Origin: Macrostomum lignano
Taxonomy: Eukaryota
Direction of reading: 5' to 3'
NCBI GenBank assembly: GCA_002269645.1
Contig: NIVC01002727.1
Location: forward strand, 1-64,000
Length of the DNA stretch: 64,000 bases
Shown: positions 1 through 64,000 of the stretch, in pieces
How positions within the stretch are numbered: the stretch's first letter is position 1
Layout of the letters: the number at the start of each line of letters is the position of its first letter
Made by a program: the position numbers and the translations under genes
The notes under the pieces: model-generated
Databases searched by the model: none
The model's input: the letters and a program-made list of their open reading frames with translations, nothing else
Told to the model about the DNA's origin: nothing

Positions 1-410
1 TTCGTTGATATTCATTATTATTACTTTTAGAAATAAATCGACTAGGCTTATTTCATAAAAATACAAGCAGAATGTAGTAATGTAAAGTTCACCTGCATCA
101 GCATCACTGTTATCCAAGTATGGCATCATATTATTCACATTTTCACTAGCGAATCATTATCACTTCATTATTTTTAAAAACAATTCGCCACCACATAATC
201 TGAGCAAGACAAAATAAGAAATTTGCTATTTAAAATGAAAACGTTTTGTAAATTGCAATTTCATACTGTTTCTTCCACTTGCTTATTCTTAAGTTGAGTA
301 AATGTTTTAAAAAAGTTGATTTTTATTTTTTTACTTGAATTTCGCTAAAAGAGGCAGACATTTTGTTTATATTTTAACGCCTACAGGCTTTTCACATTAC
401 AATACAGAAC

Positions 411-1104
411 CAAGGACGACTTAAGTAAAGGACGGGAAACCTCGTTTCTTAGAAAAGTTTTGAAGGCACTTTTTCCCGAAAAAATACACTACGGAGATAG
501 AAGTTTTCATTTTTTTCAGCAACAAAAATTGTTATTGCGTTTGATAGGAGGCAGATCAGTGTTCATCTTTTGATATGTTGTGCCTTTTTTATGCTCTATC
601 GATATTTTTAAAGCTTTTCGTTCAGAAAATTAGGATTCTATGTTAATTTTTTATTCTACGTATATTTCCTGTATCTAAAAATCACAAAAATGCATGACAC
701 AGCTCCAATATTTGGTTTATGAACCTATTTTATCATCTCTGTTACAAATATTTGCTACACAGTCGGGTAAGAATTATAAAAAAGACTCATGAAGCTAAAG
801 AGCCGAGCCGTGGCATTCTAATGTATTTCAAGCACAAAACACGCGAAAATATACGTAGAATAAAAAATTAACATAGAATCCTCATTTTCTGAACGAAAAG
901 CTTTATTAATATCGATAGAGCAATAAAAAAGGTACAACATATCAAAAGATGAACACTGGATCTGCCTCCTATCAAACGCAATAACAATTTTTGTGCTGAA
1001 AAAATGAAAACTTCCTATCTCCGTAGTGTATTTTTCGGGAAAAAGTGCCTTCAAAACTTTTCTAAGAAACGAGGTTTCCCGTCCTTCTACTTAAGTCGTC
1101 CTTG
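411..1104. mobile_element. Non-autonomous DNA transposon (MITE), P/hAT-like, copy 1
   Basis: ~255-bp inverted termini: CAAGGACGACTTAAGTA... at 411 and ...TACTTAAGTCGTCCTTG ending at 1104. The flanking 8-mers TACAGAAC and ACCAGAAC match at 6/8, consistent with a decayed TSD. Same family as 36019-36570. Confidence 0.85.
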
Positions 1105-1118
1105 ACCAGAACTATATA

Positions 1119-4100
1119 GGGTGATTCTCATCGAGAGGTTTCGGAGGTTTTGAGGTTTTCAGAGGTTTCATTTCGAACAAATATTTTTGCACAAAAACTT
1201 TAATACTGTAAAAAATTGAAATCTTACTGAAATTTACTAATGAATACAAATTTTCTTCAGAAAATAGCTTGGAGGTTTTGGATTCTTTTTACTTTTGCTT
1301 TTGATAGGCACGCGCGGAAATTATTTAACTTAGGCAACTATTTTCATGCTTAGAAAGTGGTTTTTTAAAAACTACGCAACACAACACACTGGTAATATCA
1401 TCGTTGTTGCCATTGGCATTTACATTCAAGGTGCGTAAAATAAAAAAATATTAGACTTGAAGGCGCTGCTTGAAATATACTGAAAACATATAGACAGCTG
1501 TTTCATCCGTTTCCCGTTTTTAGTTTTGAGTGCTGCTGCTGCTGCATACCATTTTGCATTCGAATTATGTTATAACATTGATGTGATGTTATGTTATGTT
1601 ATGACATACTGCCTCACAGAAGTAAATAGCAGAATTATTGTTGTCTCAATTTTTTTTATAAATAACTGAGGGCCTGGAATTACAAGTATGGATTTTACTT
1701 TTAATTACTTAAAGCAGAGCATTTTACTTTTAATCATAAAATTAATTTCAATTACTAAAAGCTATTAGCTTTCTTTCATAAATAACACTAGTTGCACAAC
1801 TGTTACTGCTGACAAAAGCTCTAACACGTTAGAGTTAGTTCTTATACAAACAAAATGCTTGCAGTGCAGTAAGACTTTGTACATGTAATGCACCACCTTT
1901 GTTTGATGCTAAAAATCTATGTTGAGCAATAAACTTGATAGCTGATACCAATACATTTACTAGAGTTAAAACTAAAAAGTCATTGGACACATTTTTGGCA
2001 TTGTTTATTTTAAAATAATATAATTTCTTCAATATAAATGTATTGGCATCTTTAAAGATTGCAAGAATAAATGTTTAGGAAAATCATTATGTCAAATAAT
2101 ATTGACTTTTGAAATTGATTGTTTATGAAAAGTTATAGATGAAAGTAATCAATACCCTTTATTTCAACATGCTTTGTTTCAGCTGCCAATACCATGCCTG
2201 AACTACCGCTTGCCTGGTCTCCTGCCTGCATTCTGAGCCTGTACAGGCCAACAATGCTTCATGTTTGTCTAATCTAATAACAGGCATTATGGCATTCCAT
2301 GTCCTATACCCACTTATGTTGCGACTCAGTGCAACCTAGCTCGCCACCCTTAGAGCTTTGGCAGGCTGGTTGCTTTTGTGGTGGCAATTGGTTTGGTTGT
2401 CAGCATACAGAATATGGCTGTGCTCTAGCTACTAACCAGATGACATAACCGATAGCCTAGGGGCTAATCTACTGCGCACTACCTTCGAGATGAGTGACTG
2501 AAGTTCTTCAACTGCTTGCTGGCTGCATGACGCGCTACAGCCTTCGTTTTTGCAGGCATCGTCTTTCATATGCGCATTAACTCCCAAAGTTAAGAACTTC
2601 ACTTTCATCTGAGTAAATAAAGACAAGACTTATATTCTCTCATGTACAGATCTGAAATGTGAACTTTTAAACAATTTTGATTTGACTCTCAAAGAATATT
2701 TATAATATAGTGTATTTAGGCAATGTAACAGCAATGTATGGATAAATATACATTACTGATAGAGAAAATACAAAACGTTCCTTCTTTGTTTTTTGAAATG
2801 CATTCTTGCAATGTTCGATGTTTTACAAATGTAAGGCTTAAAAATAAGGCAAGACCGATTGGCAACTACGTGAAGCTCATTTGCTTGGATCAAGCTTGCG
2901 CAGTTGACGCATGCTGGCTGACATTGGATTATCTATCAGACTTGGAGTCTCGCCGCACTAAACCCTTGAAAAAATGTTAGCCAGCCTTTTGAGATGCAGC
3001 ATAGCATTCCAGGTTCAATGGCATGTCTATGAAGATTGCATCCTATATTGTCAAGACCACCGACGTGATCGAGACCTCAATATTGTAGGGTGAGGAACAT
3101 GGGCGATGCTTCTCAGTGCGCGGTTTCCGCTACTGCCAGCAAAGTACTATTGGGCAGTTGCATTATGTCAGTTGTAGTGAGTTCCATTTGGATCAGTAAC
3201 ACTCGGCTGCTGCTGCTGGACAAAAATGATTCGTGTGAGTTCCCTTGGCAAAATTCCCACAGGGCAATCAGGTGGGCTGCAAATTCCTCTCCAAGATTGG
3301 CACCAGCATGTCTGACATTGCTTTTCATGGCCTCCAATTGAGACTATCGAACCAGTTGATTTTTATGCTGGAAGCCCAAAAATGTGACAATGGGACTTGA
3401 GTGATGCAATGATGAGCAAAAACGCTGAAGTCGAGCCGCGCCAAAAGCATATCGCGCCAACCGCGACTTCTAGAAGCATATCATCATGAGCAATGGTATT
3501 TTAGTAGGCCATTGCTTTGCACAAATTTCCATAGTTTGATGGGTTCTGGAAAGATGGCATGATTGAGAAATACAATGTTAGTCTTACATTTTAGTATATG
3601 GGTCTAGTGTAAGTACTTAACATCACAAGAAAATCTAAAGATTTAGAGCCTTCTCCCCAACATGGTTGGCACCATGCATTTCATTGGCATGATAACTACT
3701 GTGGATGATAAGAGAGTATATTTGTTTAATATTAAAACAAATATTTTTATTAAAAATTGAATAAAAATGTGATAACTAGACATACATAAGTACAAGCTAC
3801 TATTTACTTTGAATATTTTCATAAAAAGACAAAAACTAAAGCAAGTTACTAATGTATAAGAGTAATAGAAATTGTACTCGACTATATCAACTTAAATTAT
3901 AACTGAATATAAAGCTATTAATGAATTATATTTAAAATAAAAGCATAAACATTTCAGATCATTAGAGCTTTCAATTTTATAGGTAGAGGTAAAGCAATAA
4001 AATAAAAAATTGCCATTTTTAAAGCTTTGTGTAGAGAATACTAGTATTAGAGGCTTAGGTAATAAATTTTTATCTTATGTGCATCATGTGTTAGAATTTA

Positions 4101-4804
4101 GGATGATGATGTAAAAATAATAAATACTATAAAATAGAAAAATAAAATTTTTAGTATATTGGATGTAAAATAAAAAAGAATATCAAATAAGTGAAATAAA
4201 ATAAATATATTTTACAATATAGATGCCTAGTAAAATACTTAGGGCCTTTAGTTAGTTAGACTAACAATCTATATTAAATAGCGACTGATACTGACTTGAT
4301 GAAAAAATACTGACTTGGTCTTGTTAGTCTTAATTTAGTTAGTCTGGCTTAAAAATTGATAGCTTTCTTAAGACCAAGTCAAAAACAATATGAAATTCGT
4401 ATTGGTAAATAGTGTCTGTTTTTAATTACATGGACAGGTCTAGTACAAATTAGGATAGTTGCGAATATGCATTCAAAGGGAACAACACACACTTGAGACT
4501 ATTCGCAACTTTGCACTTATAAAATGAAAAGGAAACAATGAAAATGGCATGGCATAAAATGTGTCGTTGACTACCACTTCGCATAAAAACAGTTAAATAA
4601 TTTCCGCGCGTGCCTATCAGAAGCAAAATTAAAAAGAATCCGAAACCTCCGAGCTATTTTCTAAAGAAAATTTGTATTCATTAGTAAATTTCAGTAAGAT
4701 TTCAATTTTTTTACAGTATTAAAAGTTTTGTGCAAAAATATTTGTTCGAAATGAAACCTCTGAAAAACCTCAAAACCTCCGAAACCTCTCGATGAGAATC
4801 ACCC
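1119..4804. mobile_element. Mutator-like (MULE) element, apparently non-autonomous or decayed
   Basis: Inverted termini of >=210 bp (GGGTGATTCTCATCGAGAGG... / ...CCTCTCGATGAGAATCACCC). Perfect 9-bp direct repeat AACTATATA at 1110-1118 and 4805-4813. Long TIRs with a 9-bp TSD are the established MULE signature. No long ORF inside. Confidence 0.8.
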
Positions 4805-6291
4805 AACTATATAGAATTGGTTCGGATCTGCCAAGAAAAAAGCAGTATAACTATTTACCTTGGTTGAATGTTTGACAGTCTTAACAGCCTCACTTTGGAC
4901 GATTTTTCACTCTCTTCTTGACTATTGCCATTCAATAATTAGAACTTAACTTAAAATTACAATTAAAAGCACTAGGACCCGTAGTGGTGGTGGTAACGTA
5001 GTACGAGCGTAATTTAGTAGTCGATAATTTAAGTGCTACATGTTGTACTAGCACTTTTGCTTTCCTCTTACAATTTGATACCCCAGCGGTCGTTGAATCA
5101 GGACTTGAATAGGAATGTGGCAAAAGCTCAGGGAATAAACCCGCCGGTCTCCTCGGGGTGCAGGTGCAGTTGAGTATAAACAGCGATCTACACGCACTCG
5201 TATCTATAAAACAAAGCAGCATTTGTCCCGATGCTCGCTTCAAATTCAACTTTCTGCGTAGGTTTCAGCATAAGCAACCGATACAGGTGTTTATTTGCAC
5301 AGGCGCTTCTGGTTCCTGTCGATTTTCTAAATGTTGAGTTACAATCCATGCATTACAGCCAGTGGGATTCATGTGCACGTTGCAAGCAAGCCGCTTGAAA
5401 TGACGATTCAAAATTTAAACAGCAAAGCTTGTAACGGTGATTAAACTGACTGAAATATCTGCGTGCACACTTTTTATAATGTTATATAAAAAATCAGCTC
5501 AGCATTCCTTGTATTACAATACATATACGTATAGCTTGATAAGAACAAGAAATTGCACTTGCATTTTTCTGGTTGAGTGTCTCAGAAAATGAATTATACT
5601 TAGTTAGACAGAGAGCGCAATTATAATCGCTGGAAATGCATTTCGAATGGCTCGAATGCATATTAAACAAAATCTACTACAGAATCTTGGCATGTTTTTT
5701 TCAATCTATTGCATCCCCTGAGCAGAATAAGGGATCAAATTGCGTGATCGAAAGAGTTTGTACTGCTTGTACGTAATTAAATAGACAAATTCGGTTAAGA
5801 AAAATCTGCACTAGAAAAGCGTAGAAACCTGGATCTTCTGAAAATAAAGCTTTTTTTGGGGATTGCTACCATATTTTATATCTTGTCGTTGCAAAACCGC
5901 GCCAAATTGAACTCGAAAAGTCTACGATGTACTTTTGTATGTGTATAAAGTGACTTAATCAGAGATGACAAACTTCACGAATTTATACATGTACTCGTAT
6001 TGAAAAACATTATTATGCACCCTAACCATGAAAAACGAATAACTATAAGATTCATAATTTATCAATTTCAGCTTGCAAAAATTAGAATAAGGAAAAGGAG
6101 AAAAGGTGATGAATATACAATGAATATAAAAATATACAATTCAGGCAACTGAATCATGAAGGTTCGGCTCGTGCATTACACTAGAATGGATTTTGTCAGA
6201 ATTGATTATAGTATCGTTTTCCCTGCGAAGTTCGAAATTGAAGGCTCATTTGTTCGAATTCGAAAGCAAAACGGTGAACGATCTTTTTAAG

Positions 6292-7579
6292 GCCCACATC
6301 GTCACAATTCCTAAGAAGCCGGGCACCACAAGGCTTGAGGAGCATTGAGGTATCTGCCTTCAGTCCTGCGCTGCGATGCTGCTATCGCGGTTGCAGCCCG
6401 TGCTGGATCCGTACCTGCGTCCTGAGCAGAACGACTTCCGGCCCCATCGCGGCACATTGACGCAGATCCTGGCTCTTTGCCGAGTCATCTAGGAGGCGCG
6501 GACACGCCAGTCGATCCTGATTGTAATCTTCATAGATTTCAAGAAGGCATTCGACTCGGTCATCAGCTCTGTGCTCCCAAAGGTGCTCCGTGCGTACAAC
6601 GCGTGCCAGAGCATCTGATTTCCGCAATCATGGTGATGTACCGCCTATCGGACTTCTTTGAGACATCCTCCGGGGTGCTTCAAGGAGATACGCTTGCGCC
6701 GTTTCTGTTCGTTCTGGTGCTTGACTGGGTGCTGAAGACCGCTATTCCTACCTACGACCACGGCTTTCTGTTGCGGCAGCGCGTGGGTCGACGTAAACCG
6801 GAGAGACGGCTCAGCGTGCTTGGCTACGCCAACGATCTCGCACTGTCGTCTTCAACTGTCGAGGCTGCCCAGCGACAGCTGGAAAAGCTAGTTGCTGTTG
6901 CGGCGAGTGTCGGGCTAGTTGCCAACACGCAGAAAATCGTCGTGCTCTGCGTGCCGGACGACATCGAGGCTGCGATTTTGTGCCGAGGCGCTGATAGAGA
7001 GACAGCAGAGCTTCCGCGTTGTCAGCAGTTCGTCTACCTCGGCGGTCTGGTTCCCGGTGTCCGCGAGGATTTGCGGTGTCGCCGCGGGCTTGCCTGGGCT
7101 CCTTTCGTTCTGTGAGGGCAGTCCTGCAGTCTGAGGCCTTACATGACCGCCAGAGGGCGGCGTTGTTCCAGGCAGTGATCGAGACCGTCCTGCTGTACGA
7201 CGCCGAGACCTGGACGCTGACGGAGCCACTCTAGCAACAAGTTGACGCGGCGCATGCTGGCCTGCTGCGCGCCGCCTTCAAGATCGGCTACGAGCAAGTG
7301 ACCAACGCGGCTTTGTATCGCCGCGCCGGCCTCGTCCGTCCAAGCGATGTGTTCCGCCGTCGGCGACTCCAGCTGGCAGGCCACATCATCCGCGCCGAGT
7401 AGTACTGCCCACAACCGGTGCAGAAGGTGCTGCTGCTAACGCTGCAGACACCCTACTGGAAGGGGCAGGCCCGCACTCGCCGTTTCGTCGACTGCCTGCT
7501 GGCTGCAGACGCCGGCGCCCCGGATATGGCCGGCGGCGTGGCGTTCATTCGCGACCTGACCTTGAGGCGCGCCTTGTGA
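6292..7579 (+). pseudogene. 5'-truncated, decayed non-LTR retrotransposon reverse transcriptase (RTE-like LINE)
   Basis: Translates across stops and frameshifts as HIVTIPKK...LDPYLRPEQNDFRPHRG...IFIDFKKAFDSV...GVLQGDTLAPFLFVLVLDWVL...LGYANDLAL (YADD site reads YAND)...FVYLG...FQAVIETVLLYDAETWTLT. Confidence 0.9.
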
Positions 7580-8523
7580 CGCTGAAAACCTCGCCAACAT
7601 GCACTCAGCAACTTGTAAAGTTTCCACCCCGAAACCAGCAGTCAACAAGTGCCAGCTCGAAGCAAAATGAGCCATAACTCTCCACTTTTTCCTCACCAGC
7701 CTAAGCTGGGGGCCTCGGAACTTGCATCACCCATAGTTGAGCCAGGAACTGCAGGCGTAATGTTGTGAATTGCATCCCTTGTGGTCTGAGATCAGAAAAC
7801 AGTTGAAACGTGTTGCTGAGTTTGAGAAGAAACTGAGCCATATGATCTCGGCATGATTTGAGTCAGGAGTCGGAAGTCAATACTTATTCCGCCAGGTCAC
7901 TGCCTGGCTCAGCAGTATGCAGTGCAGAGCCTAGATCTGCTTATACTGCAGACAACTCATTCCCAAGCTCGCCCATCTCAATTAATCGTTACGATATGAA
8001 AATTATCGGAAAAATTTTTATCTGCAAGCATACAATTATCCTGTGCTGTCTGTGCAATCATTGGCGAAATAAATACATGTAGGATTGTCTGTAGTTCAAT
8101 AGTAATGCAGTTGTACTTTATATCGGAGTGAGCTACACTTGGCGGACCCGCCCATCTCTCTGGCTAAAAAACTTTGCTTTGATGCGTGGAAGCTGACGTA
8201 ATTATATTGATACAGCCGTGGGATTGCACCGGCTTGCGCCTGGGGGAATAAAAAACTCCGCGTTCTCAGCTATTATTTTTCAGTTGAATGCAAGCCTCCT
8301 CTTCCACCCCAGCAACCTGCAGTAGCCGCCGCCCCTATGAGATGCTGCTGGCAATTCAATTCAATTTTTACGACCTACGCCCATCCTTTGGGTCCGCGGT
8401 GCAGCTGATGCGGAGGCAAGGCAGGGAGTTGTTAATAAACCCGGCAGGCTCTTTGCCTCACCGCTGATATGACAGTGATTATTGTTGTGCATGGAGCTCT
8501 AAAAAATATAATCTGGATTAGTA

Positions 8524-9037
8524 TTATTAGTGTCTGACTTACAGTGTAGTGTCTCTTATTAGTGTCTGACTTACAGTGTAGTGTCTCTTATTAGTGTCTG
8601 ACTTACAGTGTAGTGTCTCTTATTCTGACTTAGAGTGTCGTGTCTCTTACTAGTGTCTGACTTACAGTGTAGGGTCTCTTATTAGTGTCTGACTTACAGT
8701 GTAGTGTCTCTTATTAGTGTCTGACTTACAGTGTAGTGTCTCTTATTAGTGTCTGACTTACAGTGTAGTGTCTCTTATTAGTGTCTGACTTACAGTGTAG
8801 TGTCTCTTATTAGTGTCTGACTTACAGTGTAGTGTCTCTTATTAGTGTCTGACTTACAGTGTAGTGTCTCTTATTAGTGTCTGACTTACAGTGTAGTGTC
8901 TCTTATTAGTGTCTGACTTACAGTGTAGTGTCTCTTATTAGTGTCTGACTTACAGTGTAGTGTCTCTTATTAGTGTCTGACTTACAGTGTAGTGTCTCTT
9001 ATTAGTGTCTGACTTACAGTGTAGTGTCTCTGATTAG
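8524..9037. repeat. 32-bp minisatellite, about 16 copies
   Basis: Unit ATTAGTGTCTGACTTACAGTGTAGTGTCTCTT, near-perfect copies. Confidence 0.95.
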
Positions 9038-9830
9038 TTTGGATTTCCTATTCGATTTTTTTATACGAGCTAAATGATAGTGTATATGGGTAATGAAATT
9101 ATGCAAATGTCGTTCGAGTGCCATGCAGTGCCGTACTCAGCGCTGACTGATTAATACCCACGAAAAAGCGCAGCCAGCAGATCAATAACAGCACTCGTTG
9201 ACCTCATCATGTTTTAGTGCTTTAGCCTGGCTTGTAAAATCTGTTTACTTGCTCACAAGTAGCAACAGCTGGACTTCTTGAGCACCTGTTCACTTCCTTA
9301 TTTCTACAGTAGACACACAATGACAATAGGCTTTAAGGCTGGACGTTTAATAACAGCGCTGAAGAAAACTTGCCTAGTTAACAAATATTAATTAGGGGTT
9401 TTGTTTGTTCATATTTTACTATTGAAACTGGTCATACGATCGTACTTGGTGTACTTGATAAAATCTCAAACAGGAAGCATCTCTTACGGAATCGCTGGCA
9501 CCGAATAGTTTTGTCCTATAATAAATTCGGATTTCACCAATTCGCGGAATCAACGAGCCGTGATGGATCGCTTTGTACCAATAAATCCGGCAATTTCCAG
9601 TGAGTTGCCGGATCAGCAGTCATCGGTATCGGGATCAGTTGCTGAGGAGCGGGCCTCCTGTACCCTCTACTCAGATCTTATCCTATCGCATTGCATTTCT
9701 CGCAACTTAATTTTCACTATTCCTATGGAGCCCGCCCTGATCCGCAAACCGGTTCCCCAATGTCTATCCGCAAATCTCTGTTTAGCATTTGGTCACTTGC
9801 GCCAACAAGTCCAACTGTTTACTCAGTGGC

Positions 9831-10854
9831 TCATTGCCCAGCGTCGAAGCAGTTATTCACCAGATACGTCATCACCGCGTCCGAGAAGAGCCGCGACTGT
9901 CGCAGCCGGTTGAGCATCTTCTCCTGCTCGGAGCCGTCGGTCAGGAACACGATCTTGTCCTGCAGGCCGGTGAGGTACAGCAGCGGCACCAGAAGCCGGC
10001 GCAGCAGGTAGGGCAGCCGGTAGAGCACGGCGTACGCAATCTGGCAGGGCAGCAGTTTGAGCACCTCGGCAACCGAGCTCACGGTGTCCACCGTGCAGTG
10101 ACTTGGGTTCAGGTGGGCGCAGTCGAAGAACAGACAGACGCCGTGCTGAGTTTTCGGCAAATATCTGGAGAAGATTGGGTGCCGAAAATTTCGGCGTGCA
10201 ACTAATTGGCTTTAAACCTGATTTGAAAAGTACATAATTCGCTCGCGGTAAAATCACTAAAATCGGATTTCTAAATTTAGCAGTTCATACTCGATACAAA
10301 CGATGATGAAGTGGAACAGGTGCGCCAGGTAGGCGGGCAGATCGGCCACGGCGAGTCCCATGGAGCTGCGCAGGCTGAAGGACGAGAAAATAACCGGCCG
10401 GCCCAGAGTGTCCAACCCGGCCATCTCGATGAGGTGGAAGCCCGGCTTGTGCAAGCAGACGGTGCAGACCTCGATGTTGCCCAGCCCGAGCCGTCGGTAG
10501 GTCCGGCGGATGGCCTCGAGCCGCTCCAGCGCCGTAGCGGGCTGGCAATCGGCGTCAGCGATGGCCCAGGCTTCCAGATCTCCGTTCACCAAGAACTTGC
10601 GCTCTCGCTCGCTGCACTTTTCATCTCGGCGTTTGAACAGGCCGACAAGACTCGATTGCAGGGTGAAGGCGCGGGCGAAGTTCCGGCCGCAGCAGGTGCA
10701 GCAGACCGTGTCCGTGATCAGTTCTTTGTTTGGCTCCGTCAGGCGCTTGACCAGCTCCCTGTCAAAGATGTGCAGCAGTTCGGAGGCGCCGCGCGACACC
10801 ACGTGAACTTGAGGATGCAGCTGCGGTTGCTGCTGCAGCTGCTGTTTTAAGCTC

Positions 10855-10886
<32 letters not shown>

Positions 10887-11033
10887 CTGTTGCAGCTGCT
10901 TCAAAGCAATCGACGACTTCAAAAAATTGTGAGAGTCTTGAACTGTCAGCTGATCTGGTGACTGGTCAGCTGCCTCATCATCTTCCTTACTATTATCGTC
11001 TGAGATGTTCTCGAAAAGATATCCGTCTGACAT
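9831..11033 (-). CDS. CRAL-TRIO/Sec14-like lipid-binding-domain protein with N-terminal polyQ; exons 11033-10291 and 10164-9831, about 358 aa
   Basis: A GT-AG intron (10290-10165) joins the two ORFs in frame (CIE/YLPKTQHGVCLFFDC). The motifs GLDTLGRPVIF, GVCLFFDC, LP-x-x-IAYAVLYRLP and KIVFL follow the CRAL-TRIO pattern. CAG/CAA run at about 10830-10900. Exons are GC-rich. Confidence 0.65.
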
Positions 11034-12930
11034 CTTGACTTGGTTACTTATTGTCTTTGTCGGTGTGGTGCTCTAGCTGAATCATATATTGAGAACGACG
11101 TCTCTCTTCTCGGAGGGATATTCGGTTCGGCCCATAGACATGCAGCGAAGGCTGAAGGATGCGCCAAATATTTAGACAGAGAATTTTTCTGAACAGGTGC
11201 ATGCACAGCTACTTTGCTGGGTCGAAAAGCGGATATGATCCTAATTATGATTGATTGATGGCCCATAGTTTGCACCGGAAGAATTTTATTTATTCTACCC
11301 TCTGTAGACTGTTGGCAGGACTCGATGAACGCTCCCGACTTCACGTCATGCCCCTCTGACTGCCGGATCATGCAAAGCAAACTCAATCGGACGCGCTTCA
11401 AGGAGCTCTACCATTTCACTCATACAGTAAAAGACCGGATGTCGGCATCGTCTTTGATGTCTTAATCTCCTACGAGGACTCCCGACCATGCTTGGTAGGT
11501 GCAGCCAGCTTTGTCAGTAGGAATCACATCTTGCAGCTCCTCGGCAGGGTTGAAAGAGTTTTGAATTAGAATTTTCAAGTCCTCTCAACTACTCGAAACT
11601 TTGGCTTTCTGAACCTTTTCGATTCAGTGAGCCTTGTGAAATTGAGTCTGGACCTCGATGCCAATCTCCATGCTCTGAGTAATGTCAAAGTACGAGTAGC
11701 CACCCTGTTGTAGATGCTAATAGATGTAGAATTCCCCTTAAGCCTTGGAATCCCAGAATTCCCTCTTAAGCTTGTGAAGCTTAAAAACATCTATTGGTTT
11801 CTTTACTTTATACAGCGGATTTAAAGTGTTTGAGACTGTGCTCAAAAACACTAACGGAGTTTGAAGGAAAGATGCGTGAGTTTTATTGATGCCGTGCAGT
11901 GTCTACGACTATACAAGTCTTAAGAACTACAGATGGGTTTTATAGACAAGTACTATAGAAATGCACTTCACAGGCACGATACTTCACAAACATGATACTT
12001 AACAAACACAATACTCACAGACACGATATTCACTTCACAGGCACCACAAACTTCACAAGCGGGATACTTCACAAACGCGATACTTCACAGGCGGGACACT
12101 TCACAAGCAATCATGTGAGCTCAGGCATAAAAAAAGCTCTGTATCAATTGGGCTTATTTGGAATTGGAAATCCGAAAGGCTGACAATCAGCCGTGCCCGC
12201 GCACTTTAAAATCAATAAAATACATGCTTTCTAGTAAGCAGTGCTTTTATTCTTACGTTACTCAACTCAAGTCACCCGCTGCCTGTCAGCCAGCCAGCCA
12301 GTCAAGAGGTCTTTCTGGAGCAGTACTGGTGCTTTCGCAGGGGACGCAATCTTCTAAGACTGCATGTGAAGAAAGGCTGTGTACACTAGTGTGTTTAGTT
12401 CAGTCTTATGGCACCGATGCTAGACACTGCATGGCATCATTCCTGAAATTTTGAATCACCCACGTTGCGGCAAAGATAACGCTGTGCATAGTGATGCGAG
12501 GCAGTGCCTTTCCGTGACAAAGTGATTTGCAGTTTTGGTAGCGAGTTTCTATTAGGCTTAATAGTGCATTTAATTATAATAACCTAATCCGCTGCACAGT
12601 GCCAGTGACCTGAAAAGTTTCTGCCGATACTCAGGGATTGCTACCACAGTTTGTGCAGTTTAGCAGAGCTAAAGTAATCAAAGTGCTCAAAGAAACCGCA
12701 AAAATCCAATTCGCTTATATATAAGATTGCTCAACTCAATTTCCATAATGGGTCATGCGTAGCCTTCTCCGAACTTTGCTGTGTGCTCGGTGCATCAAAT
12801 CAGTCAAAAAACAATCGCAGGATGTGCGGAAGCAGCAATAAAGAGACCCTCTTCGAACACCAGCCAAGGACCCCTAGAAGTCACCGTTAATTCTAGCGGT
12901 CCTTGACACCAGAGTTACAAGTAGGCGAAA

Positions 12931-14733
12931 GGGGATGTCAACTTAAGCACCAGAATGGAGCCCGAAGTTCAGCTCCGGACCAAACCGACTGCAATCGATA
13001 ACTTGTCGGCCCAGACGACTAGAATCGCCGAGACATCCCATCCGGCTCCCTTCCTTGGGGTCCCAGGGGATAAAGGGGATAAAATGGGGATCTCATGTCA
13101 ACTTAAGGCTCTGGAATGGAGCCCGAAGTTCAGCTCCGGACCAAACCGACTGCAATCGATAACTTGTCGGCCCAGACGACTAGAATCGCCGAGACATCCC
13201 ATCCGGCTCCCTTCCTTGGGGTCCCAGGGGATAAAGGGGATAAAATGGGGATCTCATGTCAACTTAAGGCTCTGGAATGGAGCCCGAAGTTCAGCTCCGG
13301 ACCAAACCGACTGCAATCGATAACTTGTCGGCCCAGACGACTAGAATCGCCGAGACATCCCATCCGGCTCCCTTCCTTGGGGTCCCAGGGGATAAAGGGG
13401 ATAAAATGGGGATCTCATGTCAACTTAAGGCTCTGGAATGGAGCCCGAAGTTCAGCTCCGGACCAAACCGACTGCAATCGATAACTTGTCGGCCCAGACG
13501 ACTAGAATCGCCGAGACATCCCATCCGGCTCCCTTCCTTGGGGTCCCAGGGGATAAAGGGGATAAAATGGGGATCTCGTGTCAACTTAAGGCTCTGGAAT
13601 GGTGCCCGAAGTTCAGCTCCGGACCAAACCGACTGCAATCGATAACTTGTCGGCCCAGACGACTAGAATCGCCGAGACATCCCATCCGGCTCCCTTCCTT
13701 GGGGTCCCAGGGGATAAAGGGGATAAAATGGGGATCTCATGTCAACTTAAGGCTCTGGAATGGAGCCCGAAGTTCAGCTCCGGACCAAACCGATTGCAAT
13801 CGATAACTTGTCGGCCCAGACGAGTAGAATCGCCGAGACATCCCATCCGGCTCCCTTCCTTGGGGTCCCAGGGGATAAAGGGGATAAAATGGGGATCTCA
13901 TGTCAACTTAAGGCTCTGGAATGGAGCCCGAAGTTCAGCTCCGGACCAAACCGATTGCAATCGATAACTTGTCGGCCCAGACGACTAGAATCGCCGAGAC
14001 ATCCCATCCGGCTCCCTTCCTTGGGGTCCCAGGGGATAAAGGGGATAAAATGGGGATCTCGTGTCAACTTAAGGCTCTGGAATGGAGCCCGAAGTTCAGC
14101 TCCGGACCAAACCGACTGCAATCGATAACTTGTCGGCCCAGACGACTAGAATCGCCGAGACATCCCATCCGGCTCCCTTCCTTGGGGTCCCAGGGGATAA
14201 AGGGGATAAAATGGGGATCTCATGTCAACTTAAGGCTCTGGAATGGAGCCCGAAGTTCAGCTCCGGACCAAACCGATTGCAATCGATAACTTGTCGGCCC
14301 AGACGACTAGAATCGCCGAGACATCCCATCCGGCTCCCTTCCTTGGGGTCCCAGGGGATAAAGGGGATAAAATGGGGATCTCATGTCAACTTAAGGCTCT
14401 GGAATGGAGCCCGAAGTTCAGCTCCGGACCAAACCGACTGCAATCGATAACTTGTCGGCCCAGACGACTAGAATCGCCGAGACATCCCATCCGGCTCCCT
14501 TCCTTGGGGTCCCAGGGGATAAAGGGGATAAAATGGGGATCTCATGTCAACTTAAGGCTCTGGAATGGAGCCCGAAGTTCAGCTCCGGACCAAACCGATT
14601 GCAATCGATAACTTGTCGGCCCAGACGACTAGAATCGCCGAGACATCCCATCCGGTTTCAAGTGACGAAGCTCTATTCTATTCGAATATCGCATTAGCGG
14701 GTGTATTTTATTTTAGCTATTATATATTGTTTG
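12931..14733 (+). repeat. Left inverted arm: 24-bp tip, 10 full plus 1 partial 161-bp units, ~78-bp unique inner segment
   Basis: Unit starts recur every 161 bp (12955, 13116 ... 14565). The unique segment TTTCAAGTGACGAAGCTC...AGCTATTATA spans 14656-14733. Confidence 0.95.
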
Positions 14734-14969
14734 CATTGTAATATTTCCGTCGTTTAATTTTTCCGGATTTTTGAGAATGTTTTCGCGGTTTTGATTTGAC
14801 CACTTTAGGCGAGAGATTTTTGATACTGTGCGTCAAGTATTTGTAGCATTAGTTTAAGTGATATATTTTAAGTGATATATTAATGAAGTTAAGGTTTTGG
14901 TCAGTTTTTCTTACTTAGTTTTATGACAGGTGCAGATTTGTTGCAGATTGCGTTTTATACTTGCTAGTA

Positions 14970-17906
14970 ATGTCCGATTTTACTTGCTCTCAATGTGGTC
15001 ATCAATTCAGCAAAGCAGCCAATTTGAACCGACATCTCGAAACGACTAGATGTGGTCGCTGCTCATCTGAATCGTCTGGAGCCTTCGCGCCTCCGAGAAA
15101 CGCACGAGAGGCGCTTCAGTTTCTTGCGGTCGGTGGTAAGTATGTGAAAGTTTTTTTGAACCCAAACCTTTTTCCACGAACCGCAAATGAGAAGGAGTTC
15201 AAACGTATTTGCGGTCTTAGCTATAGTGATTTCGATAGCTTCTCAGAAATGTTACCAGAAGTATCTCGCCTTCGTATTTTGACAAAGCCATCTCGAATAT
15301 TTTTGTACCTGAAGAAGCTTCGCCAAGGTTGCAGCTTTCAATCATTAGCTTTCGATTTCAACATTTCTGCCCAAAGAGCATGCGACATTTTTTGGGAGAT
15401 TGCCAAGGAGCAGTACCTACGGGATCCATATCAACCGAGGTCGATAGCGTCGACTCCGATTCAGACTCTGCTTGAGGAAAATGTAGTACGCGATCAATTT
15501 ATTCTCGGTGTATTTCACACACTACTCAAAGGCAAGAAGCTTGTTCTTCTAGTGGGTGATCATACTTACTTTTATCTCCCTAAGAGCAGCTCACACCACA
15601 CGCAAATTCGAACTTACTTTTCCGGCAAGAAAATGAATGTGAACAAAAAAATGGCGGTTGTCAACAGTAGAGGAAAAATTATCTACACCGCTCCCCTTAC
15701 CGCCGCTATCTCGCCAACAATGGGCGATGGGAATTTGACTGCAATGCAAGTTGACATGGAGGCTGAAGGACTAATAGAGCCCACTTTGTTGCGCATTCTG
15801 TGCTCTGTACAGAAAGATTATCACGTTATTGGCATTTTCGACAAAGGTTACAGCCACCAACTTTGTTCACCAACTTCGGTTAACTTCCGCGACTTTATAG
15901 AGACTAATAGTAAAGGCTGCACGACGCTTCTATTTCCGACCAGTCCAGGTGACCGAGTTCTAAACGAGCAGTTTGAATTTGTAAATAATGAGGCTCCTGT
16001 TGGTGACCGATCAATACCAGGAAAGCTTACATCAATCGAAGCAAATACAAGTCGCTGCGCTACGCTTTTCCGTTATCTCGTAGAATGTAGCTTTGCTGCA
16101 ATCAAGCAGGACAAATGCATAAATGAGCGACAGGAGCCGTACCAATGGCTACATGCCCCAGAGTTTACCGAACGCAGCCGGCTCGATGTTGTTATTGAAA
16201 ACTCCATGGCAAAATTCAACCGTTCGCATCCAGGATTTCAAGCTACAAGGAGTCTGCCGCCGTCATGGTCAGATTGCTCCATGTTCGAATACGGACGGAA
16301 CTTTGCTAAACGTCTTTTCATTGCGAATGAGCTAGACGAAATTGAGCAACTTGAGTACAATTGCGATTTGACTCGAATACCAACGAGTTCTACCCGAAAA
16401 TGGACAGCAGTGGATCCCCTGGACCCTGAAAGTTCAGGGTTCCCCAGCGTTGACGAAAGAAATCTGGAAGAGCTTAGCATCGGCCCATACCACGTTCTTC
16501 AGTCAAAACGCTACATCGAAAACGTCAGAGTTCATGAGGTGCTCAGTAGCTACGCTGGAGACTCGTGGCGCGATTTCGAATTGTTGATTTCTGAACTGCC
16601 AAGCCATTTAAAATGCTGGAAGTTTCATCAGCGAGCGCCACCAAAGGGGTGGAGCAGTAAGTTTGGAGAATGGAGGCCATCTTGGATATATTTAGCCGTT
16701 CTTCATTCCCGTCATCGGTCAAAAACTTACCGAGTTGTCCTTCGTATTTGCGAAACTGCAAGTGGTAACCGATTCGGATTTCGTGACTCGGGGCTGCTGC
16801 GTCTGCAAGGCTACTTTTCATCCTCAAAGGCCGGAAGCAGGACAGCAGGGTGTGACAGTCATGTTATGGCTGTGGTTAGAATGCTAGGCTGTTATGCATA
16901 TCACCCCGAAAGCTACAACATGTGCGGCAGCAGCTTCCGATTTATTGACAGTGCTTTGCCAAAAGCACTGATTGCCAATCTTTACAATGATCAATCTGGT
17001 GGTCATCCAGCTCCAAATGCACCTCGCAGAGACAGTGCTGAATCGCAGCAAGATGAACAGAGGCACAGTTCAAATGCTACTGGTTCATTGAATTCGCCGA
17101 AGAAGTTATTTGGGTTGCCAAATAATGGCCTGCAGTGCTACGCAAATGCAGCAGTGCAATTGTTTCTCTGCCTGCATTCTAATGGATGCATTTTAAAAGA
17201 GACTAGCAACGACCAAGTCCATCGAGAGCTGCTTCGTCTTCTGACGGAGATGCAACAGCGGTCTGCAACAGTCACTCCACTGTTAACGGCAGTTCGGTTG
17301 CAACATCCAGATTCATTTCAAACAAATCAGCACCATTGCGTCAACGAATTTGTTCAAACGCTTCTAATACATCTGGAATTTCTGTCATCAGATGCTTTCA
17401 CAGAATTTTCACTCATTCAAACTTGTCGGGATTGCCAGCGCACAAGTGCTGAAGTTCCTGTTGGCACAATCGATAACAGAGTGATTTGCATTCCTCTCTG
17501 TCAATTTGAGCGCTCAATTGTCAGTTTAGACAAAATCTTCTGCGCTTTTGTCGCTCCTCAGGTAGTGAAATGTTCGGACGCCAATTGCCTGGGCGATTGT
17601 AATCAAGAGATCGTAGTAACACCTGGAAAGTTTACCCTGATATATCTTGATCGTGCTAGTATGGATGGCCACCTTAAGCTTCAAACTCCTGTAAGCTTTT
17701 CTTCAAGGTCAGGGGGTGTTTCTACACTTGGTAAGCCAGTGGCCACAATATCACACCATGGAAACCGACTGAAATCGGGACATTTCACAGCAAGCGTACT
17801 GAGCTGTGTGTGGACGAGAATTGACGACATGAAAGTTACGTCAGACTATAACCCGTTCGTACGTGAGCCTGAGTGCATCGTGCTCGTTGCACTTTTAAAC
17901 TCGTAA
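14970..17906 (+). CDS. Transposase-deubiquitinase fusion: C2H2 finger, HTH, DDE (DDE_Tnp_4-like), degenerate SWIM, USP/peptidase C19 domain; about 978 aa, intronless
   Basis: C2H2 finger CSQCGHQFSKAANLNRHLE. HTH-like FKRICGLS...LYLKKLRQGCSFQSLAFDFNIS. DDE motifs VGDHTY, FDKGY and RYLVECSF (preceded by EANTSR). SWIM-like SRH...KAGSRTAGCDSHVMAV. USP Cys box GLPNNGLQCYANAAVQ, QHCVNEF, His box ISHHGNRLKSGHFTA and WTRIDDMKV. First ATG is at 14970; the ORF track starts at TTG 14961. Confidence 0.88.
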   Translation: MSDFTCSQCGHQFSKAANLNRHLETTRCGRCSSESSGAFAPPRNAREALQFLAVGGKYVKVFLNPNLFPRTANEKEFKRICGLSYSDFDSFSEMLPEVSRLRILTKPSRIFLYLKKLRQGCSFQSLAFDFNISAQRACDIFWEIAKEQYLRDPYQPRSIASTPIQTLLEENVVRDQFILGVFHTLLKGKKLVLLVGDHTYFYLPKSSSHHTQIRTYFSGKKMNVNKKMAVVNSRGKIIYTAPLTAAISPTMGDGNLTAMQVDMEAEGLIEPTLLRILCSVQKDYHVIGIFDKGYSHQLCSPTSVNFRDFIETNSKGCTTLLFPTSPGDRVLNEQFEFVNNEAPVGDRSIPGKLTSIEANTSRCATLFRYLVECSFAAIKQDKCINERQEPYQWLHAPEFTERSRLDVVIENSMAKFNRSHPGFQATRSLPPSWSDCSMFEYGRNFAKRLFIANELDEIEQLEYNCDLTRIPTSSTRKWTAVDPLDPESSGFPSVDERNLEELSIGPYHVLQSKRYIENVRVHEVLSSYAGDSWRDFELLISELPSHLKCWKFHQRAPPKGWSSKFGEWRPSWIYLAVLHSRHRSKTYRVVLRICETASGNRFGFRDSGLLRLQGYFSSSKAGSRTAGCDSHVMAVVRMLGCYAYHPESYNMCGSSFRFIDSALPKALIANLYNDQSGGHPAPNAPRRDSAESQQDEQRHSSNATGSLNSPKKLFGLPNNGLQCYANAAVQLFLCLHSNGCILKETSNDQVHRELLRLLTEMQQRSATVTPLLTAVRLQHPDSFQTNQHHCVNEFVQTLLIHLEFLSSDAFTEFSLIQTCRDCQRTSAEVPVGTIDNRVICIPLCQFERSIVSLDKIFCAFVAPQVVKCSDANCLGDCNQEIVVTPGKFTLIYLDRASMDGHLKLQTPVSFSSRSGGVSTLGKPVATISHHGNRLKSGHFTASVLSCVWTRIDDMKVTSDYNPFVREPECIVLVALLNS

Positions 17907-18512
17907 AAGCATTTTTAGCGAAAATACAATTGTTTTAAGCGAGTGTACTGTACGTTTTGTATTGCAGATTTTAAAGGACATGCAGATTAAGAAACAATGT
18001 CATCTCACGCATTCTTTACGTACCATAGGTTACATGTGAAGATAATTCAGACTGACATCAAATAACAAAAGCTTTGAATTAGTTGTTTCAATTTCTTTTA
18101 GACTCACAATTAACTAAAAATTGGAAGTATTTTTTACTGAAGCAAAGAACTTAAACCCAAAAACCGTTTCTTAGGACTGAGAAACTTTTGCAATTATGAT
18201 TTTACTAAGCTTTGCGTGAGAGGCGTTACTTTATTTGCTTAAAAACGTGTGCTGCTTTGCATGACATGCTTTGTTTTTATTACTTTGATAACTTGTACAG
18301 CTTTGCATGATATGCTTTGTATCCATTACGTCATAACTTGTACAGCCTTGCGTGATATTCTTTATTTTACCAATATACATGGTTTCGGTTTATCGTCAAA
18401 AGTTCTGCTTACTAATAACCAAACGAATTTACAAGTTAATTTTTTCAAACTGAGTTTCCAGATCAGCATTTTTAACAGGTTTCGATACGAGCAAATCATT
18501 TTTATTACTTAA

Positions 18513-19671
18513 CAATCAATGTATAATAGCTGAAATAAAATACACCCGCTAATGCGATATTCGAATTGAATAGAGCTTCGTCACTTGAAACCGGATGGGA
18601 TGTCTCGGCGATTCTAGTCGTCTGGGCCGACAACTTATCGATTGCAGTCGGTTTGGTCCGGAGCTGAACTTCGGGCTCCATTCCAGAGCCTTAAGTTGAC
18701 ACGAGATCCCCATTTTATCCCCTTTATCCCCTGGGACCCCAAGGAAGGGAGCCGGATGGGATGTCTCGGCGATTCTAGTCGTCTGGGCCGACAACTTATC
18801 GATTGCAGTCGGTTTGGGCCGGAGCTGAACTTCGGGCTCCATTCCAGAGCCTTAAGTTGACATGAGATCCCCATTTTATCCCCTTTATCCCCTGGGACCC
18901 CAAGGAAGGGAGCCGGATGGGATGTCTCGGCGATTCTAGTCGTCTGGGCCGACAAGTTATCGATTGCAGTCGGTTTGGTCCGGAGCTGAACTTCGGGCTC
19001 CATTCCAGAGCCTTAAGTTGACATGAGATCCCCATTTTATCCCCTTTATCCCCTGGGACCCCAAGGAAGGGAGCCGGATGGGATGTCTCGGCGATTCTAG
19101 TCGTCTGGGCCGACAAGTTATCGATTGCAGTCGGTTTGGTCCGGAGCTGAACTTCGGGCTCCATTCCAGAGCCTTAAGTTGACATGAGATCCCCATTTTA
19201 TCCCCTTTATCCCCTGGGACCCCAAGGAAGGGAGCCGGATGGGATGTCTCGGCGATTCTAGTCGTCTGGGCCGACAAGTTATCGATTGCAGTCGGTTTGG
19301 TCCGGAGCTGAACTTCGGGCTCCATTCCAGAGCCTTAAGTTGACATGAGATCCCCATTTTATCCCCTTTATCCCCTGGGACCCCAAGGAAGGGAGCCGGA
19401 TGGGATGTCTCGGCGATTCTAGTCGTCTGGGCCGACAAGTTATCGATTGCAGTCGGTTTGGTCCGGAGCTGAACTTCGGGCTCCATTCCAGAGCCTTAAG
19501 TTGACATGAGATCCCCATTTTATCCCCTTTATCCCCTGGGACCCCAAGGAAGGGAGCCGGATGGGATGTCTCGGCGATTCTAGTCGTCTGGGCCGACAAG
19601 TTATCGATTGCAGTCGGTTTGGTCCGGAGCTGAACTTCGGGCTCCATTCTGGTGCTTAAGTTGACATCCCC
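18513..19671 (-). repeat. Right inverted arm: ~78-bp unique inner segment, 6 full plus 1 partial 161-bp units, 24-bp tip
   Basis: Reverse complement of the left arm. It is 644 bp (exactly 4 x 161) shorter. Confidence 0.95.
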
Positions 19672-19746
19672 TTTAGATAGCTTAGACATGTGTGCACTGA
19701 CAGGTAGCTCGTTGCAGCCAGCTTCCAGCAGCAGTCACAGGGAAGT

Positions 19747-19995
19747 GCATGGCGTCACTTCGGTAGCTGCATGGCGTCACTTCGGTAGCTGCATGGCGTC
19801 ACTTCGGTAGCTGCATAGCGTCACTTCGGTAGCTGCATGGCGTCACTTCGGTAGCTGCATGGCGTCACTTCGGTAGCTGCATGGCGTCACTTCGGTAGCT
19901 GCATGGCGTCACTTCGGTAGCTGGCGTCACTTAGGTAGCTGGTGTTACTTTGGTAGCTGGCGTCATTTTGGTAGCTGGCGCCACTTCGGTGGCTG
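19747..19995. repeat. 22-bp minisatellite decaying into 18-bp variants
   Basis: Unit GCATGGCGTCACTTCGGTAGCT, about 8 copies, followed by GGCGTCACTTxGGTAGCT variants. Confidence 0.9.
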
Positions 19996-20924
19996 GCGTC
20001 ATCATTGTGACGTCTCTGGCGTCAGTGGCACTCAACGAGAAAAAGAACACAAACAACTAAAATTCAACTAGCGTGTCTACATGCAGCTCATTGATGGCAA
20101 TTTGCAGTGTACTTTTTTCTAGAATGAAGCAGCCCTGCGTCATATAGCTAAATGGTTAAATTACCGTTTAAGCATCAATACCAAGCCTAATCAGTCCCGG
20201 ATATTATCATGGCAATAACAGGTATCCATATCTGCTTGTGCTTACGTGTTGTGGCGGATGCGCGACGGCCGCAGTTTGAGGCCTCGCGTGCCCCTGCATA
20301 ATTGATGCAGTCCCAGCTGCCTCGCCGACAGCCTGTTTCAAGTTTCTGCTGGCCACCCCCCCCCCCTGCCTGCAGGCAATAAAAACTTTGGCTTTGACCT
20401 GCGTCTATCCTGAATATCTGAGCAGTGGCGCAGATAGGAGGTGGTGCCGTGGGGGAGTGAAGCTACTCAGCTGCTGCAGTGTTGCAATGTTCTAGATTTT
20501 TTGCTGAGCAATGGCTTGCTTGAATCACGGACGGCTCTCAGGTCCCTGAGTAGCGAGTCTGCGCCGCTACAGTTTCATATTTTCTCATTTCTCGCTTCTC
20601 TCTCGCCCTCGTCCTCTCGGTCTTGTACCGCGAGAAAACAAGGCTCAAATTTCCTAAACAACCAAGTATCGGATTCTGGACAGTCCAAGTACCGCATCAT
20701 CTTTTTAGCCAACCCACAGGGCATCAATTTTGTCGATGTCTGTCGTTGAAGGCTCGTTGCAGCTTTAAAGTAAGAAAAAATTGATTTTTGATTGGGCAAT
20801 TAACTTGCTTTATGAGTAAAGAATACTCAAAACCCCAAGATCAGGTTACTGTATCGGTAACTTCGATTCACAGCTTATATTTAGTTATACAGATGGAATG
20901 GTGCTCCTGTTCATGGTGTGATGG

Positions 20925-21155
20925 TCATGTCCATTCGGTGAGTGTCCTGTCCATTCGGTAAGGGTCCTGTCCATTTGGTAAGGGTCCTGTCCATTCGGTA
21001 AGGGTCCTGTCCATTCGGCAAGGGTCCTGTCCATTCGGCAAGGGTCCTGTTCATTCGGCAAGGGTCCTGTCCATTCGGTAAGGGTCCTGTCCATTCGGTA
21101 AGGTTCCTGTTCATTCGGTAAGGGTCCTGTCCATTTGGTAAGGGTCCTGTTCATT
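20925..21155. repeat. 20-bp minisatellite, about 11 copies
   Basis: Unit AAGGGTCCTGTCCATTCGGT. Confidence 0.9.
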
Positions 21156-22763
21156 GGGTCCTGAAGTTAACGGTTAACTAAATCTCAGCATGCACTTTAA
21201 AAGAGAGTTCTGCGATTGCGGACTCTGACTGGCTGACTTGACTGGCTTTTGTTACACATTTTCCCAGATCATTTCGGTTATGGATCGAGTGGGGACAAAG
21301 CGTTAATCTGGGAGACTTTACTGCCGAGAACCGGCCAGTTATAATTGGAGATTGGCGAATCCGCCAAGATTATGTTCAAGTGAAAGTAGCTGACGTGACT
21401 TTCTTCCGGGGTAGAGATTTCTCACCTTTTTTCTGGCGATCTCAGAGGCACGCGCGCATTAGGTGGAGAACAGGTTTCTTGGAAATATAACTGCCCCCAC
21501 TTTGAAATGAGTGTCCTGGGCGCAAAATTTGCTTCTCTGATTAATAATTTCTCTGATCGCACAAAAAGTACTTTTCCGAGAAAACCTAATTAAGCTCGTG
21601 CCTTGGTTGCCCGGAATTCGACAAGGATCGTCTGCAGGACAACCCGCGACTCGTTAGGTTCCTCTACGAGACTAGATGGCCCCCTTCTCAACAAGCAGAT
21701 ATTACACATTACACAAGAGGGAACTGCGGACCTCCTTAAGACTGGCTCTGGGACCCACAGAATGGGCGATTCCCACTCTGCAGTTGAGCAAAAGTCAATA
21801 TGCTTTCCGACTCTCACGACACAGTATCTGGGTTCGATTCCATGCTCGGAGGAGCTCGTGGGCGAACATTGACCTGGCACTTGTCAGGCTTGTCGGGATT
21901 AGAAAATTAGGGCCTCTGTGCATCCCGAGTGAGAGTGGGCCTGCCTACGCTCCATGAGCGAGTACCTGCTCAGGGGCCGGCGGAATAGCATGACTGCTAG
22001 CCTCCTTGCTGACCGCGGGGCGCCCGTCACCTTGATTTGCAACAGTGGCCAAAGCCCCCTGAAAACAAGCAAACAAAATTATTAGGTTTTCACTGCTGAA
22101 TATATATTTTCCATGCGCCAGTATATTATGTGTTGAGTGTGTGGGGGGCATTGCAGAGTTACAGGGCTGCAAGTTGAAACATTATAATCGGCTAATCTCA
22201 GAAAAACGAACACGGGGATGCAGTGACCGACATGTTTGCAAAAAAGTGATAACGAGATCTACAATCTACTACTGACTTAATTGGTGTGAAATTACAGGAA
22301 TTTCTTTTTGTCGCGCGGCATAAATGTGTGTACGTAAAAGATGGTACAAGTATGCTCGGTTGTCGCAAATTCGATTTTTTAAAAGTGGGCTTAATTATAT
22401 TCAAAAAATTATAGATAGAAGTAATCACAAACCAATTTACTGTAGACTTGATACGAGTATTGCTACTCAGAAAATATAAATACACCGGACCATCTGAGAG
22501 GTGGCCAGGTGTGCTAGCCAGCGCTTGAAACTAACGCTGTTATTTTGAGACCAGTGCTGAGACTGTGGGGGTCAAGTGCGTACTAGCTTCGACCGAATCT
22601 CCGAATCCCCAAAGCTCGACGCCCCAATTGTCGGTTAGCCAACTTTCACAACAGTTCAGTTAGCCAGCCAGTCGATTTCAGGCAGCCCAGTCAATGCTTC
22701 ACTCGGCCAGTCACTGTGGGTGAGTGAATGAGCGCCAACCAGCTGTCAGATGGCCCGAGCCGC

Positions 22764-24080
22764 TCAGTCGTACAGCTCCGGCATTGCGGTCGGAGTGGTC
22801 AGCGGAGTCCGCGCCGCACTGCCGCCCGCCACCACGGCCAGGTCCAGGTCGGCCGCCCCATTGCTGACGCTGCTGATCAGCGCGTCGCCGCATCTGCCTC
22901 TGACGTCGCTGCCGCCGTCGCGCAGGTTACCCAGCCGCTGCCGCTTCTCTGCGCGACGGCAAAACTCCGGCAGAGGCAGCCGGCGCCGGAAGCAGTTCTG
23001 AACTTCGCGCTTGAACGAATCCGAGAATACGAAGAAGACAAAAAAGTTTGCCAGTGTGTCCAGCGTTATCAGCGCGTTCAAAACGGAGAAGATGAGCTGA
23101 TTCTTGACGTGGCTGTCGCTGCGGAAGCTTGGAAAGAAGTGCAGCAGGATGAAGTAGACAAAGGTAGGCAGCTCCAGTACGGTGAAGGTGGCCGCCAGGA
23201 CCAGTAGAATTCTGGTCGCCTTGCGCTTCCTGCAGCGCCCTCGGTTCTTCGCGATTGAAGACGTGGCCAACTGGTTCTGCTGGCGCCACGCGGCCCCAAC
23301 CGTCACGGCTGAGGTGGTCGAGAGCGCGTTCGATGAGACGGTGGAGTCTGATCTCCTGACGTAACCGCCAGACGCGGTTGAGGCGTCCGAAGGCTCCCGA
23401 GCGGCGCAGAGGTGCATGGCCAGAGCCACGGAGAGTACCAGCACAGCGGGCACGGGGATTCCGGTTTGCATCACGAAGAAGAACAGAATGAAGCGCTCGC
23501 ACAGCAAGGAGGCTTGCTGCTCCTGCTGAGCAGTCACATTGGCGTCAAGTATGCCAACAGGGACGTTGCAGGATTTCTCTTCGACGTGTCTCAGAACGCT
23601 GATTGCCACGGACAGGCAGAGGATGAGGCCGAAGGCCACCGACTGCCGGCGACGCGTAAGAATTTCCGGGACGTGCAGCGGGAAGAGGATTACGATGAAA
23701 CGGATCCCGGTGAGAAATGTGACCCACCAGTTGCGCAGCAGGAGGCTGGCGTTGGTCACAAGGTACTGCGCGTCAGCGAAAATCTCCAGTGAAGATGTCG
23801 AATTCCCAGCTGATCTGCTGGACCCACCAGCACCTGTGAGACCGAAGATGCTGCTCACATGCAGCACGGTGAGCGCTGCGGACGTGAGCAGCCCAGTAAC
23901 AATCAGCAGCACCATGCCCCGGGCTCCGGCTGTGGCGTCCCTCTTTCTGGCGAAGATCCACAGAGTGAAAACCAGGGACAGCAGCGCCGCCAGCGAGACG
24001 CACAGGCTCAGGATGTAGGAGGGCAGCAGCAATGACCAATAGAGCTGCTCATCCTCAGTCAAGTCGACTGTATCATTCAT
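22764..24080 (-). CDS. Rhodopsin-class (class A) 7TM GPCR, peptide-receptor-like/orphan, intronless, 438 aa
   Basis: Seven hydrophobic segments. N-terminal NDT sequon. IRFIVILFP at the end of TM3 (DRY position). KATRILLVLAATFTVLELP in TM6. ANFFVF...SFKREV in TM7/helix 8. Confidence 0.85.
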   Translation of the reverse strand: MNDTVDLTEDEQLYWSLLLPSYILSLCVSLAALLSLVFTLWIFARKRDATAGARGMVLLIVTGLLTSAALTVLHVSSIFGLTGAGGSSRSAGNSTSSLEIFADAQYLVTNASLLLRNWWVTFLTGIRFIVILFPLHVPEILTRRRQSVAFGLILCLSVAISVLRHVEEKSCNVPVGILDANVTAQQEQQASLLCERFILFFFVMQTGIPVPAVLVLSVALAMHLCAAREPSDASTASGGYVRRSDSTVSSNALSTTSAVTVGAAWRQQNQLATSSIAKNRGRCRKRKATRILLVLAATFTVLELPTFVYFILLHFFPSFRSDSHVKNQLIFSVLNALITLDTLANFFVFFVFSDSFKREVQNCFRRRLPLPEFCRRAEKRQRLGNLRDGGSDVRGRCGDALISSVSNGAADLDLAVVAGGSAARTPLTTPTAMPELYD

Positions 24081-24631
24081 GCTATCCAGGTAAATGATTC
24101 TCTCAGTGTAACTCTTGGCAGTTGGTCACTTAGTCACCGCTGATTTTAGTCTGACGTTTGCTCCGCTCAGGAAAGCTCTTTGCCAATTTTGTCCTCTCTG
24201 GATTTCGCTAGGCAAGAGCGTCATTGGATCACGCGCCCTGGCCAATCAGAAGTGGTTCGCTTGATCAGCCAAGCCAGCCAGCCTGAGAGACGACTGCATA
24301 CGGCCGTCCTTGGGACCGGGGGGGGGGCTCCAGAAAGCCAGCCAGGATTAGAATTTCAATTTTTAATTCGCCCGTCTGGGCACGCACAATTTACTGCAAG
24401 CTCGATGCCCGGCGATGACGGACGAGACACGACCGTTTGGCTGCTACCATTCGTTGATCCGTCAATCGGTAGGAGATCAAAGCGGGTCGCTTTTATCTGC
24501 TTCTGGGTCTCTGAAAGAGTTTGCCGAGATTAAATTGGTTGAGACTTCAAGCTCTCTGTTTGCAATAATCACGTACAAGAATAAAAATTACGGACCGCAT
24601 GTTTCAGGTACATGTTTACAAGCCGTGGCTT

Positions 24632-24928
24632 CCCTCTGATGCATCAGTGAGTCCTGCTGCTCTTTCCTTCCGATGCATCAGAGAGTCCCGCTGCTCTTTC
24701 CTTCCGATGCATCAGAGAGTCCCGCTGCTCTTTCCTTCCGATGCATCAGAGAGTCCCGCTGCTCTTTCCTTCCGATGCATCAGAGAGTCCCGCTGCTCTT
24801 TCCTTCCGATGCATCAGTGAGTCCTGCTGCTCTTTCCTTCCGATGCATCAGAGAGTCCCGCTGCTCTTTCCTTCCGATGCATCAGAGAGTCCCGCTGCTC
24901 TTTCCTTCCGATGCATCAGTGAGTCCCG
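24632..24928. repeat. 34-bp minisatellite, about 8.5 copies
   Basis: Unit GCTCTTTCCTTCCGATGCATCAGAGAGTCCCGCT. Confidence 0.9.
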
Positions 24929-26664
24929 CAGTGACTTCCCTCAATTGCACCACCCGAGACACTTAATTGACTGTCTTTGTGTCTGAGCTGGGAGTTAAGC
25001 GACTTTGCTTGAAGTCTGATGGATATCGACAAGGCATCGGTTTCCTTCTGCCTTGTCCTGTGGTCTGCGGCAAGTGCAAATCCCCTGAAGGCCCTCAGAC
25101 TGACTGCATGGCTGAGTACTGTGTTGCAGCGTTTTAGACTCAAGATTGAATTACCAGACGATGAGTCCGAGAGAATGAAGGAATGTAACTCTTATTCCGC
25201 TCTGCCTCTGAGGCGGAGTCTGTGAACAAGTAATGACTAATTAATTAGAGTACAGAGACGCCTAGCACTAAAGCAGACAAGAATTCTCAGTTTAGGAGCT
25301 GAAAAAATGCGTGGAAAGAATCGCTGAGCTAATGGTCCGGCCATATCCGATGTCCAAAGCATCATTTTTAGCTTTGCAAATATTGTCAAAGGTTGCTATA
25401 TTTTGATCAGCTCTTTAACTAAGCGTTTGCCGACAAGGACATCTGTCCTGACTATTCCAGATTCTGGCAAACGGCCCGGACATCGTTAATGACTTTTGCC
25501 GGACCTGAAATTTGATAAAAATAAAACACTGAACCTTGTAATGAAAGATGATTTGAATTTTGAGAATCTAAAATTTAATGCTTGTTGTTTGCTTCCGGTA
25601 TGTCGTCCCCAGCTCCCACCATCCGACTCCCTGGTGCCCCAGCTCCCATCATCGGAATCCCTGGTACCCCAGCTCCCACCATCCGACTCCCTGGTGCCCC
25701 CGGCTCTGATACGAGCTATGAAGTAGAAATCCGTTCCAAGAAACAGCTAGCAAAACAAGTCAGCTGGCCAATAGCAAAATGTTTACAAAATTTGAAGACG
25801 TTGCCACGAGCGTAGTGCCAACAGATTACGTTAATTGGTCGCCAATTACACCGACAAGCAGTCTGGAATTTTCACACCGAGCCAGTCGCAGGACAGTAAA
25901 ACTCAATTACTTTAATTGCTTTAACGAGTCCACGGGGCGATCTGAATTTTTCACAAAATCCGGAAAAGCGCTGCCTATTATGACAAATCAAGCATAGAAG
26001 AAAACACAAAACGTCGAAGCCGGCTTTGAATTGAGCACTCCGGATGGCCCGCTGCACTTCAGTCTGCAATCTGCATGCATCGCAGACTTTCATTAAATTA
26101 ATTGCTCCCGGCACTCCGATTTTCCGGGTTTGCTTTGTTAAAATGCTCGCGGGTAGAGGGGCTGGAGGCCTCAGTCTATCATCGCCAAGCTGAAAGTCGC
26201 GCCTGCTTTGCCTTATCGATCCAGGGACTGCTGCTATTTTGGACGCTGCTTTCGCATTCAATGCTCCTGCAACCCAGCATGCGCTGCTCTATCGGGGCTG
26301 CTCTGCCTCCAACTCATCCGATATGAGTCGAGCAGCTAAAATTAGCAGGTCTGAGTGCCGTTTCCGCCCCACTGCAACAGCACTAGAGAGCCCTTCTCAT
26401 CCCTTCTCATCCCTTCTCATCCCTTCTCATCTGATCGCTTAGCCGCTGTTGACCTGTTTTTTTGATCTTCACTCGCTGGCATGTTTACAGTCCAAGTATT
26501 TCGCTACTTAGCTGACCAAAGCTGATATGCTATCTCTATACCTCTCTCCTCTGTCTGCTTCCTTTTCTTGGGAATGCATAGAATTGCCCTTAGGCCTAAA
26601 GGTTAATGAAACCTGTCTGCATTAGTGGAAGCCGCAGTCCCGTCGATCATCGATGTTCATCGAT

Positions 26665-27437
26665 GCGTCTCTGATCGGCAAATGGCGCCTCTCCGCCTTC
26701 CCGCGGCTTCCCCCGTCTCTGATCGGCAACTGGCGCCTCTCCGCCTTCCCGCGGCTTCCCCCCCCCCGTCTCTGATCGGCAACTGGCGCCTCTCCGCCTT
26801 CCCGCGACTTCCCCCGTCTCTGATCGGCAACTGGCGCCTCTCCGCCTTCCCGCGACTTCCCCCGTCTCTGATCGGCAACTGGCGCCTCTCCGCCTTCCCG
26901 CGACTTCACCCGTCTCTGATCGGCAACTGGCGCCTCTCCGCCTTCCCGCGGCTTCCCCCATCTCTGATCGGCAACTGGCGCCTCTCCGCCTTCCCGCGAC
27001 TTCCCGCGGCTTCCCCCGTCTCTGATCGGCAACTGGCGCCTCTCCGCCTTCCCGCGGCTTCCCCCGTCTCTGATCGGCAACTGGCGCCTCTCCGCCTTCC
27101 CGCGGCTTTCCCCGTCTCTGATCGGCAACTGGCGCCTCTCCGCCTTCCCGCGACTTCCCGCGGCTTCCCCCGTCTCTGATCGGCAACTGGCGCCTCTCCG
27201 CCTTCCCGCGACTTCCCCCGTCTCTGATCGGCAACTGGCGCCTCTCCGCCTTCCCGCGACTTCCCCCGTCTCTGATCGGCAACTGGCGCCTCTCCGCCTT
27301 CCCGCGACTTCCCCCGTCTCTGATCGGCAACTGGCGCCTCTCCGCCTTCCCGCGACTTCACCCGTCTCTGATCGGCAACTGGCGCCTCTCCGCCTTCCCG
27401 CGGCTTCCCCCATCTCTGATCGGCAACTGGCGCCTCT
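26665..27437. repeat. ~48-bp GC-rich minisatellite, about 16 copies
   Basis: Unit CTCTGATCGGCAACTGGCGCCTCTCCGCCTTCCCGCGACTTCCCCCGT, with occasional internal 11-bp duplications. Confidence 0.92.
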
Positions 27438-28004
27438 TCCCCTCTATATACTCTCGCTGGAGCCAAATGCAATCTAAATGTTTCACTAACATGCCGAGTG
27501 GCAAAGCTCTCCATATTTCATACTTGATTTGGCTGCTGGCAGAACAGCTCAGGAAGGTCTAAAATATAATTTTTGGATGAATCCACTTTTTTGAGCTATT
27601 AATTATTCGTATTTTTGTACAATGGGACTCGTGTGCGCACCAAAAGTTGGCCTGCTTGGGGATTTTCGTGCGATTTGCAGCCACGAGGGCCAACCCGCAA
27701 TGCACAGAGAGAGTGCACATGCCTGACAGTTAGAATTGCTCCGTTATTCTCCATTTTTATGCACTCTTTCTAAGTCATTCATGGCTGCTCAATATACAGC
27801 CATTGAACTGAGGTTATCAGAGGCCTTCATAAAAATGCCACTCTGACTCAAACAGTCTGCTAAGATTTACGACTTTGGTTATTCACGAGTCTGTGGCCCC
27901 CGGCTGGATAACTGCTGGATAATTGTAAATTACTGGGTAAAATGCATGTGCAGCACAAGGAAAGGCATTAAAATTGGGCATTTGGTACCGTAGGGGAGCT
28001 AAAA

Positions 28005-29112
28005 GAAGTAGCCTAAGGTGCTGATAGAGTAGCCAAAGGTACTGAAGGAGTAGCCCAAGGTGCTGAAGGAGTAGCCTATAGTACTGAAGGAGTAGCCTAT
28101 AGTACTGAAGGAGTAGCCTATAGTACTGAAGGAGTAGCCTATAGTACTGAAGGAGTAGCCCAAGGTACTGAAGGAGAAGCCTAAGGTGCTGAAAGAGTAG
28201 CCTATAGTACTGAAGGGGTAGTCCAAGGTGCTGAAGGAGTAGCCGATAGTACTGAAGGGGTAGTCCAAGGTGCTGAAGGAGTAGCCTATAGTACTGAAGG
28301 GGTAGTCCAAGGTGCTGAAGGAGTAGCCTATAGTACTGAAGGGGTAGTCCAAGGTGCTGAAGGAGTATGGAGTAGCCTATGGTAACTGAAGGAGTAGCCT
28401 AAGGTACTTATGGAGTAGCCCAAGGTGCTGAAGGAGTAGCCTATAGTACTGATGGGGTAGTCCAAGGTGCTGAAGGAGTAGCCTATAGTACTGAAGGGGT
28501 AGTCCAAGGTGCTGAAGGAGTAGCCGATAGTACTGAAGGGGTAGTCCAAGGTGCTGAAGGAGTATGGAGTAGCCTATGGTAACTGAAGGAGTAGCCTAAG
28601 GTACTTATGGAGTAGCCTAAGGTGCTGAAGGAGTAGCCTATAGTACTGAAGGAGTAGCCCATAGTACTGAAGGAGTAGCCTAAGGTGCTGAAGGAGTAGC
28701 CGATAGTACTGAAGGGGTAGTCCAAGGTGCTGAAGGAGTATGGAGTAGCCTATGGTAACTGAAGGAGTAGCCTAAGGTACTTATGGAGTAGCCTATGGTA
28801 ACTGAAGGAGTAGCCTAAGGTACTTATGGAGTAGCCTATGGTAACTGAAGGAGTAGCCTAAGGTACTTATGGAGTAGCCTAAGGTACTTATGGAGTAGCC
28901 TAAGGTACTTATGGAGTAGCCTAAGGTACTTATGGAGTAGCCTAAGGTACTTATGGAGTAGCCTAAGGTACTTATGGAGTAGCCTATGGTAACTGAAGGA
29001 GTAGCCTAAGGTACTTATGGTGTAGCCTATGGTAACTGAATGAGTAGCCTAAGGTACTTATGGAGTAGCCTATGGTAACTGAATGAGTAGCCTAAGGTAC
29101 TTATGGAGTAGC
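28005..29112. repeat. 21-bp minisatellite with several sub-variants
   Basis: Units such as CTGAAGGAGTAGCCTATAGTA, CTGAAGGGGTAGTCCAAGGTG and CTTATGGAGTAGCCTAAGGTA. Confidence 0.92.
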
Positions 29113-31681
29113 CCTCAAAAAAATCCCAATCGGAATTGCGTGGGCGGCGTCAAGTCCTCATTTTTAGTTCCAGCTTCCCGGATGGCGGATATTAAGGCCG
29201 TCCCAGTCAATATTTGTCTGCAGCCTGGGGGTCGCTCTGTGCCAGACGGAGCCTCCCAGTTTGCGTCGCAGCGAGCGAATCGGGTTGGCAACTGGGGCGG
29301 ATTTAGAACCGATTAAGGACAAACCAAACAGAGTTTAGAACAAAATGTCAGAACCAGAGAGAATAGCACAACCTGATAGGCACTCGTATACGGGTAACTG
29401 AAGGACTAGCCTAATGTAATGCAGTTCCCAAGAGAGTTTCTTGAACTTGTGTCGGCAACAAAGTTTTTTGTCTGCTCCGACGACTGGTGACGAAAATTTC
29501 GTAGAAAATAAACCCGGAAATTGCGTTGGAGAAAACGCAATTCTAAGAAATGATCGAATTAATTGAGCGCCCTCAGTCTGCGGACAAAGATTTTTTGAGT
29601 AAGTCCTTTTATGGAAGTGGCGAAGAAACCAACGGAAACTCGATTGCTCTCCCGGGCAGCGCGGGTCACGCGAGATCAGCGAGCCGCGTGGGATTTCCGG
29701 ATAACAAGATGAGAGCCACTAGGCGAACTCGAACCCTCGGTTCCTCCCGTTCCTGTTGATTTAAAAATACCCTTCTAGCGTGCCAGAACGAACAGTTCGG
29801 GTATTTATCAGGAATCGGGTTTCAGACTCAACTAGTAAGTCATCGTAGTCAGCTGATTCGGCACTCGAACTCGCTTTGTAGGGACCATGAACTAAAGGCA
29901 ACAATGGGAGTCGCCCTTGAGCCTTGGCATCTCAGCAACACCTATTGAGCAATGAGCCCTGACTTAAAGACTCCAAGGGAGCACTGAGACAGGACATTGC
30001 TACTCACATAAGCCGCATGTAGGCAGTAGCTAAAACTACACGATGACTGCATGGACAGTGACCTTGAATTCAGTCAGTTTTGGGTATAGTTTTAGGTATC
30101 AGCAAATAGAGGGAATTGAGGTGAGGCAATTTACTTGTCAGAAATAGCAAAAATGCACCCGTATCGTTTCTGATTGAGACAGCCGTCGAACTCTGTAATT
30201 CCCCAGCAGAGCAACGTGTGTCAGCCAACAGCACAAAAGCAATTTGTTGGCGCACTTGTCACATCAAAGTTTTCTAACAGTAACACTTTCTTAAGTTGCT
30301 AAACTTACGGGTGGAATTGCTGAGATGTCAAGGCTTACGGGGGAATTGCTGAGATGTCAAGGCTGACAAGGGAATTGCTGAGATGTCAAGGCTTACGGAT
30401 GGAGTTGCTGAGATGTCAAGGCTGAGAGGTCAGAAGCTACATGTAGTTTATTCAAAAAATTGTTTTATCCATTGTTGCCTCCCCAACGGGGGCGGTGATT
30501 GCTAGTTTTCTTCTATTTATCATCCTTCTTTTTGTCCGTTACCACCTTCTCTACTTGTCAGTAAGTAGTATTGCAAGAATATTTGCAACGTAGCGAAATT
30601 GAATATTTTTCCTGAACTCGCGGTCAACTCAGGCGAGCAAATCCAATGAATTAGCGGTCCAACCTACCTGCGCCCCTGGGACCGGGGGAGTTGATGATGC
30701 TTCTGCTCGGAGTCTGGCCCCGGGGTGGTGTGTTCTTTAATCAGTTCCTTGGAATTCTGCGGAGCCACCAGTAAAGACCTTTTTTCTTCGTAAATTCATT
30801 TTCTCGCTATTCAGTGCCTGGCTGTCTGGGGGCGAGTGCGAAGCTGAGCTGCCCCGCCCAGCTTCATCATTCTGATGAGCGATTATCCCTTATTTTTCCC
30901 ACTAAGATATTCCCAAAGGACTCGACTCAGTGAGCGGTGTTTAGACCTGCTTTTGCTGAACTTTCACTGGATTCCGGCAGTTAGTCAGTCAGTTGAGTAT
31001 GTCCAATATTCAGAAAGAAAATGCACTTATGCACTTATGTAACATTTTGGATGTGAAGACCAGGAAACTGGGCTTCTATAACAATAAGTTTGAAATCATA
31101 TTGGCATTGGTCAATAACTCTGACTTTTAATGGCCGAATGTTTGAATGGCAGCTGATCTTGCTGCTGCCTCAACAACCCCAAGATTCCAGGAATACCTTC
31201 TAGCCCCAATAAAAAGTGCAGCTTCTCCGCTACGGAGCTCAGTTGCACTTTCTCCCAGATTTGAGCCTCGCGATGAACTGATTTCCATCCTGCAATAATC
31301 TTACTGAATGCGATGGATTAGCATTTTCTGCTTTCGCATTCAGGCGCAGAGAGGCTTGAGTTATTGGGGGCGATCCGGTACGCTACCCGCGGGACAACCC
31401 GACCAGAATCTGACAGAAAATTCCCTGCCTCAACGCTCTTTCTCCCCGTGGTCAGAAAGATTGTCAGTCTCGAGTCCATAATTCGCGCGAAAGTCTTTGA
31501 TTGATACCGGCTTAGAGATAGAAAGTACAGGCGGTAGGTGTGTCGCGGCTGTCTCAGCTTCTGTTTTGGGCATATGATGGCAAAGAATGAGACCAAGTTA
31601 AATGGTAAGTCATGCGGTCCAGTCTGGTGGTGTATCCTTCCTTTCCTTGAAACATTTTTGAGGCAGTTTGAAAAAGTCTTA

Positions 31682-32673
31682 ATGCATGGCAGCAAGTCTT
31701 ACTACATGGCAGCTAGTCTCACTGCATGGCAGCAGGTCGTACTGCATGGCAGCTGGTCTTACTGCATGGCAGCAGGTCTTACTGCATGGCAGCAGGTCTT
31801 ACTGCATGGCAGCAGGTCTTACTGCATGGCAGCTGGTCTTACTGCATGGCAGCAGGTCTTACTGCATGGCAGCTGGTCTCACTGCATGGCAGCAGGTCTT
31901 ACTGCATGGCAGCTGGTCTTACTGCATGGCAGCTGGTCTTACTACATGGCAGCTGGTCTCACTGCATGGCAGCTGGTCTTACTGCATGGCAGCAGGTCTT
32001 ACTGCATGGCAGCAGGTCTTACTGCATGGCAGCAGGTCTTACTGCATGGCAGCAGGTCTTACTGCATGGCAGCTGGTCTCACTGCATGGCAGCAGGTCTT
32101 ACTGCATGGCAGCAGGTCTTACTGCATGGCAGCTGGTCTTACTGCATGGCAGCAGGTCTTACTGCATGGCAGCAGGTCTTACTGCATGGCAGCAGGTCTT
32201 ACTGCATGGCAGCAGCAGGTCTTACTGCATGGCAGCTGGTCTCACTGCATGGCAGCAGGTCTTACTGCATGGCAGCTGGTCTTACTGCATGGCAGCAGGT
32301 CTTACTGCATGGCAGCAGGTCTTACTGCATGGCAGAAGGTCTTACTGCATGGCAGCAGGTCTTACTGCAGTGCAGCAGCAGGTCTTACTGCATGGCAGCT
32401 GGTCTCACTGCATGGCAGCAGGTCTTACTGCATGGCAGCTGGTCTTACTGCATGGCAGCTGGTCTTACTACATAGCAGCAGGTCTTACTGCATGGCAGCT
32501 GGTCTTACTGCATGGCAGCAGGTCTTACTGCATGGCAGCTGGTCTTACTACATGGCAGCTGGTCTTACTGCATGGCAGCAGGTCTTACTACATGGCAGCA
32601 GGTCTTACTGCATGGCAGCAGGTCTTACTACATGGCAGCAGGTCTTACTGCATGGCAGCAGGTCTTACTGCAT
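31682..32673. repeat. 20-bp minisatellite, about 49 copies
   Basis: Unit ACTGCATGGCAGC(A/T)GGTCTT. The overlapping long ORFs are repeat read-through. Confidence 0.95.
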
Positions 32674-34076
32674 GACAGCAAAAGGTCCAGGATACAGTTA
32701 TGGCTGCTCTGTTGACTTGACTCCTGAGCCCCATGGCATAGTCGACTTTCTGCCTGTAAGGCCGCTCACTGGGATAGATGTTGGCTTGAAGCAAATAACC
32801 TGCAGTTTTGCTTGGGAGGAAAGGGGCGGGACTCGGTAATGAGAATTCTGCCTGTAACGAACGAAAAAGTGGCGCAGAGAGAGAAAGTAACCAAATACCG
32901 AAATGACGCGTTGGGCGATGGTTCCAAATTCAAACGATAGTTCTCAGTAGGCGAAATGCAGAGACCCAGACAGACACTGGGACTCATAGTTGAAAGTTCT
33001 AGTTGGAGTTGAACTCAGCTACAACTGCAGGTTACTCTGCTATCTTGCTTCAATTTCGTTAATAGTTAAACCAACAACTCCGCGTTCCAAGTGTTCCGGT
33101 AGTGAAAGTGGACTAAAAACGCTGTACTGAAAATTTTTCGCAAGCGTTTTTCTCACGGTCAGAAAAGAACAGAAAACTTGTTGCTGCTGCTACTTATTTT
33201 TCTGCTGCTGCTGCTTTCAGATTTTTTTACGAAAGCCCCGCAAAAATCTTTTGCGCAGTTTTGACAAGTCCGACACGACATGGGAAGACCGGCGCAGCTG
33301 GGAGAGAAGGGGGCAAAAGCTTCAACGACCTGCCCGGGGCCGCGGGAGATTTCCGCCCTTCGCCGATGCTGTTTGCCCAGCTAAAACAAGGAGTGTCTTT
33401 GCTGAGGGTTCCTGGGTTGCTGCTGGGAAGAAGACAAAAGGCCACACAAGCAGGCGGCCCGGAGTTTGTTCAGCCCCAGCATCCCGGCTACATCAGGCCT
33501 CCCTCGACTGCGTTTCCCCATTTCTTTCCTTTCCTCTCTGTCCCTCCCAAATCCCTCTAAAATCGACATTCTGTCCTCATGCAGCTGCGCCGAAGCGAGT
33601 CCAGCCTCCTCAATACGGCGCCTTACCATTGCCAACAACGCAAAGCACCGTCGAGGAGCAATCGACAAGAGTCAGGTTTCCCCAGTCCTAATCCTATGCG
33701 AAGCCTACGCTCCGGCTCCCCGGATCCCAGCAGATCCCGCCATCCCGAACCGCATTATGAGGGCATTCATCACTCTGGCTCTGTGTTCGCTTCCCTTGCG
33801 AATACATTGTGGCAGACCCAGTGCAAGGTGTGATGAGCTGTCTGTGAGATTCTTCAGTCTCCCGAAGCCGCTGGGCCGCGCACGTGGGATTCATGAAGCC
33901 GGGGCCACTCAATCAAAGCAGAATGAATGCACTCCATCAGACAGATACAGCGCCTTTGTGTTTAAGAAAATATAAGAATTGGTCCACTGAAATAGTGTAA
34001 ACGTGATCTATTTTGCACTTTAGACAGGAAAAACTTTAATGCTATCCTTAAGTCTGGACCAAAAAAACTTCGAGAG

Positions 34077-34534
34077 CTTCTGATCATGATGCATTCAAGG
34101 TTATTCTAGATGCACTTTCCAATGGCAATGGCATCTTCTGATCATGATGCATTCAAGGTTATTCTAGATGCTCTTTCCAATGGCAATGGCATCTTCTGAT
34201 CATGATGCATTCAAGGTTATTCTAGATGCTCTTTCCAATGTCAATGGCATCTTCTGATCATGATGCATTCAAGGTTATTCTAGATGCTCTTTCCAATGAC
34301 AATGGCATCTTCTGATCATGATGCATTCAAGGTTATTCTAGATGCACTTTCCAATGGCAATGGCATCTTCTGATCATGATGCATTCAAGGTTATTCTAGA
34401 TGCTCTTTCCAATGGCAATGGCATCTTCTGATCATGATGCATTCAAGGTTATTCTAGATGCACTTTCCAATGGCAATGGCATCTTCTGATCATGATGCAT
34501 TCAAGGTTATTCTAGATGCTCTTTCCAATGGCAA
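34077..34534. repeat. 58-bp tandem repeat, about 8 copies
   Basis: Unit CTTCTGATCATGATGCATTCAAGGTTATTCTAGATGC(A/T)CTTTCCAATGGCAATGGCAT. Confidence 0.95.
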
Positions 34535-34926
34535 GCCAGGGCGCTGATACTATTCTGCCACTCTAACGATAGCGCATTGGTCCCTCTCTATCTCAAGTCT
34601 TTGCCAAATTATTTACATAACATCTAAGAACATGATTGTATTCAACCTTCACATGCTAATTAGCCTGCTCAGCATCCCTGACGCGACCCTGTAGTATAGG
34701 CTGTACGCTGCTACACCAGCACTGTAATCTTCCTTCTAGATAAGAGGGGCTGAATCTAATGCTCGTCAATCACGCATGCTGTCGTATCCCATTGGTCGAG
34801 GCTTCACATCCCATCGCCGAGGAGTGCCCCACCCTCCTCCAGTTTCCTTCCAGTGGGATTTAACTCGACCCTCAGTGCGTGGCCATCTGGCCATATCCGA
34901 CAGATGTCCACTGTTGAGCCGCGGAG

Positions 34927-35319
34927 ATGAACAGCGCAGGATCGGATGGTCCAGGAAATGCTGACACCACGACAGCACCTGCGGATGCGGAGCCGCCGCG
35001 CACCTGGGACCCGGAGAAATTTCGTCTGGCATTCGCTGGCCGACGCCTGATCTCGTTTGACGAACTGTACAAGTACTACCGCTACGACGGCGTCAAGTCC
35101 CGCATCACGAGCTTGCGCTACGATCCCTGGGACGGCGTGAAGATCGCGCTAGTGCTCATGGGCCTCATGGTGCTCATTGCCGCTTGCATGACGGCGTGTC
35201 ACTATCGCGAGAAGAGTCGTCGCCGGAGACTGTCAAGGCAGGACGTGGCCGCTGACCCTGACGAAGAAGTAGAAGTAGAGCTCTGTCGACGAACGCCGTG
35301 CAGTGAGATGAAGAAGTAG
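34927..35319 (+). CDS. Small single-pass membrane protein, 130 aa, family not recognised
   Basis: GC-rich, host-like codon usage. One hydrophobic helix (IALVLMGLMVLIAACMTAC) followed by a basic stop-transfer segment (REKSRRRR). Confidence 0.6.
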   Translation: MNSAGSDGPGNADTTTAPADAEPPRTWDPEKFRLAFAGRRLISFDELYKYYRYDGVKSRITSLRYDPWDGVKIALVLMGLMVLIAACMTACHYREKSRRRRLSRQDVAADPDEEVEVELCRRTPCSEMKK

Positions 35320-36018
35320 CCCTGCCGTAACTGGCACTTAAGTTCGTCTTTTTCTTCCCGAGAGTCAGCCGCTTGGAGACAGAGTGTTACTGCATCATCA
35401 GCTGTGTCCCAGCCGTCAGACATGTATCTCTTTGACCATTTTGGGATGGACATCTTCTTTCTCAGCTTGTCGTTTGGATTCAATATCAAATGACTAGCAG
35501 TGGTCGAGTGCTAATCAACTGTACAGTTTAATTGATCAAGGCCTGTTATTGTGTTGCATTTAATATGGCCAGAAAGATTTGGCTGCGATCTGTATAGAAT
35601 TCAAGAATAATAAGCCTATTTTATGAAATCTTGCATCACATTGCCATGTTGTGAATATCTATTGAGTTGGGTCCCAGTTATTTTTTATCACGGCAAGGGA
35701 ACTTTAATCCCAAGTACGTTCTCTTAAGAACTAACTTTAAATTGTTTTGTTTTTCACGTTCGTCCCGCCAAGTCAGTTCAGTCAGCTGTTGGGCGCCTTC
35801 CTCCACCCCAGTCACTCAGTATCATTGTACAAACACTGATCGCTATGCATTGCAAAATCGTATCAAAACAGTGCAAGCAGGAGCGATGAACTTTAGGGCA
35901 AGTTCAGGCCAGGTAAGCCAGGGCAAACCTTTGCACAAGAGCCTTTTTATGTAGCTGTGTCTCCGCAGATGCTTTACATCACGTGACTGCCTTGAACATC
36001 AGACAATCGCGCTTCAAC

Positions 36019-36570
36019 CAAGGACGACTTAAGTAGAAGGAAATGAAACCTCGTTTCTTAGAAAATTTTAGAAGGCAGTTTTACCGAAATAATACACTAC
36101 GGAGATAGAAAGTTTTCATTTTTCAGCACAAAAATTGCTATTGTTTTGATTTGGAGGCAGATCCAGTGTTCATCTTTTAATATGTTGTGCCTTTCTAATT
36201 GCTCTAGTGATAGTTATAGAGCTTTTTGTTCAAAGAATTAGGGTTCTATGTTAATTTTTTATTCTACGTACATTTCCTGTACCTAAAAATAAAAATGCAT
36301 GGCACAACTCCAGTATTTCGTAGAATAAAAAATTAACATAGAATCGTAATTCTTTTGAACGAAAAGCTTTATGAATATCGATAGAGCAATAAGAAAAGCA
36401 CAACATATCAAAAAATTAACACTGGATCTGCCTCCTATCAAAAGCAATAACAATTTTTGTGCTGAAAAAATGAAAACTTCCTATCTCCGTAGTGTAATTT
36501 TCCGGGAAAACTGCCTTCTAAAATTTTCTAAGAAACGAGGTTTCCCGTCCTTCTACTTAAGTCGTCCTTG
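36019..36570. mobile_element. MITE, P/hAT-like, copy 2 (552 bp)
   Basis: ~250-bp TIRs CAAGGACGACTTAAGTAG...CTACTTAAGTCGTCCTTG. Perfect 8-bp TSD GCTTCAAC at 36011-36018 and 36571-36578. Homologous to 411-1104 but with a shorter core. Confidence 0.92.
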
Positions 36571-37794
36571 GCTTCAACTGGCTGACTATTTTTCCGAATA
36601 AAAAGGCAGAAATTCAATCAGCATATCTTAGCATCATTGCATACATTTATCACTAACCAGCTGACTGCCTGAACCCTTTCATCCTTTAGGAGTGGTGTAT
36701 GATTTAAGGCTGCATTATGGGGAACGAACGCGTAGGCTCTGAGATATCACGTGATATTTCCGTCTGCATGACATGGGATCCGCTGCATTATTATCATCTG
36801 AAGGTTCCTCATCTCCGCTGCATTAGTTTCTGATGCATGCTTGGATAATCCAGGTGTGCGGGCAGGTGGGCTCATCAGATGGGTTGCCTGGCGACTCCGA
36901 GGCCAAGAGTGTTCTCTTTCCAAAGAAGAAATTTTCATCTCGTTTTCTGGATACGAGCTTTCTCTGCAGGTAAGAAAATCGTGCTGAATTGATATCTGCT
37001 CCTTTCTCTCTTACTCCTCCTTCATCCATTCGTCCCCGAGCCTCAGCTGCCGCAGGGCGATACAAAAGGAGATAAGCGCGGAAGCGGCGGAGAAGTCGAT
37101 CTCGAGTTCGAAATCACCCCCCCCCCCGAGGCCTGCGCGGAGTCTGGATCTGCAGTGCGCGCCTTGATGCCGAGGTCGTGTCTCTTATCCCGACCGTGGG
37201 TGGGAATCAGCTTTACAGCCGGGCTTCGGGACATCCTCGTTTCCTCTCCTGGATGCGGCTGCTGCTCCGAAATGAGCTGAGCTCTCTCGGGAGCCACTAG
37301 TAGGAGCAGCGATCCAGCAATAATAGCCTGTTCTAGACAGACCTACGCTCGTAAAAAGCTCGTTTTATTTTCTTAATACTGGAATTACTTTGGCTACTTT
37401 GCGCGTCACTACACTTTGAAGTTTCAAAGTCAAAGAGTTTTTAAGCTACTTAAGACTCTGATTGATCTGCAGGGAGGAATGCTTAGCTACTGAGCCTAGT
37501 TAGCCGTGAACCTTGGGATTAAGCTTACCAGTCGAAATACAGTACAAGACGCAACGAGGCAAGTCGAAATTTTTTCATCAGTGCAAAAAATTTTTGCTTC
37601 ATGATCTTCGATGGACTAGTAAGTATACGAGCTAGTTTGAGCTCACTGTCTAAACGGATTTGAGCTCGTCTTTTTCCACTGTTGGGCGGGAAGGTTTTAC
37701 TAGGAAAGAAAAATCAATATCTTTGTATTGTGGCTTTCTCGGAGACAAATGAAAATTATAGCAAGGAACTTTGAGACATTTAAGTAAATAACTA

Positions 37795-38212
37795 ACGAGG
37801 GCAAGAGAGGGCAAGAGGGCAAGACTCAAAAAGGGCAGAATGATAGGCAGATAGGCATAGGGGTAGGGGGCAGAGGGGCAGAGGGAAAGAGGGGCAGAGG
37901 GAAAGAGGGGCAGAGGGGCAGAGGGGCAGAGGGGCAGATGGGCAGGGGGAGCAGAGGGGCAGAGGGGCAAGAGGGGCAGAAGGAAAGAGGGGCAGAGGGA
38001 AAGAGGGGCAGAGGGAAAGAGGGGCAGAGGGAAAGAGGGGCAGAGAGGCAGAGAGGCAGATGGGCAGGGGGAGCAGAGGGGCAGAGGGGCAAGAGGGGCA
38101 GAAGGAAAGAGGGGCAGAGGGAAAGAGGGGCAGAGGGAAAGAGGGGCAGAGGGGCAGAGGGGCAGAGGGGCAGAGGGGCAGAGGGGCAGAGGAGCAGAGG
38201 GGCGAGAAGCAG
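37795..38212. repeat. Polypurine AGAGGGGC / AGAGGGAA low-complexity repeat
   Basis: Almost all-purine 8/9-mer units. Confidence 0.9.
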
Positions 38213-41200
38213 AAGTGCAGAAGCGTAGAGGCACAGTGTATATTAATATAAAGTCTTCCAAACTAATCATCTAACTGCAAAAGTTTTGAACTTGCATGCA
38301 TAGCAGGATTGCACCAGTCTTGCGATAATCCGAAATGCCTTATGGCTCTGAGGATATCTGCCGAGGGCCGAGTTTTTCTCAGGTAGAAAAATTTACATAG
38401 CCACACTCCTCCATGGCAAGATCGCAGTCGCTGCAGTGTCCCAAAATCGAGCCAACAATCTTCCATGGCCGCAAGAATTGACTTGCGGCGTCCTAGAACG
38501 AGATCAAGAATGAAATGCGAAATAACCACGTGTCCGTGCAGAATAACCACGGTAGACTTAGCCTTTAGTAAAACAACATAGATGTATTCCGAATTCGCAT
38601 GTACATAATGCGTGTAAATAATGTAAATGTAACTAGACTTCACTTTGGAAGCATATGAACTTCCACTCAAGGACCACCATAGTAACAATTACAAATATTT
38701 TCTACGCTCTATACTGTACTTTTACTAAGCAAACGGGCTGAAATGCTGACATCAAAGAGCTATTTCAAAAATTTGTGATTGGGCCTTTTCATATTGCTTG
38801 TTCTGGTTCTAGAACCAGATCCAATTTTTAAAGTATAACTTTTTCTCTCCTTAACTAAAGGGATGTACGTGCTTTAAAGTTGTAATTATTGAATTGCAAT
38901 AGCCAAGAAGAAAGTGAAAAAAAATTGCAACGTGAGGCTGTTAAGGCAGTCGAACATTCAACAGAGTTAAATAAGTTATACTGCTTTTTTTCTCGGAAGA
39001 TCCGAACCGATTCTGGTTCTGGAATCGGTAGTGTGAAAAGCCTAATTGCCAGAAAGTGTCACAATAAGGGTGGGGAATTTAAGTAAAATTCGCTTCATTA
39101 GAAATTTTTAAAGTAACTCGTATGTTATGGTTTGCAGTCTTGCGTTAACACATGTGAATTAGAATTAAACATTCTGTTTCTCTAGAGACCGACAAATATT
39201 CGTATTGATATTAAAGTTTTAAAAAATGCTACATAACTTGCAAAACTCGGATTCGCGAAAAAACAGGCAAATTATTACACAAAAGGCGAACGTCTGGGTG
39301 CCTAACAGTAAGGAATACTAACAACAAGCCATTCTTTTGTCCGTCGAACTACAATGGGCTGAAATTTTTCTTGCTGCAACCGAAACAATATTTGACCACC
39401 TGATGCACCTGCCGAAGGTTCAGAAGCTCCGTCTGGGTGAAGGGCAGTGACTAACAAAGTCAGAGATGATGTACATTCACGGTCGAGGTGCTTCGCAGTG
39501 CAACTGGTTCACATGTACGGCAGAGGGCTGTATTGAATGCACATCGCAGATGGGAAAAATCCGACCTTCTAGCAGAGTTGTTGAATTGAATATCTCGACG
39601 GCCCGGAGTGTTGGCGACTTGATTCATGTTTGAGAAGGGCACAACAAAGAGCTAGCCCGTTGTTCTTTAAAATTTCGTTTGCCTGCGTTGCTTCGCTTCT
39701 GCGCTGCACAAAAAATTTCTTGAAAGAGGTACAGATTAACTGTTAAGCCTTATCCTTGCGCCACAGATACGTCACACTCACTTCAAACTTTAAGCATATT
39801 TAATTGGTTACAAGTATAAATTTGCCATCTATAGATTTTGTTTGAATTCGCAATTTCTAAGAATCAGAGTTCAATGTTTTAAGTAACTGAGGTGGGGTCG
39901 GAGAAAGAAAATTTGGTGGGCGGTCGATGGTCGATTTCGTGTGAAAATTGCTATTTCGAATAGCCGCCGTCGTGGCCATAACTTGGCACTCGTAAAGCCG
40001 GAAAGTTGCACGGACTTGTTCAGGTCGATTTTCTCCTTAATTCCGGGGGAGGGTAGTCGTAATCGCGGTCGAGGGGTCGCTTAGCAGGCACGGTCGTTCA
40101 GTTGGGTCCTCATACACCGTAGATTCAATGTACGTTGATTCACTTAGTTGCTTAATAGTAGATAGTAGTTAATAGTACAGTAGCGCTGCCACCACCGTAA
40201 TTTCGTATTACGGAACGTTGAGATCTCAGAGCTCGTATCGGAGTTTAGATTAATTGGGTATATCGGTAATTCACGGCCCGGCCCGGCGAGGGGGGGGGCT
40301 ATTTAGCCAATGTAAATCTATTTTAGTAAATAAGTAAAGCAAAAAATACTACCAACACCCGAGAGATTAATTAGGTTGTTTTACGCCCCACGGGCAAAAT
40401 GACTCAAGATAAACTATCAGTGCTTCGAATAATTATTGAGGGTAAATGAGTTATTGTTTATTGAGTATTAATTGAAATAAAATTGCTCAACTGTTGGTTA
40501 TTATTAACTACTGACGAAACTGTTCCGGCGGTGCCGAGGTGCTGATTAAATATTAATAGAAATTAACAAGTTGCCATAGGCTATATTAGTGTCGCGAGTC
40601 AGAGATGAAAACAGTAGTTACAGGGATGAACAAAATAGGAAAGAAAACAGGCATGCAAAATGTGCGGCCAGATCCGGCCAAATTGCATAAAAATTATTAA
40701 CCGACATGTGCGGCGACCGATGGGGCGGAGGATGGGGCTACCGCTGCGGCAAAGAATGGGGCAGCAGAAAACACAGACAAACAAAAAAATGACAAAAACA
40801 AGGCCAACCGAAGTGGCACAGGATGGGGCATGGGATGGGGCAGAAGGACGAGAAAAACCACCAGAAGGGCATAGGACATAGACCATAGACCATATGGTCT
40901 ATGGTCATGGTCTATGGTCTATGGTTAATCCATAGACCATATTATTGTATAAGCCAATTGACATTTAAAATTTATTAATTTAGGCCTATCTTTTATTAAG
41001 TTAGGGCCTAGGCCTAGGCCTAGTTAAAGAAAGATTAGGCCTAACTTTTAACCTAGGCTTACTCTGTTTTGAAAATTATATATAAGTTTAAGAAATAAGT
41101 TAAAAATGTCTATAAATATCTATCAGTACGGCCTATAAATACTTAGAGTCTTAGGCCTAGCTGCCTAGTCAAAATTTAAAAATGTCTATAAATAAAAAAA

Positions 41201-43093
41201 TGTCTATAAATATCTATAAATGTCTATAAAATAATTTTTTTTGATGCAATGAACTGCCTTACAATGTCAGTCTAGGCTTTTATAACCTTGCTGACAATGT
41301 AGGCCTACTTCTTGGATATGCACTATGTCCCCCTATGACTAATGACTAGGCCTAAAGGACATGAAAAAGGTCCATAATAAGGTCAGATTCTAGTTTCTTT
41401 GTCCCAGAATAAAACACTCAAGTAGCCTCATGCAGTAGCATATCTAATGCTAACATATAGATCAAAGGTAGCATCTATCAAAGTTTAGATCCTGTTGCCA
41501 AAGTTGCATTTATCTAGCTGTCCTATTGTTCCTACAAATGCATTACTATGTAGAGTCTTGACTAGGCCTTGAGGTCTTGACTGTTGCTTCTTAAAATAAA
41601 TTGTATGAGTTGGTATCATTTATATCATAGTTATTGAGTGTTTAAATATTTTAGCTTCAAAAGCCTATACTTACTATAAGTACAATGAAAAGCAAAATCT
41701 AACAAATAGTGCACTTTCTCATTTGCAGGTTTAAAGACACAAGTAATTGTAATAAAGCAACCAATGTACCACTGCTTTGTCAAGTTGCACTGTGTGCTAA
41801 TAGTTGGATTCCATTGTCATATGGAAATATATGTGCAATAAAATTAGAATAGGCCCCTAGAGCACTTGATTGCTCAACTTGTATAGTATTATTGGTCCTA
41901 TAATGGTCAGGACAACCTATGATTCCTGGCCTTTACCAGATAGAAATGTCTAGTGTATAGTACTAATGTAGGTGGTCATGTATTTGCAAATCAGCTATGA
42001 GTTTAAGCCAAGGCTTTAGTGCCACTCTGCCTGCTATACAAAGTGCTTCACTGCATTTAATATATAGTAAACTGTTTAATACTAATATCTAAATCATAGT
42101 CTATTTGCAACAAAGCAACAATGGCAGTATCCATTACTGTAGTATCAATAGCCTTAGCCTTAGCAGAGTGCTTTTTCAATGTTTTTGTATGATACATACA
42201 TGTGCAACTGCTGGCCGACCTGGCCGATCTGGCCACCGTAAATTGTGGTGGACCAGGGGTAAGTCGCAAAAATGCCACCCCAAAGAATATGGACGTAGTA
42301 CTAATTAGATGCCGAGGCATTTATGGCTGATAAGACAGTCATAGTTACTCCTGCCGTTTACCCAAAACTGCGTTAATTTTGGTTTAGAGTTTTTTTCATA
42401 GGCCTAGGTAAGTCGCATTTTTGGTCAAAAAGTAAGTCGCATGGCCAGTGTAAATCAGGGGGGTTGCGCATGTATGGTATGATACCAAGCTATCGAGCAG
42501 GGCAGTGGCAAGTTGTATGAATTATGAAATCTATTTCTATATCTAATTGTTCATATGCAGTCCAATTGTAATTTCCGTAAGAGCAATCTTTGTCTACAAG
42601 CCAGCTATAAAGCAAAGTTACACCTTGGAATTTGCCACTTGATATTTGAATTTAAATAGTTTCATATTGTGATGTGAATTGTTTGTTCAGTATAATTTAG
42701 TCAATAGTCTATGGGTCTATTTTAAGAAATAGTCAATAGATCATGAAAATAAATTTGACAGGAATCATAAGATAAGTATAGATTAGAAGCTAATAAGACA
42801 TGAGCTAGGTTTGGTGGAAAGAAGACATGGAATTACCACACTACCTTTGCAAAGCAAGCTGTAGCAAGGTTTTAGCTATGGATAGTGATTAACATCAAAG
42901 CCTTAAAAATGGCATTCAAGAAAGCTGGTTACATTTGGCCATAGAAAAGCCATCTTTCAATGTGGCTGCTTGCCATCTTGCACAAACTCTATGAGCTTTC
43001 CAATAGAATCAAGCAAATCTAAGAGGCCAAGCAGATTCAATAGAAAATCATAGCCAAAGAGCTTGTACTATAATGTCTCATCATCCTGGCAGT

Positions 43094-43281
43094 CAGTAGT
43101 GGATCCAGAAAATTTTGAACGGGGGATATAGACTACTGAGGTACATATATATTCATATCATGTACAAGTATATGTACATGACAATTTGTATTTTCCATAT
43201 AAAAAATCAAAAAATCAAACTCAATGGGGGGGAGGCGCACCCTGTGTGCCCCCCTCTAAATCTGGGTAAAATCTGCTACTG
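43094..43281. mobile_element. Small hAT-like MITE (188 bp)
   Basis: Short imperfect TIRs CAGTAGTGGAT / ATCTGCTACTG. Perfect 8-bp TSD CTGGCAGT at 43086-43093 and 43282-43289. Confidence 0.75.
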
Positions 43282-43864
43282 CTGGCAGTTAGGATGCTCT
43301 GAGTAAAGGCCTTGTGAAGTACTGTAGTAATGAAATTAAAAATGACACTTTAGTAACTTCACTAACTTCAAATTTCAATTAGTTAGTCAATCATATAGTA
43401 AAAAATATTTGCCTTAGGAATCTACAATCATGTCCCACATCTTCAGTATGGAGCCTAAAGGAAGGAAGCATTGAGCAGCATAGGCTGAGATGTGCTTGGC
43501 CTTGAACCTTTCTATTGCATCTTTTTTTTCTTTAGTGGCTTTTTCAAGAGCTTTTGCAAAGGGCACCTGGACTTTTATTTCTTAGTTGAGTGGTACTACT
43601 AGATATATGAACTAAAAATATAAGTATAAGTTCCTATAATTATATCTATAGCTATAGTTGAACTCTAATATTACTTATTATTCTATTAAAATATTGCATT
43701 AAAAAATAAAGATAAGCAGTTGGCCATAATCTAGATCATGTTAAATGCATTTTGAAATGTATAATAAGGAATTTTTTGTTTGCATATATACATGCCCAAT
43801 ATCAAAATTTCACTTAGCTAGTTGCCTCTGGTTGTAACTTAGTTGCCTCTAGCAACATACATGT

Positions 43865-44016
43865 GCAACCTCAGGAATCACTTGGCTGTTTCTATTGACA
43901 ACACACACATGTAAGTTGCTATTGGCTGAGAGCAGTCACGTGACTACTATTCTGTCCAATAGCAACTTATATGTGTGCATTGCCAATATAAATAGCCTGG
44001 TGAATCCCTAGGTTGT
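43865..44016. repeat. ~150-bp imperfect palindrome, probably an old MITE
   Basis: Arms such as CACACATGTAAGTTGCTATTGG / CCAATAGCAACTTATATGTGTG surround the central AGTCACGTGACT. Confidence 0.75.
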
Positions 44017-46870
44017 GCCCAAGCATGTCTGGCTATCATATACAACTTAGTCCATTTTTGCTTCTTTTCCTTAGTTATTCTTCATTTTTTAAAGATTTTT
44101 GAAGCTGTAAAAATGAAGTTTATTTTCAAATTTAGAATGTTTATCATAATAAATAAACTGCCTATGTGGAAACACTAGTTTTCTGCAGTCAGTCTGCAAT
44201 TATTTTCTGCACTTTTCTGTAGTTGGGATTCATGATATGGCTCATTCTATATAAGCACATTCGTAACATGACAGGCTATTTTTACTTACAAAATGAAATC
44301 TAATAATAGAATATACTAAACCAACATTTTAAATGAAATATTTTTTCTAGAATATATTTATAGAGTTTCATATAGATATCATCATTAGTATAGATGCTAT
44401 TAAACCTTAAATGACACTTATGGTCCTAATGACAGGATTTTTGACATATAGAAAATAAAAGGTAAAAGTCTTATAACATTTTTCATTTTTGATATTTTGC
44501 AATACATTTTTAAAATTTGACTCAGAACATCTTTAGAAATCATACTCTTTTATTAGAATATATAAACTCAAAAGGCAACAAAGATACAAAAGAAAAGGCA
44601 GCCTTATGGTCGTAACATTATGGTCATAACATATGATATCTTATTGCAAATTTCTCTATTATTGACCAAACTTAAATGAGAAAACCTAATTGCTAAATAT
44701 CATAAGCTATTCTTTTAAGCATTTTTCATTATCTTAACATCATTGGCATTTGCACTTTTAACTAGTGATACAAGCCACTAGCTGACTTTAAGTACCCTGT
44801 TGCAACTATATTATGTTTCTATTATAAAGCTCAAGACAAGTCTTAGCTATTGAGCATCTTCAACTAGTCTTCCAAGTATTTAGTCACTATCCTGACATTA
44901 GGCACCTTCAACAGGTGGCATTGGGCCCATTAGATAGATTCTGGAAATGTAAAGAAATGCATTAAGGCCAAGGGTCTAAAAATGAAGGTAACAAGGACTA
45001 TGTTATGGGGTCAAAGATAAACTAGGAGGAGGTCCAATGGATGGAAATTTCCTATGCTGCTACTTAGTGCATGTTGAAAAAGTGCCATATGCTAAATATC
45101 ACTTGAATTAATTTTTTTATCATACCTATAAAAGCTGATACCAAGACTTGACAATTGACAGATAACAAATAAATAATACGAGTACAGCTCTCAAGCGAGC
45201 CAGTTCTGATATATTATATTTAATCAGGAAATGTACACTCAGTGTGATAGAATCGACAAATCAATAAACTTAAAGATACACAGAGCAGGAAGGTATGCAT
45301 ACATGCACAGGAACAGAGGGGGAGAGACAGTAACACACAAGCAACAAAGCCAACACTGCCCACCTAAAGAGCTAAGCTGCAGCTTCCTTGATACAATAGT
45401 TCAAACAGCTGCTTAAATGGATGAAGATTATACAATTCCCTATCCTCTGGCTTCCCAACTTGGGATCAACTCCCTGATTCAGCTCATGATCTGTGGCACC
45501 AGAATCACCATGCCTCATCAAATCGTTACACTCCTCGAGCTGATTGGACTGGGCCTCGGGTTTGTCCACGTCTGGAAATCCTTCAGCAGAGGCAGCTGTG
45601 TCAGGCCAGTGGCTCCACTGGTTCGCATGCGCCAGTCGCAGTCCACCATTGCGTTGTTCAGTCGAGGTCACGAGTGCCATGTTCAGGCCGTGCTGCACCA
45701 CAAACTTAGCAGGCATCAGTGCGGAGTCAGGCCATGCTGCACCACAAACTTAGCAGGCATCAGTGCGGAGTCAGGACGTGTTTAGGCCGTGCTGCACCAC
45801 AAACTTAGCAGGCATCAGTGCGGAGTCAGGACGAGCGTGAGCCAGATGGGATTAACGACTTGCTCGCTCATGGTCAGCGGGTGACGCAGCCGTCAGCCCC
45901 ACATTTGCACAACAGGCAAAGCCATGCTGTTTCCATTTGGCCGACTTGTTCCTTAATAGTCGGCAGCAACTTCTGTAGAAAATGGTCAAACGGTACCACC
46001 TTTGTTCAGGTCTTCAGACTGCTCACCACCCTCTCGGCTTGCCCACTTGACGCTGGATGATACGATGAGGTGTGCACCTCCTGACACACAGTGCTTCATA
46101 ACTTCCAAGCAGTAATTTCCTTTGAAAATGCTTGTTGTTGAGCTGACTTCAACAAAAGTTCTTCTGCAGCATTGAGCTCGTGTGCTGCCAGTGCTATTGA
46201 TCTGTTAGTTGTCTGAACAACTCGACTGCTTCAAAGGTTGCTCATGATCCTTGATCCAAGCTAGATCGCGTACCAGACTGAAGTAATGCGAAAACCTACC
46301 TACGTCTACGACGGAACAGACACTGCTGTGCGCCATTAGCTTCTTAATTCCGTTCATCACTTATTGATACTACTTCTCCTTTGATAGATTCTTTTAGGCG
46401 AGAACGCCTAACTGCAGATCGTCAGGTGAATCCGGGTAGATTTCAGTTTGAAGGTCGCTACAGCCACTGAGAGGCTTTCTCCGATTTGACCTCGGGCGCT
46501 TTGTCTGATTGCAGCGTCCCCGGTACTCACAGTGGTCCATGTGAACCCGGGACCGGGGCTCGCTCTCTGCTGGCCAGGTGTCAATCTTCCGCTGCACAAC
46601 CGGCCGCTTCTCAGCACACGGCTTTAACGAAAAGCCGCACTGGGTTGGGACTCAGGCAAAATGTTGTAAATTATTTAAATACAGTTGCCCTTTTAACTGT
46701 ATCATTTTAACACATATAAAAACAGGTTTTGGTAGTAGTTTATTTTTCTGGCATATTTAAACACATTTTATAAACATTGCTATAAGCAGACTTGACTGTT
46801 CTGTTTTTTGCTGCCTATTGTGAGCTCTCTATATAGCTAGAAGCAGTGCATTTAAACTGCAGCACCCAGC

Positions 46871-48830
46871 ATGTCTGCAGTCAGCCAGAAGGCAGACACA
46901 ATTTGCCGCGGTTGCGACCAGGCATTTTATTCTCTGGATCAGCTGATGTACCACAGGCTGACATGCTGTCCGGGCATTGACACCGCCTCCACAGACCAGC
47001 TGTTTGGCTGCAGGATTTGCGGCCTGGTCACCAACCGGCTGTTTATGGTGAAGCGGCACTGCCGGGAGTCTCACGGAGATGACTCCGACCTGCTGCTGGT
47101 GGCCACCCTGCACCAGCGGCCGGATGTTCAGCTGTTGGCGCCGCCAGTGTCTGTTCAAACGGCTGCTTCTGTTGCCTCTGCGCCTGTTGCTTCTGAGCCT
47201 GTTGCCTCTGCTACTGCTGCTGCTGCTGCTTTGACTGTTCAGTCACAGCCAGACACTCAGCAATCCGTCAGTCAGCCCAGCAAGAAGCGGCTCCGAGCTT
47301 CCAGATCTCCGTCCGTTTCGCAGTCCTCGGTAGAAGCCAGACCTGCGAAGCGAAAGTCGCTGTCCACCGCAGAGGCTGGCAGCTCTAAGAGATCCAGCAT
47401 TAGTAGCGAGAAGAATGCAAGGAGCTCCAACTCCCGAACACGTAAGGCTGCTAGCAGAGCCGCAGTCAGGCATTCGTTGCCTGCGACTGCAAGCAAAAAA
47501 GCCAAGTCTAGAAAATCGCTGAATTCTGCCAAACTGCTTGAGTCTCAAAATTCTGTTGCTCTGAAGACGGAACAAAAAAGCGTCTGGTGAGTTGAAGAGC
47601 GAGGACTCATCTAGATTCCAATGGGATTTGAGCTACTGAGGTACTCAGGTGGGATTTGAGCTACTCGGGTGGGATTTGAGCTACTGAGGTACTCGGGTGG
47701 GATTTGAGCTACTCAGGTAGGATTTGAGCTACTCGGGTGGGATTTGAGCTACTCGGTTGGGATTTGAGCTACTGAGGTGGGATTTGAGCTACTCGGTTGG
47801 GATTTGAGCTACTGAGGTGGGATTTGAGCTACTCAGGTGGGATTTGAGCTACTCGGGTGGGATTTGAGCTACTCGGTTGGGATTTGAGCTACTGAGGTGG
47901 GATTTGAGCTTCTGAGGTGGGATTTGAGCTACTCAGGTGAAATTTTGAGCTACTGAGACGGGATTTGAACGGCGGTAAGGATTCAGTAAGTGACTCGTTT
48001 GGTTTAGTTTTGACACTAAATTGTCGCTCTTCAGCGCTTTTTCCGCTGCTTCCGCGGCCGCTGTCGCCAAGAAGACGCGAACCCGGGCCGCCGCCGTAGC
48101 CGCCGCGGTCGCCACAACGGCGGCCATCCTGAATGGCGGTCGCCACAACGGCCGCCACGCCAGCTCGCATAATCCAAGCGAGCAGAAATCGGCCTCCTCG
48201 CCTGCAGCTGCCCCAGCCTCCTCTGCTGCTTCATCAGGTTCGAAATCGAAAACTCCGAGTTCAAAAGCCAAAACTCAATCGAACTCGAAGCCGAGGTCCA
48301 AGCCGGCCCCGCGAATCTGCGTATCGCATAAGATTTTCTCCGCCATGTCGGCGGCAAGCGGCGACGTCAGGGTCCGGCTGGGTCGCCTGCCGCAGGCGGT
48401 GCTGGACCAGCTGCACCGCAACGGTAAGTTCGTGCTGCCCGCCGGCTCAGGCGCTGATGACTTCGCCACCGACGCTGCCAGAACTTGTTCATCGACGTCG
48501 ATGTCGGCAGAGGAGCAGCAGGCGCAACAGCAGAGGCTGGTCGACCAGCTGCCGCCTGCACCTGTCGTTGAGCCGCCGCCAGAGCCGGTGATGTCGCCGC
48601 TCCTGCCGGTCTCCATGGTGGGGGACGAGCCGCTGCGCCTGCCGGACACCTCGCAGCCGCCAATCGACGGAGTTTCAATCGATGGCGACGGGAACTGCGG
48701 CCGCGACGGCGAGTTGGTCGACGACGACGAACGCTACGACACAGACAAATCTCAGGCGACGGCGACCGAAGAGATGCACAGTGAGGCTGTCGGACTGCAG
48801 CTGGTCACCGTGCCGCTGGAGGCTCTGTAG
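46871..48830 (+). CDS. C2H2-like zinc-finger protein with long S/A/K/R low-complexity region; exons 46871-47586 and 48035-48830, about 503 aa
   Basis: Fingers [21 protein letters not shown] and [22 protein letters not shown]. The GTGAGT donor at 47587 and the TTCAG acceptor at 48034 join the two ORFs in frame (TG+C). Confidence 0.7.
47620..47965. repeat. Intronic ~20-22-bp minisatellite
   Basis: Unit GGTGGGATTTGAGCTACTC(G/A)G, filling most of the zinc-finger gene intron. Confidence 0.9.
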
Positions 48831-48862
48831 ACTGCCTGCTGGCTGCCAGGATCAGATAGGCC

Positions 48863-48905
<43 letters not shown>

Positions 48906-48936
48906 TAGTGTCTGTCTGTCTGTCTTTCTGTCTGAC

Positions 48937-48969
<33 letters not shown>

Positions 48970-48991
48970 GACTGCCTGTCTGTCTGTCTGC

Positions 48992-49031
<40 letters not shown>

Positions 49032-49051
49032 GTCTGTCTGTCTGTCTGTCT
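48863..49051. repeat. (TCTG)n microsatellite
   Basis: Directly visible run just 3' of the stop codon. Confidence 0.95.
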
Positions 49052-49683
49052 GGCTGCTCACCGCAGCTCAGTCCGTTCAGCAGCAGCAAATTTCCCATTG
49101 GTTCAGTCATTCTAACCGCATCTTTGCTAACGATTTGGATTGCACTGCTAGTGGAATAATTTCGGTTATTTAATTTTCGCCTACAATTTTTTTCTGCTGT
49201 AAAATTCCTCTCTGATTGTGTCCAGGGTCTGCAAAGGTGTACAAATGTCCTTTGAAATGCGGTGCAAAGTTCTGGTCTAGGTCACGGATATTTTAATCAT
49301 GTCGTCAGTTACGATTTCTGTTTGTAGTAAAATTTATAAAAATAATCGTTGCTTTTAATTCTTTAAATTATGCTTACCAATGTTACCTTGAGAACGGTTT
49401 AGTAAATTTGCGCAACGTACTACTGTCAGAGCTATAATCAATCGATGAGCTATTTTGGCTATGTAAAATCTATGTTCAGTTTTTATCAATAAACTTTTAA
49501 CCTTTCTGGTGGCCGCCAACTATGGTTTGAGTTTCTCCCGTTTGTAGGCCGATGGTAAAGAGTTGGGCATTTTCCCTCTCAATTCCCGCAACGCCGTGTA
49601 CTTTTAGTTGTTGTTTGATCCTCAAATCATCAAACTGCTCCGAGTTTATGGCTTTGTCTCATCTGCCTAACTGTACCACCCTC

Positions 49684-50240
49684 TGTGTCTGCCTGTCCTA
49701 GCCTGTGTCTGCCTGTCCCAGCCTGTGTCTGCCTGTCCCAGCCTCTGTGTCTGCCTGTCCCAGCCTCTGTGTCTGCCTGTCCCAGCCTCTGTGTCTGCCT
49801 GTCCCAGCCTCTGTGTCTGCCTGTACCAGCCTCTGTGTCTGTCTGTCCCAGCCTCTGTGTCTGCCTGTCCCAGCCTCTGTGTCTGCCTGTCCCAGCCTCT
49901 GTGTCTGCCTGTCCCAGCCTCTGTGTCTGCCTGTCCCAGCCTCTGTGTCTGCCTGTACCAGCCTCTGTGTCTGTCTGTCCCAGCCTGTGTCTGCCTGTCC
50001 CAGCCTCTGTGTCTGTGTCCCAGCCTCTGTGTCTGCCTGTCCCAGCCTCTGTGTCTGCCTGTACCAGCCTCTGTGTCTGCCTGTTCCAGCCTCTGTGTCC
50101 GCCTGTACCAGCCTTTGTGTCTGTCTGTCCCAGCCTGTGTCTGCCTGTCCCAGCCTCTGTGTCTGCCTGTACCAGCCTCTGTGTCTGTCTGTCCTAGCCT
50201 CTGTGTCCGCCTGTACCAGCCTTTGTGTCTGTCTGTCCCA
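49684..50240. repeat. 22-bp minisatellite
   Basis: Unit CAGCCTCTGTGTCTGCCTGT(C/A)C. Confidence 0.92.
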
Positions 50241-50341
50241 GCTCACATAGAAGCTTCAGCTCAAGCTCAAAGCAATCAACTCATTTTTAATAACACGTAA
50301 TCTCTGGCTGCTAAGCGGTTATTGTGCTGTAATTACTGGCA

Positions 50342-53300
50342 ATGGTAAATTCATATCTTGCTTTACTATTTTACTACTCTCAAATCATGCTTGATTAATT
50401 AGTTTGTTTGGACATTGGTTCACTCTTGCTGGGGGCAGGTGAAACTTTAATATTTCTGCATCACGCTCTCGCGTCTTCGCATTTGTCAGAGAGCGCTCTG
50501 TGCGACGCAAGATTGTAATTGATCAGCACGCGTTTGCTTGGGCTGATCAGCTATTACAATTAATAATAAGCTGTAATTAGCTTTGTTTGCTTGTTGTTTC
50601 TTCAGAAGCTGATTAGTCTTTGCTTTATTTGAATAGAAGACTGAGAATTAAGGGAAGGGCTGTGGGGTAGCGGAGCTCCATCAGAGGCTGTGTCTCCTGT
50701 GGAGTGTCTCACCTGGGATCTTAGTGTCCTACCTGGGTTCTGAGTGTCCTACCTGGGTTCTGAGTGTCCTACCTGGGATCTTAGTGTCCTACCTGGGTTC
50801 TGAGTGTCCTACCTGGGATCTTAGTGTCCTACCTGGGTTCTGAGTGTCCTACCTGGGATCTTAGTGTCCTACCTGGGTTCTGAGTGTCCTACCTGGGATC
50901 TGAGTGTCTCACCTGGTATCTGAGTGTCTTACCTAAGATGTGAGTATCCTATCAGGGATCTGACTGGCTTTGGCTGCAGTGGGGTAGCGGAGCTCCATCA
51001 GAGGCTGCAGTGGGGTAGCGGAGCTCCATCAGAGGCTGCAGTGGGGTAGCGGAGCTCCATCAGAGGCTGCAGTGGGGTAGCGGAGCTCCATCAGGGGCTG
51101 CAGTGGGGTAGCGGAGCTCCATCAGAGGCTGCAGTGGGGTAGCGGAGCTCCATCAGGGGCTGCAGTGGGGTAGCGGAGCTCCATCAGAGGCTGCAGTGGG
51201 GTAGCGGAGCTCCATCAGAGGCTGCAGTGGGGTAGCGGAGCTCCATCAGAGGCTGCAGTGGGGTAGCGGAGCTCCATCAGAGGCTGCAGTGGGGTAGCGG
51301 AGCTCCATCAGAGGCTGCAGTGGGGTAGCGGAGCTCCATCAGAGGAAATGGGGGTGGCGGCCTTGAATGAAGGCAACAGCAGCCAGAGCTGTCGTGTTTG
51401 CTGTCTGTCGCTACTCAAAGTAGTGTTATTTTGCTTCGGAACTTCCAGCCGGCCAAACCTGCAGCGTCGGGAACTCGCGGAGGTCGCGGCGGCGGAGCGG
51501 CAGCCCCCGCTGCTGCAGCCAGGGGCGCCCGGCCGGCAGCCACGCGAGGCCGCGGTGGCGCCAGCGGGGCGGCTCGAGGCGGCGGCGGCAGCAGAGGCGG
51601 CACCGCAGCAAAGCAGCCGCAGAAGGCGAAGCCGCAGCCGGCGAAGTCCGTCGCAGATCCGCGCCAGTCGAAGGCGGCCCTGACCATTCAGTGCTGGTAC
51701 CGCCGCCTCCTCGCGGCTCGCAAGCTGGCAGCCCTGCGCGCTGCTCGCCAAGACTACGAGAGGCAGATGGAGCGGCTGGAAAAGGAGGCCTTCGTGGCGG
51801 TGGTTCGGATGCAGCAGGCCGCGGCCGAGCGCCAGCGGGCCAAGGAGGAGGAGGAGAGAAAGCGGCGGGCCGAGCAGCTGCGCCGGCGGAAGCGGATGCT
51901 GGAGGCCGCCTTCAACGGCGAGACGGAGGAGATGGAGAGCCTGCTGCGGGAGGTTCGCCGGGTTTGTGGGTTGTCGGGGTGTCCGGGATCTGAGTGCCTT
52001 GCCTGGAGATCTGTCTGTGGACATCCATGTGTCTCTGGGCATCCATGTGTCTCACTTGGACATTCATGTGTCTCTGGACATCTATGTGTCTCTGGACATC
52101 CATGTGTCTCACCTAAACATCCATGTGTCTCTGGACATCCATGTGTCTCTGGACATCCATGTGTCTCTGGACATCCATGTGTCTCTGGACATCCATGTGT
52201 CTCTGGACATCCATGTGTCTCACCTAAACATCCATGTGTCTCTGGACATCCATGTGTCTCACCTAAACAAAACATCCATGTGTCTCTGGACATCCATGTG
52301 TCTCACCTAAACATCCATGTGTCTCTGGACATCCATGTGTCTCACCTAAACATCCATGTGTCTCACCTAAATATCCATGTGTCTCACTTGGACATCCATG
52401 TGTCTCTGTACATCCATGTGTCTCTGGACATCCATGTGTCTCACTTGGACATCCATGTGTCTCTGGACATCCATGTGTCTCACTTGGACATCCATGTGTC
52501 TCTGGACATCCATGTGTCTCACCTAAACATCCATTCGTCTCCTCTAGGCGTCCACGTGTCTCTGGACATCCTTGTGTCTCACCTGGACATCATGTGTCTC
52601 ACCCCACACAATTCCCACTCTAATTCCACAGCAAGAGTCCCTGGACTCCCAGGCCGGCCTGTCACGTGACGACCCGATCGGCCGGGCGCTGCGCAACCGG
52701 CACCAACTGGAGCTGCTGGACTGCGAAGACGCCAACGGCAATTCGCCGCTCTCCGAGGCCGCCAGCGGAGGCGACCCCGAGTCTGTCGGCTTCCTGCTGC
52801 AGCGGGGCGCCGACCCCAACAGGCGCGGCCAGTTTGGCCGGACGCCTCTGTACCGGGCCTCCTTCGCTGGGCACCTGGCCGCCTGCGAGCAGCTGCTCGG
52901 CGCTGGTGCCGATCCCAGGATCTACGCTGAGGATGCCCAGACCGCCAGGGACGTGGCCGCGATTAAAGAAGTTAGGTGAGACTGCTGAGTATCTTACCTG
53001 GGATCTGGAGACTTACTTGAGATCTGAGTGTCTTCTCTGGGATCTAAGAGTCTTACTTGAGATCTGAGTGTCTTACCTGGGATCTGAGTGTTCTACCTGG
53101 GATCTGAGTGTTCTACCTGGGATCTGAGTGTTCTACCTGGGATCTGAGTGTCTTACTTGAGATCTGAGTGTCTCATCTGGGATCTGAGTGTCTTACCTGG
53201 GATCTGAGTGTCTTACCTGGGATCTGAGTGTCTTACTTGAGATCTGAGTGTCTCACCTGGGATCTTAGTGTCTTACCTAGGATGTGAGTGTCTCACCTGG

Positions 53301-56300
53301 GATCCGAGTGTGTTACTTGAGATCTGAGTGTTTCACCTGGGATCTGAGTGATTTACTTGAGATCTGAGTGTCTTACTTGAGATCTGAGTACTCTTACCTG
53401 GGATCTGAGAGTCTTACTTGAGATCTGAGTGTCTTACCTGGGATCTGAGAGTCTTACTTAAGATCTGAGTGTCTTACCTGGTATCTAAATGTCCCAATGT
53501 CCTAAGATCTAAGTAGCTTGTCCGGGATCTGAGTGTCGTATCTGGGAGATTTCATTTGGCTAAAAAATCTTAACCTTTAAGAATTGGTTCGATTTAAAAA
53601 TCGCACTCTTCAGCCCCCCGCGCAGGAAACATCTCTTATAACATTAACATTGGCTGTAAATTCGGTCACAGTCGTGACTCCTACTCTTGCCCAAATTTGG
53701 CGTTTCTGCTTGATATTAAAGAAAAGTTGGCTAATTTATTCCTAGGCCAAAGGAAGCGCTAAGTTTCGGATGCAAATTCATTGTACGGTTCACCTTTTAT
53801 AAACACTCGGCTTACCAATCCAGCCAGAATAAGCAATCGAGATAAAAAATAACGATAAACGCTGTTTAGTCTACTTATTATAGGACTTTCACTATAGTAG
53901 TATAGTAAAAATACCTGTTTTTAAAAACCGCAGAGAACTGCTAGATTCGTGGGACATCGGCCAGACAGATCAACTGCTCGGCAAAATCGAGAAGGCGAAG
54001 GCAGCCCGCCGCCAGGAGGAGCGAAAACGGCAGGAGGCCGAGATGGCCTCGCTGGACGCTCAGGTGGAAGCCGCCGAGCGGGAATCGGCGACCGCCGAGC
54101 TGCGACTTCGCCAGGCCCATTGCGATTTAGAGAAGCGAATTCACGAGCACGATTTGGCGGCGGGCGAGGGCCGCACCGACGTTGCCCCGGCAACCCTGGC
54201 GTCCGTGCACGACGCCGAGGCCGAGTTGGAGCTGGCCAAGGCCGGACAGGAGCGGGCCAGGGATCGGCTGTCCATGCTGCGGCTGCAACGACGGGAAAAA
54301 GCGGCAGAAAGTAAATTGATTTTATTGCCGATATGTATCGAAAAATATCTTTTTAGCCTAGAGTGAATATCTAGCTAAATATTTTATTTCTTTGTTAGCC
54401 GATATGTATCGAAAAATTGTTTGCTAACGAGCTTACAGTAGTTTGTTTTTAGCCAAAATGCATCGGAAAAACCTTACATAAAAATTAAGCTCTGTACAGT
54501 CTTCTACGCTACATATCGGCTGGAAATCAAATTCGAAAATTTGATTCGAAATCGGCTGGAAATCAAATTCGAATTAGCTTGCAGTAGTGATTTGTAGCCA
54601 ATTAAATTGTTGTGTTATCACTTGAAAAAGTAACATTTTCAGTTTTTTCTTAGTAACCGGCTTGTATCTACGAGCAGTTTGGTGACACATTAGAATGTAA
54701 ATTCTAATTCGAAGGATTACCAAATCCAATGCCTGTTTATCCCATTATTTCGCCGTCACAGACCAGGAAGGCAAGTCGGCTGGCGACGAGTCTCGTCCAG
54801 GCATTCGGGCCAACGTCCGCGAGCTCGACGACATCCTGCTGCGGGATGTGGGCAACCGGATCCAGGATAGCAACCGCTGGCCTCTGCTGGTGGACCCCAG
54901 CGGCATGGCCTGCACCTTCCTGCGCTACAGGGACACCAACTATGCCAACGCGCTCAACCCTGCCGACATGGAGGTCAACAAGCTGCGGATGGCCGTCATG
55001 GGCGCCCTGCGGTCAGTGCAGATTCTTAGTGCTTCCCGAATGCTCCGGCTGGGCCACCCTCCCAGGTCCCCTCCTAGTTTCCCTGCTGGGCACCCTCTCA
55101 GACCCTATGACCCTCTAGAATCACCAGTCCCTTGACATCCTCAGTCCTTTTTGTATCCACAGGGCCTTCCAGATCCTCAGGCCCTCCCAGATTCCTAGGC
55201 CCTCCCAGATCCCAGGGCCCTCCCAGATCCTCAGGCCTTTTTGAATCCCCAGGCCCTCCCAGATCCTCAGGCCTTTTTGAATCCCCAGGCCCTCCCAGAT
55301 CCTCAGGCCCTCCCAGATCCTCAGGCCTTTTTGAATCCCCAGGCCCTCCCAGATCCTCAGGCCCTCCCAGATCCTCAGGCCATCCCAGATCCTCAGGCCC
55401 TCCCAGATCCCCAGAGCCTTTCAAATCCCCAGACCCTCCCAGATCCCCAGGCCCTCCCAGATCCCCAGGCCCTCCCAGATCCCCAGTCCCTCCCAGATCC
55501 CCAGTCCCTTAACATCCTCAGTCCTTTTTGAGTCGCCCAAATCCCCAGTCCCTTAACATCCTCAGTCCTTTTTGAGTCCCCAGCCCTCCCAGATCCTCAG
55601 ACCCTTCCAGATCCCCAGGCCCTCCCAGATCCTCAGACCCTTCCAGATCACTAGGCCCTCCCAGATCCCCAGGCCCTTCCAGATCCCCAGGCCCTCCCAG
55701 ATCCTCAGGCCCTCCCAGATCCTCAGGCCCTCCCAGATCCTCAGGCCCTCCCAGATCCTCAGGCCCTTCCAGATTCCCAGGCCCTCGCAGATCCCTAGGA
55801 GCTCCCAGATCCCCAACGCTCCCAGATCCTCAGGCCCTCCCAGATCACCAGGCCCTTCCAGATTCCCAGGCCCTCGCAGATCCCTAGGAGCTCCCAGATC
55901 CCCAACGCTCCCAGATCCTCAGGCCCTCCTAGACCCTACAGCTAGGACGGCCACCGCTGCCCCTTGAAGTTGAACAATCGCGCCCTTAACTCCATAAATT
56001 CCCTCGCTACATGCAGTTTCGGCAAGCCGTTCGTGCTGGACCTGATGGACCTGGACCACCTGCTGGACTCCTCTTGCGCTGTTCGATTCGGGGAAATCTG
56101 CCCGAATCTCCTGCAGATGCTGATCGACAAGTCCATTCTGAAGGATGCAAAGTGAGTGCCAGAATTCAGTGCTGGGCATCTCCATTGTAATGGGCTATTT
56201 TCCTTTAAATACCCTGATTGACCTTTGATGACGGATCTCCAGTTAAACCTTGGATCTCCTGTTGACCTTGGATCTCCTGTTGACCTTGGATCTCTTGTTG

Positions 56301-56632
56301 ACCTTGGATCTCCTGTTGACCTTGGATCTCCTGTTGACCTTGGATCTCCTGTTGACCTTGACCCCCTGCAGACCTTGACCCCCTGCTGACCTTGACCCCC
56401 TGCTGACCTTGACCCCCGCAGCATTTCTGAACTTAGCATACTGAAATTCATTTCAATCGGCTTCTCTTTCAGCTGGCGGCGCCTCGTCAGACCCGGCGAC
56501 AGCGCCGAGTACGGTGAGAACAGGGCCTGGCGCCTGGAGCACTTCCGGTTCATGGTGGTCACTAAGAACAGCTTGCCGGACCCGAAGTATCTGGACCAGT
56601 TCCTGCCCGTGTGGGTGGTGTCTCCGAGCTGA
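50342..56632 (+). CDS. IQANK1: IQ motif and ankyrin repeat domain-containing protein (IQANK1-like); exons 50342-50344 (inferred ATG only), 51449-51952, 52632-52975, 53934-54310, 54762-55011, 56017-56151, 56473-56632
   Basis: IQ motif AALTIQCWYRRLLAARK, then coiled coil, then ankyrin repeats (DANGNSPLSEAASGG, GQFGRTPLYRASFAGH). C-terminal WPLLVDPSG...FLRYRDTNY...GALRFGKPFVLD. All junctions are GT-AG and phase-compatible. The first exon is tentative, as is the exon-2 donor (51953 vs 51962). Confidence 0.85.
50700..51345. repeat. IQANK1 intron 1: 20-bp array followed by 31-bp array
   Basis: GAGTGTCCTACCTGGG(A/T)TCT at about 50700-50960, then GGCTGCAGTGGGGTAGCGGAGCTCCATCAGA, about 12 copies. Confidence 0.9.
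52015..52605. repeat. IQANK1 intron 2: 18/21-bp minisatellite
   Basis: GGACATCCATGTGTCTCT and AAACATCCATGTGTCTCACCT units. Confidence 0.9.
52980..53545. repeat. IQANK1 intron 3: 20-bp minisatellite
   Basis: Unit GAGTGTCTTACCTGGGATCT, the same family as the intron-1 array. Confidence 0.9.
55135..55930. repeat. IQANK1 intron 5: 18-bp minisatellite
   Basis: Unit CAGGCCCTCCCAGATCC(T/C). Confidence 0.9.
56250..56415. repeat. IQANK1 intron 6: 18-bp and 17-bp short arrays
   Basis: GTTGACCTTGGATCTCCT, then GACCTTGACCCCCTGCT. Confidence 0.85.
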
Positions 56633-57019
56633 TTTTATTGGCATTTCATGCCGTTCTGAAGTTGCTCATGGTTTCAATTCCAACTGCACTACTTACTCAT
56701 TTCGCATGCTAGTAGTATGTATAGTAGCGAATCTCCTAATATTTATTTGCTGCAAGTGCCTGTCGTAGATTTTTCATATCACCAATTTCACTACTTAAAG
56801 TAGCCAGTTTGTGATTGTATTTTTTATTATTCTATATTTTTTAAACTTAATCTACAAATTTTAATCTTTGTATTGAGCACCTTGCCCCATGAACTCATCA
56901 TTCGGTATACGAGTAAGTTCCGACCGTCCATTTTCCGTCTGTCTTCAAAAATCCTTAAATAAAGCAAATATTTTATTGTTTTTTTTCTATTTCACGTTTT
57001 CGTCATTCTTGAGAATCTT

Positions 57020-57900
57020 TGAACAGCGGCGGATTTTGAGAATCTTTGAACAGGGCGGATTTTGAGAGTCTTTGAACAGGGGCGGATTTTGAGAGTCTTT
57101 GAACAGGGGCGGATTTTGAGAGTCTTTGAACAGGGGCGGATTTTGAGAGTCTTTGAACAGGGGCGGATTTTGAGAATCTTTGAACAGGGGCGGATTTTGA
57201 GAATCTTTGAACAGGGGCGGATTTTGAGAATCTTTGAACAGGGGCGGATTTTGAGAATCTTTGAACAGGGGCGGATTTTGAGAGTCTTTGAACAGGGGCG
57301 GATTTTGAGAGTCTTTGAACAGGGGCAGATTTTGAGAGTCTTTGAACAGGGGCGGATTTTGAGAGTCTTTGAACAGGGGCGGATTTTGAGAGTCTTTGAA
57401 CAGGGGCGGATTTTGAGAGTCTTTGAACAGGGGCGGATTTTGAGAATCTTTGAACAGGGGCGGATTTTTAGAATCTTTGAACAGGGGCGGATTTTGAGAG
57501 TCTTTGAACAGGGGCGGATTTTGAGAGTCTTTGAACAGGGGCGGATTTTGAGAGTCTTTGAACAGGGGCGGATTTTGAGAGTCTTTGAACAGGGGCGGAT
57601 TTTGAGAACCTTTGAACAGGGGCGGATTTTGAGAGTCCTTGAACAGGGGCGGATTTTGAGAGTCTTTGAACAGGGGCGGATTTTGAGAGTCTTTGAACAG
57701 GGGCGGATTTTGAGAGTCTTTGAACAGGGGCGGATTTTGAGAGTCTTTGAACAGGGGCAGATTTTGAGAGTCTTTGAACAGGGGCGGATTTTGAGAGTCT
57801 TTGAACAGGGGCGGATTTTGAGAGTCTTTGAACAGGGGCAGATTTTGAGAGTCTTTGAACAGGGGCGGATTTTGAGAGTCTTTGAACAGGGGCGGATTTT
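57020..57900 (+). repeat. 27-bp satellite, about 33 homogeneous copies
   Basis: Unit TTGAACAGGGGCGGATTTTGAGA(G/A)TCT. Confidence 0.95.
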
Positions 57901-57970
57901 GTATCTTATGAAATCCATAACTTTTATTTTAATTTTCATGAGCAGCCTTTCTCTCTGAGACTCATCAGCC

Positions 57971-59213
57971 ATGCCACCAGCTCCCGCTGCATCTCCCACT
58001 CAGCCGCAGCCTCCCGGCCGCATCGCCTGGTTCGTGCTGCTGCAGGCCAGCATCCAGGCCTGGCTGCGGCCCGCCATCTGGTGCCCGCTGCTCAATCGGG
58101 TGCACAGCTACAGAGAGGTCTGGCGGACCGGCGAGTCCGAGGCTGCCGAGCTGGTGGACTCCGTGGTGAGAGGCGACTGGCGCTCAGCTTCCTATTAGCA
58201 AAGTTTTCTAAAATATCGAAATCCGCCCCTTTCAAGGCTACTCCAAATCCGCCCCCTTCAGGGTACTCAAAATCCGCCCCTTCCAAGGCTACTCAAAATC
58301 CGCCCCCTTTCAATGCTACTCAAAATCCGCCCACTTCGAGGCAACTCGAAATGCCCCCCTTTAAGGGCTACTCAAAATCCGCCCCCTTCCAAGGCTACTC
58401 AAAATCCGCCCCTTTCAAGGCTACTCCAAATCTGCCCCCTTCAGGGTACTCCAAATCCGCCCCCTTCAAGGCTACTCCAAACCCGCCCCTTATAAGGCTA
58501 CTCAAAATCCGCCCCCTTCCAAGGCTACTCAAAATCCGCCCCCTTCCAAGGCTACTCAAAATCCGCCCCCTCAGAGGTTACTCACAATCCGCCCCCTGCA
58601 AGGCTAATCAAAATCCGCCCCTCCGAGGCTCTCAAAATCCCTCCTTTCCAAGGCTACTCAAAATCCCTCCTTTCCAAGGCTACTCAAAATCCCTCCTTTC
58701 CAAGGCTACTCAAAATCCCTCCTTTCCAAGGCTACTCAAAATCCCTCCTTTCCAAGGCTACTCAAAATCCGCCCTCTCCAAGGCTACTCAAAATCCGCCC
58801 CTCCAAATCTGCCAAAATTCTCAAATATTAAAAAATTCTATTAAAAACGCCACCTTCAGGTAAAGACTGTAAACCGGTTCAACCGAGACAAGCACCTCAA
58901 CTGTGATTGGCTGATCGGCTCGGCCAATCGCGAAGCTGGCCAGGTCACCGTGCTGAACCTCACTGCCCGCTGCCGCTGGCTGGACATCATTGTCATCGAC
59001 CTGCGCCGGGGCTCCGCCACGGCCACCTCCACCGGCCTTCTGCCTCTGCTGCTGCCGCTGGCCCCGCTGCTCAACCTGCTGGCCTTTGCCTTCCCGTTCT
59101 CCGATCTGGTCACCAACTCGAAGCGACTGGCCTCGCTGAGACAGGCTCTGGACGCTCCGGTGAAGGACTGGTCTGTTGGTTCAGCCGACTGGTTCCAGGC
59201 GCTGTTCTACTGA
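57971..59213 (+). CDS. Unidentified protein; exons 57971-58165 and 58860-59213, about 182 aa, with a hydrophobic Leu-rich segment
   Basis: GC-rich exons. The GTGAGA donor at 58166 and the TTCAG acceptor at 58859 join in phase 0 (ELVDSV/VKTVNRF). Confidence 0.55.
58219..58805 (-). repeat. Diverged inverted copy of the 27-bp satellite, inside the intron
   Basis: Unit GGCTACTCAAAATCCGCCCCCTTCCAA resembles the reverse complement (AGACTCTCAAAATCCGCCCCTGTTCAA) of the 57020-57900 unit. Confidence 0.85.
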
Positions 59214-59919
59214 CCTTGATTGTTACTGTAACGGGGGAGATTTTATTACTGAAAACTCTTTTATACTTTTATTCCATTTATTGATTTTATAATTGCGCTT
59301 CCAGAATTAAATAATAGACCTGTGATGCTTTAGATTTGACTTGTAGAAATTTTGACATTCTTTTAGTTGTTTTTCACGTGGATCACCCCAATGATGACAT
59401 TAAATCGCTTTTGAGAATAGGCTTTGATCGCTTGGAATCACTTCAATTCGTCTATCAAAATGGCATTAATCACCCCTCAGAATGGCCCTAAATCACTCTC
59501 AGAATCGCCTCAAATCGCCCCTCAGTGTCACTTTAAATCACCCCTCAGAATGGCCCTAAATCACTCCCAGAATCGCCTCGAATCGCCCCTCAAAATGGCC
59601 CTAAATCGCTACTCTTGATCACACCTCATAATCGCCCTAAATCACCTGTCAGAACCGCCTCAAATCGCCCCTTAGAATCGCCTTAAATCGCCCCTCAGTA
59701 TCGCCTTAAATCCCCTAGAAGCGGTCTCGCATCGCCCCCGAAATCTGCCAAAACTCTCCTAAACACCCAGTCTTAAGCTCCAAGCTTTACCAATGCCGTG
59801 CATACTACTGAAGTAGTGCATCGCGCTAATTTCCTATTAACTTTCTTCCAATTGCAGCCGCAGTCGCAGGTTCCCTCCCCTCAGACTCGCCGCCTCATCA
59901 ACAATCTCCTCATCGCCGC

Positions 59920-62506
59920 ATGTCGGCCGCGGGCAGAGGCCGGCCGGGCGAGTTCCGCACCGAGGCGCCCATCGGCTGCCTGTTCAACTGCAGCCAGACT
60001 GCCGACATCCGCCTGCTGCTCGGCGACCGGACTCTGCACGCGCACAAGCTGGTGCTGTCGGCCGCCAGCCCCGTGTTCCGGGCCATGCTGACCGGCGACT
60101 GGCTGGAGTCCGGCTCCGGCTGCGTGCGACTCGACCTGGCCGACGATCAGCTGGGCTGCTTCGCCGACGTGCTGCGCTTCATGTACACCGGCCGGGTGAT
60201 CCTGGACTCCGCGGAGAGGCTGCTCGAGGTGCACCGGCTGGCCGACAAGTACGCGGTGAGCAGCTGCGATTTCCTTGTGTCAGCTTACAGCCCAGGTGTC
60301 TCAACCTGCAGTCCCAGGTGTCTCAATCTCCAGTCCAGGTGTCTCAATCTGCCCCAGGAGTCTTAACCTGCAGTCCAAGGGTCTCAATCTGCAGCCCAGG
60401 TACATCTAACCTGCAGTCCAGGTGTCTCAACCTGCAGTCCAAGGGTCTCAATCTGCAGCCCAGGTACATCTAACCTGCAGTCCTGGTGTCTCAGCCTGCA
60501 GTCCAGGTGTCTCAAACTGCAGTCCAGGTGTCTCAAACTGCAGCCCAAGTATTTCAATGTTACAAACCCAGGTGTCTCATAGCTACAACCCAGGTGTCTC
60601 ATAGCTACAACCCTGGTGTCTCCTAGGTACAACCCGGGTGTCTCATAGCTACCACCCAGGTGTCCTATAGCTACAACCCAGGTGTCTTATAGCTACAACC
60701 CAGGTGTCCCCAACCTCGCCCGCAGGTGTCCAGTCTGCTGCAGCTGTGCGGCAGCCGCATCTCGGAGCTGCTGCGCATCGGCCAGACGGCCGGCCCGGAG
60801 TCGCCGCTGGCCACCCGCGGCGAGTTCTCGCCAGCTCAGCTGTGCCACCTGGCCTGCCTCCCCGAGCCCAGGATCAGCCGGCTCGCCCGCTTCAACCTCC
60901 TGGTTGACATCGGCGACGACCTTCGCCGAGGCCGCACCGCCGCCGCCTTCCTGCCGGTGCCCGCCGAGCTGCCCGACCTGCTGGAGCGCCTGCTGGCCGA
61001 CGACAATCTGGACGCCCCGGAGGTGAACATCTTCGACGGCCTGGCCGCTTGGCTGCTCCGCCGGCGGCCGCGGCTGGACCGGCCGAGCCTCCTGCGGCTG
61101 TTGAGCTGCGTCCGCTTCCCCCTGATGCCCGCCGGCCAGCTGCTCCTCTGCGAGCGGCGGCTGCGGCGCGAACTCCTGCCGCTGATCGGCCCGCTGCCGC
61201 AGACGCCGCTGCCGGGGACTAAAAGGTAGCTTTGGTAGGGGAGGGTATGAAGAGAGTGTGGGGAGGGTATGAAGAGAGTGTGGGGAGGGTATGAAGAGAG
61301 TGTGGGGAGGGTATGAAGAGAGTGTGGGGAGGGTATGAAGAGAGTGTGGGGAGGGTATGAAGAGAGTGTGGGGAGGGTATGAAGAGAGTGTGGGGAGGGT
61401 ATGAAGAGAGTGTGGGGAGGGTATGAAGAGAGTGTGGGGAGGGTATGAAGAGAGTGTGGGGAGGGTATGAAGAGAGTGTGGGGAGGGTATGAAGAGAGTG
61501 TGGGGAGGGTATGAAGAGATTGTGGGGAGGGTATGAAGAGAGTGTGGGGAGGGTATGGAGAGAGTGTGGGGAGGGTATGAAGAGAGTGTGGGGAGGGTAT
61601 GAAGAGAGTGTGGGGAGGGTATGAAGAGAGTGTGGGGAGGGTATGAAGAGAGTGTGGGGAGGGTATGAAGAGAGTGTGGGGAGGGTATGAAGAGAGTGTG
61701 GGGAGGGTATGAAGAGAGTGTGGGGAGGGTATGGAGAGAGTGTGGGGAGGGTATGAAGAGAGTGTGGGGAGGGTATGAAGAGAGTGTGGGGAGGGTATGA
61801 AGAGAGTGTGGGGAGGGTATGAAGAGAGTGTGGGGAGGGTATGAAGAGAGTGTGGGGAGGGTATGAAGAGAGTGTGGGGAGGGTATGAAAAGTGTAGGGA
61901 GGGTATGAAGAGGGTATTAGGGGGTATGGGTAGGGTATAAAGAGTGTGGAGAGGGTATAAAGAGAGTGTGAAGAAATTAAGGAAAGGTTATGAAAAAGGT
62001 AAGGAGAGGGTGAGACGAGGGTAGGGAGTGAAGGTGAACAAAGGCGGCTGTAGCAGAGGAGAGAGTGGAGACGGATTGGGTTCAGAGAGGGCAGTCAGGG
62101 GGGGAGTCAGGCACAGCAACTGCGATAGCCGCAAGCTCAGTCGGCACACGGTCTGAAACTCCTTCGTGCTTTCCAATTTTCTAGCTCGGACGACGCGGCC
62201 GAGCCCGCTGGTGACGTCATCGCAGCGGAGGTCTCCGAGGAGGAGTTGGACGCGGACTCCGCAGAGGCGGAGGGCTCGAACTCAGCCGATCTGTACCGCC
62301 TGCTGGGCCCGGCCTGGCGCCACCTCGCTCTGCTCTCCGCCTCTGCCAACCAATCGACTTCATTGTCGTCTCCGGCATTTCGTCGACGACATCCGTACGA
62401 CATCCTGGAGTCTACGGTGCGGCCGCTGCGGGTGCTGCTAACGCCGTGTAGCCCGCCGGATGTTGGCGGCGGCAGCGGCGGAGGCAGCGGAAACGCAACT
62501 GTGTAA
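59920..62506 (+). CDS. BTB/POZ-BACK domain protein; exons 59920-60255, 60726-61225 and 62185-62506, about 385 aa
   Basis: BTB: ADIRLLLGDRTLHAHKLVLSAASPVFRAML...LRFMYTG...LADKY. BACK: LLADDNL...EVNIF...W...LLSCVRFPLM. Junctions are GT-AG and phase-compatible. Confidence 0.85.
60290..60712. repeat. BTB gene intron 1: 21/22-bp minisatellites
   Basis: CCAGGTGTCTCAACCTGCAGT, then CCAGGTGTCTCATAGCTACAAC. Confidence 0.85.
61238..61890. repeat. BTB gene intron 2: 22-bp G-rich minisatellite, about 29 copies
   Basis: Unit GGGGAGGGTATGAAGAGAGTGT; contains no C on the sense strand. Confidence 0.95.
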
Positions 62507-62744
62507 CACGAGCTGTACCGTATCACTGATGCGCATTTTTACACTCACTGTACATGTGTGCCTCTGTGAAGCTTTCATAACTGCATGCTCGTGTTATTAC
62601 CTACTGTAGTTAGTAGTTGTTTTTTATTGCGTTTAAATAGACTAAACTGCTCATTAAGTATTTATTTTAATTCAGTGATAACTTAAATATCAGTCTGAAT
62701 TGTCTTTGTTGAACATTTAGTTGAGTCTTTCGATAAGCTGGAGA

Positions 62745-63597
62745 CATGCAGAGTGTTGCTCTTCCATTGTGCCAGAGTGGCGCTCTTCCATTGTGCCAGA
62801 GTGTTGCTCTTCCATTGTGCCAGAGTGGCGCTCTTCCATTGTGCCAGAGTGGCGCTCTTCCATTGTGCCAGAGTGTTGCTCTTCCATTGTGCCAGAGTGG
62901 CGCCCCCTGTGCTAGAGTGACGCTCTTCCCTTGTTTAGAGAGTGACTTGCAAAATGTTGCGCTAATCTGACTTGGCGCCATTCTGACTTGGCGTTATTCA
63001 GAGTGGGCGCCATTCTGACTTGGCGCTATTCTGACTTGGCACCATTCTGACTGGGCGCCATTCTGACTGGGCGTCATTCTGACTGGGCGCCATTCTGACT
63101 GGGCGCCATTCTGACTTGGCGCCATTCATAGTGGGCGCCATTCTGACTTGGCGTTATTCAGAGTGGGCGCCATTCTGACTTGGCGCTATTCTGACTTGGC
63201 ACCATTCTGACTGGGCGCCATTCTGACTGGGCGTCATTCTGACTGGGCGCCATTCTGACTGGGCGCCATTCTGACTTGGCGCCATTCATAGTGGGCGCCA
63301 TTCTGACTTGGCGTTATTCAGAGTGGGCGCCATTCTGACTTGGCGCCATTCATAGTGGGCGCCATTCTGACTTGGCGCCATTCATAGTGGGCGCCATTCT
63401 GACTTGGCGCCATTAATAGTGGGCGCCATTCTGACTTGGCGCTATTCTGACTTGGCACCATTCTGACTGGGCGCCATTCTGACTGGGCGTCATTCTGACT
63501 GGGCGCCATTCTGACTGGGCGTCATTCTGACTGGGCGCCATTCTGACTGGGCGCCATTCTGACTAGGCGTCATTCTGACTCGGCGCCATTCTGACTG
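62745..63597. repeat. Two adjacent arrays: 24-bp (62745-62905) and 16/17-bp (62965-63597)
   Basis: CTCTTCCATTGTGCCAGAGTGGCG; ATTCTGACT(T)GGGCGCC. The second array shows a higher-order ~166-bp duplication. Confidence 0.9.
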
Positions 63598-64000
63598 AGA
63601 GAAATTGACAGAAATCGCTGAGCCCCCTTACCGCGGACAAAGACGCTGTCATTTTCTGCAAATTAATCATTCGCAACATATCGCAGCAGTCGGCAGTCTC
63701 AGCTGCAAGATTATCGACAGATGTTGCACTAAACTGCATTACTCAGCCGTCCGATTTGCTAAAAGCTTAGCCTAGCGCGACAAAGACCCTCCGATATCCC
63801 AGTCTGTGTTCAAGCGGCAACAGCAGCGCCGCACGTGCCGCCGCTCCCAGACAACAAAGACTGCATGAACCGATTTGCGCGGACATGACCAACTGTATTG
63901 ACTATAAACTGTGATCTGCACTAGCCAGCAGCTTGAATTTGCCGCGAAATACTCAAGCAGTTGCGTCCCGACACCCCAGGGGGTCGCACGCGGGACCAAC

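Follow-up and report, generated by a model that had tools for sequence, protein, structure and literature searches.

The window, by which we mean the whole 64-kb stretch of Macrostomum lignano DNA that was analysed, contains at 12931-19671 an apparently intact DNA transposon. A single gene, whose product joins a PIF/Harbinger-related (PHIS) DDE transposase to a USP deubiquitinase, is enclosed there by kilobase-scale inverted arms built from satellite repeats (Table 1). A second copy or fragment of the element was not found within the 64-kb window, and an Rfam search of the window returned no RNA family. The window is also crowded with unrelated minisatellites.

Table 1. Features of the element and of its presumed insertion site
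Feature	Position	Strand	Remarks
AAA, left half of presumed AAA|TTT host target	12928-12930		abuts left tip
Transposon	12931-19671		apparently intact
Left tip GGGGATGTCAACTTAAG	12931-12947	+	the first repeat unit is a variant 160 bp long
Left inverted arm	12931-14743	+	1,813 bp: tip, 161-bp units (11), unique inner part of the inverted repeat (~88 bp)
161-bp tandem array, left	12935-14655	+	TRF: 10.7 copies, 98% matches
5' leader	14744-14969	+	unique, AT-rich; presumed promoter region, from sequence only
Single ORF, transposase-USP fusion	14970-17906	+	ATG at 14970, TAA at 17904-17906; 978 aa, uninterrupted
C2HC/C2H2-type zinc finger, N-terminal	14985-15053	+	aa 6-28; Pfam zf-C2H2 E 0.0025, under cut-off
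HTH_Tnp_4-like helix-turn-helix	15279-15395	+	aa 104-142; Pfam E 7.7e-5, 22.7 bits (cut-off 27)
DDE catalytic core	15537-16109	+	aa 190-380; D197, D253, D291, R368, E372
Conserved C-terminal transposase module	16602-16904	+	zinc-motif-like (PSxH ... CxxG.R..GC[CD]xH); pLDDT >90
Disordered linker	16995-17123	+	aa 676-718; pLDDT <50
USP (peptidase C19) domain	17112-17903	+	predicted catalytic residues Cys723, His938, Asp952/953
3' internal non-coding region	17907-18502	+	with a 45-bp repeat (2.5 copies) at 18254-18368
Right inverted arm	18503-19671	-	1,169 bp: ~88 bp inner sequence, 7 units of 161 bp, tip
161-bp tandem array, right	18591-19667		inverted relative to left array; TRF: 6.7 copies, 99%
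Right tip	19655-19671	-	17 bp, identical to left tip
TTT, right half of presumed AAA|TTT host target	19672-19674		abuts right tip

The two tips are perfect inverted copies of each other, a correspondence for which no match is expected by chance. Each 161-bp unit of the arms carries GGGGAT three times and, once in inverted orientation, the tip 8-mer GGGATGTC, and AAAGGGGAT is likewise present within every unit. The internal unit junctions all read GGGGATctcatGTCAACTTAAG and hence constitute pseudo-tips. The arms differ in length by exactly 4 x 161 bp, and comparison of one arm with the other revealed seven differing positions across the outer 971 nt. Neither an AATAAA nor an ATTAAA signal occurs in the 3' internal non-coding region.

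Near-identical units of 161 bp assemble poorly and the counts of 11 and 7 units derive from this assembly alone, so that the inverted arms, or their lengths, might be suspected of being an assembly artefact, for example a palindromic chimera, or an array collapsed or expanded during assembly. The centre of the element (3.76 kb) is nevertheless unique and non-palindromic, the arms are distinguished by private substitutions (the seven noted above) and by their unequal unit counts, and both tips stop cleanly at unique flanking DNA. A simple palindromic artefact is rejected on these grounds, and we regard an assembly origin in general as very improbable.

Only one ORF of at least 100 aa, that of the fusion protein, lies in the unique internal region; the remaining ORFs are read-throughs of the 161-bp unit. 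An AF2 model of the 978-aa protein has a mean pLDDT of 82.6. The pattern of the N-terminal zinc finger is kept in one relative (P0001), and elsewhere among the relatives the C2H2 N-terminal regions are longer or are found on a separate ORF. Six family members also match the Pfam HTH_Tnp_4 profile, and in the model the corresponding segment of the window protein is helical, with pLDDT above 90. Within the catalytic core, D197, D291 and E372 are nearly invariant in an alignment of 21 family sequences. Pfam DDE_Tnp_4 is matched at E ≤0.001 by three relatives, two of which, P0006 and P0008, exceed the cut-off. The conserved C-terminal module of the transposase is found in an outgroup with Spy-type spacing (see below) as well. 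In the window copy a serine replaces the first cysteine of the conserved motif in this module, and it is therefore possible that this copy is impaired. No THAP, MULE, YqaJ or Myb/SANT match was returned by Pfam for the window protein.

The C-terminal domain matches Pfam UCH across aa 715-958 (E 2.6e-9; 37.5 bits, the cut-off being 23.9). Its catalytic boxes are intact and align with those of the relatives: Cys723 belongs to GLPNNGLQCYANAAVQ, His938 to SGHFTAS, and D952/D953 to RIDDMKV. A Foldseek search with the AF2 model matched USP1, USP36, USP46, USP18 and USP7 (E 7e-10 to 2e-7); a sequence search of the PDB with the window protein gave no match at E ≤0.01. In its structural particulars the preliminary description is thus borne out: it had reported perfect inverted tips, arms of 1.8 kb and 1.16 kb made of near-identical 161-bp units, one uninterrupted ORF of ~978 aa with three putative DDE residues, a fused USP and the lack of a TSD, the last of which is considered below.

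An exhaustive search among 1.84 billion representatives identified 133 relatives at E ≤0.001. The fusion of transposase to USP is present in at least four of these besides the window protein, all from ocean metagenomes and 22-30% identical. Pfam UCH is detected in the window protein and in P0010, P0021 and P0033, and P0051 matches an HMM built from the USP regions of the family (E 4.9e-20). In an NJ tree, which carries no support values, the USP carriers are spread over at least two deep subclades. As the fusion recurs in relatives of such low identity, it represents an old and conserved architecture. Exact-protein look-up gave no record for the window ORF, P0018, P0011 or P0052, word-indexed protein searches produced one and three matches that were uninformative, and scans of metagenomes found neither relatives with an alignment as query nor a match to a 27-mer of the 161-bp unit. 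A description of the family was not found in the literature on Harbinger, ISL2EU and Spy with USP or deubiquitinase, or on Macrostomum transposons.

The spacing of the catalytic residues sets these proteins apart. The window protein has D(93)D(80)E. In its clade the spacing is D(92-94)D(74-102)E, apart from P0078, an outlier with D(86)D(78)E. Among outgroup proteins the nearest, which are remote matches, show D(79)D(47-53)E and so fall within the published Spy signature of D(79-80)D(44-62)E (PMC4122938). Alignment of the window family with this Spy-spacing group using hhalign gave full-length homology over 491 columns, including the C-terminal module (probability 100%, E 6.2e-54). In the NJ tree the window family lies outside the Spy-spacing group. 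The placement of the clade depends on this spacing signature and on a tree that has no support values; judged on sequence, the window family appears to belong to a separate long-spacer clade homologous to Spy-type transposases. One outgroup gene (L016) is flanked by an imperfect 15-bp TIR, itself bordered by AAA and TTT. From the contigs of the relatives (L001-L015) neither convincing terminal inverted repeats nor flanks were recovered. The TARA contigs are mutually 99.2-99.9% identical, and L002 diverges from L003 and L004 at the left end; their comparison reached no right-hand boundary.

The junctions of the window element with the flanking DNA read GCGAAA|GGGG...CCCC|TTTAGA, and the flanks joined across the element give ...GTAGGCGAAA|TTTAGATAGC. 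No direct repeat surrounds the element in any register. The chance of encountering AAA and TTT at both junctions, calculated from the trinucleotide frequencies of the window, is ~7e-4. Insertion at AAA|TTT without a TSD is, together with a single ORF, an N-terminal HTH and TIRs of 9-1,474 bp, a hallmark of Spy (PMC4122938), and for cgSpy integration at AAATTT has been shown by experiment (PMC11304231). Described PHIS groups other than Spy all generate TSDs of 2-3 bp (PMC4482050).

The inverted repeat of the window element runs on through AAA and TTT, and as one copy is visible, without an empty site, these bases might in principle form the terminal 3 bp of the TIR. On that reading the element would be a PHIS relative with a mechanism other than that of Spy, its clade having an insertion chemistry to itself, either TSD-less or different in some other way. 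The recurrence of AAAGGGGAT within the unit is consistent with such a mechanism, as are a D-D-E spacing and a tip consensus that are unlike those of published Spy elements. However, an equal ambiguity in Spy was settled by empty sites, which assigned AAATTT to the host (PMC4122938); the nearest homologues of the window protein share the Spy spacing; and the other described PHIS groups make TSDs that are lacking here. We therefore consider a mechanism other than that of Spy to be quite improbable.

The likeness to Spy extends beyond the target site. Both have a single long ORF in which an HTH at the N-terminus precedes the DDE core, the latter with R(3)E. In both, too, the TIRs start with GG and may extend to kilobase length (up to 1,474 bp in Spy, PMC4122938). 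There are also clear differences. Apart from the catalytic spacing, the terminal consensus of Spy is 5'-GGANNNNG-3', whereas the window tip is GGGGATGT, of which only the first two bases (GG) fit. No apparent subrepeat structure has been reported for the long TIRs of Spy (PMC4122938), in contrast to the 161-bp tandem units seen here. Intact Spy transposases comprise ~500-700 aa, as opposed to 978 aa with a C-terminal USP domain in the window protein. Flatworms are not among the phyla in the published Spy host lists that we found. PIF/Harbinger and ISL2EU (PMC4482050) share with the window family the superfamily-level DDE fold and the HTH_Tnp_4 and DDE_Tnp_4 signals. PIF/Harbinger elements, however, have a TWA TSD and a second ORF of Myb/SANT type, and ISL2EU has an AT TSD within A|AT|T, a THAP domain and a YqaJ ORF (PMC4482050). 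Membership of PIF/Harbinger is rejected, as the window element has no TWA or other TSD, no second ORF and no Myb/SANT domain. ISL2EU is rejected too: its target flanks are AAT and ATT rather than AAA and TTT, and neither THAP nor YqaJ is present here.

A different possibility is that the locus holds a transposase-USP gene, immobile or domesticated, which by chance lies between inverted satellite arrays, in which case the arms would be ordinary minisatellites of a repeat-rich genome. The 71 TRF rows of unrelated minisatellites, the single copy within the window, and a relative on a 1.6-Mb contig (L015) without detectable TIRs are compatible with this. The element is nonetheless bounded sharply at AAA|TTT by perfect 17-bp inverted tips, and all 20 occurrences of the tip 8-mer in the window fall within the element, one per unit. 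The arms share, in addition to the repeats, the unique inner inverted segment of ~88 bp. Moreover, two further gene models of M. lignano, P0018 and P0011, have the translated 161-bp unit adjoining a decayed transposase. An immobile or domesticated gene is accordingly unlikely.

Long TIRs composed of tandem subrepeats are familiar from Foldback-like elements (Drosophila FB, Galileo and Tetris; PMC4079207). These have long arms with variable numbers of tandem repeats, and their repeat, like the 161-bp unit, has its origin in the terminal domain or has sequence in common with it, Tetris and Galileo being examples; in both cases satellite DNA could be seeded from the arms. It is nevertheless extremely unlikely that the window element is a classical member of Foldback (Mutator/FB) or Galileo (P superfamily). 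Its transposase, by its affinities to HTH_Tnp_4 and DDE_Tnp_4 and by its homology along the full length to Spy-spacing proteins, stands apart from the unrelated transposase superfamilies of those elements, and THAP and MULE domains are missing. Foldback-like elements make TSDs (8-10 bp in Tetris), whereas the window element has none, and FB and Tetris copies are mostly devoid of an ORF, in contrast to the intact ORF found here. Foldback structure has, furthermore, been reported to arise independently in several TE superfamilies and lineages (PMC4079207). Membership of Foldback/Galileo is hence rejected, and the term "foldback-type" used in the preliminary description fits the shape of the arms and should be understood as a structural grade; as a family assignment it fails, the transposase being of neither the Mutator/FB nor the P/Galileo kind.

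In our judgement the window element is most likely a cut-and-paste DNA transposon from a Macrostomum flatworm, which is of the PHIS superfamily, intact in structure and probably autonomous, and which inserts in the manner of Spy. The preliminary view that this combination matches no described family cannot be upheld, as the exact AAA|TTT placement is the defining signature of Spy and is accompanied by a single ORF and long TIRs. That description had named Spy merely as a comparison and had overlooked the placement. Its proposal of a new group survives in part: the Spy kind is known and a C19 fusion has been noted before (PMC2836005), and what stands as new are the long-spacer clade, apparently a deep sister group to Spy-type transposases, the conserved USP fusion within that clade, and the subrepeat-built TIRs, which are unlike the long TIRs of Spy (PMC4122938). 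Its suggestion of recent activity is plausible.

As to mechanism, the N-terminal zinc finger and HTH would bind the tip motif (GGGGATGTC). Because this motif is repeated in every 161-bp unit, as pseudo-tip and inverted 8-mer, the arms may act as multi-site landing pads. By analogy, this idea would follow proposals for Galileo and Tetris; in Galileo the repeats have been proposed to serve as extra transposase-binding sites (PMC4079207). The arrays may have arisen by duplication of the terminal ~160 bp, and unequal exchange or slippage would then alter their length, giving rise to the 11 and 7 units of the present arms.

The association of a transposase with a protease of the ubiquitin/SUMO system has precedents. 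Ginger1 (OTU or Ulp1), MULEs (Ulp1) and Helitrons (OTU) likewise combine the two, and in DDE transposase-protease systems a cysteine protease is attached C-terminally, as here, or co-encoded; OTU and Ulp1 are, however, protease families other than USP. The protease family of the window protein is shared by a fusion in Trichomonas vaginalis, where an IS4/IS5-type DDE transposase (transposase_11) is joined to peptidase C19. That fusion was mentioned in passing in a 2010 paper (PMC2836005), in one sentence without element structure. We speculate that the tethered USP deubiquitinates the transposase itself, or nearby chromatin or repair factors, and that its action would shield the element against degradation, silencing or repair signalling that depends on ubiquitin. 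More tentatively, it is conceivable, although we would not favour it at present, that the family is a deep, undescribed sister clade of Spy whose ancestor gained a catalytically active USP, that its members persist in flatworms and marine plankton, and that the USP, held by the transposase at arrays of binding sites within the satellite arms, lets the element evade host control. Were this correct, the domain would be the first characterised USP-class effector on a transposon and would provide a built-in means of stripping ubiquitin from the transposase or from local chromatin and repair factors.

The retention of the USP fusion across relatives that are only 22-30% identical suggests that removal of ubiquitin benefits the transposon. 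The old idea that ubiquitin and SUMO pathways participate in transposition thereby becomes directly testable on a single polypeptide. To our knowledge, Spy elements are the only eukaryotic cut-and-paste transposons that integrate without a TSD, and a deep relative with longer catalytic spacers would add to the enzymes available for studying this chemistry. Macrostomum lignano is a transgenesis model, and an endogenous, possibly active DNA transposon would therefore be of practical use in this organism. cgSpy is itself under development as a gene-transfer tool. The arms, for their part, may represent a satellite in the making, derived from a transposon terminus and still held within an intact element.

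The structure at 12931-19671 of the window is a transposon, in which two inverted arms built of 161-bp tandem units are separated by 3.76 kb of unique DNA that holds one ORF (see table). A repeat finder and TRF agree on a left array at 12935-14655 (10.7 copies, 98% matches) and on an array of the same unit in inverted orientation at 18591-19667 (6.7 copies, 99% matches); as detected, the inverted-repeat arms run from 12928 to 14743 and from 18503 to 19674. The arms differ in length by exactly 4 x 161 bp, and the inner end of each comprises ~88 bp of unique sequence common to both. Individual units depart from their own consensus at 0-3 positions, and 7 positions differ between the arms across the outer 971 nt. 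The 17-nt tip GGGGATGTCAACTTAAG, for which no chance occurrence is expected, has just two exact matches in the window: one at 12931 (+), the other at 19655-19671 (-). The repeat finder, TRF and exact tip matches thus bear out the inverted tips and arms of near-identical units claimed in the preliminary description, and its single uninterrupted ORF of ~978 aa also stands. A TTG start at 14961 was rejected, as it arises only from applying the start-codon rule for bacteria. No second copy or fragment of the element was found within the 64-kb window.

All unit junctions read GGGGATctcatGTCAACTTAAG, which corresponds to the tip with a 5-bp insertion, and GGGGAT occurs three times per unit. The tip 8-mer GGGATGTC has 20 occurrences in the window, every one within the element: one at either tip and one in every unit, where its orientation is opposite to the tip of its own arm. 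Because GGGATGTC, GGGGAT and the pseudo-tips are repeated in this way, the satellite has the look of a terminal segment that was amplified, and the arms would appear to multiply candidate transposase-binding sites. In this they resemble the TIR repeats of Galileo and TIR-220 of Tetris, for which multiplication of such sites has been proposed (PMC4079207). The same paper reports the view that foldback structure arises independently in different TE lineages, so the earlier label "foldback-type" holds for the shape of the arms and denotes form, not family.

Coordinates of features in the window, the window protein and contigs carrying relatives' genes (L0xx)
Feature	Sequence	Position	Details
Left arm	window	12931-14743	1,813 bp; 11 units of 161 bp, in register from tip
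Right arm	window	18503-19671	1,169 bp; 7 units of 161 bp, in register from tip
ORF of element	window	14970-17906	978 aa; ATG 14970, TAA 17904-17906
zf-C2H2, N-terminal	window protein	aa 4-25	weak; Pfam E 0.0025, below cut-off
HTH_Tnp_4	window protein	aa 104-142	Pfam E 7.7e-5, below cut-off
C-terminal motif	window	16845-16865	aa 626-632, with upstream aa 613-620
UCH (USP)	window protein	aa 715-958	Pfam E 2.6e-9, above cut-off
RVT_1 ORF	window	6477-7115 (+)	212 aa; E 2e-9
Poly-Q ORF	window	10257-11033 (-)	258 aa; no Pfam match
GPCR ORF	window	22764-24080 (-)	438 aa; 7tm_1 E 4e-8, Srw chemoreceptor E 5e-6
C2H2-finger ORF	window	46871-47590 (+)	239 aa; weak finger
BACK-domain fragment	window	60726-61229 (+)	E 2e-4
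Minisatellite examples	window	8524-9038, 24630-24929, 26666-27437, 28003-29113, 31676-32680, 49671-50242, 57009-57901, 61238-61912	
Terminal motif copies	L016	848-865, 1014-1029, 3194-3211	
P0033-family example site	L002	1568-2932	
P0033-family example site	L003	6359-6520	
C2H2 zinc-finger ORF	L009	202-1944	580 aa
Closest full-length relative	L001	900-2931	51% identity
Direct repeats	L011	3579-4008, 4508-4940	~130-200 bp apart

When 1.84 billion representative proteins were searched exhaustively with phmmer, 133 relatives of the window protein came out at E up to 0.001. Pfam recognised, again at E up to 0.001, DDE_Tnp_4 in 3 and HTH_Tnp_4 in 6 of the 64 scanned, with DDE_Tnp_4 matches above cut-off in the relatives P0006 and P0008; since relatives carry these domains, the enzyme is a transposase of the PIF/Harbinger-ISL2EU-Spy (PHIS) superfamily. 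The DDE triad proposed earlier is supported by a 21-sequence alignment, in which D197, D291, E372 and R368 hardly vary and D253, G235 and G293 do not vary at all. An AlphaFold2 model with the family alignment as input has a mean pLDDT of 82.6 (residues 60-660 mostly above 90), a disordered linker at 676-718 and a C-terminal domain folded with moderate confidence. The conserved C-terminal module of the transposase (aa 545-645) contains a zinc-motif-like signature, PSxH...CxxGxRxxGC[CD]xH. Most relatives possess the motif xC(K)xGxRxxGC[CD]xH, whose first Cys is replaced by Ser in the window copy and is missing in a few other members too.

The junctions of the element read ...GCG AAA / GGGGATGTC ... 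GACATCCCC / TTT AGA..., and the flanks rejoined without it give AAATTT; the joint chance of AAA and TTT at the two junctions is ~7e-4 from window trinucleotide frequencies. No direct repeat flanks the element in any register. The preliminary description had therefore read the absence of a TSD correctly, and had missed the AAA/TTT setting typical of Spy in placing the family. Spy elements are defined by insertion between AAA and TTT without TSD; they also carry one long ORF with an N-terminal HTH, have TIRs of 9-1,474 bp and end in GGANNNNG (Han et al. 2014, PMC4122938); integration of cgSpy at AAATTT has been observed experimentally (PMC11304231). All PHIS groups other than Spy generate short TSDs: TWA in PIF/Harbinger, AT (within A/AT/T) in ISL2EU, ANT in Pangu, CWG in NuwaI and C/TNA/G in NuwaII (PMC4482050). 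Because AAA and TTT are mutually complementary, the inverted repeat formally runs through both, and AAAGGGGAT is also present within each unit; in this single copy, AAA/TTT may formally be TIR bases and not host target. The Spy authors met the identical ambiguity and settled it by empty sites (PMC4122938).

The element shares with Spy the AAA/TTT flanks, lack of TSD, single ORF and N-terminal HTH, but differs in its D-D-E spacing, its tip, which departs from the published terminal consensus, its TIRs of 161-bp units and its fused USP. As long Spy TIRs are without apparent subrepeats (PMC4122938), arms built of subrepeats are new for the group. The relation to Spy was judged by published D-D-E spacing, using a family-core HMM to which matches were aligned. 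The window protein has D(93)D(80)E and its clade D(92-94)D(74-102)E, with P0078, D(86)D(78)E, as the single outlier. Most of ~20 remote matches (roughly 480-850 aa) have D(77-82)D(47-53)E, and the commonest spacing, D(79)D(47-53)E, agrees with the D(79-80)D(44-62)E published for Spy (PMC4122938). Among related matches, two springtail proteins annotated "DDE Tnp4 domain-containing" have D(81)D(50)E (Orchesella) and D(88)D(48)E (Folsomia). Profile-profile comparison of the window family with the Spy-spacing group gave a probability of 100% (E 6.2e-54, 491 columns), the alignment running from the HTH up to and including the C-terminal module. Spy-spacing proteins make up a single clade of a midpoint-rooted NJ tree (no support values), and long-spacer proteins lie outside that clade on several deep branches.

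Our reading is that the element probably works like Spy, which is the closest thing to it; since spacing and tip both fall outside the published Spy features, we file it as a sister clade and not as plain Spy. The most fitting description is that of a Spy-like PHIS element which departs from described Spy elements in three respects: the long spacers of its DDE, arms made of satellite, and its fused USP. The new group suspected earlier is not categorically new. On contig L016 a Spy-spacing gene lies within an imperfect 15-bp inverted repeat, itself between AAA and TTT, which is only suggestive as a Spy sign. Its product, P0060 (597 aa), is flanked by AAA/TAGATTCAGAAAAAC...GTTTTTTGGTATCTA/TTT; a third, inverted motif copy 170 bp inward of the left end may be a subterminal repeat or nested MITE.

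The main interest of the element is its deeply conserved transposase-deubiquitinase fusion. The top Foldseek matches in the PDB were only USP catalytic domains (USP1, USP36, USP46/12, USP18, USP47, USP15 and USP7; E 7e-10 to about 1e-7). This model-based ranking is too flat for naming one paralogue, though USP1 and USP12/46, which have substrates in DNA repair, are among the top. Relatives align with the window protein at the Cys box GLPNNGLQ-C723-YANAAVQ, at the His box SG-H938-FTAS and at D952/D953. Pfam also finds a C-terminal UCH in P0010 (1,048 aa), P0021 (955 aa) and P0033 (1,119 aa), and P0051 (1,639 aa) matches an HMM made from the family's USP regions (E 4.9e-20). These four carriers share 22-30% identity with the window protein and spread over at least two deep subclades of the NJ tree (without support values); from this distribution the fusion is taken to be old and conserved. 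The fragments P0007, P0014, P0070 and P0084 have a USP of the same type, and P0003-P0005 and P0176 have instead an N-terminal C2H2 region of roughly 370 aa. Nearly all these relatives derive from ENA, TARA Oceans, Logan or JGI metagenome contigs. No paper linking PHIS, Spy, ISL2EU or Harbinger with USP was found in the searchable literature. The one precedent found for the fusion is a Trichomonas vaginalis protein combining transposase_11 and peptidase C19, which Bao, Kapitonov & Jurka (2010) mention in one sentence together with the OTU and Ulp1 domains found in Ginger1, MULEs and Helitrons; they suggested that ubiquitin pathways are involved in transposition (PMC2836005).

In the mechanism we propose, the N-terminal zinc finger and HTH would bind the tip motif and its repeats, and the DDE core would excise the element at its GGGG tips and insert it, by unstaggered cuts, in the middle of AAATTT. 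The USP, on its flexible linker, might deubiquitinate the transposase, local chromatin or repair factors to the benefit of the element, and array length could change via unequal exchange or slippage. The intact ORF, the perfect tips and arms that are 99.3% identical make recent activity plausible, and only plausible because concerted evolution could also keep the arms alike.

As far as protein data reach, the unit and a transposase of this family co-occur elsewhere, which speaks against one refuting condition of the preliminary description, that arms and ORF do not occur together at other loci. In P0018 (UniRef A0A1I8IYQ6, Macrostomum lignano) and in P0011 (UPI0007A1D47C; UniParc only), a 2,393-aa chimeric model, the 161-bp unit is translated exactly (MEPEVQLRTKPTAIDNLSAQTTRIAETS...), and after it comes decayed transposase that shares about 55% identity with aa 344-471 of the window protein. 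Both are spliced gene models, from which element junctions and flanks are unreadable. They count satellite unit and decayed transposase among their exons, P0018 under the name "DUF3480 domain-containing protein", and are likely annotation artefacts due to this transposon family. From these two models, M. lignano or a close relative is the most likely source of the window; the rhodopsin-type GPCR ORF without introns, the reverse-transcriptase fragment and the extreme density of minisatellites are consistent with such an animal genome.

The closest full-length relative, on L001 (JGI metagenome 3300040801), is interrupted by an in-frame stop after codon 560 and by a frameshift, yet its homology extends as far as aa 677, where the contig ends; it represents a decaying copy in a different host. 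Contigs L002-L007 (TARA Oceans and other ENA; 99.2-99.9% identical across samples) carry the P0033 transposase-USP family, with an extra upstream ORF of 454 aa, in which Pfam recognises no domain, and, on the 3' side, a stretch of degenerate GGGGATT/GGGATT repeats reminiscent of the GGGGAT of the window element's arms. On L009 the transposase-USP gene is preceded by a C2H2 ORF that shares homology with the N-terminal extension which P0003-P0005 and P0008 have fused to their transposase, so the DNA-binding module is either fused or separate by lineage, or an unrecognised intron splits it on L009. Direct repeats downstream of the USP-less P0176 on L011, where the left end of the element lies beyond the contig, hint that arrays of subterminal repeats may be widespread in the clade.

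The window itself is extraordinarily rich in unrelated minisatellites (71 TRF rows, periods 16-58 bp, up to 50 copies), many of which yield long spurious ORFs on both strands. An RVT_1 ORF upstream of the transposon is a retroelement fragment. About 3 kb from the element, an intronless ORF matching rhodopsin-family GPCRs is probably a real host gene; the poly-Q, C2H2-finger and BACK-domain ORFs are possible host-gene exons.

Follow-up and report, generated by a model that had tools for sequence, protein, structure and literature searches.

A transposase fused to a USP-type peptidase domain in a probable autonomous DNA transposon of Macrostomum lignano

A 64,000-nt window of the genome of the flatworm Macrostomum lignano (the whole stretch of DNA analysed here) holds a reading frame that joins a transposase to a C-terminal domain of the ubiquitin-specific protease family (USP; peptidase C19). 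Is this domain a genuine protease fold, does it belong to a mobile element, and what would a deubiquitinase do there? A sequence-only reading of the locus had described the fusion and its catalytic residues, and had named as checks a profile comparison with PF00443, structure prediction, dN/dS, and the state of the domain in other copies. We followed up these points computationally.

The fusion protein and its USP domain

The fusion is encoded by a single 981-codon reading frame without internal stop (14961-17906, + strand), of which the first ATG, at 14970, is the likely start; splicing is unnecessary. From N- to C-terminus the protein consists of a zinc finger, a helix-turn-helix (HTH), a DDE core, a conserved post-DDE module, a flexible linker and a compact USP-fold domain that forms the last ~270 residues. 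All sequence features listed in the sequence-only reading were recovered where it had placed them. Its claim that the USP domain is in frame with the transposase held, both lying within the uninterrupted reading frame, and its range for the domain, 17090-17906, agrees with our estimate of 17103-17903 (+ strand), which draws on Pfam UCH, alignment A1, AlphaFold2 and Foldseek. An exact look-up of the fusion protein among public assemblies returned no record.

Judged by sequence, the transposase is probably a DDE enzyme of the PIF/Harbinger-IS5-like (PHIS) type; D200/D294/E375 lie in its N-terminal ~650 residues, together with a C2HC finger and an HTH. The C2HC/C2H2-type finger (C9, C12, H25, C31; 14985-15053, + strand) matched Pfam zf-C2H2 at aa 7-28 with 18.6 bits, under the cut-off, and is also present in relatives P0001, P0003/4, P0051 and P0190. 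The putative HTH_Tnp_4-type HTH (aa 107-145; 15279-15395, + strand) scored 22.7-24 bits against PF13613, whose cut-off is 27; the same profile matches 11 of 66 family members. Within the DDE catalytic core (15558-16085, + strand), D200 (GDHTY), D256 (GDGNL), D294 (FDKGY) and R371-x3-E375 (RYLVE) are invariant in alignment A3 (11 relatives). The published PHIS pattern lists them in this order; the 76 residues between D294 and R371 appear to exceed what it permits, D(11-19)P(18-28)R. The fusion protein itself gave no DDE match in Pfam; of its 66 homologues, seven matched DDE_Tnp_4 (best 7e-19) and four DDE_Tnp_1. The post-DDE module (NRFGF...GC-x-SHV...LG-Y; 16767-16904, + strand) is conserved among relatives, where it has a C..C..CCxH cysteine motif of which just C631 and H634 are left here. 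This motif looked SWIM-like by eye, and the SWIM identity was rejected because Pfam gave no match to the module. A low-complexity linker (aa 649-714; 16905-17102, + strand) leads from the transposase to the USP domain.

The catalytic residues of the USP domain were located on the + strand in alignment A1. Cys726 (codon 17136-17138) lies in the Cys box GLPNNGLQCYANAAVQ, five residues downstream of the oxyanion Asn721; both residues are contained in GLPNNGLQCYANA, and conservation of the Cys column is 90% or higher. His941 (codon 17781-17783) lies in the His box SHHGNRLKSGHF and is invariant within SGHF. Of the pair Asp955-Asp956 (17823-17828), D956 occupies a column at least 90% conserved, and D955 aligns with Asn574 of USP2. 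The finger zinc site is formed by CRDC (C822/C825, x2 spacing) and CSDANC (C871/C876, x4 spacing), three of its four Cys columns being invariant. The Cys-His-Asp triad is thus retained, as had been claimed, and the zinc ribbon and the oxyanion Asn are in place as well. The QQDAHEF box, which touches the ubiquitin tail in cellular USPs (USP7/USP2 structures), is replaced by QHHCVNEF, in which alignment A1 places a Cys at the Asp position.

To the profile check, Pfam PF00443 (UCH) answered with a match to aa 718-961 (profile positions 2-237/254, E 1.6e-10), scoring 41.5 bits for the domain alone and 37.8 bits for the whole reading frame against a gathering cut-off of 23.9 bits. Such scores are low for a USP: 38-55 bits, whereas cellular-type USPs reached 113-132 bits when searched alongside. 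A phmmer search of the PDB with the USP domain alone was marginal (best E 0.09, to USP12); the A1 profile, which matched USP2 at 4.8e-36, was decisive. Structure prediction agreed. AlphaFold2 run on the single sequence reached a pLDDT of 32 and was unusable; the run used instead was built from a 15-sequence alignment, starts at aa 700 and has a mean pLDDT of 90.7 and a pTM of 0.88. The only linker part that it includes, aa 700-710 (model residues 1-11), has pLDDT <50. The top 50 Foldseek matches in the PDB were all USP catalytic domains (USP2/8/18/4/46/15/21; E ~1e-15 to 2e-17, TM 0.64-0.75), the best being USP2 (E 2e-17, TM 0.72-0.75). The model and these matches support a fingers-palm-thumb fold. 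By profile and predicted structure, the USP match is far beyond chance, and the C-terminal domain is a genuine, complete USP/peptidase C19 fold.

The element around the reading frame

The fusion lies between two long inverted arms. The left arm (12931-14743, + strand) consists of the tip GGGGATGTCAACTTAAG, a 161-bp unit repeated ~10.7 times in tandem and 88 bp of unique inner sequence. The right arm (18503-19671, - strand) is its inverted copy, with the 161-bp unit repeated ~6.7 times and an identical tip. TRF gave the repeats a period of 161 with 98% matches. The arms, 1.1-1.8 kb long, are 98-99% complementary, and the 17-mer at the tip occurs only at 12931 and 19671. None of the other reading frames between the arms contains a Pfam domain, and no second transposon reading frame was found there. 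The interval 12931-19671 is a structurally intact and probably autonomous cut-and-paste DNA transposon of ~6.7 kb, whose 161-bp arrays probably supply many binding sites for the transposase.

Directly outside the left tip stands AAA (12928-12930, + strand), and the inverted match starts at 12928; its counterpart TTT stands directly outside the right tip (19672-19674, + strand), so that the flanks read gcgAAA|GGGG...CCCC|TTTaga. These triplets are not direct repeats. They are mutually reverse complementary and may therefore belong to the inverted repeat as its three outermost bases, or else represent host target half-sites of the kind left when Spy elements insert at AAA|TTT. A single-protein search of JGI metagenomes and an exact search with the 23-nt tip found neither a second copy nor an empty site, and the JGI query found no relatives of the fusion protein. 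In the related contigs L002-L012 no terminal inverted repeats span the gene; these contigs probably break inside the arms. In Macrostomum gene models the 161-bp repeat of the arms reappears (94-100% identical peptides), linked to a deleted transposase fragment.

The long, intact reading frame would also suit a former transposase that now serves the host as a DNA-targeted deubiquitinase and is no longer mobile. PHIS transposases have repeatedly been domesticated, HARBI1 and ALP1 being examples. As far as the titles of published work go, ALP1 has been linked to Polycomb. Against domestication stand the two inverted arms around the reading frame (1.1-1.8 kb, almost identical to each other and with unique tips), the deleted derivatives with the same arms in Macrostomum gene models, and the multiple copies of relatives; we consider it highly unlikely.

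Recurrence, selection and a possible role for the USP domain

A word-indexed protein search gave one relative only, and an exhaustive representative search was used to collect relatives. Many ENA samples, those of Tara Oceans among them, contained near-identical, multi-copy relatives. The sequence-only reading had counted copies lacking or disrupting the domain against its proposal, and here the outcome was mixed. At least eight lineages, with a mutual identity of just 20-35%, pair a transposase with a USP and keep the catalytic residues, and several relatives have no USP. A C-terminal UCH domain joined to a transposase is seen in P0010 (1048 aa), P0021 (955 aa), P0033 (1119 aa), P0180/P0182 (1340/1380 aa) and P0051 (1639 aa), and P0070 retains the CCxH module together with the USP. 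The nearest USP relatives of the present element are P0007/P0014, at 34-36% identity. In the transposon-borne USPs of alignment A1, conservation extends to the catalytic Cys and His, the D/N position and the zinc cysteines. The relatives without any USP are P0003/4/5/6/12/25/30; in the P0003 and P0174 sublineages there is no USP in the reading frame and none within ~800 bp downstream. Since whole sublineages lack it, the USP is not needed for transposition as such and is not obligatory for this type of transposase.

Within subclades, USPs and transposases give concordant trees, with 99% bootstrap for P0021+P0051+P0070+P0084 and 100% for the present element with P0007 and P0014. In P0017/P0190 the order is finger-USP-transposase, which suggests more than one origin or rearrangement of the association. 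The trees lend no bootstrap support to a single acquisition of the USP: the transposon USPs are not recovered as a supported clade, and the P0010 USP groups with cellular-type USPs.

Purifying selection on the domain was assessed in the P0010 cluster, which comprises 11 full-length reading frames of 93-99.9% identity. The catalytic Cys and His are present in all 11, and the third residue is N or D. Between P0010 and P0143, dN/dS was 0.11 for the core, 0.21 for the linker and 0.43 for the USP, with a synonymous excess in the USP (P=0.005). For core and linker, comparisons involving P0142 were discarded, since the sequences are thrown out of register by an internal indel. In the P0010 family the linker is the fastest-evolving segment, and the USP outpaces the transposase core. 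In this one family, the dN/dS check thus came out in favour of the sequence-only reading; the ratios indicate that the USP is under purifying selection, weaker than that on the transposase core.

These results bear on whether the element merely captured or adjoined a host USP exon, producing a one-off read-through frame that does nothing for the element. Capture of host fragments by DNA transposons is known, and the 64,000-nt window holds one copy only. However, relatives of only 20-30% identity, drawn from many independent samples, show the same architecture; the USP is enclosed by the inverted arms; its phylogeny matches that of the transposase at the level of subclades; and dN/dS is below 1. 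The accidental reading is largely refuted, and we give it almost no weight. As the sequences and trees indicate, the fusion is an inherited part of the transposase family.

The domain could also have kept its fold for ubiquitin binding or protein recruitment without catalysis, for example docking on ubiquitinated chromatin or repair factors. The degenerate ubiquitin-tail box, the low UCH scores and the weaker constraint on the USP than on the DDE core are consistent with such a pseudo-deubiquitinase. Pseudo-enzymes, however, generally lose at least one element of the catalytic site, and here the Cys, His, D/N position, oxyanion Asn and zinc site are kept in all lineages examined, including 11/11 P0010 copies. 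We regard a non-catalytic USP as unlikely. We consider it less likely still that the domain acts on another substrate (SUMO, NEDD8, ISG15/Ubl-like) or as a self-processing protease that cuts the linker. Some USP-fold enzymes act on ISG15, and USP18 is among the structural matches, but the best of these are ubiquitin-specific enzymes. For self-processing, the linker motif QSGG (aa 680-683) resembles a Ubl C-terminus; self-cleavage there was rejected because no ubiquitin-like fold precedes the motif and the motif is not conserved, being missing in the nearest relative, P0007.

The explanation that we favour, with moderate confidence, is that the locus is an intact transposon whose transposase-tethered USP is an active thiol isopeptidase that deubiquitinates near the transposon ends. 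The USP would travel with the transposase to the ends and there strip ubiquitin or a ubiquitin-like modifier from neighbouring proteins. We rank the transposase itself as the first candidate target, which would be stabilised against proteasomal turnover. Second come ubiquitin marks that serve the signalling and repair of double-strand breaks at excision and integration sites, and third repressive histone ubiquitin on the element. The roles put forward in the sequence-only reading, shielding the transposase from degradation or removing H2A ubiquitin as a built-in anti-silencing device, are speculative. A broader proposal, which we put forward tentatively and think may well prove wrong, is that ubiquitin removal at the transpososome is an important, repeatedly selected step for this PHIS branch, erasing break-signalling or chromatin marks, or ubiquitination of the transposase, at donor and target and so leading to more transposition or element survival. 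The differently ordered fusions (mostly C-terminal; internal in P0190) would then be convergent evidence for a selected ubiquitin-removal role. If true, such a role would explain the recurrence of OTU, Ulp1 and USP domains on unrelated transposases.

With its single intact reading frame and confidently modelled USP domain, the element offers a clean test case, and natural relatives exist with a USP, without one and with one in another position. M. lignano is a transformable model flatworm, so the ubiquitin-removal idea is directly testable. Should the deubiquitinase be needed for transposase stability or break handling, it would represent a general interface between mobile DNA and ubiquitin signalling; should it be inert, this is merely another annotated transposon family. 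If insertion truly occurs at AAA|TTT without duplication, as in Spy, the element may be of interest as a gene-transfer vector.

Comparison with known systems

To our knowledge, Ulp1, OTU and USP proteases have been captured repeatedly by unrelated DNA transposons, and none of them has a demonstrated role or target. The present domain shares the fold, catalytic residues and finger zinc site of cellular USPs (USP2, USP8, USP21, USP46/12, USP18). Unlike these, it is ~270 aa rather than 320-350 aa long, is 16-20% identical to them and has an altered QQDAHEF box; it is attached to a transposase and therefore lacks cellular targeting domains.

Among PHIS elements, Spy (Han et al. 2014, PMC4122938; cgSpy PMC11304231), compared here by description only, has the same single reading frame and tips starting with GG, and its PHIS DDE core and N-terminal HTH are probably shared. 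Its AAA to the left and TTT to the right without direct duplication may be shared too, a likeness seen here in a single copy. The tip GGGGATGT fits the Spy consensus 5'-GGANNNNG at positions 1-2 and departs from it at positions 3 and 8. In contrast to the present protein, with its extra N-terminal C2HC finger, post-DDE module and USP, Spy has no zinc fingers and far shorter reading frames (e.g. 372 aa among the lengths listed). The published PHIS/Spy descriptions compared mention no protease or ubiquitin domain. The element also differs from the PIF/Harbinger group, having no TWA 3-bp duplication and no second, Myb/SANT reading frame between the arms, and from the ISL2EU group, having no AT duplication at the tips, no THAP match and no second, YqaJ reading frame. 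Galileo, of the P superfamily, resembles the element in its long arms of tandem repeats; in Galileo these subrepeats are reported to carry multiple transposase binding sites (PMC3688188). Its transposase is unrelated, and binding to the 161-bp unit is here putative.

C-terminal cysteine proteases directed at ubiquitin or SUMO are also joined to the transposases of Ginger1, Mutator-like and Helentron elements, as Ulp1 (C48) and OTU domains for which a link to ubiquitin-dependent DNA repair has been proposed (PMC2836005). These belong to other protease clans and other transposase superfamilies. Helitron-like elements of group HLE2 (HELIANO, 2024, PMC11417382) form another DNA transposon family, one in which the Pfam UCH domain is a stable component; its transposase is a rolling-circle RepHel enzyme rather than a DDE enzyme, and the association is independent. 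P0131, found in our search, looks like such a helicase-UCH protein.

The closest precedent is the Trichomonas vaginalis protein XP_001314237.1, which combines transposase_11/pfam01609 with Peptidase C19 and was noted by Bao, Kapitonov and Jurka in 2010, citing Gladyshev and Arkhipova 2009 (PMC2836005). With this and the Helitron-like elements as precedents, the novelty implied by the sequence-only reading was overstated: the fusion in this element is real, and the general pairing was already known. The Trichomonas protein, which was compared through its one-sentence description (PMC2836005) rather than by sequence, likewise joins an IS5-type DDE transposase to a USP-family hydrolase, and four members of the present family match pfam01609. 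Whereas that protein comes from a protist, the present element is animal-borne, with a zinc finger, a post-DDE CCxH module, arms of 161-bp arrays and a widespread marine family.

The transposase-USP protein

The uninterrupted 981-codon ORF at 14961-17906 (+; first ATG at 14970) encodes a DDE transposase in its N-terminal two thirds. The catalytic core (D200, D256, D294 and R371-x3-E375) is invariant among 11 relatives and is preceded by a C2HC finger (aa 9-31, weak zf-C2H2 match) and a helix-turn-helix of the HTH_Tnp_4 type (aa 107-145; 22.7-24 bits, slightly under the cut-off of 27). No DDE match to the window protein itself was found in Pfam; among 66 homologues, DDE_Tnp_4 was matched by 7 (best 7e-19), DDE_Tnp_1 by 4 and HTH_Tnp_4 by 11. 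The residues stand in the order D...D...D...R(3)E, as in the published pattern of the PIF/Harbinger-ISL2EU-Spy-IS5 assemblage (PMC4122938), except that the D294-R371 stretch is longer. A conserved post-DDE module (16767-16904, aa 603-648), without a Pfam match, carries the motif C..C..GCC-x-H-V (C..C..GCCSHV) in relatives. The motif is degenerate in the window copy (SSSKAGSRTAGCDSHV), where C631 and H634 alone are left. The module is joined to the USP by a low-complexity linker that AlphaFold modelled poorly over the modelled portion. Separate upstream ORFs with C2H2 fingers are seen on two contigs carrying relatives (L007 202-1944, 580 aa; L002 1568-2932, 454 aa), and P0003/4/5 have a C2H2-bearing extension of about 370-440 aa fused at the transposase N-terminus; the window protein keeps a single N-terminal finger.

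Residues 718-961 match Pfam UCH (PF00443) across nearly the full profile (41.5 bits; gathering score 23.9). All motifs named in the sequence-only reading were found in this ORF at the codons it gave: the Cys box GLPNNGLQCYANAAVQ, in which the Cys726 codon is at 17136 (+) and Asn721 precedes that Cys by five residues; QHHCVNEF in place of QQDAHEF; CRDC and CSDANC (C822, C825, C871 and C876); the His box SHHGNRLKSGHF, whose His941 codon is at 17781 (+); and Asp955-Asp956 at 17823-17828 (+). AlphaFold was run on A1, an alignment of 15 sequences, and gave a model with pLDDT 90.7 and pTM 0.88, whose top 50 solved-structure matches were all USP catalytic domains, USP2 being first (E 2e-17, TM 0.72-0.75). 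The A1 profile matched USP2 with E 4.8e-36 and aligned Asp955 with its catalytic Asn574. The Pfam match, the model and the exclusively USP structural matches bear out the identity of the domain and confirm that it is not a chance pattern. Alignment and model show a fold that is predicted to be intact, with every catalytic and zinc residue present. Of the earlier interpretation, the domain, its fusion to the transposase and the intact triad have stood.

The transposon and its insertion site

The ORF is enclosed by inverted arms at 12931-14743 and 18503-19671. They are 98-99% complementary to each other and consist of a 161-bp tandem unit (10.7 and 6.7 copies, respectively). The sequence GGGGATGTCAACTTAAG forms the tip of both arms and is found at no other place in the window. 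Every 161-bp unit includes a sequence close to the tip motif (ATGTCAACTTAAGG), and the long ORFs within the arrays are repeat artefacts. No domains were found in the remaining short ORFs between the arms. Because of the inverted arms, the common tip and the lack of domains in the other inter-arm ORFs, the element is a single-gene DNA transposon of ~6.7 kb, structurally intact in appearance; a domesticated host gene is an unlikely reading of the ORF inside it.

AAA precedes the left tip and TTT follows the right one, and a direct duplication is absent. Such flanks without duplication are the hallmark of Spy (PMC4122938), and they rule out a Harbinger-type TWA or an ISL2EU-type AT duplication. 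Since AAA and TTT are reverse complements, one copy fits both a host-derived and a repeat-derived origin and cannot show which holds; no second copy or empty site was found in the window, the relatives' contigs, JGI metagenomes or an exact tip search. The window tip fits two of the four specified positions of the Spy consensus tip GGANNNNG, and the described Spy transposases are much smaller than this protein. Because of these two differences and the ambiguous ownership of the flanks, we place the element in the PIF/Harbinger-ISL2EU-Spy (PHIS)/IS5-like assemblage and describe its insertion as Spy-like, without assigning the element to Spy.

In P0018 (UniRef A0A1I8IYQ6, Macrostomum lignano) and P0011 (a UniParc entry, seemingly of the same batch), peptides that share 94-100% identity with the translated 161-bp unit are linked to a diverged and shortened piece of the transposase (43-50% identical by tblastn, with gaps). 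The matched window segments are 12955-14678 and 18568-19655 (repeat) and 15990-16682 (transposase). These gene models look like internally deleted derivatives with the same arms, and they make M. lignano or a near relative the very probable source of the window.

Elsewhere in the window, a single-exon 438-aa ORF at 22764-24080 (-) resembles rhodopsin-family 7TM receptors (PF00001 33.5 bits; Srw-type 26.5 bits), and a reverse-transcriptase fragment at 6477-7115 (+; RVT_1 37.7 bits) is probably a decayed non-LTR retrotransposon. This receptor ORF and fragment place the host among animals. Minisatellites are exceptionally dense (56 TRF rows with periods of 16-160 bp, many of them 90-98% identical), for example at 8524-9038, 24630-24929, 26666-27437, 28003-29113, 31676-32680, 49671-50242, 57009-57901 and 61238-61912, and give rise to most of the long spurious ORFs.

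Distribution of the USP among relatives and selection on it

An exhaustive search among 1.84 billion representatives retrieved 133 relatives. A C-terminal UCH domain follows the transposase in P0010 (1048 aa), P0021 (955 aa), P0033 (1119 aa), P0180/P0182 (1340/1380 aa) and P0051 (1639 aa), and P0070 comprises a cysteine module, linker and USP. The USP is internal rather than C-terminal in the ENA metagenome proteins P0017/P0190 (N-terminal C2H2 finger - USP - transposase), the order having been rearranged or the USP separately acquired. The nearest USP relatives, P0007 and P0014, are 34-36% identical; the JGI sample that yielded P0007 also contains P0001, a decayed transposase copy with 51% identity to the window. 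In this copy (L001 900-3023, JGI sample 3300040801), the nearest transposase relative, codon 561 is an in-frame stop and frameshifts follow it, and contig L008 of that sample carries a deletion derivative with the post-DDE region joined to an intact USP.

The fusion-bearing lineages are mutually about 20-35% identical, were recovered from many independent marine metagenomes, and occur in multiple copies (P0033 is present on 19 contigs, and the 4 that were compared have the same DNA). This repeated occurrence argues against an accidental transposase-USP chimera, which is unlikely. In a neighbour-joining tree built from the transposase core, the deepest split within the large-transposase clade separates two branches that both include lineages with a USP, and the USP tree repeats the transposase subclades (P0021+P0051+P0070+P0084, 99% bootstrap; window+P0007+P0014, 100%). 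The USP tree gave no support for a single origin, the USP of P0010 grouping with cellular-type USPs. The USP-less sublineages P0003/4/5/6/12/25/30 stop about 50 residues past the cysteine module, and no USP was found in any frame within the ~800 bp downstream in the two contigs checked (L009 and L010). On these comparisons the USP is a recurrent and heritable accessory of this transposase family, and a dispensable one because USP-less sublineages exist and lack a downstream USP in L009 and L010. A self-processing protease is likewise an unlikely role for it.

In the P0010 cluster, the catalytic Cys and His are kept in 11/11 full-length ORFs (93-99.9% identity), and the third catalytic residue is Asn or Asp and nothing else. 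Nei-Gojobori dN/dS for the colinear pair P0010/P0143 (DNA from L011 and L012) was 0.11 for the transposase part, 0.21 for the linker and 0.43 for the USP. The 182 synonymous and 712 non-synonymous sites of the USP carried 19 and 33 differences, respectively, a significant synonymous excess (P=0.005). This one pair, from a relative family and not the window's lineage, indicates that constraint on the USP is real and weaker than on the DDE core. The main rival reading, a pseudo-enzyme that binds ubiquitin, strikes us as improbable; the faster evolution of the USP, its altered QQDAHEF box (Asp to Cys) and its low profile score count against full activity and would fit such a protein.

Proposed role and known systems

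The comparisons show that the USP is covalently attached to a DNA-binding DDE transposase through a flexible linker, and that selection conserves it. We propose that it is an active isopeptidase, which the transposase would carry to the transposon ends. There the tandem 161-bp units plausibly provide many transposase binding sites, a feature reported for the repeat arms of Galileo (PMC3688188). The transposase itself, which would be stabilised, ranks first among candidate targets. Second would be the break signalling and repair that depend on ubiquitin where the element is excised and integrated, an idea already raised for Ulp1 and OTU (PMC2836005), and third the repressive histone ubiquitin put forward in the sequence-only reading.

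In full-text searches, the Spy, PHIS-diversification and cgSpy papers gave no hit for ubiquitin or protease domains, and no paper on a DDE_Tnp_4 and UCH pairing came up. The large family around the window transposase is undescribed as far as the searchable literature goes, Repbase aside. Two precedents for the combination exist: Trichomonas vaginalis XP_001314237.1, with transposase_11 and Peptidase C19 (PMC2836005), and the HELIANO study, in which UCH is among the domains stably carried by HLE2 Helitron-like elements (PMC11417382). P0131, a JGI metagenome protein of 455 aa, has weak UvrD_C_2 / Herpes_Helicase matches followed by a UCH domain and probably represents the C-terminal end of a USP-carrying Helitron-like RepHel protein, of the HELIANO type. 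Ginger, Mutator and Helentron elements provide well-documented fusions with Ulp1 and OTU (PMC2836005). Transposases with a ubiquitin-system cysteine protease are already known, and what is new here is a well-preserved example: the element makes no new category and offers a good starting point for experiments on a question that has long gone unanswered.
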